This document shows, in pieces, positions 1 through 64,000 of a stretch of 64,000 nucleotides of DNA (position 1 is the stretch's first letter; every line of letters starts with the position of its first letter). Made by a program: the position numbers and the translations under genes. This stretch comes from Lophium mytilinum (taxonomy: Eukaryota), in NCBI GenBank assembly GCA_010093605.1, contig MU004200.1, forward strand, positions 620,001 through 684,000, given 5' to 3'. Below the pieces are notes generated by a model, which did no database searches, was not told the origin of the DNA, and was given only the letters and a program-made list of their open reading frames with translations.

Positions 1-1
1 G

Positions 2-2420
2 AAGATCAAGGTCTCCAACTCTTTCGATCCCATGAATTTAGATTGGGGTCTTATGCCGGTGGTGCAAAGTGGCGGACAATACGACTTGAAATTCAACTCC
101 GAGCCAGATGACCACAATCTACATGCTGGAGTTATTGTATCCGCTCTTGGTCTACGGTACTCCTCCTACATGTCCATGATAGGCCGAACATATATGGTGG
201 ACCCAAACAAAGCACAAGAGAACACCTACAAGCTCCTTTTGTCCATTCACGAGCTAGTCTTACACTCGATGAAGGATGGGGTCGTTGCCAAGGACATTTA
301 CAACAAGGCACTGAATCTCCTCAAGTCTAAGAAGCCTGATCTGGAGAAAAACTTTTTCAAGAATGTGGGCTATGGGATTGGAATTGAAAACAAGGACAAT
401 ACTCTTCTACTCTCCAGCAAAAACACCAGAGCGCTCAAAGACGGCATGACCTTCTGTGTGACAACCGGCTTCAACGATCTCAAGAACCCGGACCCTCAAG
501 ACAAGAAGAGCAACGTTTACTCTCTAGTTCTTATGGACACTGTTCGAGTCACTGCCACTGATGCCGCTGTTTTTACCAAAGATGCACCTTCAGACCTGGA
601 ATCCGTGTCTTTCTTCTTCAACGATGAAGAAGAGCCCGAAGCGAAGCCTAAGCCTAAGCGTGATTCTCGGATTGGGGCAGTCGCTCAAAAGAACGTCACG
701 AAGACGCGACTTCGTGCTGAGCGCTCAACGAATCAAGACGCCGAAAAAGAGAAGCAACGTCGTGAGCATCAGAAGGAGCTTCACGCGAAAAAGCAGAAGG
801 AGGGTTTGGCTCTGTATGGCAAGGGCGCTGGTGCTTTAAACGGCACGGAAGAGAAGAAGTTCAAGCGCTTCGAGTCCTACAAACGCGACGGTCAACTCCC
901 TACCAGCGTAAAGGACCTAGCCATCCATGTGGATCGAAAAAACTTTACCATACTACTCCCAATAATGGGTCGTCCGGTCCCGTTCCACATCAACACAATC
1001 AAGAACGCTTCGACGACTAGTGAAGGCGATTTCATCGCGTTGAGAATCAATTTCCTCTCTCCTGGGCAAGGTGTTGGGCGAAAAGATGATCAGCCCTTCG
1101 AAGATCCTACTGCCCACTTCATCCGGAGTCTAACATTCCGTTCCCGGGATGTTGATCGTATCGAGGACATCGCCAAGTCAATTACCGAGCTGAAGAAGGA
1201 CGTTGTGCGACGTGAACAAGAAAAGAAACAGATGGAGGATGTGGTTGAGCAGGACAAGCTGGTGACATTGAAGAGTAAGCTAATTTTCATGCACGCACTG
1301 TTCACTGAACTAACAATAGCTAGATCGCAAACCGTACAATCTCGACATGATCTTCCTACGCCCTCCACTCGACGGCAAGCGTGTTCCTGGTACCATCGCC
1401 ATTCATCAGAATGGTCTCCGTTACGTCCACGGAAATGGTACTCAAACCGTCGATGTTCTTTTCTCGAACATCAAGCACCTCTTTTTCCAGCCCTGTCAGC
1501 ATGAGCTGATCGTCATCATCCACATTCACCTCAAGAACCCACTGATGATTGGGAAGAAGAAGGCACGAGACATCCAGTTCTTCCGAGAAGCCACAGAAAT
1601 GGCCTTCGACGAGACTGGAAACCGCAAGCGACGACACAAGTTCGGCGACGAAGAAGAATTCGAGCAGGAGCAGGACGAACGAAGGCGCCGTGCTGCGCTT
1701 GACAAGGAGTTCAAGAGCTTCGCCGAGAAGATCTCGGACGCTGCCCGAGGCGAAGGCGTCGCTGTCGACGTACCTTTCCGCGAACTTGGGTTCAACGGTG
1801 TTCCCTCGCGATCCTCGGTGCTCATCCAACCCACAACCGACTGCTTGGTTCAACTCACCGAGCCACCGTTCCTTTGTCTGACCCTGAGCGAGCTTGAAGT
1901 CGTACACCTCGAGCGCGTGCAGTTTGGGCTCCGGAACTTCGACATGGTGCTCGTGTTCAGAGATTACAACCGCACTCCTGCGCATGTCAACACCATCCCC
2001 GTCGAGAATCTCGAGGCCGTAAAGGATTGGCTTGACAGCGTCGAACTTCCGTTCTCCGAGGGCCCGCTCAACCTCAACTGGGCGCAGATCATGAAGACAG
2101 TCGTACAGGACCCGCATACGTTCTTCGTCGACGGTGGATGGAGTTTCCTCGGAGACGAGTCCGACGACGAAGGCGGCGAGGAGAGCGAGCCGGAAAGCGA
2201 GTTTGTGGAGAGCGAGGACGTCGAAGGCTCAGACGAAAGCTCCGAAGACGGCAGCGACTTTGACGAGAATGCGTCGGCTGAGGCGAGCGATGAAGCGAGT
2301 GATGATGATGAGGAAAGCGCAGGCGAAGACTGGGATGTGCTGGAGAAGAAGGCGAAAAAGAAGGATAGGGAGGCTGGGCTCTCTGACGAGGAGGACAATA
2401 GCAGGAGGCGGAAGCGATAA
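2..2420 (+). CDS. SPT16: FACT complex subunit Spt16 (5' end lies outside the window); intron 1275-1323
   Basis: Peptidase-M24-like region, [41 protein letters not shown] and an acidic C-terminus. The intron gtaagc...ctaac...tag joins ORFs 32-1504 and 1347-2420 in frame ([13 protein letters not shown]). Confidence 0.97.
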
Positions 2421-5400
2421 ATTTGATCTACGAGCAACGGTTGGGTATGGAGTATACCCCTTTTCTGCGTGCCATATAATGAGTTGGCATGGATGCTTGA
2501 GAGGTTTGTTTCCTTTGCGTTGCGGATTCGCCCGGGAAATATGAAGGGGGTGCGGAAGGGATTTGCTTCCCTGCGTTTCTTTGGCGGGCACAGGATTCCT
2601 CTGAAACATCGGCTTTCCCGGCGTTTCAGTGAGACTTGCGAGGAATAAAACGGTGTGAGCTAGTTGGAAAACTGTTGATGGAGTCGTGAAGTCATGAAAA
2701 TGCGAATTTCAAACCATCCTATTCAGGTCGTTTGATAATACATCTTGCTGCGGACTCTGCTCGTCGAGTCAAAGCGAACAATTTCCTCTCCCTCCATCAA
2801 TCCCTTCGCTTACGGCTAACTCATTAGCGTAAATCACGTGTTCACCCTTTTTTGGCAACGCTCTATAATTGCTCTTTTCCCTCCCTCCCCTCTCTCCTTG
2901 CTTGCCTCACGGACCCCCCTCACGAAGAAACGCTCGTCAGCCCCGTGGCCCCTCCACAAGCCCATCCTTAACTTCATTCACTACCCCACCCCTCTACACA
3001 TCTTCCACTCCCTTTCCCGGTCTCGGGAGGAGAGTGCGCGGGCGGCTGTTTCCTCTCCTTTCTTCCTCTCTCCCACCACCCCCCCAAGCAACCCCTCCGT
3101 CTCCCTCACCCACCGCCTAACTCTCTCCACTCTATCCCTCAATAGCCGAGCGTGTGCTCAAATAGCTCGGCGAGCTGGTATGGCTCGGTGGGGTCTAGCA
3201 CCTCGAGCGCGGATGCGGGCCGCGAGCGCGGCCTCGAGGGCGAGGGGCGGCGGCGGCGGCGGTGTTGGTGGTGTTGGTGGTGGTAGTAGTGATGGAAAGA
3301 GGGGGGTTAGTAAGGAAGATTTGGGGAAGGGGCGGCATTACTACTGGGCGTTGGCGTGAGGATTGTGGTGGTGCTGGGAGCTAGCGGAGCACGAGAGCGA
3401 GATTGGGAAATTGTGAGGTAGAGCGGTAGGTGCGGGGGTTTGGTGGCATGTGGAGAGGGAGTTTGAGGAGTGCAAACGTTTTTGGGGGGTTGTTGTGGGG
3501 CGCCTGGCGGTCTTTTCTGGGGGTGGGCTTGGGAGGTTGGGGATGGTGGGTTGTGCTTGGGGCCGGGCGGGAATAGTGGTAGGTAGAGTGCTGCGGTTGC
3601 GTGGTTTAGAGCGGGGATTGGGGCGGTTTGGAGTCGTGGGGTTTAGGGGGTTCGTGGGTACTGTCCTGTGCGCTGTTGCAGTCGATTAAGGCACATGAAG
3701 CTGTGTGAAGAAGGAGAGAAAAGGTTATACGTGCAAGGACAGAGAGAGAACGTGAGGAAAAGGAGGGGCGCTTTTCGCTGAGCGTGCGACAGAGTTGTTG
3801 TTGATATAGGCTGGTTTGAGGTGGGCTTGGGGATGGTTGTGATGGTGGTACGAAGAGCGGTGCTGTCGATACGGGACACCTTCTGGCAGTGAGTGGTGCC
3901 AATGTGCTCCATGATACTTAGGAGATAGGTTAATTGGCGGCTCCTTGGCTTGTAAGTGTAGAGGCTTGACAGACGCCGCCCGTGTCTAAGCTATCCATTT
4001 GGAAATACTTAAATAGAGTATCGACGAGGGGATATCTTTGAAGTCGTAGTATGCACTACGAAAGATCTCTCGAAGGCGTGGGCAAGGTCCGGTGATGCAG
4101 AGGTGTGGGAAGTGCATTCTTTCCAAGAATTGTTCTCTCTTGAGATTGCTGTTTAAAGAGATGTGGTATTCCATTCAGGCATTCCAAATAGACGCATAAA
4201 AGCGATGTCTCACATCTGGTCATGGACAAATCGACAAACAGTAGGTCTTGGAGCACGACAGCTGGGTTTGGAACACGACAACACGATAGAGTACTGAATG
4301 GAGAAGCGAGATAAGTGATGAAAATAGAATTTGGAATGCTACGAGAACAGGACAGAGTACGAGGATAGTACGGAGTACCAGAGAAGCAAACAAAATGGAC
4401 CTTCCCCGCAAAGAGCACTCAGGACTAATCAGTTACCGGAAATAGAACAGCGCAAACCCGACGTCTAATCAGCGCGATCTCGATGCAGCAACTCGCACCT
4501 CTCGTTCCTCCAAGCGGCGATCTTACCGCGACGGGCACGTCGCCGGTATCACGGAGAAGTAGGGCGAGGTGCTCAATCAGACGATCGAGGGCCTAGATGG
4601 CGGTTGCGAATGTATTGGCTGGGAGGCGGGACGGCGACCTGCTCGATCAGACCAGGCGGGCGACAGGGTGCCCGTTCAGTTTGCTAGTAGAAGCGAGGGA
4701 CGGCGATCTCGTGATATGGGACGTGACTTCAACGCCGTCGCAGAGACTGGCGTGAGCATGAGGTTGTTGAGTTGTGCTAAAATTTACCTAAGAAGCGCAA
4801 AGCTAGGAGCGTGGGTCTGGCCGTAGAGGTCCGAATTTTTACGAGAGAAAGTAAGGTGTCAGTTGGTGGGTGAATGACGAATGTATAGAGTCCATATTGC
4901 ATACGAAGTTCTATCACGTGATCCCGTAAAGTACCCACAAAGGTAATCTGTTACCAAATCAGAAACCCCACATGAAAGATGGATTCGGGAGAGCCTAGAC
5001 AGCAGCGGAGAGAGGTGTATGCAGTTTGCGGGTATGATTGGGCGACTGAAGTGTACCTGTCAGCGAAAGCTCCCTGGCAGTTGCATAGAGCCGCTGTCCA
5101 GGTCGACGGCGTCAGCACTCTATCCAGGCGGCCGTGCGTCTTCTCGAGCGCGCGAAGAATTCGCTCCATGCAGCAGATCACCGTCAAACCCCAACCCCCT
5201 CCCAGCACCCTTTGCCGCGGTGTGGCGGCTACGGGGCCAACAAGCAATCTTGGCATGCTGTCAAGCACATCAAGCAGCAAGCTAGCCAAGCAAAGATAAG
5301 AGCCTTAAGCCGAAACCTTGCTTGGACCCGGGTTTGAAAGATGGATGGCCTGACCCTAACCCGGCGCCCATCACGCACAACAGCGATGGGCATAACAGGC

Positions 5401-7208
5401 AACGGGTGCTTGCATGCCTCTTCCTGGAGTTTTTGCGAGGCCACGGACCCAACGGAGCCAACGGAGCCACACTTCGCTCCTGCCGTTCAGGGTCGCACCC
5501 AGGGCTGTGGCCAGTGGGTGGCGTGGCGAAGTGGCTCGGGAGAAGCGGCGTGGAAGAAATTTCGAAGGTTGGAAGCTGAGGATCGGCCTCCCCATCGCCA
5601 CCAGAAGCCTTATCTCTGACGGCACACACCACCTGCTGCAATCAAGGTTTGGATAGCCGTTCAGCAGACCCCGCCGGTGATGGAGGTGCCGCTCGCGATG
5701 CATGGAGGCGGTCGAGAGGCGTTCTGAGGTCGCAATGGCTCTCGCAATCGCAATCAGCGGGCCTAGCTCGACGCCGCTGCCTCAGGCCCCAGTGAGGCCA
5801 TGGCTTCTAGAAGGCGCGGTGATAGGCCAGCACTGCTCGAGGTGACATTTGAAGCTGGAGAAACATGCACGGTACTCCGGACAAGCCACCAACCACCGGG
5901 AGCCGCCGATGTATGGCTGCTTGCCGACTACCTTCCCGCAGCCGTTTGAAGCCATCATTCGACATGGGTGGCCTGATGGAGAATTGGTCGCCGTCTTGTC
6001 GCAACCGCTGGGCACCAAGGTGCGATATTTTGCGCCTCCCGCCATTGACCCAGCTGTCAGCGTCGCACATCGGGGCATCGACTCCCGTTTGTTCACGCCA
6101 TGCCTCCCACGCGCATGCTGAAGGCGAGCACCGCGTCGTCGACTTGCGATCCTACACGGAGTACAGTAGTACTGCCGCTGAAAAGCGCCGTGCAAAGGTA
6201 GCTTCCGGGTATATGCACGCCAGGGACGTCGCCAGTCTAGTTCTGCACCAGAAGCTTAACCTCCGCTGGCCCCGCTGGGAGATTCGTCTACCCGCAAGCA
6301 GAAGGTGGAAGCATGATGGACGGCCAATTGAATTGAGGTCTCGGCAGACCCTCTCGAACGCGTTCTCGGCTGACGACTGTGGCATTGCTTGACGCGGCGC
6401 CCCTTCAGCGAAAGTGGCAGTTCACTGATCTTATCTGAAACTCCCTGGATATAGTGGTATACTTCGACTACACACTTCCGATATACACCTGCCTAGCACC
6501 GTCTAGGTCCTTTGATATATTGTCAAGATTTGGTCATGTGTGATTTAACAAGCCTAAGAGGTTGCTGGCGACCTCGAACAGTTTGAACTGCTACGTTCTT
6601 TTCGCGAGCATTTATGAGCGAGTGCGAAGTTCCATGTCAAAATCTCTAGCTCTCGGTAGGTACACACTCTCTCTCTAGACTTGCTGTATAAACTAGCCAA
6701 GCATTCCTCGAGTTTCTCCAATGCATGATTAGAAAGGGCACAAAACGAGAGTTCCCCGGGCCAGCTACCTACAAAGTGCCAAGGTGAACTGCCACTTTAT
6801 GCGCAAGGAATGGCGCCCTGTGCCGAATCCAAATGGAGGCCCCACTCCGGGACCAGGGCCAATTCATCATGGTGTCCATCCCGGTCACCTCTCGCCCCAC
6901 GGCCACACGGCCGTCCCCAAACGCAGTGCCATCCACAACCACGGCTATGCCGTCAATTGGACGCGGGCCGCTGTTTGCCGCTGGAGTCGTGATGGTCGCG
7001 CCTTCCAGATCATCTACGACCTTCCCAATCTGGCCTGCCCTTGATAGCTGTCTCTGTGCGACGGAGCACGCGACCGAGGCCAGTCAATCTCCAGTGCGGA
7101 GGAAGTATATTAACCCTCCACACGCCTGCAACATAACCTCCCCAGCGCGAGCCCGTCTCAATACCTCACCACCATATTTCCCGTCAATCCACACGACAAG
7201 TCCCCACC

Positions 7209-9201
7209 ATGCCTGGCGACATCACTGACGTCGTACGTATCCTGCGTCGCATACAGCTGTACAACACCACTAACTCTCCCTCAGTACGCGGGTGCACGGC
7301 ACGATCCTGCCCTGATCGAAGCTTCTGGCGACCCTCATCGCAAGCTGTCCGTCACTGACCATGTCACTGAGCCCCCGCCAATGTTCGCCGGCGAGAAGAC
7401 GCACCAGGCCGACTACCTCGAGACCGACTCCACACACTCCACCCTCCCCACCGAAGAGGAGCTGCACACGCTCCGCCGCGTGCCCGACAAGATCCCCCTA
7501 AAGGCATTCACCATCGCCTACATCGAGTTGGCAGAGCGACTTTCCTACTACGGCACCACCCAGGTCTTCGTCAACTTCATCTCTTCGCCAAACCCGGGCA
7601 CCTCTACAGGCAAAGCTGTCAACCCCAGTGCTGCCGATGCCCAACCTGGTGCGCTCGGTATGGGCCAGCAAGCCTCTACCGGCCTCACCACTTTCAACCA
7701 GTTCTGGGTCTACCTGATTCCTCTCTTCGGTGCCTACGTTGCCGACACCTATCTCGGTCGCTACAAGACTATCGTCTGGTCCGTTGGGATTGCCATCATC
7801 GGCCATGTAATCCTCACTGCCTCTGCTGCCCCGGCTGTCATTGAGAAGCCCCACAGCGCTCTCGCCGCCTTCATCATCGGCTTGATCATTATGGGCATTG
7901 GCACTGGTGGTTTCAAGCCCAACATTTCTCCTCTCGTTGCTGAGCAGATCCCACGCGAGACCATGCACGTCAAGACTCTTCCCAAGACAGGCGAGCGCGT
8001 GATTGTGGACCCTGCCGTTACTACCGCCAGAGTCTACAACTGGTTCTATCTATTCATCAACATCGGTGCTTTGATTGGCCAGCTCTCTATGGCCTACGCC
8101 GAGCGTTACGTCGGATTCTACCTGTCCTTCATGCTTCCTACCCTCTTCTTCTGCAGCACCTTGCCTATCCTCTACTTCTGCCGCGGCATGTACACCCGAC
8201 GCGCTCCTGAGGGCAGCGTGCTCGGCCCTGCCTTCAAGCTCCTGCTTAGGGCTTCCAAAGGTCGCTGGCATCTTAGCCCTATCGCTACCTGGAAGCACAT
8301 GAACGATGGCACCTTCTGGGACGCGGTCAAGCCCTCCAACTTCGGCGCCAACAAGCCTACCTGGATGACTTTCGACGACGCCTGGGTAGACGAGGTCGGT
8401 CGTGGCTGGGCCGCCTGCAGCGTTTTCCTCTGGGTCCCTCTATATTGGATTACCTACAACCAGATCAACAACAACCTGACATCGCAGGCCGCAACCATGT
8501 CTCTTCATGGAGTGCCCAACGATGTTCTCTCCAACCTGGACCCGTTCGCGTTGATCATCTTCATCCCCATCTGCGATCTTTTCCTCTACCCATTCCTGAG
8601 GAAGCGCGGTATCCGTTTCACTCCCATCAAGAAGATTGCCGCCGGGTTCTGGATGGGTTCCGCGGCCATGATTTGCGCCTGCGTTGTCCAACATTACATG
8701 TACGTTCCTCGCCTCCTCTTCACATTGAACCTAGACTAACACTAAATCAGCTACAAAACCTCCACCTGTGGTAGCCACGCCGGCGGTGATGACTGCTCCT
8801 CCCCGATCAACGTCTGGGCCCAGACCCCGTCCTACGTTCTGATTGCCCTCTCCGAGATCTTCGCCTCCATCACGACCCTCGAGTACGGTTTCTCCAAGGC
8901 ACCCAAGAACATGCGTTCGCTCGTTGCAGCCTTCGCCCTGTTCATGTCTGCCATCTCTGCTGCTATCGGCGAGGCCTTCGTCCCGCTCTCCACCGACCCC
9001 CTTCTCGTATGGAACTACGGCTCCATGGCTGTCATCTCCTTCTGCGCTGGATGCATTTTCTACTTCCAGTACCGATCCCTAGATCGCGAGGAGGACCACC
9101 TGAACATGCTCCCTACCGGCCACGTCGGCACAGCTGCTCAGCTCGAGGATGTGGAGCGGAGGTTGAGTGTGGTCAGCGTGAACCACGAGGAGAAGTTGTA
9201 G
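7209..9201 (+). CDS. PTR2: POT/PTR2-family di/tripeptide:H+ symporter; introns 7233-7284 and 8700-8750
   Basis: ELAERLSYYG (ExxERxxYYG), GAYVADTYLGRYKTI, GTGGFKPNIS, WFYLFINIG and KAPKNMRS motifs. Canonical gtacgt...ctaac...cag introns restore the frame. Confidence 0.95.
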
Positions 9202-9871
9202 ATGCGGAAGAGCTATGCGGTTGTTTCTTAATAATGCTTAATTATGAGGCATATGGGAAAGACAAAAAGGATCTTGGTAATGGTGTAGACATGCGCTACT
9301 GGATCGGACTATACCCTGAGAATATCATAAGATTTCACATATCAATGATTTGCTTTTGAATCTGATACGACTGCTAGCCTGCGAGAAACGCTTTGCTGCA
9401 TCTAACACAAAGTCTCTTAATCCACTCCTGAATACTTCTCTCATACCAATACCTCTTGCTTGCAGCTTCTGTCATCAACCCTCTCACTCCTGTCACTTCT
9501 CTTCCCGTAGTCGCGACCTTCGATTTCACACTATGTCTTCTCAGTATAGGTAAAACTCCGTTCATACTACTACATCCCGACGAAATTGTTAGGTAGGACA
9601 TAACCTTAAAAAACCAGTCCTCGTGGAAATCCCCATCCCCTATATCATCTTCCATTACTTCCAAACTCATCCATTCTACACCCCCCCATAACTCCCCCAA
9701 TTTCTCAACTCCCAACACAAAGAAAAGAAAACTTCTCATCCCCCACCCAAAGCATTAAGTGTGAGCAACACATCCACAAAACCCATTCTCCCACCCAACT
9801 CCTCCCAAACTCCGAAAAACCCACACTACCAACTCTACATCCCCCCCCCCTTCTTCCCCCCGCGCGCGGAA

Positions 9872-12800
9872 CTAAACCATCACCTCCCCCAACCCCGCCA
9901 CCCCCAACGCCCCCAAGCCCCCGATATCCACGGCTAGCTGCAGCAGATTCGTGACGCCCATGATGATCGCGAGACTCCATAGCCCCCACGTGATGCGCGT
10001 GACGTGGTATTCGTCTAGTGAGTTTGAAGAGGAGGTGGTGTTTTTAGCGGTTGAGGTGGGTGTGGAGAGGTCCGAGGCGGCGGGCGTGAAGGGGAGCCAT
10101 TCAGGGAGGGTGGTGGGGTGGGAGATTGGAGGTTGGGGGGTGGCGAGGATGGAGGGGGAGGGGGTGGGGTTGGGGGTGGAGGGAGAGGAAGAGGGGGAGG
10201 AGGAAGGGGGGGAGGAAGGGGAGGGAGCGGGGGAGTGGTGGCCAGGGGCGTGGTCGGTTTGTGAGGAGGCTACTGGTGTTGACTGGAGCGGCGAGGAGGG
10301 GGCGGGAGATGGTGGTAGGGGGGTTGGTGGGGATGGTGCTAAGGAGACTGGCGAGGATGGTGCTGCGGAGGGTGGTGGGGATGTGGCAGCAGGAGCTGGT
10401 GAGGATGGAGTAGCCTGAGTGGGCGAGGATAGAGCCACAGACGTCGGTGAGGATGCTGCTGCGTGAGTGGGTGAGGATAGTGCAGCAGAAGTCGATGGGG
10501 ATGTAGCCGCAGGGATTGGAGACGATGCAACCGACTGAACCGAATGGGCTGGGGTATAGAGAACTTTGGAGCTGTAGCCCGGGGCCGTGGCGACCCAGCA
10601 ACCCGTCCATGTCTGCGTCAATTCTACTACGGAGGTGGCGCCGCCGAGTGGGAGGATGGTTTCGGTGGTTGTATAGACACAGCTGGGGTCCCAGAAGGGT
10701 GGAATCCAGGTGCCGGTGGTTGTTGATGGCGAGGAAGGTTTGGGAGCTGGCGAGTGGTATGACGCTGTTGGCGACCCGTGGGTCGAGGGCCAGGAATAGG
10801 CTATCTCTGGGAAAGGCCTCGAGGATGGTGTCATTGGGATATAACTTGAGGACGGGATTAATGAGCTAGGGCTTGAGAATGGTGTCACGAGGACAAAGAT
10901 TGAAGATGGTGTCGCTGGGACTACAGCATCATGCCCATCGTTCAAGTTCCCAGCTTCAGGCTGAGGCCGAAAAGGGGTCAAAGAAGAAGAAGAAGACGAA
11001 GAGGTGGCGTTGCCTAACAGCCTCCCTGGTGTTGTCGCAGGAGACGTCGGTGCAGTCCCTGAGGAAAAGGGGCCCCAGTACATGCTCATCGCTTCCAGCT
11101 CCCGCTTCTTTATCGCATCCTTGGCCACGGACTCAGATGCTTGAGCTTCAATAGCGCTCTCATACGCCATATCCGAGACCGTATGCTCCATCTTCTTCTT
11201 CGGGTTCTCAGCCTTCGTGGTCCTACGTCCTCGCGGTGTTAGCCACCACCTCGCGAACCAGCCCGATCGCGCGCTGTTAGGGCTCGGCGATACCTGGCGC
11301 ACCTCGGCGCGACGTACGACCGTTGTGATTGTCAATGTGGACGTATGTGCTATCTTTGGAAAGTCGGAAGAAGTCGCATGCCATGGTGATGTAGTCGACG
11401 TTAGGGATGAGGATCCGTAAACGACCTCCCATAGTGAGGGTGTCGATGAGGGAGTCGATGTGAGCGTCTGCGTCGGCAGGTCCCAAGACATCGCGATCGA
11501 GGGCCACGAATGTAAGTGTGCAGCCTGGCTTGTACCTGGCTTACTTTGGTTGCTCGTTGCCGATTTCTGCGTATTGGTAGCCGAGACGTAGGAAATCGGG
11601 CAAACATATGCAGTGGAAGTGTGGTTATAACCCGTTGTTCTGCTTCTCTGGGTGGCATTCGATACAGACAGCGGATGGCTGACATGTGAAATCAATCCGG
11701 TGGCAGAGTGTGACGTGTGCTGCGTATTGTGAGTCGAATTACTGGTTGACTCCACGAGAGCCCTGCGCAGATGGCCAAGCTCTACATTTGCACGGACTGG
11801 AGGTGCGTCCGGCACCTGCATCGTCTTGGTCACGAGGATTGAGGCTATAATCGTATAAAGGACCGTCTCCGTGCTCACAGATGCATGTGATTGAAACGAG
11901 AGGTCCGAGTAATGCATACCTCGCTGTCCCGATCTAGGGTTGGGTTGCACAGAAGGGGGCGTGGGCTCAGGCAGGCTCGAGAGTGGAGGTAAACCCGGAT
12001 TTGGTGATCCTTGCGGCAACTTGCTCGGTGGTCGAGAAATCTGAGCTATCGACTTATATATTCCGGTCACCTCCACAGTTGACTCCCCCAATGCGGCTAT
12101 TTGAGTTGAAGAAGCAGCTGGTTGACCTATTCCAGCGCCCGCAGGTTTTGATGACAAGCTCGCGGCGCTCGATCCCGGCCCAGGGATCTTTGCAATACTG
12201 GGTTGAGCCACTCCCGACGCCGGCGATTGCAGGTGCGCTCCAGTCTTCGGCGGTGTGTCCGAGTAGGTATAATCCGGGAACACCGTCGGCAACCCTTCTG
12301 GCATGCTCACAGCACCGATAGTCGCACCAGGAGCTTCAGCTGATGAATTCCCCAGCGGACTCGAAACAGCAGGGGCAGATCCGGTAGGCTGGATATTTTT
12401 CGCCGTATTGGTAGGAAGACCACTGTATCCCTGGGCATCATAGGAGTTACTCGGGCCAGGAATCCGCTCATTCCCACAGAAATCGTCTCCAGTACCGCAG
12501 AAGCCCCATCGAGAGCAGCAGTCGCCGAAACCAGAGCCCTGACAGACCCAGCCGCTGTTGCTTGCTCCACACAATCCATTTGGAGAGATGCCACCGGTTG
12601 GTGATGAAGCTGCAGTGTTCGAGGGTAATCCAGGTTGAGCACTGAGAGTTGCTCCGGCAGGCGGAAGAATCGTCGACGGAGCCTGGTTTGAGATTGCTGG
12701 CCCAGATACAGCCTGCATAGATGAGGGTTTTCCACAGAACTCGTCACCAGTGCCGCAGAAGCCCCATTGAGAACAGCAATCGCCGAAGCCTGAGCCTTGA

Positions 12801-14155
12801 CAGGTCCAGCCGTTATTGCTTGCTCCGCAAAGGCCGTTTGGCGAAACACCACCGGTTTGTGACGGGGATAAAGTGTTCGATGGTAATCCAGATTGAGCGC
12901 TGGGAGCAACTCCGGCAGGAGGAAGCATTGCAGATGAAGCTAGGTTTGAGGGTGACGGTCCAGATACAGCCTGCATAGACGAAGCATTCCCACAGAAATC
13001 GGCCCCAGTGCCGCAGAAGCCCCATTGAGAGCAGCAATCACCGAATCCCGAGCCCGGACAGGTCCAGCCATTGTTGCTTGCTCCGCATAGCCCGTTGGGT
13101 GACACGCCACCAGCTGGTGACGAAGGTGCACTGTTCGAAGGCATAGCAGACTGAGCACTGAGAGAAGCCCCAGTAGGGTGAGGAGTCGTTGATGGAGCTA
13201 GGTTTGAGAGTGGCTGTCCAGATACAGCCTGCATAGACGTAGCCGAAGCCGCGTTCCAGCTCCCAGCCCCCAGCGCAGACGAAAGCATGCCGTTTGCTGC
13301 GCTTGTGGGAGCATTTGCTGATGCAGGCGCCTTTGCGCCAGTCTTTGGTGGTGTGTCTGAGTATGTGTAGTCAGGGAAAACGGTGGGTAAGCCTGATGGC
13401 ATGTCGATGCTCTGGGAGGCCTCCATAAATGTCGGGGAACCTGCCGAGGGCGTACTGAGAATACCTGGAAGGGAAGAGATCAAGCTCGATGGCGGCTGGT
13501 ATGCTTGCACACCAGTAGAGTTTCCAGATGCGATCGCCGTAGTCTGCGAAGGCATACCAGCTGCAGCCTGTGTCCCAGGTCTAGAAGCAGAGCTCACTCC
13601 GGGTGTGTTCCCCATTCCTCTATTTGCACCACTCAAAGCCGTCGGCAATCCAACAGGCATGATTGTAGCTCCCGGGAACGAAGAGTTTGCCGAGAAGCTC
13701 GTCGACCCATCTCCAACTCCACATTTAGGATCATCCTCGCTGCCGGGGACATACCAAGATCCCACTTCAACGGTCACGGTCTCTACCACTGTGACGGTCT
13801 TTTCCGCAGCGGCTGCCTTTTGAATCGTTGGCTCTACTTTCGAGCCGTCGACGCCGTCGGCAGGCAAGAACCAGGTACCGATAGACGTCGTATATGTCTC
13901 GAAGACGGTAACGGTGACGGTAGGGCGGAGTCCTGCTTTGCCCACAAAATTCGAGTCGGAGAGTTGGGAGTTGATGGAAAGAGGCGGCGGCTGGGCGGTG
14001 GATGTCAGGAGGAGTGGAGTCGCAGACGCCGCTTTAATGTGTATATTTGCCCGAGCGTCAGCGGTGGTGATGGCCGTGGCGAGGTTGGCGATAGCCTCTT
14101 CGGCTGCCGCGATGCCGAAGAGCAAAAGGCCGAGGGAGGGGTGTAGAAGCCTCAT
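9872..14155 (-). CDS. Large secreted/cell-surface Ser/Thr/Pro-rich (mucin-like) protein with three hevein-like chitin-binding (CBM18-type) modules and a hydrophobic C-terminus
   Basis: Signal peptide MRLLHPSLGLLLFGIAAA. Three copies of SPNGLCGASNxGWxCxGSGFGDCCSxWGFCGTGxxFCG. C-terminal ITWGLWSLAIIMGVTNLLQLAV. One 1427-codon ORF from ATG 14155. Confidence 0.85.
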   Translation of the reverse strand: MRLLHPSLGLLLFGIAAAEEAIANLATAITTADARANIHIKAASATPLLLTSTAQPPPLSINSQLSDSNFVGKAGLRPTVTVTVFETYTTSIGTWFLPADGVDGSKVEPTIQKAAAAEKTVTVVETVTVEVGSWYVPGSEDDPKCGVGDGSTSFSANSSFPGATIMPVGLPTALSGANRGMGNTPGVSSASRPGTQAAAGMPSQTTAIASGNSTGVQAYQPPSSLISSLPGILSTPSAGSPTFMEASQSIDMPSGLPTVFPDYTYSDTPPKTGAKAPASANAPTSAANGMLSSALGAGSWNAASATSMQAVSGQPLSNLAPSTTPHPTGASLSAQSAMPSNSAPSSPAGGVSPNGLCGASNNGWTCPGSGFGDCCSQWGFCGTGADFCGNASSMQAVSGPSPSNLASSAMLPPAGVAPSAQSGLPSNTLSPSQTGGVSPNGLCGASNNGWTCQGSGFGDCCSQWGFCGTGDEFCGKPSSMQAVSGPAISNQAPSTILPPAGATLSAQPGLPSNTAASSPTGGISPNGLCGASNSGWVCQGSGFGDCCSRWGFCGTGDDFCGNERIPGPSNSYDAQGYSGLPTNTAKNIQPTGSAPAVSSPLGNSSAEAPGATIGAVSMPEGLPTVFPDYTYSDTPPKTGAHLQSPASGVAQPSIAKIPGPGSSAASLSSKPAGAGIGQPAASSTQIAALGESTVEVTGIYKSIAQISRPPSKLPQGSPNPGLPPLSSLPEPTPPSVQPNPRSGQRGMHYSDLSFQSHASVSTETVLYTIIASILVTKTMQVPDAPPVRANVELGHLRRALVESTSNSTHNTQHTSHSATGLISHVSHPLSVSNATQRSRTTGYNHTSTAYVCPISYVSATNTQKSATSNQSKPGTSQAAHLHSWPSIAMSWDLPTQTLTSTPSSTPSLWEVVYGSSSLTSTTSPWHATSSDFPKIAHTSTLTITTVVRRAEVRQVSPSPNSARSGWFARWWLTPRGRRTTKAENPKKKMEHTVSDMAYESAIEAQASESVAKDAIKKRELEAMSMYWGPFSSGTAPTSPATTPGRLLGNATSSSSSSSLTPFRPQPEAGNLNDGHDAVVPATPSSIFVLVTPFSSPSSLIPSSSYIPMTPSSRPFPEIAYSWPSTHGSPTASYHSPAPKPSSPSTTTGTWIPPFWDPSCVYTTTETILPLGGATSVVELTQTWTGCWVATAPGYSSKVLYTPAHSVQSVASSPIPAATSPSTSAALSSPTHAAASSPTSVALSSPTQATPSSPAPAATSPPPSAAPSSPVSLAPSPPTPLPPSPAPSSPLQSTPVASSQTDHAPGHHSPAPSPSSPPSSSPSSSPSTPNPTPSPSILATPQPPISHPTTLPEWLPFTPAASDLSTPTSTAKNTTSSSNSLDEYHVTRITWGLWSLAIIMGVTNLLQLAVDIGGLGALGVAGLGEVMV
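12470..13240 (-). repeat. Three tandem 258-bp (86-aa) intragenic repeats, each containing one hevein-like module
   Basis: The anchor cagatacagcctgcatag occurs at 12703, 12961 and 13219, an exact 258-bp spacing. Confidence 0.92.
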
Positions 14156-14782
14156 GTTCTCAAATTGTAGCAAAACTATTCGAGAAAAAGGAAGTGGTGA
14201 TATATGGAGGGTCTAAATGGAGGATATCGAAACTCGAATTTGAAAATGAATGCAGGGTATAAATGTAATGAGGTGGTCGAGAATAAAGAACGAGAAAACA
14301 GTTCAAATAGAGCGTTGTCACATCTTAGGTAGTCGATTCGTGAAGCAGTTGACATGCTGGCAGCTACATGGCGAACAAGTGATGCAGTGATGTGAAGTTC
14401 ACGCATATTAACGGTACCATGTAGACACTTGGTCATGAGAGACGCAGCGTTCGTGGCCGCTCTTCATCTTTTACTATCTACGTGAAGGCGGAAACTTGGA
14501 GATCGACGAAGATTGAAGAAGTGATTCAAGAAGGAAATCGCTAATACTGGTATGCGGAGGTTCTTGTCCCTGCCTGCAAGCGCCGATATACCTAGCGGCG
14601 AAGTTTCGAGGGCTCGGGTACCTTAAAGAACGCAGCCTTCAAGATGATGGCAAACGGGAGCGCGGCCGTGTCAAAGTGGTGGTAAGAACCACCGTTGTTA
14701 TTCGAGTCTCGTGAACAGTGGTTGTTGCGCTGTTCCTAAGATCTGATGAGCGAAAGTGCCACGTAGGAGCTTGGAATATGTC

Positions 14783-15987
14783 TTACTTTGTCGGCGCATG
14801 CTTCACCGGCTTAGTAATGTATATTGTCGTGTCTGGTGGCTTCGTGGATGCGGTTTTTGTGCTCTTGATAATGGTTTCGACTTCCATGTCTGACGCTAGG
14901 AGCATCTTTGTCGATACAGTTACGATAGTTTCAGTCTGAGTGATGTCCAAACTAGACGTGAAAGTACGCATTAGCAAGGCCTAGTGTATCGAAGATTGGG
15001 AAGTGGGATATATGCCAACTCCTCTTATATTAGGTGATTTGTTTCAGTGATGTTCAAGGGCTTGAGTGGGGCTTGAAGCGAGAAGCCATTGTAAAACGAA
15101 TGCTGGAACGCGAGCCGCTGAAGTGACACTCTGGGAAAACGATACCACAAAAACCCGGTATTTGTGCCGGACCGTACGTACTGCAAAGTCTCGATCATGA
15201 ACCTTCCAGGTCCCGTCACCGTCGTCGTCAAGTCCACATGGCTCGTACGTGTAGTCCTGATAGTAGATGGCTGGACTTCCCACACCTCCTCGTAATGTAT
15301 GCACTCCAGAGTGTCATTGGCCTTCACAGTACAGACTTTACTGCCGACCTCATTCGGGGTGTCCCCAACGAGAAGTGCTTGCCACGGAGCGAGATGGTAA
15401 GTGATTTTAGTGACAACAGACGGCGTTGGCACAACGACGGCGGTTCCGTTCGTTGTAGGAGACGGCAATACGAGGCTGTAGTCGTAATCGCTGGAGAACG
15501 TGACTTGTTGGTCGCACTTCGAGATCGTAACGCGACGAGCTATACCGGTGAGTGTTGTTGCACAGACAGTTGTTGACGTTGCCCTGTAGTATGTCGAACA
15601 CGAGCCGTTTCCTGCCACTGTCGTGGCATACGCGGCGGAGAAGTTCTGATATGGAGGCCCCGCTGTGGTGATTGGGACGAGTCCAATTGGTGGGCCAAGG
15701 CACATGGTCATGACCGGGACAAACGTTTTCACGACTTGGCTCTGTTTTGTCACCTCCACCACTGGTGCTCCAGGAGAAGGCGTGATGATGGTATAGACTT
15801 TCTTCGACGCTGGCGTTGGTTTGGCCGCAATTGGTACTGGAGTGACCAGATTTTCCTCTATGAGGCGTTTGTGGAAAGCTTCGACTGCTTCATGGCGAAA
15901 ACGACGGTTCTGGTTTCTATGGGCAGCGGCGGCCTTCGGAATGATCAACGAGCAAAGTAGAACGTAGATACTTGGTAAGAGAAGCAT
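14783..15987 (-). CDS. Secreted Thr-rich hypothetical protein; intron 14952-15181
   Basis: Signal peptide MLLLPSIYVLLCSLIIPKAAAA and a Cys-containing Thr-rich body. A gtacgt donor and gctaat...ctag acceptor join to a last exon LDITQTETIV...HAPTK*. Confidence 0.75.
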
Positions 15988-16929
15988 GTTCGGTGTTGTA
16001 AGTATACGAGTAAGAAGTGATCCACGGCTGTAAAGAAAGGGTGGAGAGTAATAAGAAACTCGTTGGAAGCATTCCAGAGTAAAACACAACAAGACAGTGC
16101 CATTCCCGGGGAACGTTGGAGGTACAAGATTCCACCTTGCGACCTGGACCGCATTTCTCTAAGCAACACTTGCCACGATAATTATTGCGATGTTAACAAT
16201 ATAATTGCCCATATTGACGTCGACCTAGGTACCTAAGAGAAGTCACGACTTTGCGCTTTAGAGGAATCAACGTATTGATCGCCCAGCGAGGCCTAGCTTG
16301 TACTACCTGTAGAGCCGTCCACAATGCTAACCGCCAGTTCTGAAGGCGCGAGTGAAGGAGGAGAGATGGAGTGAGAGTGCATGTGATCCCGGAGCGTCCG
16401 CATATCGGCCCGAGGTCAACGACAGGTGCGCCGTCTTCTGGCGCCAAGCCCGTATATCAATGTGACCAAATTTTTCAATCCTTAGTCATTATTCTCATAC
16501 CTCTGATGAGAGTCTATGAACTATTCGAAGCGCCCATGCCCGAGAGCGCTGCACGATCTGAGCTCGCTATACAGAGCTACAGTCACGAAGATAGAGCGTT
16601 GTGGCCATCTTCCGATTTTATTCCCTCTCGGGAGACGGCTGGATAGTCAAGCGACAATCGCGGCAAGCCACCCATCACGACATAAGTTTTCTTTATCAGA
16701 GCAATAAACGTCATAATACACGTGCTTTAGCCACAATATTGGCATCTAAAGCCTAGTTCTGTACATACACACGCTACCAGCGGTTAGGACCCAATCAACT
16801 CCAATTAATATGCACATCGTGACATTTCCAAGCCCCAAGAGTGGTGGAAAACCTTTTCGACACCGTCAAAATCGCTTAAATGCAGCAATGTGGAAAAAAC
16901 GAAAAACTAGAAAATGCACCTCTCATGAT

Positions 16930-17678
16930 TCATTGCGCCTTCTCGTCGATCAATATTGGATCCAAAGGAGGGCCATCGCGATCTAATCCATCGGTGATAT
17001 CACAGTCTGGTGATGACCATGCGCGTAGGCGTTTCTCGGAGCCTGGGAGTCGCACTGATGCCTTTTCTCGGTATGCGGCAGAGAGTCTGACGATACGTTA
17101 GTGCCTGTTTGGCCGAACACTGACTGTCCAATAGAGCAGTAAAGGTCACAGTAAACTTACCGAGCGAAGAACATGTTGATGAATTCTGCAACACAGGCTA
17201 GGAAGATCATGGTGAGGATGACCGCCATGTAGAAGAGGCTCGAGTCTGAATCAGGGTCTGCCACTTGCCGTGGTGACTCAGATCGGCATACGATTCGGGG
17301 TGGTACAGTCGGGGCGCTGGAAGGGGGCCCTTCGTAGTGGTAGGTGTTTCGAGGCATCGATATTTCCATGAGGACGCCGGTTGGTAGGGGTTTCAAGTCG
17401 CCTTCTGGAGGCGGGTACCAGACATTTTCTTCCACGAGCTCATCGAAATAGGTTGCATACGCAGCTGGGTCGCCGTGCCGCCATAACTCCAGTTCAGGGC
17501 CCAGTCGAGAACAGATGTCCTCGCGTTTGGAGGCATCTAGCAGCGCGGGCGATGAAGCCCATGGCTCGTTTTCGTTGAAGGTTACACAGCGACAGTACGC
17601 TCGCGAGGGCACTGCAACGGCAGAATGGAGTGATGACAGCAGGGGCAGTATCGAGAGGTAGAATTTGAGCGTGAACAT
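16930..17678 (-). CDS. Small single-pass membrane protein with signal peptide; intron 17087-17160
   Basis: Signal peptide, YCRC motif and TM segment LFYMAVILTMIFLACVAEF. A gtaagt...cactaac...cag intron leads to the tail VRLPGSEKRLRA...DEKAQ*. Confidence 0.75.
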
Positions 17679-19444
17679 GGTGTAGAATATGAACGTGAGG
17701 ATGAGAAAACTGGCGACTGGTTAGAGATAAAGAACTGGAGAAGGCGTTGACGAAAGAGGCTAACGCATGTCAGAAAACAGTGATGACCTACCTTGACAGG
17801 GCTGAGAGAAAACGCAGTGTGCAACGAATGGACAAGTGGTTGGGTGGTTCGGTATGTATATGAAGGACGATGCTGTGCCACAGACTTGGGGCCAGAGGCA
17901 GGGGCGTAGAATAGATTTGAAGCAAGGGTGCGGGTTGGAGAATGTAGGTACTTGTACTCGCAAATGTCGGCGTGCAACACGGAGCTCTGCAGGATGTAAT
18001 GTCACGCAGCGGCCCAGAGGCACTACATATGTAGCTGAGGACGAGGGTAATGATGAACTCAGGCCGAAAGCAGCGCCGACTGGCGCCCTCGGCTGTTCGC
18101 AGGGTCCATTCAGACCTCACGACTCCGACACGATGCAGCGCTGGTCACGGGCATGGCGAGCCCAAAATACCAGCGGATTTGCCTACTCCGTACCAGCGTG
18201 CCCGCGCGCCTTACCGCTTCTCCACGGGCATGAGCCGCGGCGCTGGGCTGCACGGCCGTTGAAAGGATGCGGCAGAGAGGTGGAACACGGGGGTCGTTTT
18301 GTGCAACGCGCGTGGCTGACTGCAATACGATCCGACAGCCCATGGCCCACGATCCAGATGCGTGACATAAGCATCGTAAACGCAACAAGCACGCTGCATC
18401 CGGACTGCCGCCATGTGGGAGGAGGCCAGCAGGGAGCACGCCACGGCCTGTCCATTCACTCCCCCAGTGTAGCGCCCGTCGGACCCGTCGGACCCTGTCG
18501 CCCTATTCGCCGGAAGGCTGACAAGCTTCTTTGCAGCGCTATAATTGGCAGTGATCTGTGACAGCCTGGGTCTGCCTCGCTCCTCCGCCGCCGCAATCGA
18601 CGAGACGGCTAACGGCGGCCGCGTCACGTCTGATGTCTGGTACGGCGCCGCTGTAAAGTAAAAAGCTCTGAGCAGGAATGTGCTCCTTTCGAGGCGCAGC
18701 CCACGCTGCTCCATCGTATGTATGTAAGAGTTTCAGCTCTCCAAACAACCAGCAGCATCAGACCCTGGCCTCAGTTGCATGCAGACCCATGTGGCAAGGC
18801 GAAACGGTGCTTCCCCGGTGCCAATCACCCGCCGTTTCACTCACGCCAGAGGCCCAAGCCTTGGCGAAGCCTTTTTCCAAAAGCTTGTTTCGGCCGCCGC
18901 CGTGAGACCGTCAAGTCTAGCCGGGCGATCGTATAGCTCCTAGTCACTCAGGTAATAGTTTGCCTATAGCGACCGCCAAGGCGAGATCTCGCCGTGAGTT
19001 CTCAAATAAGGCCGGCCATCCAATGCGGAGAGAAGCCGAAAGTCTTTTTTGGTAGTCTACTGTGCCATTTTTAACGCTTCAAGGGGTATACCGATGCACC
19101 TGAATTATGCACGCTCCACCTGCTGTTGCTCCGCCACCCTCCCGCCGTGTCGGCGCTCCGCTATGCCTCGAGATGCCATTCCGGCTACAACCACGGAGGG
19201 GAACCTCGTAAGGGATCCACTCTCCTCAGGCGGTGGAAAGAGGAAGGTAGACGCCCAGATGATGTCGCTGAAAAAAAAGGAAAAAAAAGAACAAGACCTC
19301 CCCCGTTTCCGTGCCCGACACCGTCATCCTCAGCGTGCCCCTATCATTAATTCGTAGCCCCTGAGCCGCCAACGCCTCGCCATTGCAAACATGAAGTTGT
19401 TGAGTAGAAGAAATCGCCACGACCACTCGCACTCGCCTCGTGTA

Positions 19445-22064
19445 TTACTCCCATAGTCTTTCCATTCCGCCAAACTCTCGTTCACTCGCACCAGAGAAAG
19501 CCCTCGCTCCAAAGCTGCCTGCACCCGCTCTACCAAACCCTCCAAGCCCGAGCCTCTGGAAGCCCATCGGACTCTCATATCCTGCTCCCCTCATGCTCAC
19601 GTTGCTCCCGCCGACACCAACAATCTGCCGAGCTCCACCGTATCCAGTGTATCTTGGGTCGCGTCCGATCCGCAACGGCGTTGCCCCGCAGTCTTCGCCG
19701 AAAAATGTGTGCTTTCCGCTACCACTCCTATCGACGGCGTACGGTGGTGGAGGGACAAAAGCGCGGGTGAAGTAGTCCCGTCCACCGCTCTGGGTGTTGT
19801 TCATCTCGTCCACATACTCGCGCAGATTCTCGATAAGCGGTATAAGGAGGCGGTCAGCAATCTTGTGATTGCCGCCCCTCGAGATCGGCCCTCCAGGCGC
19901 GAGAGTGGCGTTACGGGCCCGGATCGTAGTCGAGGTTGACATAATAGTCTTGTAGTACTCCTGTTGTCGTGCGGGACGCTGGCCATCCGTCCACCATGCT
20001 TGAAGTTTTTCTTCTTCGGCCAGGCAGGGAGCCAATGGCGTTGTAGGTGCGTGAGAAGTTGGCATAGTATCCATAAAGAAAGGACCAGAAAACTCTTGTT
20101 TGATTGGCTTCTTTTGCGTCACGCTCGTAGCAATCTCGGGGACCGGAAGCTGCACATTGTCCGGGTCGCTGACGCGAAGGTTGGCGACAGGAGCGACAGT
20201 AGGAGCGCTGGGGGAGTCGTTCTTGGTACGCTGCGGGAGATGAGAAGAATATGCGGTACGGTAGGGCGGTGCATTCGCATTCAGGGTCGACATGGTGCGC
20301 TGCTGGGCTGGACGCGTGGGTGGTGTAGGGAAGGCTTTCTCAAACCCGGGCGGCACCGGAGGAACATGAGAATCGTGTCGTGGGCGACTGGTGTCGCTGT
20401 CTAGACGGAGGGTGCTGAGCGCGGCCATCGTGGTAGGATAATCGCTCGTCGGATTTCTCAGGTCTGCCTGCTTGCCCAGCTTCGCCAAGTCCATCCTCAA
20501 TCTCTCTCGCTGGTGGATGTAGTCGCTGCTCGCGGCTTCTTCCCCAACCAGTATTTCACGTAGAGGAGCTGGGTGTTGATTGTTCGGCCACATGTCTTGC
20601 ATCTGCAAGATTCGAGCCTGCTCTTGCTTTTTGAAGTAATCTCGGCGGGCACCAGCATCCATCACTGATCCTAGCGAGTCGGCTTCACGAGAAGCTGCCG
20701 TCTTTGGTGGGAACTCGAAGTTATAGTCCATTCCTGATGCGCGAGCCTGTGCGCGGCTGAACGGCGTCGCAGGGCTAATCGAAATTGGCTTGGTAGTCTT
20801 TTGCGGGATAGTTGGGGTCGAAACGAAGGGGTCGTCTTCAGGAAGGCTACTGATGACGGTGCGCATTGTAGACGTCGGTTGCTGAGCTTGCCCGATCCGG
20901 ACGCCACGGGCGGCAGTGAAAGTATTTGGCAATGGAGCACCACCTGGCGTAGGCGTCGAAGCGCCCGACAAAGATCCGAAGCGGTCAGACTCGGTTGTGA
21001 GACGACGTAAGTACTGCAGCGACTCTCTAGCCTCACCACGAGCACGTAGCGGAGCAGGCTCACCGACTCCTTCAACCGGCTGTTCGGTATGAGTATTCGC
21101 AGACTCTTTCGCAAGTGTGTACCGCTGGTCGGCAATGGCCTTGAAGTAAGTGAGATTGTTCTGGGGCATACTCATGCCGACGGTTTGGCCGCGAAGTCTA
21201 TCAGAAGCCAGCTGGCCTTCGACTTTGCGACGATTGTACGAGAACTGTCCGATGTTGATCCACTGGAAAGAGCCTGCAGACCACTGATGGGCCGAGACGT
21301 CACGGTTTGGGTGGCCGATGAAAATGACCTCACCGTCTTCGTGGCCCGTGACCTGCTGGAGGTGGATAGGGTCGGGCAGGCGGCGACCGAACACTCGACC
21401 GATCTCGTCTTCAAGACCACCAGTACGATTACTGACGGGGCTGGTGTCGGTGCTCTGCATGTTATCGAAGATTTTGGTGGTAGGAAGTGGCTCCGCAGAT
21501 CGGCCCCGGTCCTGCGCACGCGATAAATGGGCATCATCAGTCGCCTGACTGAAGTCGGTCTGCAGACGCTCCGGCCCAAACATCGACTCCTTCTCCATCG
21601 GCGTCTCGTGTGCCAGAGGCTCAACGCTGTCCCACCTCGAAGACACGCTTTGCTCATCGCCGTCTTTGTCGTCGTCAAAGTCGCTGGCCTCGAGCGGCCG
21701 CCACGCCTTGTTTCCCTTGTTGCGATTGGTCTTCAGGCGCAGAAGGCCTGTCAATGGGACTGGGCCAGACGTCGGCGGTGTTTCTCCCTCGAACAGCTCG
21801 CGGCTATGTCCCTTTCGTGCCATGTCTGCGAAAGTTGTAGCCCTAGAAGACTCTGCGACGGGCGTAGGAGCGCGAAGAAGCTGCTCTTCCGATTGCAAGG
21901 AAGGCTGGCGGTAGATAGGGGTGTCGTCTTCGTACTCATATGAAAGTCCGTCCTCTTCTTGCTGAACGATTTGGATATGCGAAAAGGGAGTGTTTGGATT
22001 CGGCTGGACAGGCGTGCCGATGGGATTGCGACCCGTGGCGGCAGGTGCTGCGGTGCGGCGAGCT
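19445..22064 (-). CDS. Hypothetical low-complexity fungal protein (>860 aa); 5' exon(s) around 22150-22300 are uncertain
   Basis: 817-aa ORF that stays open upstream to a ctgac...tatag acceptor near 22065. A gtgagt donor lies near 22152. There is a globular-looking block FIGHPNRDVSAHQWS...WINIG. Confidence 0.7.
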
Positions 22065-24345
22065 ATAGGAGGTCAGACCAAGATATCCGAAGAGATGTAA
22101 GCTTGCAGAGAGATGCGAGCCCTTGGAAGCCATGAAATCTAGATATACTCACTCCGCCGCGGGCGGGGCCTGGAACGGGATGCCAGTTTGGCGACTGCAC
22201 CTATATCACGATGAAGTTCGGGAGGCAGAGATGGCAAGACGAATCCTTTTAAGGCCCAATTTTTTCAGCAGGCGCGATATAGCAAGGGCGCATGAACGTA
22301 GGGGTTGCTACTGCGGAGGTGCGGCGGCGGGAAAGCAGGCGGTGAATTTGACAAGCAGCGGCGGGGATCGTGTCAAAAGCAAGGCCAGCGAGCGCACAGG
22401 CGACAGGAATGCGCGGCTGTAGACACAAGCGGTGGGTAAGGACTGTGTCGTGGTGGAGTGTAGCGGATGCGTTGAAGTTGAGATGGTAGAGGGGCTATCG
22501 AGCGCGCCACGGGAGGGCCGGGGGGTTGTTGACTATCGAACGGCGGGAGAGTGCAGCATCTAGCGCAGCTGGTTTGGTAGTGGGTGGGACAGCACGCGAA
22601 TGTCGAGTGTTGTGTAAACTTGGGTAGTGTTGACGGGCCCAAACTTCAAGAGGCGACTACGGAGAAGTTATAGCAGTAGCTGTAGCAGGGTCGTGACTTC
22701 TTGCTTGCTGGGGCTCAACTACAAACCTAGTCTCCAAAGCACCATGGCTTGTCTGTCTCTTCTTCCATTCATCTGCTGTCTGGAGTTCTAAAGCACCGAT
22801 CTCTTGTTCGTGACGTTGGACCTCAAGCTCATTGCCCCTCCAAGCTGTCTTGGTGCTATGACCACAGTCTTACCCCGTTACAAGAACCTCAATGCATCTA
22901 CCCATTCCATTTGCCCTCCTTTTGACCGCGCTAGAAGCTTCTTATCCTTCAATACTAGCGCAGCATGGCGACGAACGGGTGGTTCGGTCTCCACCTCTCA
23001 GCCAAACAATCAACTTCCGACCTAATATGGACAGAGGCATCCCTCCGATGCCCACACCTCGTATCCAACTTCTCGATATCTACTCTCACTGGCTTCACAC
23101 AGTCCACGAGGGTATCTTATTGTATGAATGGCATGAATTACTGGAGGCAGAGGCTACGAGGGATTTCGCGGTGCTTGGACGTGGGGAGAGTGGGATACAG
23201 TAGTCGCATTTCAGGATTACAGGCGCGAACGAGCGCATTTCTTATCATTTCTACTCAACATGTTAGCCGTGTTCTAGTAGGAGCCCAGGCCAGATGATTA
23301 GGGCAATTTCAACTTACAGCTACACCATTCACACCCTCCTTAGCATTCTAGGATGGGGCAGATACCAACTCTTTACCTCCTAAAGGCCGAGCGTCGGGGG
23401 CCTGTGTGACTCTGGCGTTCAGGCAACTCTGGAACGCCTGCAACGGCCCGCGCGCATTCCCGTCTAATCCAGTCATAACGCAGAACATTCCGTAAAGCTT
23501 CGGGAGACTGCCTACGCACGCGTGGTGAGACTTTCGAGCTCCGGCTGAAGCAAGCTGGCTTTCTCGAGTGCAGTTGAGTAGACTGAAGCCTTCTCGCAAA
23601 CTGTTAAGAGTACGCTCATTGATGGCCTACCCTTCCTCCTGATCATGCAAGAACAGTGTTTTCACTATGCAAAGTAAGACATTGGGGACGCAACGAAGAC
23701 GTCGTGGAGAGATGAGGTCGGCGTTCGTCGGAGAGTTCTAGACGTTGCCAAGGATGTACAAGCAGGGTATAGGATTGTTTTATCCGTCACATCGCATTGG
23801 TGGCTCGAAGATTGCAAGCTAACTTCATTAGAGGTGCTCTGTAAATAGGTCTATTGTTTTTCTATGTGAAGAGGCTAGGTTTGTGTTCTTCATGAGCCCA
23901 AAGCTCCCATCTTCTCTTCTCCTAATAAATACCAGCATTTATGGACCGAAATCACCACCATTGGCCCAACCCCATCTTTGTTTTCCGTGTACCTGTGAAT
24001 CGCATTCGAGATACTCGAGCATCGTAAAGAATTGAAAGATGAAATGTGTGTAGAGCATCAAGCCGACCGTGAAAATGATGTTTAGTGCAATAAATGTCAA
24101 GTTCCGGATCCTTTTTGCAACGAACGTCATGTTCGTGATCTTCTCTTGGCAATCTTTTTGAAGTGGGCTCGCCTGAACGTCAAGCAACCACGTAGTTCTA
24201 GTATTGGTCCGCTAGTCTATGACCTCGCACAGGTAGCGAGGTCTGACTCAAAGCACCTTCGTCGATATAGTCCTAGCGCAGATCGTAAACGGACCCTGAT
24301 CTTCGTATGTGAATCCGACGACGTCTCCGATGGCTCGAATGGCTA

Positions 24346-25695
24346 TCAAGAAGTTGGCTCGTCCTGTGCAAATCTGTGTGATAGTTCGTTCGAGCTGGGG
24401 ACTGTGCGCTTGGCTTGCAAGTACTTTTTCATCGAGTCTCTCATCCTTATCGTTTCTGGAGAGGGAGGACGCAACCGGTGAACCGGCTCGACCTTTAGGT
24501 CCTTCAGGCATGGTGGTTCATGTTCGCATGCAGGTAGACGAAAGCATTTGTTCCTGGACTGGTTGTTTGATAGCGTTTCAATACAATGGTGACGTGTATT
24601 CAGGCATGTCCAGTTTCCGCAGCGGTGGCTGAGGCTTCCCTCTTCTTCCATAAGGATATATTTGTCGACCGGGTTGAGCTGGCCTTTCAGGAGCATGACC
24701 GCTGTACCAACATTCATCGACCATGCCGCGCGTTTGCCGTCCACCCAAAAAGAAAAGTGTATATGGAGCGTTCTGCAATTTTTCGGAAATCGGGATCCTG
24801 TGTACAACCAGCACTCGTCTTCTGATCTCTCTTGGGGAAGTTCATCGATATATGGTTGCACGAGATGCAGTAATTTCGTCTTATAGACCGAGGGGAGCTT
24901 GTATAGCACGTAGAGCTTTCGCTCCTTGATGGGGATCCCGGGAGCTTTCGGGTCCGACACTTCTTGTGATGATGTCGGAGTCGCAAGTACAGCAGGAGAT
25001 GGTTGGAGGAAATGCCAAGAAGTCGATTGCTGTGATGAAGATTGTCCTGCTTGGAAACCTATTGCCTGTCGGGCATCCGCGGCTAGCAGCGACTGGGAGT
25101 CGTAAGTTTCCAGGATAGATGGCGACTCGTATTCATATTCCCGCTGTGAGCTTTCGGACCTGAGTGTCGGCTCCGGTTCGCACCATTGTGGTTTGTATGG
25201 CGCGGTCAAAACACTGTGCGCCACAGTCTCTTGGGAAGACTCTGGGGTAGCATAGGCTCCAACTTGAGGTACCTTTGTAGGCGAGTGGAGGATTTTCGAC
25301 CTTCCCCTTCCCTGCTGCTGTGCTTTGCTCTTCCTGAGTACACCATCGTGAGCTGCACGGAGTCTCTTCCTTGGCAATCTTTCCTCCTCGTCATGAGATG
25401 AGTCGGACCGGTGAGAACCTCCTCTCCTGCGCTTTTGTAGTCCTCCCGCTGAGACTTGCCCCTCCTCTTCGTCCGACGAAATTACCACTGCGCTCGTTTC
25501 TCGCATTGATAACAGTACTCTTTCCCTCAATACCTCCTCTTCTTTGGCATCGCTGTACTGTGGGTGTGCGTTTCGTTTCATTGCGTGAGGTAAGCCCCTC
25601 CAGGCGTGATAGATCCGAGCAACGGATTGAGTATTGAAAATTGGTTTTCGTGAAGACGGTCGCTTTGGAAATTCTTGAAATGTCCCAAAGGACAT
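24346..25695 (-). CDS. Protein with a C-terminal His-Cys-box (zinc-binding loop, I-PpoI-like His-Me) endonuclease domain
   Basis: ECWLYTG...SLSHRCGNWTCLNTRHHCIETLSNNQSRNKC...CEHEPPCL matches the SHxCxNxxCxNxxH...ExxxxNxxRxxC...CxHxPxC pattern. The N-terminus is low-complexity with basic NLS-like runs (KRRRGG, RKRLR). Confidence 0.8.
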   Translation of the reverse strand: MSFGTFQEFPKRPSSRKPIFNTQSVARIYHAWRGLPHAMKRNAHPQYSDAKEEEVLRERVLLSMRETSAVVISSDEEEGQVSAGGLQKRRRGGSHRSDSSHDEEERLPRKRLRAAHDGVLRKSKAQQQGRGRSKILHSPTKVPQVGAYATPESSQETVAHSVLTAPYKPQWCEPEPTLRSESSQREYEYESPSILETYDSQSLLAADARQAIGFQAGQSSSQQSTSWHFLQPSPAVLATPTSSQEVSDPKAPGIPIKERKLYVLYKLPSVYKTKLLHLVQPYIDELPQERSEDECWLYTGSRFPKNCRTLHIHFSFWVDGKRAAWSMNVGTAVMLLKGQLNPVDKYILMEEEGSLSHRCGNWTCLNTRHHCIETLSNNQSRNKCFRLPACEHEPPCLKDLKVEPVHRLRPPSPETIRMRDSMKKYLQAKRTVPSSNELSHRFAQDEPTS

Positions 25696-26888
25696 TAAGC
25701 GGTGCTAACTGAGTAAATAGGACTCATGCTCGATTGAGGTTGCTGTGCGAACGCGTTCCAGGAAAGTGGAGGTACTGACCTGGCAAGAAGATTTCCGGAT
25801 AACGAAGCAAAGAAGATGAGGAAAGAGAAGCGGAATTGATCGCGGCGGCCAAACGAAGCGTCGGTGAGAGGATGAAGGTTTGGCACTAGGAAGTAGAAGC
25901 CGAGATCAAGTGCAAAAAGAAGAAGAGAGGCGGTATGGAAGTGAGAGTCTTTAGTCTGAAGTTGCAAACATGTTGTTGGGAGATAGGCGATAGTCTTGTG
26001 TCGCCAATTCGAGGTGTTGAGTCCTTTTTGAACGAAGAGCTGAGGATGTTGGCGTTGAAATCAACCCAAAGAGTGGGTTGAGCGAGCGTGGATCTGTAGA
26101 TCGAGGAAGACGAAGCTGCAGTAGTCGATGAAGTTTGACAAAGGTCGAAGATATAGCGCCTCACTTCGTGGTCGCCGCGAACGGCCTAAAAAATTCATGA
26201 TGAGGCCTGCCAGCCTGACATATTCCGTGTTCTCTGCTAGATGGCCTAGTCGGCTGGGCGGATCATACATAGATCATTCCATACCGTCTGAGATGGCCCG
26301 GAGAGCTATCGACCTTATCAAAATCGTCGGTAGTCAGTCTGTCATAACGCATCAGAGGACCTCAGACAGTGCTAGGCAATGGTGCACAAGTCTAGAGTGA
26401 TGTGTTGGGAAAACACATGACTAGGAGACTTTAGACTCGAATAAAAAAATCCGTGGACTGCAATATTTTGTTCAAGGAAGCCTGCTAGTGGAGCCAGCGG
26501 TTGACTCCTCGACCATCGTGCTGAAAAGCGCAATATCTCGCCCTAGGTGTGGGCTCTTCTACCTCCGGGCTGGCGGCGGGAATAAGTTGACCATTTGGAT
26601 ACCTTCTATGGCACTTCCCATGAGAGCCTAGAGAAACTGTAGAAGACCAGATCATGACGACTTCGAATTTCCCGAATATGTGCGACGGTGTTTGTTAGCG
26701 GGGATGAATCTGCCACATATCATGCTGTCGGGCATCCCACTAAGGTCTATAGACGTCTAAGACTGGACTTCTTTGCAGCAAACGTTCTAGAAACTTCCTT
26801 CATTTGGCATTAGCTTGGTTTCTGCATTTTATTTGGTACTACACGATTACACGCAGGTGTAACAAACGAGAATCCACATGGATGATGA

Positions 26889-27470
26889 AGAATAAAAGCC
26901 TCTAACATACTCACATCTCTTCTTCCGTCTCTTCATCCCCAATCTCAAATTTCGGACTCCAAGCCATTAACGTCTTATCTTTGTTGGCACGCCTTTCCAA
27001 TCCTACCAAACCCACCTCACGGAAAAAAGGCCCCTGGCCTCCCTCCCCTTGCCTACGACACCTGGAAACAGTGGCTCCTGGTTGTCGAACTGAAAGCCCG
27101 AGCCGCTCACATATGGCAATATGTCGACATTCTGAAACCAGAGGATGAACTCACTAAGATAATCAAGCCCACTCGTCCCACTATGCCAGGAATGACGAAT
27201 AAATCGAACCCGGACTGGAAAATGGCTATGCGTCAGTATGAAGCCTTGAAACGACGATATATGTGGGAATTCGAGCTGTTAGAGCGAAGGGTGCCCGCGA
27301 TATTGTTTCTCACCTTAGAGATTGTGGATTCCATTCCGCAGGACGCTGAATTTTTCCATGAGACGTGGGAGTTTGAGTCTACTCACAAACTGCTTCTTGA
27401 CCTAGAGCTCAGATTTGATTTGTCGTCTAGACAATCTGGTTCGGAGCGCGAGGACTCAGAGACGCAATGA
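26889..27470 (+). pseudogene. Ty1/Copia gag N-terminus-like relic (frame has no ATG until 27183)
   Basis: The frame upstream of ORF 27183 reads YDTWKQWLLVVELKARAAHIWQYVDILKPEDEL...KPTRP, resembling the WxxW...KA....IWxYVD...P..P signature of fungal Copia gag. No pol or LTRs were seen. Confidence 0.45.
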
Positions 27471-29006
27471 ACGCTTATCGGGTTCGCAAGAGGCTGAATC
27501 TTGACGCTGTTGCTCCATAATAGATAAATGACAGATGTGAGATGGATGAACCACATTAAAGCCGAAACATTTGATAGCTCACATTGTACCCCAGTGCCCG
27601 TGATCTAAAGAAATTTGGGTCTAAAAGGCACGAATGGAAAGAAGAGATATGCATCGAGAACATGACTAACCAATAATGGAGCTCTTGAATTACCCCCTAC
27701 CTCTCATTCTCCCTACAGAGTGTCTCACGGACCCACAACGCTAGACGCACCTACAGCACAACGACCCAAACTATCCGCACTCTCTACCCTATCGTGATGG
27801 AGGCCTAACCCGAGCAGGGCCTTTCCGCTGCAACATAAGTCGGGACCCGGGTCTTCGGGGCCTTACGTGTGTACTCCTGCGCTCAGACGTCAGAAGCGAG
27901 ACGAGATCCTCGGAACTCACCACACCCCAATAACGCCTTTCAAACTATTACCTTTCACGAGACTGATAGTGTAGCTGGAATAGAGCAGAGTCTCCCAAAA
28001 ATGCTTGTATACTTCTATTTTGCGGAGAGATCGTAGAAAATTCGATATAGTGATAACTAGGCCAAAAGTCTCGCTCTCTGGCGCGAAATGCGCTACGGTT
28101 CGGCGGGGATCGGTGCGAACAATGGTTGCCGAGGGCCGCCTCTATTTCCTCCTAGACTCCGGTGACGTAGTCCAATTGGGAGGAAGCCAGATGGCAGCGA
28201 GTGTTGCTATCTTCCCGGCAGAAGTCATGACGCGATAAAAGTTGCCGTGTGGAAGAAACATCGGGTCCCCTTTGACAAAGCGTATGCTACTTGGGCCTCG
28301 ATGCAGATGTTCGGAGGCTTGAAAAAAGACTCGTATCTGGAAGAGGTGAAGAAGGAGCCTTGGATTTGATATGGGGTTGCATGATACATAAAGAGCGCTG
28401 AGAACGCCAGAATCCATCTTGAGAATAAACGAGTTTTCCGAGACAGCATGATGCTGGGCTCACCATCTCCCCTGCCTCCTCATCTGCATCAAGATAAGCG
28501 CGGCATCCAAAACATCTCGCTCTTCAATCGTCCTTCTTTCGAGGACCTCCTGGGCCACTTTCTCTTCCTTCTCGGCAAGTCGACTCGACCGCCTGCGTGT
28601 GCTTGATAGTGGGTTTGCGAGAGTCCATGGCTTGAAAGGCATAACGATCTGACTTACGGCTACGAGAGTCTGGGGAAGGAAGCGTGGTCAATCAAGTGTA
28701 GTAAAGTCCGTGACCGTTTGATCAACCTTCGAAGGCCTGGGTTGGTGGTGACTTGAGTGAAAATAGCGAATAGCGGCCAAGCAGATATATATGGCGGCCA
28801 TGGTACCTCTGGATGTCTACGGTCGAAACAATAGGATAAAGAGAAGTTCGCCATTAGGACAAAGACCAGTCCACGGAACAATGGTACTGGCAGTTCCTTT
28901 GTGTTTGGTCGAGACAATGTGTACTAACGGACTTGGCCAAAGAAGGTCGAGGTGAGTTTGTAAATACCGTGATATGTTCACTTTAACGCCCAGTTTGCCT
29001 GCCCAA

Positions 29007-31154
29007 TCAGCATATAATCAACTCCCTCTCCATCTCATTAAATTCACCTCCATCCAACACCCCCAGCACCATCCGTTCTGGAACAATCGATGGCCCAACA
29101 TGCATACACCGCAACACGTGAGGCGCATCGCTCTCCGCTTCGTGGGGTGTCTCGCGCAACACCATGAGCACGGGGCATCCACGCACGCGGCACACCACAT
29201 CCCCTGGCTTCATCACGCGGGGCCCCATACCGACCAGGCCTGTGGCGGTGCGGAAGATGACACGGCACATGGATACCCAGGTTATGTCCTGCACGAATAC
29301 TAGGCTGGTGGCACCGGCTGCGCGGCGCTGGATCTCAGCTTGCGCAGATTCGGGAAGGCTGGCATATATCGACCTCTGTGGGAGGTTGTTGCCGTCGTCG
29401 CTAACAGAAGCAGCAGTGATGAGTTCAGAGCCGGCTTCGGACGGCGAAAGCGTGGCAGTGGTAGCCCTTGCGGTCTCAAGCAGCCGATGGTACTCCAGCA
29501 GGTAAGCGGCAAAGGACTGCCGATGCATGTCCTGCGCCTCGCCGGGCTGTGTCGCGTCTTTGGAGCTGTGGTCGCCCCCTTCGGCGAGGCTACCTGCATG
29601 GTTCCGCAACCCGTCAGCCAAGGCGAGGGAGAGATTATCCAGCACCTTGATTGGATCTTTATAGTTGGAGCCCTGCGCTGGGTATACTATTTCCCAGAGC
29701 CGGTCAAGGAAAAAGGGGTTCTTCTTGGTGCGCTCCCTGAGTACATTCGTGGCAGGGAAGTCAGTCGTCTCCATCATGTGCGAAACGGCCACGACTTGGT
29801 CCACTACCCATCCGCGGGCGAGTAAACGCGGCATTGACTGCCCTGTTACGCTTTCTAGCGAGCCTACGATGCGGATGTCAGCATCTTCCTTCGCTGCTGC
29901 GGCTGTGGGATACGGCAAGGGAGCCGTCCGATTTATAGAATGCCAGTCGGGGACCCAACTGGGCATCCTGGCATCATCACTCGTGTCCCATTGGACGTGG
30001 CGCATGCTCTGGTCGCTTTCATGGTCGACGAGGGTTAATACGTAGAGGTTTTTGGTCTCTCGAATAAAGGTTGCGGCGAGCTTGGTGTATACGACTCCAC
30101 GGTTGACGTTGTAGTCCGGCTTGGCAACCATCTCCCCGTTCATGATGGCCAGCGGGTGGCCCAGGAGCGCGAAGACGCGGTCTCGCGGGTCCGTTACGCG
30201 CATAATGCGCGTCCAGTGCATTGCAGTAAGGAAATCGCACTGCGGCGTCCCATCCTTGTCGACCTCCCAGACGTAAAGGATGTGCGCGGCAACCCAGCAC
30301 TTAAGGTCCAGGTGCGTCTCTAACGAGGCGCCGTTATAGCCCACATAGCTGACAAACTCGCTCACGCGGTCCCAGTTGATGGAATGCAGCTCTAACTCGT
30401 GCTGTGGGGGCTCATCTTCATCATCCCGGAGCTCTTGTTCCTCGACCGTATCCTTCAACGCGGTAGCGGCGTGCCTTTTCTTTGAACAGAACATGTCCGC
30501 CACGCGCGCGAGACCCAGTTCCTGCACAATCCAGGTGCGGTGGAAGTACTCAATGTCGAAGAAGGCCTTGATGGCCGCCCACCTCTGCGCCTCCGTCCTA
30601 GAGCGTTTGCGATCCTCCTCGTCCAGCCGGTCGTTCTCCGTGACATCGTCCAGGTGCAGCAGGATGCGCGCTTCGTGCAGTGCCACTTCGGGGTCCTTGA
30701 GGATGTCGCGGATGACTGCCATTGCGAAGCTCGTAAGTCCCTCCTCGTCGTGGCCCAGCCAGGCTAGCACGCGCGCTGCACCAGCAAAGATGCGGCCCAT
30801 CAATCCTACCTGCGATATGCGCTCCGACATGTCGTCCTGGTTGATAGATACGGAATCCACCCAGCAGCGGCGTACATGGCCTTCGGTCGACGACCGGGGT
30901 CGCGGCCGGAGGGCCTTGAGCGCCGTTTTCAGATTGGCTGTGATGGCTACGTTCGCGCCGTCGACCTCCATAGTTTCTGTCGGGCGTCCGCCCCATACAT
31001 AGGAGATGGCCTCGTAGGGTTCGCCGTCGATGGGCTGCGCGACGAGCGTACCGACCAAAGGGTCCGATATCTCGCCGGCATGCAATTCGAGCACGCGGAT
31101 GCATTGGAGTGGGAGCGGCTTGTAGCAGGCTGCATAGACGCGTGTAGGAGGCAT
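29007..31154 (-). CDS. HET-domain (heterokaryon incompatibility, HET-6-like) protein
   Basis: IRVLEL, YEAISYVWG, WVDSVSINQDDMSERISQVGLMGRIFAGAARVLAWLG, YFHRTWIVQE, TDPRDRVFALLG, PSWVPDW and C-terminal GMGP...GDVVC motifs. Intronless. Confidence 0.93.
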   Translation of the reverse strand: MPPTRVYAACYKPLPLQCIRVLELHAGEISDPLVGTLVAQPIDGEPYEAISYVWGGRPTETMEVDGANVAITANLKTALKALRPRPRSSTEGHVRRCWVDSVSINQDDMSERISQVGLMGRIFAGAARVLAWLGHDEEGLTSFAMAVIRDILKDPEVALHEARILLHLDDVTENDRLDEEDRKRSRTEAQRWAAIKAFFDIEYFHRTWIVQELGLARVADMFCSKKRHAATALKDTVEEQELRDDEDEPPQHELELHSINWDRVSEFVSYVGYNGASLETHLDLKCWVAAHILYVWEVDKDGTPQCDFLTAMHWTRIMRVTDPRDRVFALLGHPLAIMNGEMVAKPDYNVNRGVVYTKLAATFIRETKNLYVLTLVDHESDQSMRHVQWDTSDDARMPSWVPDWHSINRTAPLPYPTAAAAKEDADIRIVGSLESVTGQSMPRLLARGWVVDQVVAVSHMMETTDFPATNVLRERTKKNPFFLDRLWEIVYPAQGSNYKDPIKVLDNLSLALADGLRNHAGSLAEGGDHSSKDATQPGEAQDMHRQSFAAYLLEYHRLLETARATTATLSPSEAGSELITAASVSDDGNNLPQRSIYASLPESAQAEIQRRAAGATSLVFVQDITWVSMCRVIFRTATGLVGMGPRVMKPGDVVCRVRGCPVLMVLRETPHEAESDAPHVLRCMHVGPSIVPERMVLGVLDGGEFNEMERELIIC

Positions 31155-31324
31155 TCCAGCCTGACCGCGGGAATTAATATTCCCGGGGCCGTTGCACTGA
31201 CGAGCCACAGGATAGCACTGATTCCCTGGGATGCTGGATTCTTGTAGGGGAGATTCCCTTCGCGCTTTGATGGGGCGACTTACATGCAGGTAGAGTACTT
31301 GAGCAAGAAAGTGGAACGGAGGGT

Positions 31325-31472
31325 TTGGGTTGTTTTCTATCGAGGGTAAGTTTACTCGAGAACTGGGGCCTTGAAACTGGGACCTATGTATGTAGCAGGC
31401 CTACGGGCCCGGAAATGGGCCTTCCGAGGCAGGGTGAGGACCCCAGTCTCAACCCTGTGGAATATAGGGCCT
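31325..31472 (+). repeat. Left copy of a ~145-bp inverted repeat (partner 40261-40404)
   Basis: ttgggttgttttctatcgagggtaagtttactcgagaa...cagtctcaaccct...gaatatagggcct is the reverse complement of 40261-40404, with about 13 substitutions and two small indels by manual alignment. Confidence 0.93.
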
Positions 31473-31522
31473 CCTTTGGCCACGTCCGTTAGTAGTACTG
31501 TGCAGTCATCACTTCACGTTAT

Positions 31523-31663
31523 TATAGCTATATCCTTATAACCTGAAAAGTGCTCATACTATATAACTTAATTATGTAAGACTTGTAACTATATATACAT
31601 AACCTTATTACTATACTACTTTATGTTCTTTATTTTTTTTTATACAAATAGCTTTAAGCTATA
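31523..31663. mobile_element. 141-bp AT/TpA-rich insertion relic with 7-bp terminal inverted repeats and a 9-bp flanking direct repeat
   Basis: TCACGTTAT at 31514-31522 and 31664-31672. Ends are TATAGCT...AGCTATA. The interior is extremely TA-rich, as after RIP. Confidence 0.65.
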
Positions 31664-31864
31664 TCACGTTATTCTACGCTGTATGTTGCATTCTGCATCC
31701 TATATATCTAGACGAGATCTGCAGAGTTCACTCTCCAGATCAGCTTTCTCTTTCACACACGCGCAGATAGCCATATTAGTCAGCGATTTTCTTCATCCGC
31801 TATCGCTCCCACATTGCCGGCGAACTTAGCCGTAGCTCCAAACGGGACACTTTACAACATTATC

Positions 31865-32782
31865 ATGACAGTGTCACAAGATCCCAATGCAGAAATCTTT
31901 TCTTCTGAAGAAATACCAGAACGGCAAGTCTCAGAATCCTATCAGCAAGATATCCAAACTGAACCCCTCCACAGACTAGACGAACAACACATCGCCACAA
32001 CCAAAACTTTCGGTTTCCTCGTCCACCCCAACATCCCACTCAACTCACCCACGATCAAAATAGCAGACATCGGTACCGGCACCGGTATCTGGCTCTTAGA
32101 CGTCGCCAAAAGTTTACCACCAACATGTCAACTCATTGGCTTCGACGTCTCATCCTCGGCATTCCCACCAACTCAAACATTACCACCAAACGTGTCGTTC
32201 CAAATCCAAGACATGCTTCTACCCTTCCCAGCTTCCGAGATAGGAAGCTTTGATGTAGTTGCCGTCCGCTTTGTCAGCACTGCGACTACGCGGGCGGCAT
32301 GGGCTCTTGCCATTGAGAATGTAATGACGTTGCTGAAGCCGGGCGGCTGGCTGCAATGGATCGATTCGTGCAACTTTGCACTGTACAATTCCGTTGCTGG
32401 CTCGTCTCGCGCCGCGTGCCAGGAGATCTATGACGGGCTGGAGCCATTTCGTGCCAAAGACGATGTCGTCATAGGAATGGTGATGCGGGAGCCGAGGAAT
32501 ATGAGGAGGGAAGATGTGTTTCGAAAATTGGGCTTGACGGATGTGCACGAAGATGTGTTTTCGACGGATAGGTTGCAGGACCCGGGGTTGCAGCTAAGGG
32601 ACAAAGGGACTAGAAACGCCATTGTTTGTTTCTTGGCATGCTTGCAGGCATTGGTTGGCGTGGATGGGAATGGGTGGAGCGAAGAGAGAATTGAGAGACT
32701 TAAGGTGGAAGCAATGAAGGAGGTTGATGAGGGAGTTTATCACACGCTTGATCAAGTGTGTATAGTGGGGAGAAAAGCTTAG
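31865..32782 (+). CDS. Class I SAM-dependent methyltransferase (LaeA-like/Methyltransf_23 type); probable GC-AG intron 31924-31974
   Basis: IADIGTGTGIWL motif I, GFDVS, FDVVAVR and LLKPGGWLQWID. Splicing gives the family-typical EEIPERLDEQH. Confidence 0.9.
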   Translation: MTVSQDPNAEIFSSEEIPERQVSESYQQDIQTEPLHRLDEQHIATTKTFGFLVHPNIPLNSPTIKIADIGTGTGIWLLDVAKSLPPTCQLIGFDVSSSAFPPTQTLPPNVSFQIQDMLLPFPASEIGSFDVVAVRFVSTATTRAAWALAIENVMTLLKPGGWLQWIDSCNFALYNSVAGSSRAACQEIYDGLEPFRAKDDVVIGMVMREPRNMRREDVFRKLGLTDVHEDVFSTDRLQDPGLQLRDKGTRNAIVCFLACLQALVGVDGNGWSEERIERLKVEAMKEVDEGVYHTLDQVCIVGRKA

Positions 32783-34263
32783 TAGTTCTAATCACCATTT
32801 AGCATTTCCATCTTTGTAGTCGGCTCTAGAACATGAGTAGTTTACACTATGAAACGCTGATTACTTATCAATGAAACTCCACTAAAGGTGGTATATAACT
32901 TAGGGATACATTTAAGGCCCCTCGCTAATATAGCCGGGTGTGAGCCAACTCAGCCATAGCGGCACCAGGTCACGTGCGCAGAAGGTGTTCGGTAGGGTGC
33001 ACATTGGGATGTTGGAATATGAATTCTGAGAGTTGTTGGAGGAGGAGAAGCGATGGGACGCGCAAATACAGGAACAACAAGAGGAAGACCTGGCCGATAT
33101 AAAGAAAGTTATAGAACAGCAAATAGAAAGCCTTAGGCGTCACAGAGAGCTAAACTCTAAAGGCTATAGCCTAACGGAGGATGTCGAAAGAGGCCATCAT
33201 AAAGTCCAGAAAAATGGAGATTGCAAGGAATATACGCTAGCGAAGGGAACAAGACCAAAGTGTTCGAATTGTTGGACTAAGATTGGTCGCAAGAGGGTTT
33301 ATCGTAAGTTTTAATTATCTTAAGTGGGCGTTCATCGAAAATGAAGATGCTAAAGTACCTTCCTTCCTATGAAGCTCCTTGGCATCACCTATATAAACTC
33401 CCTTTCCTACATACAGTGACAGGCCACAAGTCTGGGCAAACTGGTACGCCACTGCTTGGGGTACCCCCCTATGGTTTTGAAGACTCGAGGGCGATGCTAA
33501 GCTTCAAGCAGTGCAGATTCCACTGCCTCTTGACTATTTGCCTGCTCAGCAGTCAGGCTACCCCCAACAGTGGTGTGAGTGGGCAAGTTGGAGCTGAGTC
33601 CGTGTACCTAGACTTGTGGCCTAGGACTGTAGATAATATACAGGAGTTCATCAATTCTAGGGCTTTTAGCCCGCAATCACTACGCTACGCCCTGCCTCGC
33701 CGAACGCTACCGTATCCCTACGCCTACTTCCTCTGAGGTCCACTAACACCTCGTTCTGAGACTACATAAATCCGCAACAAGAAGAGGGAGAAATGGAAGT
33801 GGATTTATCTATGTTACCTTTGTTCTTCTTCCTTCCCGATCCTTGAGACACATCTTAGCCAAATACAGCATGTGCTCACGACGTCACTCCCTAATATTAA
33901 GCTACAGACTTACTATACAGGGGAGCACCTCCGGGAGCCTTTAAGGGGGAATAGCAATATTCTGGCCAATAAATTTTCAAGCCGGCTAAGTACTAGCCGG
34001 CTAAGTACTAGCCTAGATGAGAGATATACCAGGATCAACTCAGTATAGCGCCATGTTCACCGGAGGTAAAGAGATGCTATACTGATGCGCAGGAGTGAGG
34101 ATGTCTTCGGACATGACTCTGAAGAGCTGGACTTCCTTCCGGGAGTTTGAACGAGCAAGGGTTCCCAACGTGGCTGTCCTATACTAGGCATATCTCGGCG
34201 ACCTCAGTTACAAACAGATCTTGCGAAGGCGCGGTTTCGTCCCAGGACACCCACCCAAATAAT

Positions 34264-36471
34264 CTATATAAGCTCAATAAACGTGCACGTATCTTCATCA
34301 TTGCCTTTCGCCGCCAGCTCACCATGCATAAGTCCATGCAAAAAACAAGGACCTACAAGCTGATACTGTTGGCCTTCAATGACCGGTCGAAGAATGACAA
34401 GGCTTTGCAGCTCGTTGATCCAAGCTATCTTGTCGAGTTTGCTGCAGTTTGGAGCCATGCCCATGTATCCCTCCTCCGTGAGGATACACTGGTCATGCAA
34501 GAACAGAAACGAAAGAGAAGAGAAAAATAACGCGATATCCTGGATCTCGCTGGGACTTTCTACCACCATCTCTATGGTTGCTTGGAAGTTGGTCTCACTG
34601 CCACGTTTCAGAAGCTCGAGATTTCTATCGATCCAGTCTGGATTTCGGTCTTCCGCCAGACGCATGAGCTTGCCAGTGGTTTTTCCGGCAGTGATAACGC
34701 TATTGAAGACGGTTTCAAAGTCTTCGCCCGTCGGATAGCCACCTTTAACCTCGTAGTGGTCTTTTGAATAGCGAAATATGAACCCGAGGTAGATCATTGT
34801 TTCCAAGAAGTCCATGACCCCATCTTTGCCCGGGCGAGTGATCTTTGATGGCAGCGGCTGGAAGATGGTGTCGAAAACGCAGCCTCTGACAGCAAGTACA
34901 TGGTGACAGCTATTATGCAGCACCACCGCGGGTACCCGGTTCATAGCGGCCTCGAATGACACTGGATACCAGTATCTATGCGGAACACTTCTGCGATCGG
35001 GTCTCAGATCTGGTATCCATGACGGTAGACCTAGTTTATCCAAGTCCGGATCGTCGAGTCTCCCCTCGGAGTCGCCAGATTCCTTGATGAATTCTAGAAG
35101 CCCTGTTCCACCACGTTGCTCGAGGCCTGCAAATAGAAGTATCAACAATCCCTCATGCAATATGTGCTCTCGAGCGAAACGAATGTAGACCTCCCGGGAG
35201 TCGACAGTGTAGTCTGGTGCAAGACGCAGATCTGAATCCTTGGGTATAAACCCGAGGATGGCAAAGACCCGATCTCGTTCATCTTGGCATCCCCATTTGC
35301 TCAGTTCACGCGTTTTACCGAATATTTGCTGGGTATAGTCTCGCATTAGCATATTACCGCCCTTCATAGACTTCCACTTGTCGCGCGCGTCGATGAGGGT
35401 CAGCGCATGAGCGATTGGACGAGTAAGGTCTGATTCGTGGGAGAAGGATATGAACTGACAGTCTGCCGTCCACAACATCTTTACTGCCCTACGGAATTGT
35501 GACCAGGTCAGAGACTCCATACCAAGGTGTAGACTGATATCTTTCGCCAAAATCACTTCTTGAGCGATCCACAAGCGGGAGAACCAAAGGCGCGCGAGGA
35601 CATCGTCTATGCCTGTCGATCCTCGCATCTCCTAGATCTGTGTCGCAACATCTTCATCCATTGGAAATGACCAATCTTCTCCAGCAACGGGACGCGGCGC
35701 AATGTATTCATCATACTCTGGTGCCTTGCTTAGCTCGGCTAATATTTCCAAGTTCTCCAAAGCCGCTGAAGAGGTTTCGGTCGCAGAGCCTAGCCACGCC
35801 ACGACGGACTCGGCTTTGCTGTATGTTTCATCCATGCGAGCTACTTGTACTGCCTTCTCTTCTAAATTCTTTTGATCGATGCATACAGCATCAATCCAAA
35901 CTCGAAGCATAGCGTCTTTTGGCCGTAGGGCTCGTAGGGCTCGATCGAGGTTACCTGTAATCTCTAAGGACCCAAACCCGAGACCAAGTGCACCGGCGAT
36001 TGCAACACCACTCCATGTATACGACAGAGCAACGTATCTTGCATTTTCTCGGTTGAAACAGACAACCAGGTTGGCGCGCAGTGGAGCCTCGTGCGTCGAT
36101 GCCGGTTCCAGCTCTAGGACCCGAATGGCGCCGGCATCAGGCAAAGGCTCGTAAATGTAGTTGTTCGCGGTGTCCACTGGCTGGGCAAGGCTTCTCGACC
36201 GCTCAGCTTCGTTTTGGTTTCGCTCTCGAGTCTTACTCTCCCCCATGCAGTGGATGCACCTAGGAGAGCCGCTATCCGTCTCTGTGACATTGCGCTGGTA
36301 GTCTCTTCTCCAAGCTTGATTGATGAGTCGGAGGGATGCTGCAGGAGTATCCGCACTGTCATCTAGCTTCCACTCATTGAAGTCAGTGGGGTGCCCAGGG
36401 TCGTGCTTCCAGGCGTCCCCATGTCGAGATGTTCCTTCCCCATCTAGCGTTCGTTCCGTGAAAAGAGACAT
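34264..36471 (-). pseudogene. HET-domain gene interrupted by one in-frame TAG at 35632-35634
   Basis: ORF 35632-36498 (YEPL, IRVLEL, YVALSYTW, VWIDAVCIDQKNLEEKAVQVARM) continues in the same frame after ATC TAG GAG ATG into ORF 34264-35628 (WFSRLWIAQE, RDRVFAILG, LPSWIPD). Confidence 0.82.
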
Positions 36472-36863
36472 CTCAAAACGAAGTGTATTAAATGACACCT
36501 GGAGTTGGAACTCGTTGTAATAAAGTGATAAGAAGATAGGCGACTAGCTACGCCGGCAGCCTAATCGTCAAAGCGGGGTAAAAGGGAGGTCCCAGGGCGG
36601 TTACGAAGGGTGAACAAACCAGCATCCTCTAAAGGAGTGCCGTGCAGCAAGGGTGCAGGAAGGCTGAGACTCAGCCTCTTCGCTCCCACGCTTTAACGCC
36701 AGTGGCTTTTCGGCACCCCAGCACTAATATTGAGGCAGAAGCAGCCCCTGAGTTGAGGCCAAACCGTGGCTGATCACAATGCGGCCGCTAGGTATAAAAT
36801 CTCCGTCTTCGCAGCACTTCCTAAGTCGTCATGTCAGCAAGCCAGCCCCAATGAATCCTCGAC

Positions 36864-39800
36864 ATGTACTGCTTCCCATACCCACGCGCATCCAATGTCC
36901 CTCCCATCCGAGTGCCTTACATAGCTAGCGGCGCATATCCCTTCAGCGGCCCGATCACCTCCAACACCCTTTCCGAAGCTGCTCTTGCTGTGTTGTATCA
37001 ACATTTGAGGTCGAGGAATATCCCTCCATCATCGCGAGATGCCTTGGCACCACTCATACAATCATTGCTATTCTTCGGCCTAGCTTCGAAAGCGCTAGGT
37101 CGGGACGTGAAGCATGATGAGTTTATTGAGAAATGCGCTGTCGGTAGCTCCGAGGCCTCGATCGATGTTCGGATCCCCCTGCGATTCTGGTCTGAACTCA
37201 AAACCCGCTGGGACCATTTACACCACACCCTGTCGGCGAACGCATACGAGCAGAAAAGGAAAGATGTACTGCGATATTTCGACATGGCTCAGTCAACGGT
37301 CGTCAAACTAGACTACGAAGGGGAGGAGGGGGGCAGAGAGCTCGCTCTAGTTCTTCTGTCTGTCCATATGCTTCTTTACCTGATTGCCAATATTTTGGGC
37401 TCCACCACGAGCCTGAAATCGAGTCTACAGTCTAGATCAACTCAGGTGCTATTAAAAAGAATGGTCAAGAATGGGTGGTGCAGGAAAAGACTCAACTTTG
37501 TTGAGGTGGTCCCAATGTTCTATCCAGCTCTATACTTCATGTCTTCGTTTCGACCCCCGCGAGCCCTTGATGAGGATCACCGAGCGTGCACTGCGACAAA
37601 ATGCTCCATCAACGGAGGACTCCTGCAACCCTTTCATCGCACTACAGATTGCCGATGCCATGATGTCAGTGTACCGCTGAAGAAAGTCACTGATATTGTG
37701 GCGGAGGGAGGTATCCCTTTGATTCGTATTAAGCGTCCACTCTCAGGAGGTTTGGAACTAGAGGTCGTTAAGTATGAGCGGACAAGTCACTTCACAGCTG
37801 TTTCTCATGTTTGGGCTGATCGTCAATTTGGTTCAGCGAGGAATGGGCTTCCTGCGTGTCAAGTGGAGTATCTTGATTCGGTGCTGGCGGCATTACCTCG
37901 AACTATCGATCATTGGCGTCTACGCGACTGGCACCAGAAAATGTTTTCCTCATCTGGTTCTGCGGATGGCATCGAGCCACCTAGCCACACGTATCGGTTA
38001 TTCTGGCTAGACACCTTCTGTATTCCCCAAGACGCGCAGCATGACGATTTGAAACACAAAGCTATCGAGTCGATGAACCTTATATATGCGGCAGCCTCGC
38101 ACACTTTGGTCTTCGATGCTGGCCTGCAAAAGCTAGATGCTGGGCAACGGCCTTCCTCGCTCGCTACTGGTAGCCGACCAACCTTCTATGGTCCAACCGA
38201 AGAGAATTTGCCGGATGTACTTGGACATATTTGCGCCTCGAATTGGATGGGAAGGGCATGGTGAGTAACTTATGAAGTCGATCCCCGTGCTGAACTGACG
38301 ATCGCGGACAGGACGCTGCAAGAGGGCGTGTTGTCTGGTCACCTTGTCTTCCAATTGGACGGGTCCTTCGCGTATCTACGGACATTATGGACATACCTCG
38401 ATTCGGGAGCTTCGCTTTGGGAACAACTACGACATTTTCTCAGGGATAATCGAACGGCCAATCCTCCTTTGAAGCGCGCAAGAAAGGGATCGAATCCGTT
38501 TCGGGATTGCATCTGCACTGAACTTCTCGAGCTTACTAAGGAATCGCTGCATGTCGAGGAACATAGAGATTATGCACGAAGACCAGTGAGCACTTGAAGG
38601 CATATTCTAGCTGGGAACATACCACTGACAGAAACTAGGCTGACCGAGCAGCACGGTTTGTTAAATCCCATAGCCTTCTCCAGTCGCGAAGCACAACCCA
38701 GCCCGCAGACCTTCCACTGATACTGATTCATATGTCTGGAATGAACGGCAACTCTGTCTCGAAATGCAAGAGCACAAATGAGCGAATGAAGCTCCTCTTC
38801 TACGGCCTCGAAACCCTTCCGGCAGAACTACTCTTTTCCGAGTGTGCAAAGATAGGAGGGTGCACAGTGGACTCCTGGATCCCACGAGAAGTTGTTCCGG
38901 AGAGATTTTCAGGGGACCACACCTTACAGCTTGGCCCGGAAGGATTTACGTTTAGCCATAGTAAGGACAGTCGGCGCTTGAGGTTTTTCTTGATTTCCTC
39001 CTCGACCGTCTGGCAGGGCCAAATGCTGCTTTCTTTAGCAAGCAATCGCAGGGATACGATGACCAAATACCTCGTTAAGGCTCTGACATCTTCAGCCGAA
39101 CAAGGACATGCTACCTCCGAGAATGGCTGGTGCGTTCTAGTCGAGGATGAGAGTCCCAATCCTCGAGGCGCGCGGCTTGTGATTAGCCGCATCAGCGAAA
39201 ATAAGGTGTTCCTTCATTTCGATTGCTCTTTGCGACTGTCCAGCAGCGACACCGACAGTACCGCGATAACAGACCAGCTCCTTCACAACGCATGTGTTGC
39301 TCAACCAGCGGATTTAGGACAAGAGTTCATCATTGAGAAAAGCTCGACACCTCAATCTCTCGGCCTGTCTCGCCCCCAAAATCCAGAACAGTACTCGGAT
39401 AGACTCGTCGTGATTAGTCAGGCACTGTGCTGGAGCATAAGTTCCTTGGAACGATACATCATCAAGAGATGTCTTAGTGATGCGCGAGCAAGCAACATCA
39501 TTTTCCTCATCGCATATGGCTTATTCTCCTACAAGCAACGTCAATGGGTCGATCGAGCTCTCCATGCTTTCGTTCATCACGCATGGATTCAAACTTTTCA
39601 TCCAACATGGAGTCCAAACGGACGGTGGAAGTGGTTCTGGAAGTTGTCGAATTACGAGCCACCGATTCCGTTTAGCGTGATGATGAAGTACTACTGTAAG
39701 CTTGCTTTCAACCTGTCGCTATTTCTAGGTTTCTATCGTGGGATGATAATCGTGACGTTGTATTGGTTACCGCTGTATCCGAAAAAGGAGCTGTTACATA

Positions 39801-39868
39801 TGATTTTGGGGGGCCTGGTGTTGAAACCTCTATTGAAAGCTGTTTTTTGGCTCGTTGCGAGGCTTTAA
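36864..39868 (+). CDS. HET-domain protein with N-terminal extension and hydrophobic C-terminal segments; introns 38261-38311 and 38586-38638
   Basis: QSLLFFG, FTAVSHVWAD, NGLPACQ, FWLDTFCIP, MNLIYAAA, SNWMGRAW|TLQE (across the intron) and RSTTQPAD. gtgagt/gtgagc donors with ctgac branch points. Confidence 0.88.
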
Positions 39869-40260
39869 GAAACAAGATTGTCAGCAGGATAGATTTCTTT
39901 TAACTTCCTATTCTAAGTAGCAGAATGTCCTGCGGAGTCGCAAATTTCGATCATATTTCGCGAAGAGCTAGGTTACGTGTGACCTCTGTACCAAAACCTA
40001 CTTCCTTTTTTAATCCCTAGATATTCTGGGAGTTTGAATACCCGACTTCTAGTCTCAGGCCTGCTGTCTGTTTCCATATATCTATAACGATCAAGCTCAA
40101 TTACATATAACAAAATTGAAATAATTCCAATTCCAACGATAGCCCAATGTGCACCCAAGCAATTTCCTTTCCTGTTCAGGAACCTGACTGGATGAGCGTA
40201 TCTTGAGCCGAGACTGGAAGGATCTGAGCCAAGCCGAGCAGCTCGGTCGAACCCAGTTTT

Positions 40261-40404
40261 AGGCCCTGTATTCGACGGGGAGGGTTGAGACTGACGTCCT
40301 CACCCTGCGTCGGAAGGCCTATTTCCGGGCCCGTAGGCCTGCTAGGCCCCAATTTCAGGGCCCTAATTCTCGAGTAAACTTACCCTCGATGGAAAACAGC
40401 CCAA
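40261..40404 (-). repeat. Right copy of the ~145-bp inverted repeat (partner 31325-31472)
   Basis: aggccctgtattcgac...ctcgagtaaacttaccctcgatggaaaacagcccaa is the reverse complement of the left copy. Confidence 0.93.
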
Positions 40405-41211
40405 GGCTGATCTACGCCACTTCATCAGCCATGCAAGGGTAGAGCCACGAGTGGCTGATAGGTTCCAACGTCCTCTAAGGAAGTCTTCCCTCCGCTAGTC
40501 AGTGGATCGAACCGAGGGTTTTCTCCCTGGGGAGTATATTAAGGATCTCTGGACCATCTGGATGATATCCTGTCGACTAGAGAGGTTCATACTGCCACGA
40601 TACTCGTATTCTTCACCTGGTTTTATGACGCTTCGCCGCTTGCTCAGCCTGGAGGATCAGCCTGGAAGAGCTCATAGGAATGGGTAGGGTTTGTATAGAG
40701 CTTTATCATATATTGTAACTCTACCCGGATGCAGGGTTATGCTCGCTCAAATGAATATTTCATTAATCCCTCCTATAATATTGTGCCCGGCCCGGGCTGG
40801 GACTAGAGTTTGCAGAAGACAGTAATATAAATGCCAAGGAAAGCCACTTCAGAAAATCTCGATGCCACCAAGGGTCTCGAAACGAGAACTGAGGACGCAA
40901 CCACTCTGCTTACAGGCTTCCAAATCGGGCTGCAAGCAATTCTTGATGCTAGCTCTGAAAGCGAAGAGATCCTCAAGGCTGATCCTCAACGTCAGCTCAC
41001 GAGAGCACTTGACGGTTGGAGCTTGAAGGGCTTCGCCGTTGTCACCCAACGCTCGGCCTCGCTCTGAGAACATGCAGGATAATCGGAGACGGCATTCCCG
41101 ATGTTGGGAATGTACGATAGATATCATAGCCCAACCTTGACAGATGGCCTCCTCCTCGTCGCGCCTGCGCTCGCCGCCGCCCAGATTTGAACGTGGTATA
41201 CAACCACAACC

Positions 41212-44200
41212 TCAACGGAAGTAAAAGGCCTCCCTCAACGGCTTCTGAAACCTCCCCAACTTCTCAAAGTCCTCATACTTGAACCCTCTCACAATCGCAT
41301 ACCCCACAATCGTATGATACTGCTTGTCGTCCGTCTCCCGAATAACCATCGGAAATTCCGTATTCTTCAACACAACCACCTTATCTCCCATCTGGATATT
41401 CGTGACTCCCCGGCAGCCCATCCCCACAAGTCCAAATTTCGTCTCGAAAAACGTTCGCCCGGAGAGCCACGTCGAGTGCTCGTATGACTCGCGATCAAAC
41501 GCCTTTTCGTCGTGGACGAACATCTTATTTGCCAGGATCCGGGGCTTGCCCTCTTCCAACTTCGCAGTTGCAGTCTCCGTCGTAGTCGTGAGAGTATTTG
41601 AGATTGTCTGTCCAGCTTCTGATACCGTCTTGTACTCTGAGATCCACGCCGAGACCTCGGCGTCCCCGGGAAACTGGGCAGCAAGAGATTCGAAATACTG
41701 GCGTGATTCCTCGGCTATTTTCCGACTCAGCCTCATTTGTCTGTCGTGATCTTCCGTGATAGTTTTCTTTATCGTGTCTCGATCTGCGATTTGTTGATCT
41801 CGGTATGGTAGGTAGGAATCATCGGCTGTACTGGATCTCTTTTGGGTGGAGTCTGGGAAGGATCGGATGGCATTAACGAAGCTCAGGACAAGTCGCACTC
41901 TCATTCTAACTTCCTCCTCGTGCTCGCATGCTGTGATGTGATGCTGCAATAGTTCGTAGCAGGGTTGTATTTTCGAGGCTATGCCCGACTCGTTGCTGGG
42001 AATCCAATCTGTAGAACTTCCACTATTTGTAGGAAGTTTGAGATCGCGCAACTTGGTGGAGACAACAGATATTTGAGAGGCACTGAATTGGCAAGGTAGA
42101 CTTGGCTTTCTCAAGTATTTGATCTGATCTAAGAGGCTTGGGTAATCAAATAACGCAGCACCGAATAGATCTGTGCTGGAGTGATTGGCTTTCTCCAGGA
42201 ATAAGCATAGTGTTGAAAGCCGAGTACATATTCGCATGAAGGCGGAAGCAATTTTCAGGTGCTCAAGCATCTGAATACTGATCGCGGTCCGGGCCTGAAC
42301 TGAAGTAGGTACGAAATCTTTGGTAAGGCCTCGCATTTGCTCCATTAAGCTTTCGCACGTGGCGTTGTGAGTTTTATAGGCATCCTTTACTTCGTTGAAG
42401 AAAGGGTCGAAACTTGATTTGAGGATATCGTGCTTATTGAATATATTGAAAGGTGGCAACTCGAAAGCTATGCTTTCCATGTCTCGTTTGACGATGGGAG
42501 AAACCCATTTTCGTATGAGATCTCTAGTGTGAAGCATTGGCAGCGTCTTGAACACTGGAGGGGACTTTCTAAGCAATGCTGCACTTGGGGTGGCAGCAAA
42601 TATGTTCTCCAGGAACCAAAGCTCCCGGACAGTGTTTGGCCAATCAGGCTGGTTGATGGCATATACGTGGTTCACTAAGTCCAGTAAGTATCCCTCCATG
42701 GCCAAAACGCCATCCCGAATAGCGATTGGGCAGGGTAAGCTTTTCTTCAACTTGCCGTAATCAAACAAGTTGTGCTCCAGCATCGCGGCCTCTGGTATTG
42801 GCTTGGTAAAATCCGGGACCCAGGAAGGCATGCTCGGAGAGAGTCTGTAAGGATACCACCAGAAGACCTGTTGCCATCCATCAATAGCCAAAACCCAGGT
42901 TGCAAGCTTATGAAAAGCAATCTCGACGGACTCTGAATATTTGGGAGTGAAAACACCTTGCGAAATTGGGTCCAAGAAGGAACGCATGCCATATATCCTG
43001 TCTCGAGGGTTGGTGCACCTTAAATTTACCTTTTTTAGAATGCCCCTTGGTAGCCACAGATGAGCAAATTCAGATTGATTTTGAGCCGAACGGAGCGTTA
43101 AAACACTGTAGACATGAAGTATTTGCCTCATAATGGGCTGCCATGACTTTTGAACGTCAAGATCGAGTTTGAATTCCCCAGAAAACGGTATAAGATGAGT
43201 TGCGATATTCCTCTGCAGCATTTTCCAGTCCCTTAGTAGAGCGGACGCTTGAATTGAGTGGTGTCCAAGGTGAAATGTTGGGTCAGTACGTGAAAGACTG
43301 TACTCTTGCTGAACCCAGATCCGGTTCCACCATGGCAGAAGACAGAAATGGACGTAAGCTTCGAGTAATTCTTGTATATTTCTCTCATCCAGACCCAAGT
43401 CTTCAATGGCCTTGTCAACCGAACCTTCTTCATGAACGTTTCGGTTGAGGAAAGAGCAGAGCGCCAACCCGCCAGTCTTTGGCTCGCCGAGATAAACAAT
43501 AACATGTTGCGCGGCCCTGTATATTTCGAGCATCATGCCAATCTGGATTTCTTTATCTCGGTTGTCGTTTTGGTTGATACACAGCGAATCTACCCATAGA
43601 ACACGAGAGTTCTCTTTCACGCGTAGGGCTTGAAGAGCATGATAGAGATTTGGGGTTATCTCAATATTTGTGCCCTCGATTTCGATGAAATAGCTGACTT
43701 CGGCTTCCATATCCCCCCACACGTATGATAAGGCTTCGTAGATGGGGCTCGTCGACAGATCCACGCAAACTATTGTGGCTTTCAACGTAGTGCCCTCACT
43801 AGGCAAGAGTGACAGAAGTCGTATACTATTTCCAGGTTCGGCGAGTCGAAATTTTTGGTAAAGCTTGGCGACGACTGACTCCGGCTCGTGCCGCAACATA
43901 TCATGTTCACGAGCTGGTGCAGTTGGTATTCCGGCCAAACATAAGATTGCGTGGGCGTGCTCTACAAGCTTCAATTGAAGATCATCCTCGGTTGCGGCCT
44001 CATCAATATTCCACGGCGGCAATTCCAAATTTGAGAATCCTAAGAAATTGTAAGTCAAATCTGAGCCTTGGGGTAGTACTTGGGTGGATAATGTCGAACT
44101 GGCTGACCTTTTCGTGTGAAGAAAAGACCGAGTACTATCGGCACACTGACAGTTATCCACGATTTGCGCCACTTGAGCATTTGTACAGGTGCCGCCTTTG

Positions 44201-45467
44201 CTTTCACTTCATCAACGTGCGCAGGAAGAGAATCGCTTTCGTAAAAGTAGACAGGATTGCGAAACTCTCGGAGCTCTTCGGGCTTCCCGAGGCGCTCCCA
44301 ATAATCCAAAAATGAAAAGGCGGTCGCTTGCGTAGTTTTCTGGTCCACGAGTCTGCGGAGCCATAGGCCGACTTCTTCGTCATCGTCAATACCTCTGGTA
44401 GAAGCTTGATTTGTGTTTCCTACTCCAACAACATAGAATGCGTGGCCTGCGCAAGTGGCCGTGATCGGTGTCTCCTGCTCGGTACGCGCTATCCACTTTT
44501 GATAACAGCCGTCGCAAACAAACATGAACAGACACGACTTGCAAGCAAGCCATCGAGTTCGAGGTTTGATCTGTTCTTTGCAAACGTCGCAAGATCCGGA
44601 GTTGGTTGGTTGTTTGAATGCAAAGGAGGCATTCGCCGCGTCGTTGCTCCACAGACACATAAGTCCCAACGCCCAAATAGGGCCCCGTTCAACCTTCAGT
44701 ATCCGTTCGCATAGCTGGGCGAGCTTAGTGACGCACTGGTGTCGTGGGCGGTCATTCCGAAGCGGCTGCTGATAGAACTGTTGAAGATAGCTGAACGATA
44801 ATAACTTACTTATCGCGACAGTAGCGGTATGAGTGTCCCCAAGTGCTTCACTGTAGCGTTCGAACGCACGCTCTAGCACGTTAACTGCCTCGTCGTGAAA
44901 ATTTCGATTTCTGAATTCGAGCCCCAGTCGATACAGCGCACGCCTTTCAACATCCATTTCAGTCCGATACAGCACACGCATTTCGACATTCGTATCAGTC
45001 CCTAGTTTCCGGGAGCCTTCCGCGACTCTCTCAAGCAAGATAAGCGCTTCTTTCAATTTCCCACGCTGGATATACACATCTGTCAAGCTAAAGGAAGTCG
45101 CAATCGTGTCGCTGTGGATGCGTCCCGCTGTCCTCTCGTCGAAGATCAGCGTTCGCTGGAGCATGCTCTCCAGTTTTGTGCTTTCCCCGATTTTTTGATA
45201 GAAGTCGCTTGATTTTCGGAGGGCAGATGATAGTTGTGGACTATTTGGGCCATATGTCTCCTCGGCATCGCTCAGCTCTTGCAAGCACGTCGCTTCGTCT
45301 GTCACCACTACGGTCGTGCTAGAGGCTGCCGGTGGGGAAACAATTCTATTTGCTCGTAACGAGAGCGCGACTTTGAGCATCATTGCCGTGAACACCCCCA
45401 GAAGAGTGACTGGGAATAACATCTGGAACACGGCTGCAAACCTGCCTCGGAGTATTGTTGTGATCAT
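41212..45467 (-). CDS. Predicted ~1395-aa fusion: N-terminal hydrophobic helix, TPR-like repeats, ZZ-type zinc finger and HET domain; intron 44040-44107
   Basis: HET motifs SIRLLSL, YEALSYVWG, LWVDSLCINQND, WWNRIWVQQE and PSWVPDF in 41212-44039. Kinesin-light-chain-type TPR units (YGPNSP, AGRIHSDT, LGDTHTAT) and CDVC...CKSC...CDGC...CAGH in 44108-45467. The phase-1 donor AAAG|gtcagc and phase-1 acceptor cttag|GA join the two overlapping ORFs in frame. Confidence 0.72.
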
Positions 45468-45916
45468 GATTGCGGGAGGCAGGTACCGCTGGCAAGACGA
45501 GATCTTGCCTGGCTTTTGCGGAAAGCATTGAAGAGGGTTAAGAGAGGCTGGGAAGCAGAGAAAGGGGATGCAGTGCGCCACCTCATTCTAGCTGCAAGGC
45601 TGAAACGAACTAACGCAGGTGTCGTCTTTGGCCTCACGGGGATTTACTGAGGCCGCATCTTTCATTTATTACCTATGGTACAACACCGGCAGGTGCTGAG
45701 TTCCGACCATCGATGATTTCAGCCTGGAGAATTGAGATCCTAGGTTGAGGTGAGGTTAGAGACAAAGTGGGCCATGGCATGGCTTGATTGGAGGGACGAC
45801 CTTGGCCGCAAAATCGCCGCAAGATGACCTGAGCCGGGCCTGAGGCAAAATCAGCCACAGTGGCGCTAGATCACGTGAGCAGTGTGGTGGGGCAGACCTC
45901 GAGTGCACATTGAGGT

Positions 45917-45942
45917 TAGGTACCACAGTACTGTGGTACCTA
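45917..45942. repeat. Perfect 26-bp palindrome
   Basis: TAGGTACCACAGTACTGTGGTACCTA is its own reverse complement. Confidence 0.9.
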
Positions 45943-46399
45943 GGTAAGAGACATGAATTCCGTGAGTTTCGCCGGCACGTGGATGGCTTGGACCAGGTGG
46001 CACACTAACGCCTATTGGCATGGCGTAGTGTCTTGGCGCAGCATGGCACAGGGGTCTTGCATCAGCGGTAAAGTATTTGTTGTATTGTATTCTGCGCTAA
46101 TCTTCCCCTTCCCGACTGTGGCACTCATTGTCTTTGTGCCGCTCGTGCATTGTCGCCCGGCTCTGCCTGCGTCTCGCCTCGAGTGCCTGGAAGCGAGACC
46201 TCTTCCATCAACATCATGTATAGAGAGATCTTGGGACACCAACACGGTCGTTTTTGCCCCGTTCGAGGGCGAATCCTTCCAACCCCCGCCTTAGGCGGCA
46301 TCAGCTGAGATAAGCCGGCCTAGCGTTTCAGAATCGACATTATATGTGCAAGTCGCCCTGCCTAGAACATCAACCGTCCTACCTCAGACCTTCTTCAAC

Positions 46400-48091
46400 A
46401 TGGGTTTACTACTATTCTTGCCGCCAGCTGTGGCAGCAGTTTTCGCAATCTACTGTGTCGTTGTATACGTACGACAGGCAGCGAAAGCGAAATCTTTCGG
46501 TTGCCAACCCGCACCACTCTTCCGACCTTGGGATGTATTAGGCGTACAGAACTTCAAGATTGAGATGAATGGAATGAAGACCAACCGCTTATCGTATGCC
46601 TTCCTAGATCGCAAGAAAGAAATGAGCGCAAAGGTGGGACGAGACTGCAAAACATTTCGAATATACTACCCACCGGGAGAGACGTGGTACTACACCTTCG
46701 ACCCGAAGAACCTGCAGGCTGTGCTAGCGACCCAGTTTCAAGATTTCCAGCAGCCAGCGGCTAGAGTGGGAGCGTTCGAGCCGCTTCTAGGTCTCGGTAT
46801 TGTACGTTTTGCGACTTGAAAAACATACGCAGAGAGCTGATTCCAACAGTTCTCAGCGAACGGAGCTAAATGGGAACACTCTCGCGCTCTTCTAAGACCG
46901 CAATTCATGCGTGAACAAATAGCTGATTTGGAGCTCTTCGAGTCACATGTCAAAGATCTCTTCGGTGCCCTCCCGGATGCCGTGGAGCCTGGTGACTGGA
47001 CCCCGACTTTCAATATGCAGCCGCTATTAGAGCGTTTTACAATGGACACTGCCACGGAATTTCTCTTTGGCGAAAGCGTGCACAGCCAGAAACATGACAG
47101 TACAGATACGAGTACTTTGTTCTCTAAGAAGGAGATGATGCAGTTCGTAGAGGCCTTCTTCACAGCAGAGAAGACAACGGCGAAATCTATGATATACGGC
47201 GATCTGTTCTGGCTAACGCACAATCGCAAGTTCAAGGAACAGTGTAAAACTGTTCATAACTTCGTCGATACCTATGTCTTGCGCCATTTGAGGGACGGTA
47301 GCTCGAATAAAAAGCCGGGGGCAGGAAAGTACGTCGTTCTGGATGCTATTGTCGCCGGCGTGAAGGATCCGCAGGAGCTCCGCTCCCAGTTGTTGAACAT
47401 CCTTTTGGCAGGCAGCGACACCATCTCGGGAACTCTCGGCTTTCTTTTGGCCTCATTGGCACAATATCCTCACATTTTCAAGAAGCTTCGCAACATCATC
47501 ATAGCCGAATTTGGATCCATCGATCGACCGAAGCAGATAACGCTCAGCGGGCTCAAGAACTGTTCATACCTTCAATGGTGCTTGAACGAAGTTCTTCGAG
47601 TCTACCCTTCGGTTCCTGTCAACTTTCGTGAGGCCGTTAGGGACACGACACTGCCCGTGGGCGGCGGCTCCGATGGGACGTCACCAGTGTTCATACCCAA
47701 AGGTTACCTTGTTGCCTGGGAGGTACGTCTTCGCGTCTTGTCATCAATATTGTGCCTCTGGCTTCTCCTCAGTGCTGACATCTCTTCCGTGTAGCTTTGG
47801 ACAATACACTCAGACCCCGAACTTTGGGGCCCGGATGCTGACCGCTTCAATCCAGAACGATGGGAGGGGCGAAAATTTGGATACAACTACCTCCCATTCA
47901 ACGCTGGCCCTCGAATATGTATCGGACAGCAATTCGCCCTTGCTGAGATTGCCTACGTCACAGTCAGGCTTCTGCAAAAGTTTGACTCCATTGATGGACC
48001 AGCCTTGCCAGAAGGACGACTGCCCTGTGATTGGAAACTGGTAGATAAAGTACTCGGGGGCGTGAACATAAAGCTTCACAAGGCAAAATAA
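46400..48091 (+). CDS. Cytochrome P450 of the CYP52 clan (alkane/fatty-acid hydroxylase-like); introns 46802-46849 and 47723-47794
   Basis: DPKNLQAVLATQFQDF, GIFSANGAKWEHSRALLRPQF, LLAGSDT, EVLR, TTLPVGGG, PERW and the heme motif PFNAGPRICIGQQFA. Confidence 0.95.
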
Positions 48092-48434
48092 CCGTTCGCG
48101 ATGACATCATCGACTGATCTTTGCCAGTTGAAGATCTGCCTTCGGAAACAGTAGAAAATAACTTAGCTAAGCGGTCTACAACGGACTCCCGGGTTACTGT
48201 ATTCAACGCACGGAGGGACAACGAAACGCACTGCACAATGTCTGGTCAGAAAGTCTGTACGCTGTCTTGCCGACGTCATGTTACTTTTAAGATATTCTCA
48301 ATAATCAGCCTAAACCTAACACAATAGAGACGCAAGGAATTAAGTAAAAGGATAGGCTAGATAGCTATAGGTGTAGGTTAGGCCTACTTAATGAAACAAG
48401 AGCGAGCTATCTAAACTCGACAGCCTTCTTTCCC

Positions 48435-48968
48435 TCACTCCACCCGATTCAGCGCCCCGGTCTTGATATCAAACACAAATCCCACACATCTATCCGCCAG
48501 CTCCTTCCGAATAAGGGCAGAGCCCTTGAGAAAGCTGAGGTTCTCCCTTACGCTATCCTCGAGGGAGGTAGTGATATTGCCAAAAGACATTGCGTCCACC
48601 TCTGTGGCATGATCTGGGACCCTCTGCTTGATAGTCTCGCGGATGGTGTCGTCGCGGAAAATAGTTGCGCCGCAATCCGTGTGTTTGACGACGATGATGT
48701 CTTCTAGGGTCACCAGGTTGTCGATAGCGAGAAGGCCTGGGAGAGCGGAGGCAGTGCTTCCGCCTGGGTTGCGGAAAATGATAACTTCACCAAGGTTGAG
48801 ATGGAGGAAATCCTCGGGGTTGCATCGCGTATCGGCGCAGGTGACGACGGCGATGTGAGGGAGCTTCCCCGCTGCTCCTATTTCGGCAAAGGTTGGAATT
48901 GGTCGGTGTTGGTGGATGCCATTCGCATGTCGGTCCAGCAGAGCTTGTACGGTCAATGGGGCGGTCAT
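48435..48968 (-). CDS. Beta-class carbonic anhydrase (short, clade-D-like)
   Basis: Zn-ligand motifs VVTCADTR and KHTDCG, plus RNPGG and GFVFDIKTG. 177 aa, intronless. Confidence 0.93.
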   Translation of the reverse strand: MTAPLTVQALLDRHANGIHQHRPIPTFAEIGAAGKLPHIAVVTCADTRCNPEDFLHLNLGEVIIFRNPGGSTASALPGLLAIDNLVTLEDIIVVKHTDCGATIFRDDTIRETIKQRVPDHATEVDAMSFGNITTSLEDSVRENLSFLKGSALIRKELADRCVGFVFDIKTGALNRVE

Positions 48969-49829
48969 GATGTTGAGGCGGATCGTCGAAAGTTGGTTGA
49001 TAGAGATTCAAGATGGGTAGTAGATGTAATGAAGCTGACTTTTGGTGCAACTGACTTTTGGTGCAAGTGTTGGCTATGATGTGATGTTGTTTGTGAGTGA
49101 GATGAGATGAGATGTTTATACTGGTCTTGAGGACTTCTTACTTATACCGTAACATATCAACTTGCCACAGGACGGTAGTCTTGTCGACGTAGAGCGCTAT
49201 GTAGTATGCACATTCCGAATCTGGAAGTTCAACACTTGTATTTCAAAGAACGGGTCAAAGAGCCTGACGGACGTACATCGGGGCTGGTGATAGGTGAGTT
49301 GCATTGAATAATCAGCGAAGCCTCTCTACGTGACGTTGAGTTCTTCACATACAGGCCGAAAGAGCGCTAGTGTGCAGCTTCCCAAAGTGTATTAGAGTGC
49401 AGCCTCCCAAAGCGTGTTAGTGCGCACATCCCGAAAAGGGCTATTCGAGGCGAGTTGATTTGGAACCGCGTCCTCTCACCACTCACGAACCATCAATCCT
49501 CATCGGCTCCAGCGCTAGCTTAGTAGTAAGGCTACTGATTACATAGCAGTTTCAAAGATGACATGCAGTACCGCCCAGGCCCACCGGCAGATCCGTTCAT
49601 CAGCCATCGCCATGTCCCAAAAATGGCTCCAGTAGGCGTAGAAAGAAAAGCTACGAGGGCCACCGCACAGCCACTTATGTGAGCGGGCACACTGAAGTCT
49701 GAAGAGAGCTAGGACTACAGGACGTGCGTGCCGCGTCGTCAGGCTAATACAATCTCTCGAACACTCTTTAGGAAGCTGCACACTTAAGATTCCTCAACGT
49801 CACTACAGCCCCTGGGTCGTCGAATCACA

Positions 49830-51499
49830 ATGGCAGTGCAACCAGTGATTGTTAGTTTTACTTTCGTGAACCAAACAGGTTCGTCTGTGGTGGCTAAACC
49901 AGATGAAGAAGACCTTGCCATAATCAAGAGCGTAAGTGCCTCTCGCAATTCTGTAGTCCCATCTCTCGCTCCGTCTCTTTCCGGGGCCATGTCTCCTTGT
50001 CAAGCACCTTTACGTTAAGCACCTTTCTACAATCGTGTGCTACCTCCTTTATTGACGGTATGGTACCGGCAATAGCATGCAATGCGAGCTGTCCATCGTC
50101 AGCGACGCGCTTCGCCACGGAAACCCACACGAACTCACAAGCTTGCAGCACCACTCGCGACCGACTGGGAGGACCTCGCCCTCTGCAAATTCTTCGGTGA
50201 CTTTGTCTTCCCAAAGGAGAATGCTGGTGGCAACGCCTTTCGATATCTCGACTTCCTCCCCAGCATCTACGAACGTGATGCCAAGCAATCGCATCTCACC
50301 GACGCCGTGCTTGCTGTGGCGTTGATCCATTTCGCGAACCAGAAGAGAGTTGAGGGTCTCAATATGCGCGCGCGCCGATCGTATGCCCGCTCATTGAACC
50401 TCGTAAACCGATCGCTTGCCAACCCGATAGAGAAGGGGAGCGATGAGGTGCTGGCAACCTTGTGTCTGCTAGCCAAGTACGAGGTACGTTATCCATACCG
50501 ATACTTAATCTTCCCTTTCTCCCTCTTGTCCAGGCACTGCCATGACTCTTCTAATGATGAGACATACAGATCATCAGCGGCGATGAAACGGGGCTTTGGA
50601 GGTCACACGAGAAGGGCCAGGCAGCCCTGATCAACCATCGTGGCAAAGCACAACTGCAGACAGAGGCTGGCTTGGGCCTGTTTCGGCTCATTTGGATCCG
50701 GCAACAACTCAATTGCATCGCACAGTCAGCGACCCCGCCCGAACGACCTACTTTCAACTGGGACTTGGCTTTTCCGTCACCACATCTCAAGCAGCTGATG
50801 CTACTAGTTTCACGTCTCGTGCTAGTCCGCTCCCAAGCCCACGAGTTGTTCGCAGATGGATCCGAGGCGATCGCAGAAGAAAAGACGACAGCGGAGCTTC
50901 AGTGGGCGCACGAGGTACAGTCGATTGACGAGGACATGCTTAGCTTTAGGCAGTCGCTTCCACCCGAACTACATCACTGGTCCGCTGCCAGCTGCGTAGT
51001 CATACCCGAGGAGGCACGTCGGGCCCGCGAAGCAGCGGAGTATTTGCCCATGCACCTCAATATTTTCTACAATCTCCATCATGCTAGCATTTGGCACATC
51101 TACACTTATTGCCAGATATATCTGCTTCAGAGCATGATCCAGCATACCTCTCCTCTCTGTAATTGCGGAGATGACATGCCACAGCAAGTCGAAGAGTCAT
51201 CATCGATGTTCACCACCACGGTGATCCCGAGCATATGTCTGCACCTCCGCTTGCAGCAGGCGATAGACGACGTCTGCGCGAGTGTACCCTTCCTCCTGGG
51301 CTGGTCCGATGATGCACGATTTCTCAATACAGCGGGACGAGGTCGAGGGATTGCTTGCCACTACATCATTTGGGTACTGGCCGCTGCTTTATCCGTGCGT
51401 GAGGTTCTAGTTCCCGAAGCCCAGCGAGAATGGATTCGGGCTCGATTGATTGAAGTCGGCTTTCTACATGGCATCAGGCATGCTTTAGTTTTTGCGTAA
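49830..51499 (+). CDS. Fungal-specific transcription-factor-domain protein with no visible Zn2Cys6 cluster; introns 49932-50075 and 50484-50569
   Basis: N-terminal FTFVNQ...IIKS|HAMRAVHRQRR, then ARRSYARSL, LCLLAKYE|IISG, SHEKGQAALINHRG and DDVCASVPFLLG. Confidence 0.75.
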
Positions 51500-51860
51500 C
51501 AGTCTTGCTAGGAGTTCAATTCAGATGTGCTACTCTCGCCCCAATAGTCGCCTTGGGCGGGAAGGATATAAGCAGCACCCTCGCAAGCGTAAGTCCTGAG
51601 TTCCGTGGAGTACGATAATGAATTGCATATAAATGGACGGGAGCATAGATGCATGGTAACGCTGCAAGGCAGGAGCTCAGGGCAGTAGGATAGCCTGGCA
51701 CGACCCTTGGTAGGCACTGTGCTCGTTGGTCTGAGGGGCAAAACTGAAACGTCTGCGCAGTCCGCATCCTGTCTCTTTAGATCCAGTCTTGATTCTCTTT
51801 TTATTCTTACCCTTGTGTCCCTCATATTCTATCCTCACCTTACAGCAATCATCCTTTCGC

Positions 51861-53317
51861 ATGACTATGGCCTCCATCAGCTTTCTCCAAAATTTCCTAG
51901 GATATCTCAGCAAGTGGCAGTGCCTGTCGACTCTAGTCGTCGGTGGCTACCTACTCCTTGTCCGCACTCTTCGATACAGACGACGAGATAGCGTTGCGGC
52001 CAGATTCAGGTATCCTGATCGTGAATCCTGGGCACGGATGACGCTCTCTGATGCTCATGCAATTCAACTCTCGTTGGCGGAATTGGAGTTTCCCCAAGTT
52101 TTTTGCATATCGGTCTTCTTTGCGCTATTCAAGGTAGCATACCATGCTCCTAAAGTCATGCTTTCTTTAACGTTCTCTTAGACGTACGGTATCCCGACAA
52201 TCTCTGGCCTCCTGGTAGCAACTGGACAGCTTTCAAGGCCAACTACAGCATCAAAACGCGCTGCAGATACCGGAGTCATCATCACCGAGGTCGTCTTAAA
52301 TAAGCCAGATTCGTCACGGACTATCGATGGCATAGCACGTATGAATTACTTACATGGAAGGTACGTAAGTCCTTGACGAACTTCACAAAGATGGGCGACG
52401 ATGTATTTGGTCTTTCCCTACATCCTTCCTCTCGTTCAACATCTGCTAACGTGTGCTGGCCCCTCTGAAGGCACATAAAGGCTGGCAAAATCTCCAATGA
52501 TGACATGCTATACACTTTGAGTCTTTTCGTTTTAGAACCTATTAGATGGACTTCAAGATTCGAATGGCGACATATAACAGACTTAGAGAGATGCGCAATG
52601 GGTGTTTACTGGAAGGATTTGGGCGAAGCTATGAATATCTCTTACGAATCCCTAGCTTCTAGTGAATGGGAGAATGGCTTCCGTTGGCTTGAAGAGCTGG
52701 AAGACTGGAGCCTTGCGTATGAGATGCAAAAGATGGTTCCTGACGATGCAAATGCGAGGCTCGCCCGGGCTACTTTCGATATAGCGTTGTTTAACCTACC
52801 GACATCGCTCAAGCCGCTTGGCTACAAGCTTGCGTCCTCCCTACTAGAGCCACGACTCCTAAAAGCCATGAAGTAAGCCGACTTTTCTTTGCCCTAGAGA
52901 AAACTACTAACAGTGTTCTTAAGATTAGGAGAACCTCCAGCTTTGTACGTAGGCACGTTGAATGCGATTGTGGGCGTCCGGAAGTTCGTCCTGCGCCACT
53001 TCTTCCTTCCGCGACCATATTTCAAGCGCGTCAAGTGGTTTTCGGAGCCCGATCTATACACTGGTTGCTCTCATTTCATGAGGTATACTGCTCATCCTTG
53101 GTATATCAAGCCATCGCTTTCAGCAAGGTGGGGATGGAAGGCTTGGCTGATATGGCTTGCTGGCGGCGTTCTTCCTGGCGACGAGAAGTACTTTCCTGGC
53201 GGCTATCAAATATGTACGCTAGGACCTACAGCACTTGTAAGCAAAGGTGGAGCAGAGATGGAAAAGACTCGTGAAGTGTTGAAGGCCAAGAGAGCTGGAT
53301 GTCACTTTTATAGATAG
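51861..53317 (+). CDS. ER-bound oxygenase MpaB/DUF2236-like protein; introns 52134-52181, 52361-52470 and 52873-52923
   Basis: LEFP...FALFK|TYGIPTIS, SKRAADT, IARMNYLH, KISNDDMLYTLSLF and EWR...ERCAMGVYWKDLGEAMNI. Confidence 0.9.
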
Positions 53318-54044
53318 CTAGGTAGTCCCATCATCGAATAAGGATCCCTCCACTCGGATGAAAATGAGGACGTTCCAAGTGTACGGTTACGGTGTACACC
53401 ACCCATGCCGCCGCACCAGCCACCCAGCTACCCTTCACTGGCTTAGTCACTAATGTTCGCACGATCTCCCAAGCTGCCCGGGCACCTGGCTGCCAAGGCG
53501 GACGTTCTGCAAGGTTGTCTCGTGGCACTACTACAGTAGCTCAGCGCTTATATTCCACCCTCCTCTCCGCACGTTTTCCTTTCAAAGTCTTCTATCGACC
53601 TGTTCAATCTAGTCCCCTATGCTCAACTGTAGCCTTCCTTATCTGCAAGTTTAAAGAAGGTCCAAAGCGTCTGACCTTTGCATTCTAATCCATTGCCTGT
53701 CCTCTATCAGAGCGCTCGCCACTGGGAGAAGGCGTAGATCCAACGATTTACCGCGCGCCTCATGCATGGCTCCCAAACCAGAAATCGTCGCCCTTTTGGG
53801 TTTAGCGAGGCTATTTCAAGACATGCCTGAGGTAGACATGTTACAGAGTTGCTGTGCCGCAACCAACTCAAAGGCCGAATCTCCCGCCACATGTATGTAT
53901 AGGTAGACATGTCTGTCGCCATGCAGGCGGCTGTGCCCTCTCATGCCTCTCCCCTTGCGACAGCGTCCATAGTCTCCAACCTTTTATCGTTTCTCTCTCT
54001 ATCCTAGCACCTCTCCCTCGATCCCAGCATCCTTACGCGCCAGA

Positions 54045-55025
54045 ATGGGTAGCAGTGCCTGCTACTTCCCCGACGGTAGCAACACCAATGCGGCGTTTGT
54101 ACCATGTAACCAAACCGCCATCGAAGAGGGCAAGCACACTTCGTGCTGTGCGCCCGGCGATATGTGCTTCACCAACGGCATTTGCAAAGCCAACAACCCA
54201 AACCAGCTAAACTGGAATTGGCGCGATGCTTGCACGGATCCAACGTGGAAGGATCCCGCGTGTCCGAATTACTGCAAAGGAACCAGTGCGTGATACGTCC
54301 ATACCAGCCGAAATCACGGTCAAAGCCAATGCTGACATTGAATTGGTGGTTCAGATCCAAGTGGAGCCCACGTCATCTTCCAATGCCAGGAAGAGGATCT
54401 CTGGTGTTGCGCCTTCGACGACCCACCCACTGGCCACTACAACTTCACCTGCTGTACACTGGACCAATATGCCTTTCGAGCCGGCAAAGCAGTGTTCTAC
54501 ACCACAGCCCAGTTGAACCTCGGCATCGAAACCCTGACCAGTGTCTCCTCCGCCTCGTCTTTCTCCACCGCCACACTCTTCGTTTCATCAACTACGAGCG
54601 CTGCATCGCAGTCAACCGCTTCATCACGTTCCATCGCTTCATCGACCGCAACAGCAGCAGCGACCGAGAACGTCCTATCTCCGAGCGCTACAGCGGCTGC
54701 AAGCTCCAAGCCCCCAACTCTGACAATCGGTCTCGGCGTGGGCATACCCGTCGCAATTATCTTCTTTGCGGTTGCGTGCTTCCTCTTCTGGCGCCTAGGC
54801 AAACGCGCTCATGCCAGAGAGGAGCTTCCTACTAAGGAGTTCGTGCCTGAGGTATACTCGCTGCCGGCGCATTCAGCCACAGAGCCGGAGGTAACGCGGG
54901 TGGAGATCGGTGGCGACATGTTGAAAGCCGAGCTAGCACATCCACGCTCACCTGTAGAGCTCGAAGGGCCGAGATGGACGCCGCGTCCGCCGTCGAAGAG
55001 GGGCGCGCATGACAACTTTTTTTGA
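54045..55025 (+). CDS. Cys-rich, Ser/Thr-stalked single-pass membrane protein (cell-wall-sensor-like); intron 54286-54354
   Basis: CYFPDG...CCAPGDMCFTNGIC...CTDPTWKDPACPNYC...WCC, a S/T stalk, TM IGLGVGIPVAIIFFAVACFLFW and a tail with AEL/VEL motifs. Confidence 0.85.
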
Positions 55026-55190
55026 GGCGAACAAAAACGGCAAAGATTCCCTTATCGCGGTCCAGCGCTCTCTCTTTATTTTCTACTATTTTCAAGTAGT
55101 TGATATGGCGTTGTGCTGCATAGGAGGCTTGTGGTAGAATTTGTGTAAATATACGACCCCTCGTAGTAATCAGAATATGGAGAATACCTC

Positions 55191-58018
55191 TCACACAATC
55201 GGCACGCTCAAACTCCAGTCAAACTGGCAGTTCAAGTCCGCCGCAAACATATCGGCCACCCCTCCTCCCGCACCTGCTCCTCCGCTGCCTCCCATACTCT
55301 CCATCAACCCATCCCCGCCCCAAAACAGCATCTCTTGGTTCGCGGCCACCTCATCATACGGCTTCTCGAAGTCCTTGAACAGATCCAGTAGATTCTGACT
55401 AACCCCCTCATCCATCTGTAAATCACTAATACCATCCGCGGAGTTGATAGGGAAAGAGGGGAGGGACGGGTTGTGCTCCTGCTTCAGTTTCTCAATCACG
55501 GAAGACGCGACTTGGATCGCGGCGTCCAGCCTATGCAGCATGAGAGCCGCGATGCCGAACCCAGGCGAGATATCGCGCAGGATGGAGAGAGCTTTGGCGA
55601 AGGCGCGGATGGCTTCGTCGCGGGCTAGGGCTGATATCTGATTCTGAGAGTTCTGGGTGCTGTTGGTGGAACCTCCGCTGTTCTTGTTGGTGGTAGATCC
55701 GGTGACGGCGCAGGAACCAGGCTTGTTCTCCTGCACAATCACGCAGATCAGAGGGATGATTGCGGCGGTTAGGAACATGGCGGCTGAAAAACGGAACATG
55801 TGCGCGTGCTGGTTCGAAGAGCGATACGCGTCGACCGCGTCGGTGGTCGAGGCTGCGATCCAGATGCTTTCTTCCGCCATTTTGCGCGAGCAGGTGAGGG
55901 TTACGAGGGCGCGGTGGCGCATTACCAGGCGGAGGTGGTTCGTATGCTTCGGCTTTGTCAGTAGGGGATTCTAGAAAACACGACTGGGGAGTTCGTCTTA
56001 CAAGATGCGAAAGACACATGTGTCGTTTGATGTAGCGTGGTATGTCGCTCCTTTGCCCAGGCTGCAGCGCGCTGGGGTCCCATTGCATCATCTGCGGGAG
56101 AGAGCAGATGGAGTAGAGAATCTCGGTGTCAAGCGAAGTGATGAGCTCCTCGCTCGCGGGCTTTGGAGAGTTTGGGGTGAACATGGCGTCCCATATCGTA
56201 GAGCAAAGCTGGGACCATTTCATGCACGACTCTAGGTAAGGGATGAATGAAAAGTTAGGGCTCTCTTCCGGCAACGAACGATTTGGGTATAAGTATCTAT
56301 CGCCGACTCGTGCGGGAAATTCGACACTGAAGTCAGACTCGCGAAGCAGATATGGCATATTCGCTCCCAACGCAATCCCACGATCCATATAGAACAGCGA
56401 CCAGAATATTCGCTGCCTCATCGTCTTTTCGAAAGGAGTGATGTTGGACCATCGTGGCTCGTTGTGGAGGCCAGTGTAGAAGCAGATCTGGACGGCCTTG
56501 CACATCGTGTCGTATGCTGACCTGATTCTCTGGATAGTGCTGAGATACCGGGCTTTAATCATCAGACACTGTATGATTTGCATGTTGCCTCTGCTTAGCC
56601 ACGAGACGCGGCTCAGGATCCGATCCGCATAGCAGAACTCTGGCCACCCTGGAATTGCGCTCTCAGCTGGGGAGTGCTCGCTCAGCAGCATCGATTCCGC
56701 GTAGATAAGGTTGGCTAAGACGACGAAGAGGTCCTTGGATCGAGGATCGCCCTCGTTGCCGCCTGTGACTAAGTGGTTCTCGAACTGGAGCCTGAATTGA
56801 TTCTCGTTGATAAAAGGGAGGTTCGCATTGATATTCGTAAACCACAGATCGAACGCTCGTCGCAGCCTGGCCACATTACTGATCCTAGCGTTCGTATCCG
56901 GACTCGTGACATTGGTTCTTGAAGAAGGCGACACGACATCAATATCCCCTAGCGAGACATGATTCTCCGACTGCCTCCTATTTACTTTTCTCCCAGGACT
57001 TTTTCCGGCTGATGGTTTCGTCTGGAGAGTGCCATCCAACGCATCGATAGTCTGCGACAAGGAAGTATGCAGCTCCGTTTCATGACTTGGGTCCAGTGTA
57101 TTCCCACTCTCTGATTCCCCAGTAGGCGAGAGAATTGTGGCTCCATTATCAGTGGTCGCAGGTGTATTCTGAGAGGCTTGCGATGATGCAAAGACCTTCC
57201 TCTTGAGGATGTTCTGCTCGCGCTCCACGGCATTCAACCGTTCTCCCATCTCATGCATCAGTTTTATCAGTCGCTGGGTTTCTGCACGGCTCGTGTCGAA
57301 TGTTTGGCTCATTGACGCCGCTGAAGTGAATTGCGTCAGATATAGTTTCCCAAAGATCATAGAGAGAGACTACCTCTACTAAGTGCCAACAGCGGATCCT
57401 CCGACATCTGCTGATTGGAAGTGAACATCGTCGTCCCACTTGGCTGCAGACTCGTCTCTGCAATGCTTGCCCTCCTATCTCGATTTGACACCTCCGGGGT
57501 CCTTGGTGTTAGAAATGATGGTTCGCCAGACATAAACTGTGAAGGTGACCCGAAGAGCTGTGGATCCCTCGGGGACAAGGGCAGAAAACAAGTGCTGGAG
57601 TCTTCCTGTTGCTGATGTTCATTCCCAGAAGCCTGCTGTGTCTCCATTTGCGTCGACTCCGTGATCGTAGGTATCGAGTGTACTCTAGGAGGCAGACTTG
57701 CTCCTAATGGCGGTCTCGTATGCGTCCTATGCCCTCTCCTAGAGGCCACATACTCGCATGCTTCGTCTGCAAGTCGACATCTCTCACAAGGCCGCTCTTC
57801 AGAACACTGCTTACATCAGAACAGTTCTCATGCTTCAAGAGCTCGGAGATGGCATACCTTGACTTTGCGCACTCGACAGTTGAGACTATCATCATGAGCC
57901 CAACGCTGGAGTAGTTAGACCGGTTTACTTGCCATGCTCTCGAAACATATCGCCTTCGTGTGCCATGCGGTAGTCGCGGTGGCTCCATTCCACCAGAGTT
58001 GGAGGGCGTCGAACTCAT
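55191..58018 (-). CDS. Zn(II)2Cys6 transcription factor with Fungal_trans domain (about four introns, the first a GC-AG at 57886-57932)
   Basis: Spliced RRRYVSRA-CLNCRVRKVK-CSEERPCERCRLADEAC. Middle domain GLHNEP...EKTMRQRIFWSLFYMDR. Confidence 0.9.
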
Positions 58019-58778
58019 CGCAACGCGCGCCGTTGCAACGCAATCGCCTCAGGACTATTCCCTCAGCCTCAAAGTCTGCCATTGTCATCAGTCAGGCACC
58101 TCAATACTCTCATTGAAGAGTAATTTCGATTAAATTGTCTTCCGCGCGCAAGAAATTAACTTCACTTACGTATTTGCTCTCCCGGATTCCCGGATCTCAC
58201 CGGCCTCACCGGCGACCCCTTCAACACTATCTCAACGCCTCAGCTTTCTTTTGAGTTTCACAAGGCGGATTGTTCTAATGGTAGACTGGTCGGTTTTCAA
58301 GAACGTCATTCAGAACGCAAGAATAGATTAAAGGAAGAACGATACCCAGAAATTGGAGACGTGCAGATGTAATATGCATTTCCGGATTCCGGGGCGAAAA
58401 CGAAAAGAACCCCGCTCCTCGGTGATCTTCTCCACACTTGGGCGTCGATGAACGTTCTCCGCAATCCGCTAGCTGGATGGGGTGTAGCGAAGGTTGGGGT
58501 AGAACATCGTTGCGTTCGTTCTGTGGAGGAGAGGGTTGAGCTGTGCATATTACTGTGGTTGAGTTTGACATGATTTGACTGGGGCGATCACATGACCCTA
58601 ACGCAGCTATATAATAGGTAGACAGAGCAACTCCTGCAGCAAGGTAATATTTCATATTTCTCCTACATGAACAAATCTAGATTCTGACGTATCAGAATGC
58701 TGATTTCAGAACAGGAGGCACTCTCCAAATCAAGATACTCTCTACACATCTAAGCTCTAGGTATCCCAACGAACCCCC

Positions 58779-60812
58779 TTACCTCACATCATACTCCCCC
58801 AACTCAGGACTCACCACCCACGCATGATACACCTCGCTCGTCCACGGCATATTTACCCCCTGCCTCCCAAACTTGTTCACAAAATACCCCGCGCCCTCCC
58901 TCTCCCAAATCAGCTTCGCATTTTCCTTATCCAACCTCCCGTTATACTCATCATACACTTCTTGCTTTACTTCCATACTTCTCTTCCCACCCTCAATCAA
59001 CTTCACAATACCCGCAATCGCATACCGCCCCCAAATCTCGCTCCAGCTATGCAGCGACGGCCCACCCCGCGGCTGGTGATTCGGGCCATACAACGTGAAG
59101 AGATTAGGATAACCTGGGATCGTAAGGCCAAGATAGCTGCGCGCGCCGTCTTTAGCCCACGTCTTATCGAGCTTCGCGCCATCCCGGCCAGTGTAGTCGC
59201 AGGGGTAGAGGTACTCGGTCGGTTTGAAGCCGCAGCCCAGCACCACTAGATCAAACTCCCTCTCCTTCCCATCGGCAGTCTTGATACCCTTTTCAGTAAA
59301 TGAAGTAATCCCCTCAGTAACCAGCTCCGTATTGTCCCGCATCAGCGCGTCGTAGTAGCCATTATCGACCACAAGCCGCCGCACCAGTGGCGCGGACTTG
59401 GGAATCAGCTTTGGCAGCATGGGAGAGTCCTTTCCGACTTTCGATTCTATATACGCGGTCAAGCCCTTCCGCATGCCATCGTTGCGCTCGTTGATCAGAC
59501 CCCCCTTCGCGATCCACTCCTTGTCCTCGACTTGGAGGGGCGGCAGCTGCATACCGCGCACGAACAGGGCATAGCCGTACCAGTTGCGGTAGTAAGGCAT
59601 GCGATCGAGCAGCCAGTCGAGGTGCGCGGGGACTTTAGCGCGGTAGCCGTCGTAGGGGGCGATCCACTGCGGTGTGCGTTGATATATAGCTAAGTGGGAG
59701 GCGGTTTTTGCGAGACCTGGGATGAGTTGGGCGCCACTGGAGCCGTTGCCGATGACGGCGATGCGTTTGTTGTGGTAGTCGTATGAGTTGTCCCATCCGG
59801 TCGTGTGGAACATCGTGCCTTTGTATGACTTGATGCCGGGGATGTCGGGGAGGTTTGCGGTGGCGAAGAGGCCGCCCGCGCTGATTATGGCATTGGCGGT
59901 CATAGGTTCAGTGCTGCCGTCGGGGAGCTTAAGGGTGAGTTGCCAGCTTTGGGATTCCTCGTCCCAGATTGCAGCGATGAGCTCGCGGTTGAACTTGAAG
60001 CGGGGTTTTACGTCATGCTTGACGGCAACGTAGTCGAGGTACTCGCGGAGTTCTTGCGCGGATGGGAACATCTCTTTCCATTTGTAGCCGCGTTCGAACT
60101 TGTATTGAAATGAGAATCCAAGTGTGTCGACCCGAGCTTCGGGGTATGTGTTGATGATCCAAGTGCCGCCAGTGTCAGATTGCCGGTCGATGACTGTGTA
60201 GTTTATCCCGAGACGTTTTAGTGAGACCGCGGTGGAGATTCCGTTGATGCCTGCGCCGACAACAACGACATGGAAGTTCTTGAGTGTCTCGGGGGATGGC
60301 TGCTTACTCCAGTTCACTGCTCGGGGCATATTTTCAAAAGCTAGTTCCTCGTGACCGAGGCGGAGTTCGCTGGGCTTCAACTTCTCTCCCGTGAATATCT
60401 TCATTAGATTCGAGGATTCCTCGAAAGAGGGTTCTGAGAACTCCACAGGCGTGTTAGGCGCCTTGCGTTGTTCTTGCAGAGTGAGGAATTCTTGTGCCTT
60501 CGCTTTGACCTTCTCTTCATCTTCTTTGGATATCACGAAGTCCGCCATTGCGCCACCGCGGATAGGCTCTTTCGAGACTTTCATATCTCTGAGCTCAATG
60601 TCCCCTGTCACTTGGTAGAGTGCCAATCGGAGCGCATTCACTGTGGCCAGATTTATCGCATCTTTGATAAACTCCTCGCCAACCTGCGTCGTCTCCGTCT
60701 TGCTGGTTCCATTGACAGGGATTGGTTCGTTGTTTTTAAGGTAATGATTCTCTGAGGATACCTCTGTAAGTTCTGGGAGTTCAGGTTCGGTTAAGGCGGT
60801 TGCGGATGCCAT
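58779..60812 (-). CDS. Type I Baeyer-Villiger monooxygenase with a long N-terminal extension (4-hydroxyacetophenone-monooxygenase-like)
   Basis: VVVGAGING, GGTWIINTYPEARVD, the BVMO fingerprint variant YKGTMFHTTGWD, IAVIGNGSSG and PGYPNLFTLYGPN. 677 aa, intronless. Confidence 0.92.
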   Translation of the reverse strand: MASATALTEPELPELTEVSSENHYLKNNEPIPVNGTSKTETTQVGEEFIKDAINLATVNALRLALYQVTGDIELRDMKVSKEPIRGGAMADFVISKEDEEKVKAKAQEFLTLQEQRKAPNTPVEFSEPSFEESSNLMKIFTGEKLKPSELRLGHEELAFENMPRAVNWSKQPSPETLKNFHVVVVGAGINGISTAVSLKRLGINYTVIDRQSDTGGTWIINTYPEARVDTLGFSFQYKFERGYKWKEMFPSAQELREYLDYVAVKHDVKPRFKFNRELIAAIWDEESQSWQLTLKLPDGSTEPMTANAIISAGGLFATANLPDIPGIKSYKGTMFHTTGWDNSYDYHNKRIAVIGNGSSGAQLIPGLAKTASHLAIYQRTPQWIAPYDGYRAKVPAHLDWLLDRMPYYRNWYGYALFVRGMQLPPLQVEDKEWIAKGGLINERNDGMRKGLTAYIESKVGKDSPMLPKLIPKSAPLVRRLVVDNGYYDALMRDNTELVTEGITSFTEKGIKTADGKEREFDLVVLGCGFKPTEYLYPCDYTGRDGAKLDKTWAKDGARSYLGLTIPGYPNLFTLYGPNHQPRGGPSLHSWSEIWGRYAIAGIVKLIEGGKRSMEVKQEVYDEYNGRLDKENAKLIWEREGAGYFVNKFGRQGVNMPWTSEVYHAWVVSPELGEYDVR

Positions 60813-61228
60813 CGTGAACTAGCAAATGGTGGTCTAATCGGGTATCAAGCTCGTGCGTATGTAACATCTTGAGATCAGAGTTGGTGTAGTGACTTATACA
60901 AGTTCGGAATCTGCTTTCGACACGACAACGGATTTAGCAGTGGACTTAGCGGTATTGGTATGGTGTGAGAAGTTGAGGTTGGTGCTTGGTGGTTCTTCTC
61001 CACATTCCGGAAGCCGGTCCCTACGGAAACGCGGCTTTCGGGACCACAGAGCTGCAATGAGCGTAGTATCGCCACGGGGCAGATCACATGACATGATCTG
61101 GACTGTCCGAAGAGAGTGCAGTAAGAATCGTCGTACTAATACCACGTGACGTTCGGTAACAGACTTAGCATGCGAATTGGAGGTACACTATGTTTAGAAT
61201 GGTGTCATAAGTTTCATATGGTCGTTCA

Positions 61229-62482
61229 TTATCTAAGAGCAAAATCGAATCCACCTTCATGACGGTGCGTGTCGCCCGTAGGCTCAGTCCCAAGGGTATG
61301 CCGTGCGATAGTGGGTGGGAACGTTAGATCCTCGGGACAGCGCCCATCCTTTGGATGATATTTTGCTGGAACCGCCGAGACAGGACCGGTAATGTTGGTC
61401 TCCAACCCCAGACCATGCATTTCGATGCTATTTTTGACTACGCGTCGTGGTGGCGACGCCGACCGACGTTGTTGTTCGGAGACTTCAGGGGCAGAACTGA
61501 CCAGAGTTCTGTGCGTGTAGGTGTACATAAGGACATCGACCCACCCGCAGGACGTCATAACGCATCCAGCGACGAGGTAGTAGGTGTCTGGGAGGGTGTA
61601 ACCACTCATTGCAATCATTCGACCGATGGCGAGAGGGCTCGTGAGAACGAGATATGCACCCGCATAGAGGAACATGTACCAGGTAGCTCTCCACAGGCTC
61701 TTCGTAGTGGCCGACTGGAATGATAGACCTAACTTCGGGTCGTGCAGCCGTGTTCGCATTCTGCGAAAGAGGTACAGATAAATGCCAAGGGTTGACGCTT
61801 GGTCGATGAAGATCCACAGGTAGTGAAGGAAGAGTCGTTCAGGCTCGTATTTCGGCGAGATCCAGCACTATACAGTATTAGCGTAAAATTGTGGAGTGCT
61901 TCACTATAACTCACCCACGCTCCTGCAAAAGTGAAAAAGCCCAGCTTGTGTATGATGGGGCCAATGTTCGTCATCACTATGGCAAAGATCCAGATGGAAA
62001 CAATGCTGAGAATGAGCCCGTTGAAGCTGAGCTTATAGTCGAAGCGGATCAAGCAGAGGGTATGAACGGCAATGGCGAGCACAAACGCTCCGCTGGCGAC
62101 GTCTCCGATGTGGAGAAACCAAGCTTGTGTAAAGCACGCTGTAGTCGGAGCTATGATTTTGTCCAAGCCAATCCAATGCCAAGAGATCATAAATGCCAGC
62201 GCTTGTTGAAAGTCTGCAATGAGTAGATTAAGAATGAAAAGGACATATTGATTTGCTTGAATGTATTGCCTGTGTTTTGAAGCTAGGTAAGGAACGAGAA
62301 AGTAGTCAAGCAGAAGATTGCACGCACCTGTAGCAATGCCTCCAGGTGTAGAGACGGTGTGCGATCAACGCTATGAGCACCAAGGTCGAGAGGGCGGAAA
62401 AGGTGGCGAAGATGGCGACGCCAATGAGACCTTCTCGCATGCCTTGAGGCATTGGATCGATGGAGTATGGATGCGGGAACAT
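61229..62482 (-). CDS. Git3/Gpr1-like seven-transmembrane GPCR; introns 61868-61914 and 62270-62327
   Basis: NQYVLFILNLLIADFQQA, CFTQAWFLHIGDVASG, AGAW|CWI, LHYLWIF and CGWVDVLMYT, with multiple TM helices. Confidence 0.85.
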
Positions 62483-63031
62483 TTCAGCACGATTATTGAG
62501 TGCCGTATCGGAGAATTCTGGTAAAGTAGGGCTTAAATTGCGAGGAACGATGCACACGCGGTGAAGAGTGCCCCGAGTTACATCCAGATTGGCAGCGAAC
62601 AGCTGAGCAGGACTTCATCGAGTAGTATAGAGTACTGACGATAGTTTCTATGGCAGGGAAGAAGGGGTATTACCAAAATGTGGAGAGTCAGGTTCCCCGA
62701 GTGCGGGAAGACGGGTCTATGCGCAGGGTCTACTAGTGTCTCATGCTGATCCGCTACTACGCAGCGATCTTACCATAGACAGACGGCGAAGCATACAAAT
62801 GGCTAGAACGATGACGGGGCAGTCGAAATGTCAGGGCCATGTCCCTGCTAACGTTCGGCACCACTCCGGGGACTATTCGACGGCTGTAGAGAACTCCTCA
62901 CTGATGAAACTAAAAGCTGCATCTGGAACGGGATCGTAACATAGAAAATGATCATGCTCCTCGGAAGATTTGACCTACTGGCAAAAAGTTATATCTGCAG
63001 CTCTCTCATACATAGCCCAGGTGCAGAGCTA

Positions 63032-63379
63032 CAGTAAAACCTCGGTATAGTGTTTTCGGGGTATAGTGATATACTCTATATAGTGATATATTTCGGCTGA
63101 CCGTACGTTTTTGTATGAGGAATAGTGATTTCCTGCTTAGTATGGTATCATTAGCTCCCACTCACCAATATCACACTAACCGGAGGGGATTTTTGTATGG
63201 GCGGGTGGTCCGTGGCACCTCCAGCCCCCTTCGACCCCCTTTAAAACCCCCTAATTTTGTGTTTTTTGGAGGCCTTTGGCTTACAAATCACTAACACGTG
63301 ACCCTTGATACAGTAATAATCTCTATACAGTGATACACCCCCGGTGAACAGACCCCATCACTATACCGAGGTTTTACTG
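63032..63379. mobile_element. 348-bp MITE of the Tc1/mariner superfamily (pogo-like ends)
   Basis: Perfect 21-bp TIRs CAGTAAAACCTCGGTATAGTG (63032-63052) and CACTATACCGAGGTTTTACTG (63359-63379). TA target-site duplication at 63030-31 and 63380-81. No coding capacity. Confidence 0.95.
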
Positions 63380-64000
63380 TACTGCAGAACCCTATGCTAA
63401 ACGAAGGGGGGCCGAGGCGTAAGCAATTGGCGCAAACTCTACCTGGGTACCTAGCATCTGCCGCGGCGACGAGTATTTGAGTTCATAGAGTGAGGCGCTA
63501 TAGTCTCTGCCGAGGCCTTGGGGAGAAGAGCCTTCACAGCTTCCCTCAAACTCGTATAGAACTGTCGCGTTGGAGCTGTCAGGAAGTAGCATGAAAGTTG
63601 GCATGGTCTGGAGCGGTCGTCCGAATGTACCCCGCATTGTCGACACGAGACGAGAGAGAGAAGGTGTTGCGGCGCTGTAGAAGCATTCACCCGCGAGGCT
63701 TCCATTGATGTGAGTGGATGGCGGATGGAATGGAGTTGGTTGGTGAAAGGACCAAGGGGACATGTGGATCTGGGGAACCCATGCGCCTGATTCGGCCCGG
63801 GCGCCGTTGCATCCCAACCGCACTTCAGGGGCTCGCTGCCTCTCCCTCCCGTCTTCCGCACCAAGACCCTTCGAGAATCCGGGGACCATGCTGCAGCTGC
63901 TCGGCCTGCTCTGCTGTCGACCTATCCGGGCACCAAAGAACCGCGACTCTTCACAGTTACGTACTTGCAGAACCCCGTGAGCGTCATCACCACTCGAGAC

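Follow-up and report, generated by a model that had tools for sequence, protein, structure and literature searches.

According to reviews, few domains of filamentous fungi are as abundant as HET or as poorly understood, and its mode of killing and its control outside NLRs are treated there as open questions. It is described as a TIR-related death domain that also occurs in non-NLR contexts (PMC10890737, PMC12881547, PMC10197012), and a TIR-like fold or an NAD-cleaving activity has been proposed for it in the literature. Known architectures with this effector include the HNWD family (HET-E/D/R, HET-NACHT-WD40), while TPR repeats of the TPR_10/12 type are found in the NB-ARC-TPR NLRs. In Podospora anserina, the BH protein (het-B, PMC10890737) is reported to combine HET and a recognition domain in a single chain without a NOD, the recognition domain being a C-terminal lectin fold that is strongly divergent between alleles. 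Fusarium ankyrin-HET proteins (e.g., P0041, 1,259 aa) carry their repeats ahead of HET without NACHT or NB-ARC (ankyrin repeats at ~129-556, HET at 698-833, no NOD).

The protein analyzed here is encoded in a window of 64,000 nucleotides from Lophium mytilinum, in which positions 41212-45467 of the minus strand form one two-exon gene for a protein of 1,395 aa (Table 1). Compared with the HNWD proteins and NB-ARC-TPR NLRs, with which it shares the HET effector and TPR_10/12-type repeats, it lacks a NOD and a Walker A motif, its order is reversed, and its TPRs are few, without array expansion. Like BH, it has a HET-associated region after HET, but its additional module is a conserved N-terminal TPR plus Cys/His finger, and it has an added candidate anchor helix and a 330-aa helical bundle. 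The Fusarium proteins resemble it in having repeats before HET and no nucleotide-binding module, although the repeats are ankyrin rather than TPR, there is no Cys/His finger, and the HET part is only ~30% identical and not orthologous; ankyrin and HET occurred together in 10 of the 120 listed homology matches. The "inverted, NBD-less" layout proposed in a preliminary description of this DNA is real, but not unique. The closest public models are a Lophiostoma macrostomum "HET-domain-containing protein" (P0018) and the Kalmusia sp. hypothetical protein N0V90_013320 (P0012), which belong to the same family, carry TPR_12 and HET, and share the same junction, with identities of 63 to 71% over the HET part and 66 to 74% over exon 1. 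Both are unstudied predictions whose models omit part of the N-terminal helix that is kept in the ORFs of close relatives. A search of literature titles and abstract openings, outside subscription journals, found no TPR-finger-HET protein.

The gene is composed of two minus-strand frames that extend, from stop to stop, over 44055..45587 (510 codons) and 41212..44208 (998 codons). Both frames had been recognized in the preliminary description, with sizes of 508 and 986 aa. The upstream (TPR) frame has its first ATG at 45467. That of the HET frame comes late, as had been noted, at codon 103 of the stop-to-stop frame (codon ~92 in the preliminary description), and it corresponds to residue 501 of the spliced protein. 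The two frames meet through a split Gly codon (..FFTRK-G-FSNLELPPW..) at a 68-nt intron (AAAG/GTCAGC...TTGAC...TTCTTAG/GA) with GT..AG ends, giving a spliced coding sequence of 4,188 nt (1,395 codons plus stop) without an internal stop, whereas the frame read through the intron contains one. The in-frame joining, for which RNA across the intron had been suggested as a check, is confirmed by spliced transcript contigs that cover both ORFs. A single 5,004-nt contig of run X1, without differences from the window, covers 45761-44107 and 44038-41000 and extends beyond 41000, with exactly 68 nt missing (GT..AG, minus strand). The identical 68 nt are absent from contigs of the metatranscriptome runs X3 and X4, which come from a relative (~93% alike). 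Every contig crossing the site in these three runs is spliced, with none retaining the intron, and run X2 gave only short pieces (8 listed, 198 to 447 nt), none of which spans it. Position, length, and GT..AG ends of the intron are the same in two orthologous loci (L002 and L004); with respect to L002, 16 of its 68 positions differ, compared to ~10% in the exons, and the intron thus diverges twice as fast. An extra internal promoter may also give rise to a HET-only product, which would be compatible with the contig data.

Table 1. Features of the two-exon gene, in positions of the window
Feature	Position	Strand	Basis
5' untranslated part; 5 ATG triplets	45468..45761	-	reach of X1 contig (end of the contig, which need not be the transcript start)
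Exon 1 coding part, residues 1-453 and first base of Gly454	44108..45467	-	ORF and transcript contig
N-terminal hydrophobic helix, residues ~10-37, candidate membrane anchor	45357..45440	-	Kyte-Doolittle and conservation
TPR region, ~4-5 helical hairpins, residues ~56-234	44766..45302	-	Pfam and AF2
Cys-rich zinc-finger-like module, CxxC-x12-CxxC-x5-CxxC-x17-CxxH, residues 293-342	44442..44591	-	ligand conservation
Short hydrophobic stretch WITVSVPIVLGLFF, end of exon 1	44118..44159	-	Kyte-Doolittle
Intron, 68 nt, GTCAGC...TTGAC...TAG	44040..44107	-	skipped in X1, X3, X4; conserved in L002, L004
Exon 2 coding part, last two bases of Gly454, residues 455-1395, and stop codon (41212-41214)	41212..44039	-	ORF and transcript contig
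HET domain PF06985, residues 554-699, blocks YEALSYVWG, WVDSLCINQ, WVQQEY	43303..43740	-	Pfam and alignment
Long helical bundle, exon-2 product P0002 residues 532-858	41464..42444	-	AF2
C-terminal beta barrel, P0002 residues 861-940	41218..41457	-	AF2 strands

From its N terminus, the product consists of a hydrophobic helix, TPR_12/TPR_10 repeats, a finger with seven Cys and one His, a linker, HET, an alpha/beta region associated with HET, a helical bundle, and a C-terminal barrel. The order TPR, finger, HET without a nucleotide-binding domain, already proposed from the letters, was recovered by Pfam and motif scans. Neither exon product matched NACHT or NB-ARC at E<=1 in Pfam, and the 1,395 aa contain no Walker A motif ([AG]xxxxGK[ST]), in agreement with the absence of a P-loop noted earlier. 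Of the features that define NLR/STAND proteins, there is no central NACHT or NB-ARC with a P-loop and no long conserved or hypervariable C-terminal repeat array, the repeats being four to five degenerate N-terminal TPRs (dN/dS of 0.33 in one pair) without the internally conserved arrays of NLR sensors.

Membrane segments are expected above a Kyte-Doolittle mean of 1.6 over ~19 or more residues. The N-terminal helix reaches a 19-mer mean of 1.96 at residues 17-35 and is kept in all six exon-1 ORFs that extend to the N terminus (means of 1.85 to 2.24), making it a candidate membrane anchor. Behind it, TPR_12 (PF13424) matched residues 82-154 of the exon-1 product P0001 with 47.6 bits (cutoff of 30.1) and TPR_10 (PF13374) residues 179-214 with 29.7 bits (cutoff of 27.5). 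AlphaFold had been suggested as a check; for exon 1 (10-row alignment), AF2 was confident only in the first TPRs (pLDDT of 85 to 89 for the helices of residues 60-110) and poor in the rest (mean of 51 for exon 1). As many as 7,059 TPR proteins match the TPR part only, and among the best 16 nonorthologous matches, 3 carry NB-ARC, 1 carries PNP_UDP, and 10 carry CHAT, so that this TPR class is not specific to NLRs. The comparison with an NLR-type sensor tail is hence correct in that NB-ARC-TPR tails share the repeat class, but the class is neither NLR specific nor, in this gene, hypervariable like the usual sensor repeats of NLRs.

In the Cys/His finger located between TPR and HET, all eight ligand positions (seven Cys and one His) are invariant in four orthologues. 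ZZ domains are two-zinc cross-braces with eight Cys/His ligands in a characteristic spacing. The assignment of the finger to the ZZ family is not established, as Pfam ZZ (PF00569) gave at best E=0.62 and 10.4 bits (cutoff of 21.4) and matched in two of the four orthologues, while FYVE, C1, and RING produced sub-threshold matches that scored as high or higher. Comparison of the finger profile with the PDB returned four rows at chance level (E of 1 to 9.6). Three of them belong to two ZZ proteins, with whose Cys pairs those of the finger align (E=3.2 and 9.5), and a LIM domain scores E=1. A PDB sequence search with residues 240-454 found a Nup153 finger, also at chance level (E=0.76). In the best Atlas cluster for the finger (score of 0.89), 30% of the proteins carry ZZ, and AF2 modeled this part with pLDDT below 55. 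The finger plus linker region had 17 matches, and each of them is an exon-1 product from this family. The stretch WITVSVPIVLGLFF, with which exon 1 ends, had been noted as hydrophobic, but its Kyte-Doolittle 19-mer mean is 1.25, the Mytilinidion orthologue has the polar WISSRTPQLLSRFF in its place, and the Lophiostoma version holds a D. It is probably not membrane spanning, and a tether, if there is one, would be the N-terminal helix.

HET was recognized over its full profile (1-146) with 109.7 bits (cutoff of 22.5) and an E of 2.1e-31. We examined the consensus blocks Y-x-ALSY-x-WG, W-x-D-x-x-CINQ, and W-x-R-x-W-x-x-QE in an alignment of 45 sequences, and the invariant positions A102, L103, S104, Y105, and G108, W148, D150, and C153, and R239, W241, Q244, and E245 are all present. 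The helical bundle was predicted with pLDDT mostly of 80 to 93 and found generic helical-bundle structures only (Z up to 12.7). The motif GLVGMG..GD.V of the barrel aligns with the adjacent HET ORF at 29007-31400, and the barrel is common to other HET proteins. Against the PDB, Foldseek with the exon-2 AF2 model gave no matches at E<=0.001, and the exon-2 profile returned one row at chance level (E=0.37). The VIA-align list for this model consisted of matches to the helical bundle (residues 540-837) and reflects neither the HET nor the barrel fold. A complex prediction of TPR plus finger (P0001 56-345) with HET and the post-HET region (P0002 1-520) scored 0.00, a value that speaks neither for nor against contact.

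Among 5.8 billion proteins, approximately 20 orthologue clusters were found, patchily distributed over Helotiales-like and Pleosporales/Mytilinidiales fungi, and family identity is 60 to 87% across Leotiomycetes-like and Dothideomycetes fungi. The same domain order, for which an orthologue search had been recommended, recurs in public models. Those of Kalmusia (P0012, 1,374 aa) and Lophiostoma (P0018, 1,441 aa) are fused at the same junction, so the possibility that homologues are always two separate genes does not hold, and both parts are joined in Mytilinidion (P0019) too. Two of the six named public models are split, namely, that of Bisporella (P0005) and that of Didymosphaeria (P0016), where the TPR part is annotated as a gene of its own (P0290); the Didymosphaeria TPR gene N0V89_010436 and HET gene N0V89_010435 have adjacent locus tags. 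The tree places the Helotiales-like group beside monophyletic Pleosporales with Mytilinidion outside, under a midpoint root and with long-branch warnings, and horizontal transfer between classes was considered and set aside, as such a tree gives no decision. In the one pair compared, dS was 0.21 in both exons and dN/dS was below 1 in all 10 segments, with no hypervariable region between relatives. TPR, finger, and HET are under purifying selection in this pair (dN/dS of 0.2 to 0.33; 0.22 for the finger and 0.31 for HET), which sets the protein apart from the usual hypervariable sensors, and the helical bundle (0.69) and the linker between finger and HET evolve faster. The gene lies among three other HET genes in the window, and no Starship or other mobile-context gene was found among the 32 scanned ORFs of at least 170 aa. 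At least one orthologue is disrupted by a MITE-like insert, suggesting that the gene is dispensable.

With moderate confidence, we regard the product as a non-NLR HET protein of the fungal regulated-cell-death/immunity pool, and a receptor and cell-death function is what we infer for it. HET would be the effector (death domain), and TPR plus finger would bind proteins and serve in regulation or recognition, restraining HET and releasing it when a partner is bound or lost. The N-terminal helix probably would tether the protein to a membrane, the other parts lying in the cytosol, and the helical bundle could be the likeliest site of self-association, taking the role of the NOD in NLRs. Since TPR and finger are conserved and not hypervariable, the partner is more likely to be a component of the cell or of a microbe that is itself conserved, rather than a polymorphic protein of allorecognition. 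A far-reaching version, which we consider rather doubtful, would make this family a conserved group of death receptors that are anchored in the membrane and lack a NOD, in which TPR and a cross-brace finger sense a conserved cue or guard a conserved host component, the helical bundle oligomerizes in place of the NOD to switch on a TIR-like HET enzyme, and the gene possibly moved between Leotiomycetes and Dothideomycetes. If this were true, it would represent a one-chain class of fungal immune receptors separate from NLRs.

A less probable but serious alternative is that, within the fused gene, TPR plus finger is a docking or localization module (e.g., for a chaperone or scaffold at the membrane) of a HET enzyme with a conserved nonimmune role. 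Membrane-bound docking proteins are commonly built in this way, with an anchor at the N terminus and TPRs after it. The high identity across the two classes, the purifying selection on TPR and finger, and the few degenerate TPRs, without the conserved arrays of NLR sensors, would all be expected of such a module. Reviews describe immune-type HET genes as poorly conserved, so conservation over two fungal classes is unusual for them and could point to a nonimmune role. On the other hand, in the literature covered, HET domains have been tied so far only to cell death and incompatibility, and the location among three other HET genes, the patchy distribution with so few clusters, and the dispensability suggested by the MITE-like insert speak against this alternative.

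We find a role in classical allorecognition (as a het/vic gene), in which TPR plus finger would determine specificity, improbable. HET genes are clustered at the locus, and non-NLR HET genes are reported to set incompatibility in Neurospora, Cryphonectria, and Podospora, but orthology across classes is clear and none of the 10 segments of the pair compared shows the variability of such a determinant. That the locus holds two independent genes is very improbable. One would encode a TPR/finger protein of 470 aa with its stop at 44055-44057, the other a HET protein of 895 aa from Met501 (43899), and the joined contig would be read-through or a minor isoform. This idea would agree with the two split annotations, with the resemblance of MLRHEPE..LYQKF..IRLL to an ordinary HET-protein N terminus, with the adjacent HET ORF aligning only from P0002 residue 52 onward, and with the fast evolution of the 45 codons ahead of the Met (dN/dS of 0.74 in one pair), but the contigs are uniformly spliced, the intron is kept in place, length, and ends while its sequence drifts, the stop and the next start would be only ~155 nt apart on the same strand, the frame stays open in all orthologues, a confident AF2 helix (pLDDT of 73 to 86) lies upstream of Met501, and this Met is Ile in P0004, Leu in P0018 (Lophiostoma), and absent in P0019 (Mytilinidion). 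An independent HET start, named in the preliminary description as evidence against a fusion, is thus not borne out by conservation.

As an annotation, the one-gene model of this locus is solid, and it corrects the gene models of several public genomes, in which the locus is truncated or annotated as two genes, one for a "TPR-like protein" and one for a HET protein. As biology, the finding is modest, as the architecture is already in public databases and repeat-before-HET proteins exist elsewhere, and the protein is a moderately unusual member of the large fungal HET family. The family is nevertheless well conserved and expressed, looks single copy, and adds to HET a defined module and probably an anchor, and for this reason it may offer a tractable case for the regulation of HET without a NOD.

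Two overlapping stop-to-stop frames lie on the minus strand, an upstream one of 510 codons (44055..45587, first ATG at 45467) and a downstream one of 998 codons (41212..44208, first ATG at codon 103). Removal of a 68-nt intron (44107-44040) with GT..AG ends and a branch-like TTGAC 19 nt ahead of the AG (...ACACGAAAAG/GTCAGCC...TTGACTTACAATTTCTTAG/GATTCTCA...) fuses them through a split Gly codon (..LGLFFTRK-G-FSNLELPPW..), giving a coding sequence of 4,188 nt that comprises 1,395 codons and a terminal stop and is free of internal stops. The in-frame joining of two ORFs proposed in the preliminary description was borne out by the window sequence; its ORF figures pointed to the right objects and were slightly off in their numbers (508 and 986 aa, first ATG near codon 92). 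We consider this single spliced two-ORF gene model to be nearly certain.

Public sequencing runs also contained contigs matching the locus. A 5,004-nt contig from run X1 showed no differences from the window, spanning 45761-44107 and 44038-41000 and then about 310 nt more, with precisely 68 nt missing (CT..AC on the plus strand). Run X1 is RNA by guess only, and its contig is best explained as cDNA, because it comes from the same strain and yet lacks exactly a GT..AG segment that the genomic window has. An 8.6-to-8.7-kb contig from a relative about 93% alike, found in two metatranscriptome runs (X3 and X4, from two studies, possibly of one campaign), omits the identical 68 nt. The gene is expressed as a spliced mRNA, the junction predicted at 44040-44107 being spliced in the contigs of all three runs, where no further intron-type joints were seen. 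The X3 and X4 contigs also lack 36 nt at 44929-44964, in frame, with CG..TC ends and in a part of the TPR region modelled as a low-confidence loop, probably an indel of this relative. They have one base fewer, at 43038, in an A6 run (43036-43041); this loss, if real, would shift the frame after the HET domain. At least 294 nt of transcript contig precede the start codon (45468-45761, minus strand), including five ATG triplets that could be upstream ORFs.

With the exon-2 product as query (P0002; 8,000 candidates scored), 400 proteins were retrieved at an E value of ≤0.001, 20 of which (P0003-P0022; organism names on six) are orthologues with 60 to 90% identity, the following matches falling to ~32%. 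Their public gene models are inconsistent. The expected domain order was found in Kalmusia (P0012, 1,374 aa) and Lophiostoma (P0018, 1,441 aa), modelled as TPR and HET fusions with the identical junction; both models excise part of the N-terminal hydrophobic helix. The Mytilinidion model (P0019) is fused but truncated N-terminally, that of Paraconiothyrium (P0013) retains the intron as read-through, and those of Bisporella (P0005) and Didymosphaeria (P0016, N0V89_010435) begin at, or close to, the internal Met of the HET frame, the TPR part being annotated in the latter as the adjoining gene N0V89_010436 (P0290). This Met is not kept, being replaced by Ile in P0004 and by Leu in P0018 and absent from P0019. 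It is possible that a minor HET-only transcript exists beside the spliced mRNA; contig ends are not mapped transcript starts, and contigs are blind to starts and rare isoforms.

Orthologous loci on two metagenome contigs (L002 and L004) consist of exon 1, a 68-nt GT..AG intron in the matching place and exon 2, and the intron read-through frame meets a stop in both. Compared with L002, 16 of the 68 intron positions differ (24%) versus 10.3% and 10.6% in the exons; dS is 0.21 in exon 1 and exon 2 alike (one pair). When the finger and linker of the exon-1 product (P0001 236-454) were searched among proteins of near lengths, all 17 proteins recovered were exon-1 products of this family, and searching longer proteins with the whole of P0001 gave only fused orthologues and generic TPR proteins. 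In these searches, therefore, the TPR-finger part came up neither by itself nor within a different architecture. The orthologue in L004 is broken by a MITE-like insert of ~275 nt (2813-3087, corresponding to about position 42995 of the window and exon-2 codon ~347) bearing ~29-nt terminal inverted repeats together with a TA duplication. The frame also changes near 2288, and this copy is probably decaying. Another contig, L003, is 100% identical to L004 downstream of the insert and unlike it upstream, a pattern typical of assemblies broken at a repeat. Conservation across two fungal classes is unusual and is the most notable trait of the family; it could reflect old orthology with losses or transfer, the tree being compatible with both.

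Features of the TPR-finger-HET protein (dN/dS values from one sequence pair) and HET ORFs in the window
Feature	Position	Strand	Evidence
Hydrophobic helix	residues ~10-37		Kyte-Doolittle 19-mer mean 1.96
TPRs	residues ~56-234		TPR_12 47.6 bits, TPR_10 29.7 bits; AF2, 4-5 hairpins, first ones confident
Finger CxxC-x12-CxxC-x5-CxxC-x17-CxxH	residues 293-342		8/8 ligand positions invariant in four orthologues
Two linker stretches	residues 343-500		dN/dS 0.85 and 0.74; confident helix at P0002 17-34
HET	residues 554-699		109.7 bits; every conserved block present
Alpha/beta region	after HET to P0002 530		PSWVPDF motif; dN/dS 0.21
Helical bundle	P0002 532-858		pLDDT mostly 80-93; dN/dS 0.69
Beta barrel	P0002 861-940		GLVGMG..GD.V motif, common to neighbouring HET ORF
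HET ORF	29007-31400	minus	Pfam E 1.7e-24
HET ORF	34264-36543	minus	Pfam E 3.9e-20
HET ORF	36855-38264	plus	Pfam E 7.6e-09

The domain order is clear and a nucleotide-binding module (NOD) is absent, with no NACHT or NB-ARC match at an E value of ≤1 in the protein and no Walker A motif. The AF2 model of P0002 reached an overall pLDDT of 79.5 and pTM of 0.71, and the fold of the exon-1 product was poor overall. In the one pair compared, the folded modules are under purifying selection. The N-terminal helix is kept in all six exon-1 ORFs that reach the N terminus (means of 1.85 to 2.24), from Helotiales-like and Didymosphaeriaceae-like groups. The inner hydrophobic stretch WITVSVPIVLGLFF is unconvincing as a membrane segment (19-mer mean of 1.25), its counterpart in Mytilinidion, WISSRTPQLLSRFF, being polar. 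The finger looks like a Cys/His module of the cross-brace type. Its ZZ label was not established, with 10.4 bits against a Pfam cutoff of 21.4 and similar scores for FYVE, C1 and RING. A four-sequence profile matched a LIM domain in the PDB (E = 1) and two ZZ proteins (three of four entries) at E values of 3.2 and 9.5 with Cys pairs aligned, and 30% of the members of the best Atlas cluster (0.89) carry ZZ. The finger may be ZZ-like. The TPRs belong to a repeat class common to NLRs, as had been suggested, but are not NLR specific: the best 16 nonorthologous matches were 10 CHAT-TPR, three NB-ARC-TPR, one PNP_UDP-TPR and two TPR-only proteins.

The window is a stretch of ordinary fungal chromosome in which a scan of 32 ORFs found SPT16, a POT transporter, a chitin-binding protein, a methyltransferase, a P450, a carbonic anhydrase, a fungal transcription factor and an FMO. 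A 1,446-codon open frame (9872-14212, minus strand) has three Chitin_bind_1 stretches and, in its remainder, no Pfam match at 1e-5. Three extra HET ORFs (29 to 38 kb) lie less than 16 kb from the TPR-finger-HET gene, forming a local HET cluster; the first shares 27% identity and the C-terminal barrel motif with exon 2. HET gene clustering is on record in the literature (PMC10197012).

Passages of PMC10890737, PMC12881547 and PMC10197012 describe HET as remotely related to TIR, present in NLRs as well as, more commonly, in non-NLR contexts, and of unknown mechanism, with just a few HET genes being het genes. One non-NLR example, Podospora anserina BH, has a lectin-fold specificity domain at its C terminus (PMC10890737). 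The layout described as inverted and NBD-less does place TPR-finger before HET without a NOD, but similar layouts exist in Fusarium, where P0041 has ankyrin repeats (~129-556) ahead of HET (698-833), also without a NOD. Ank and HET co-occur in 10 of the 120 matches listed in the P0002 search, and a methyltransferase-HET protein also exists. The protein is a non-NLR HET-domain protein with an accessory module, a kind already known. Its family is already public as hypothetical or HET-domain proteins, two of them modelled fused, and no description of the architecture was found in the titles and abstract openings of the literature searched.

TPRs and zinc fingers are modules found in the cytosol, and the N-terminal helix would tether the protein to a membrane with its bulk in the cytosol. 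Self-association may be a function of the helical bundle. The TPR-finger part would bind a partner and control HET; since TPR and finger are conserved rather than hypervariable, that partner would be a conserved one, guard-type or housekeeping, rather than one of allorecognition. The main competing explanation is a docking role unrelated to immunity. We give roughly even odds that the TPR-finger-HET protein is an effector of regulated death.
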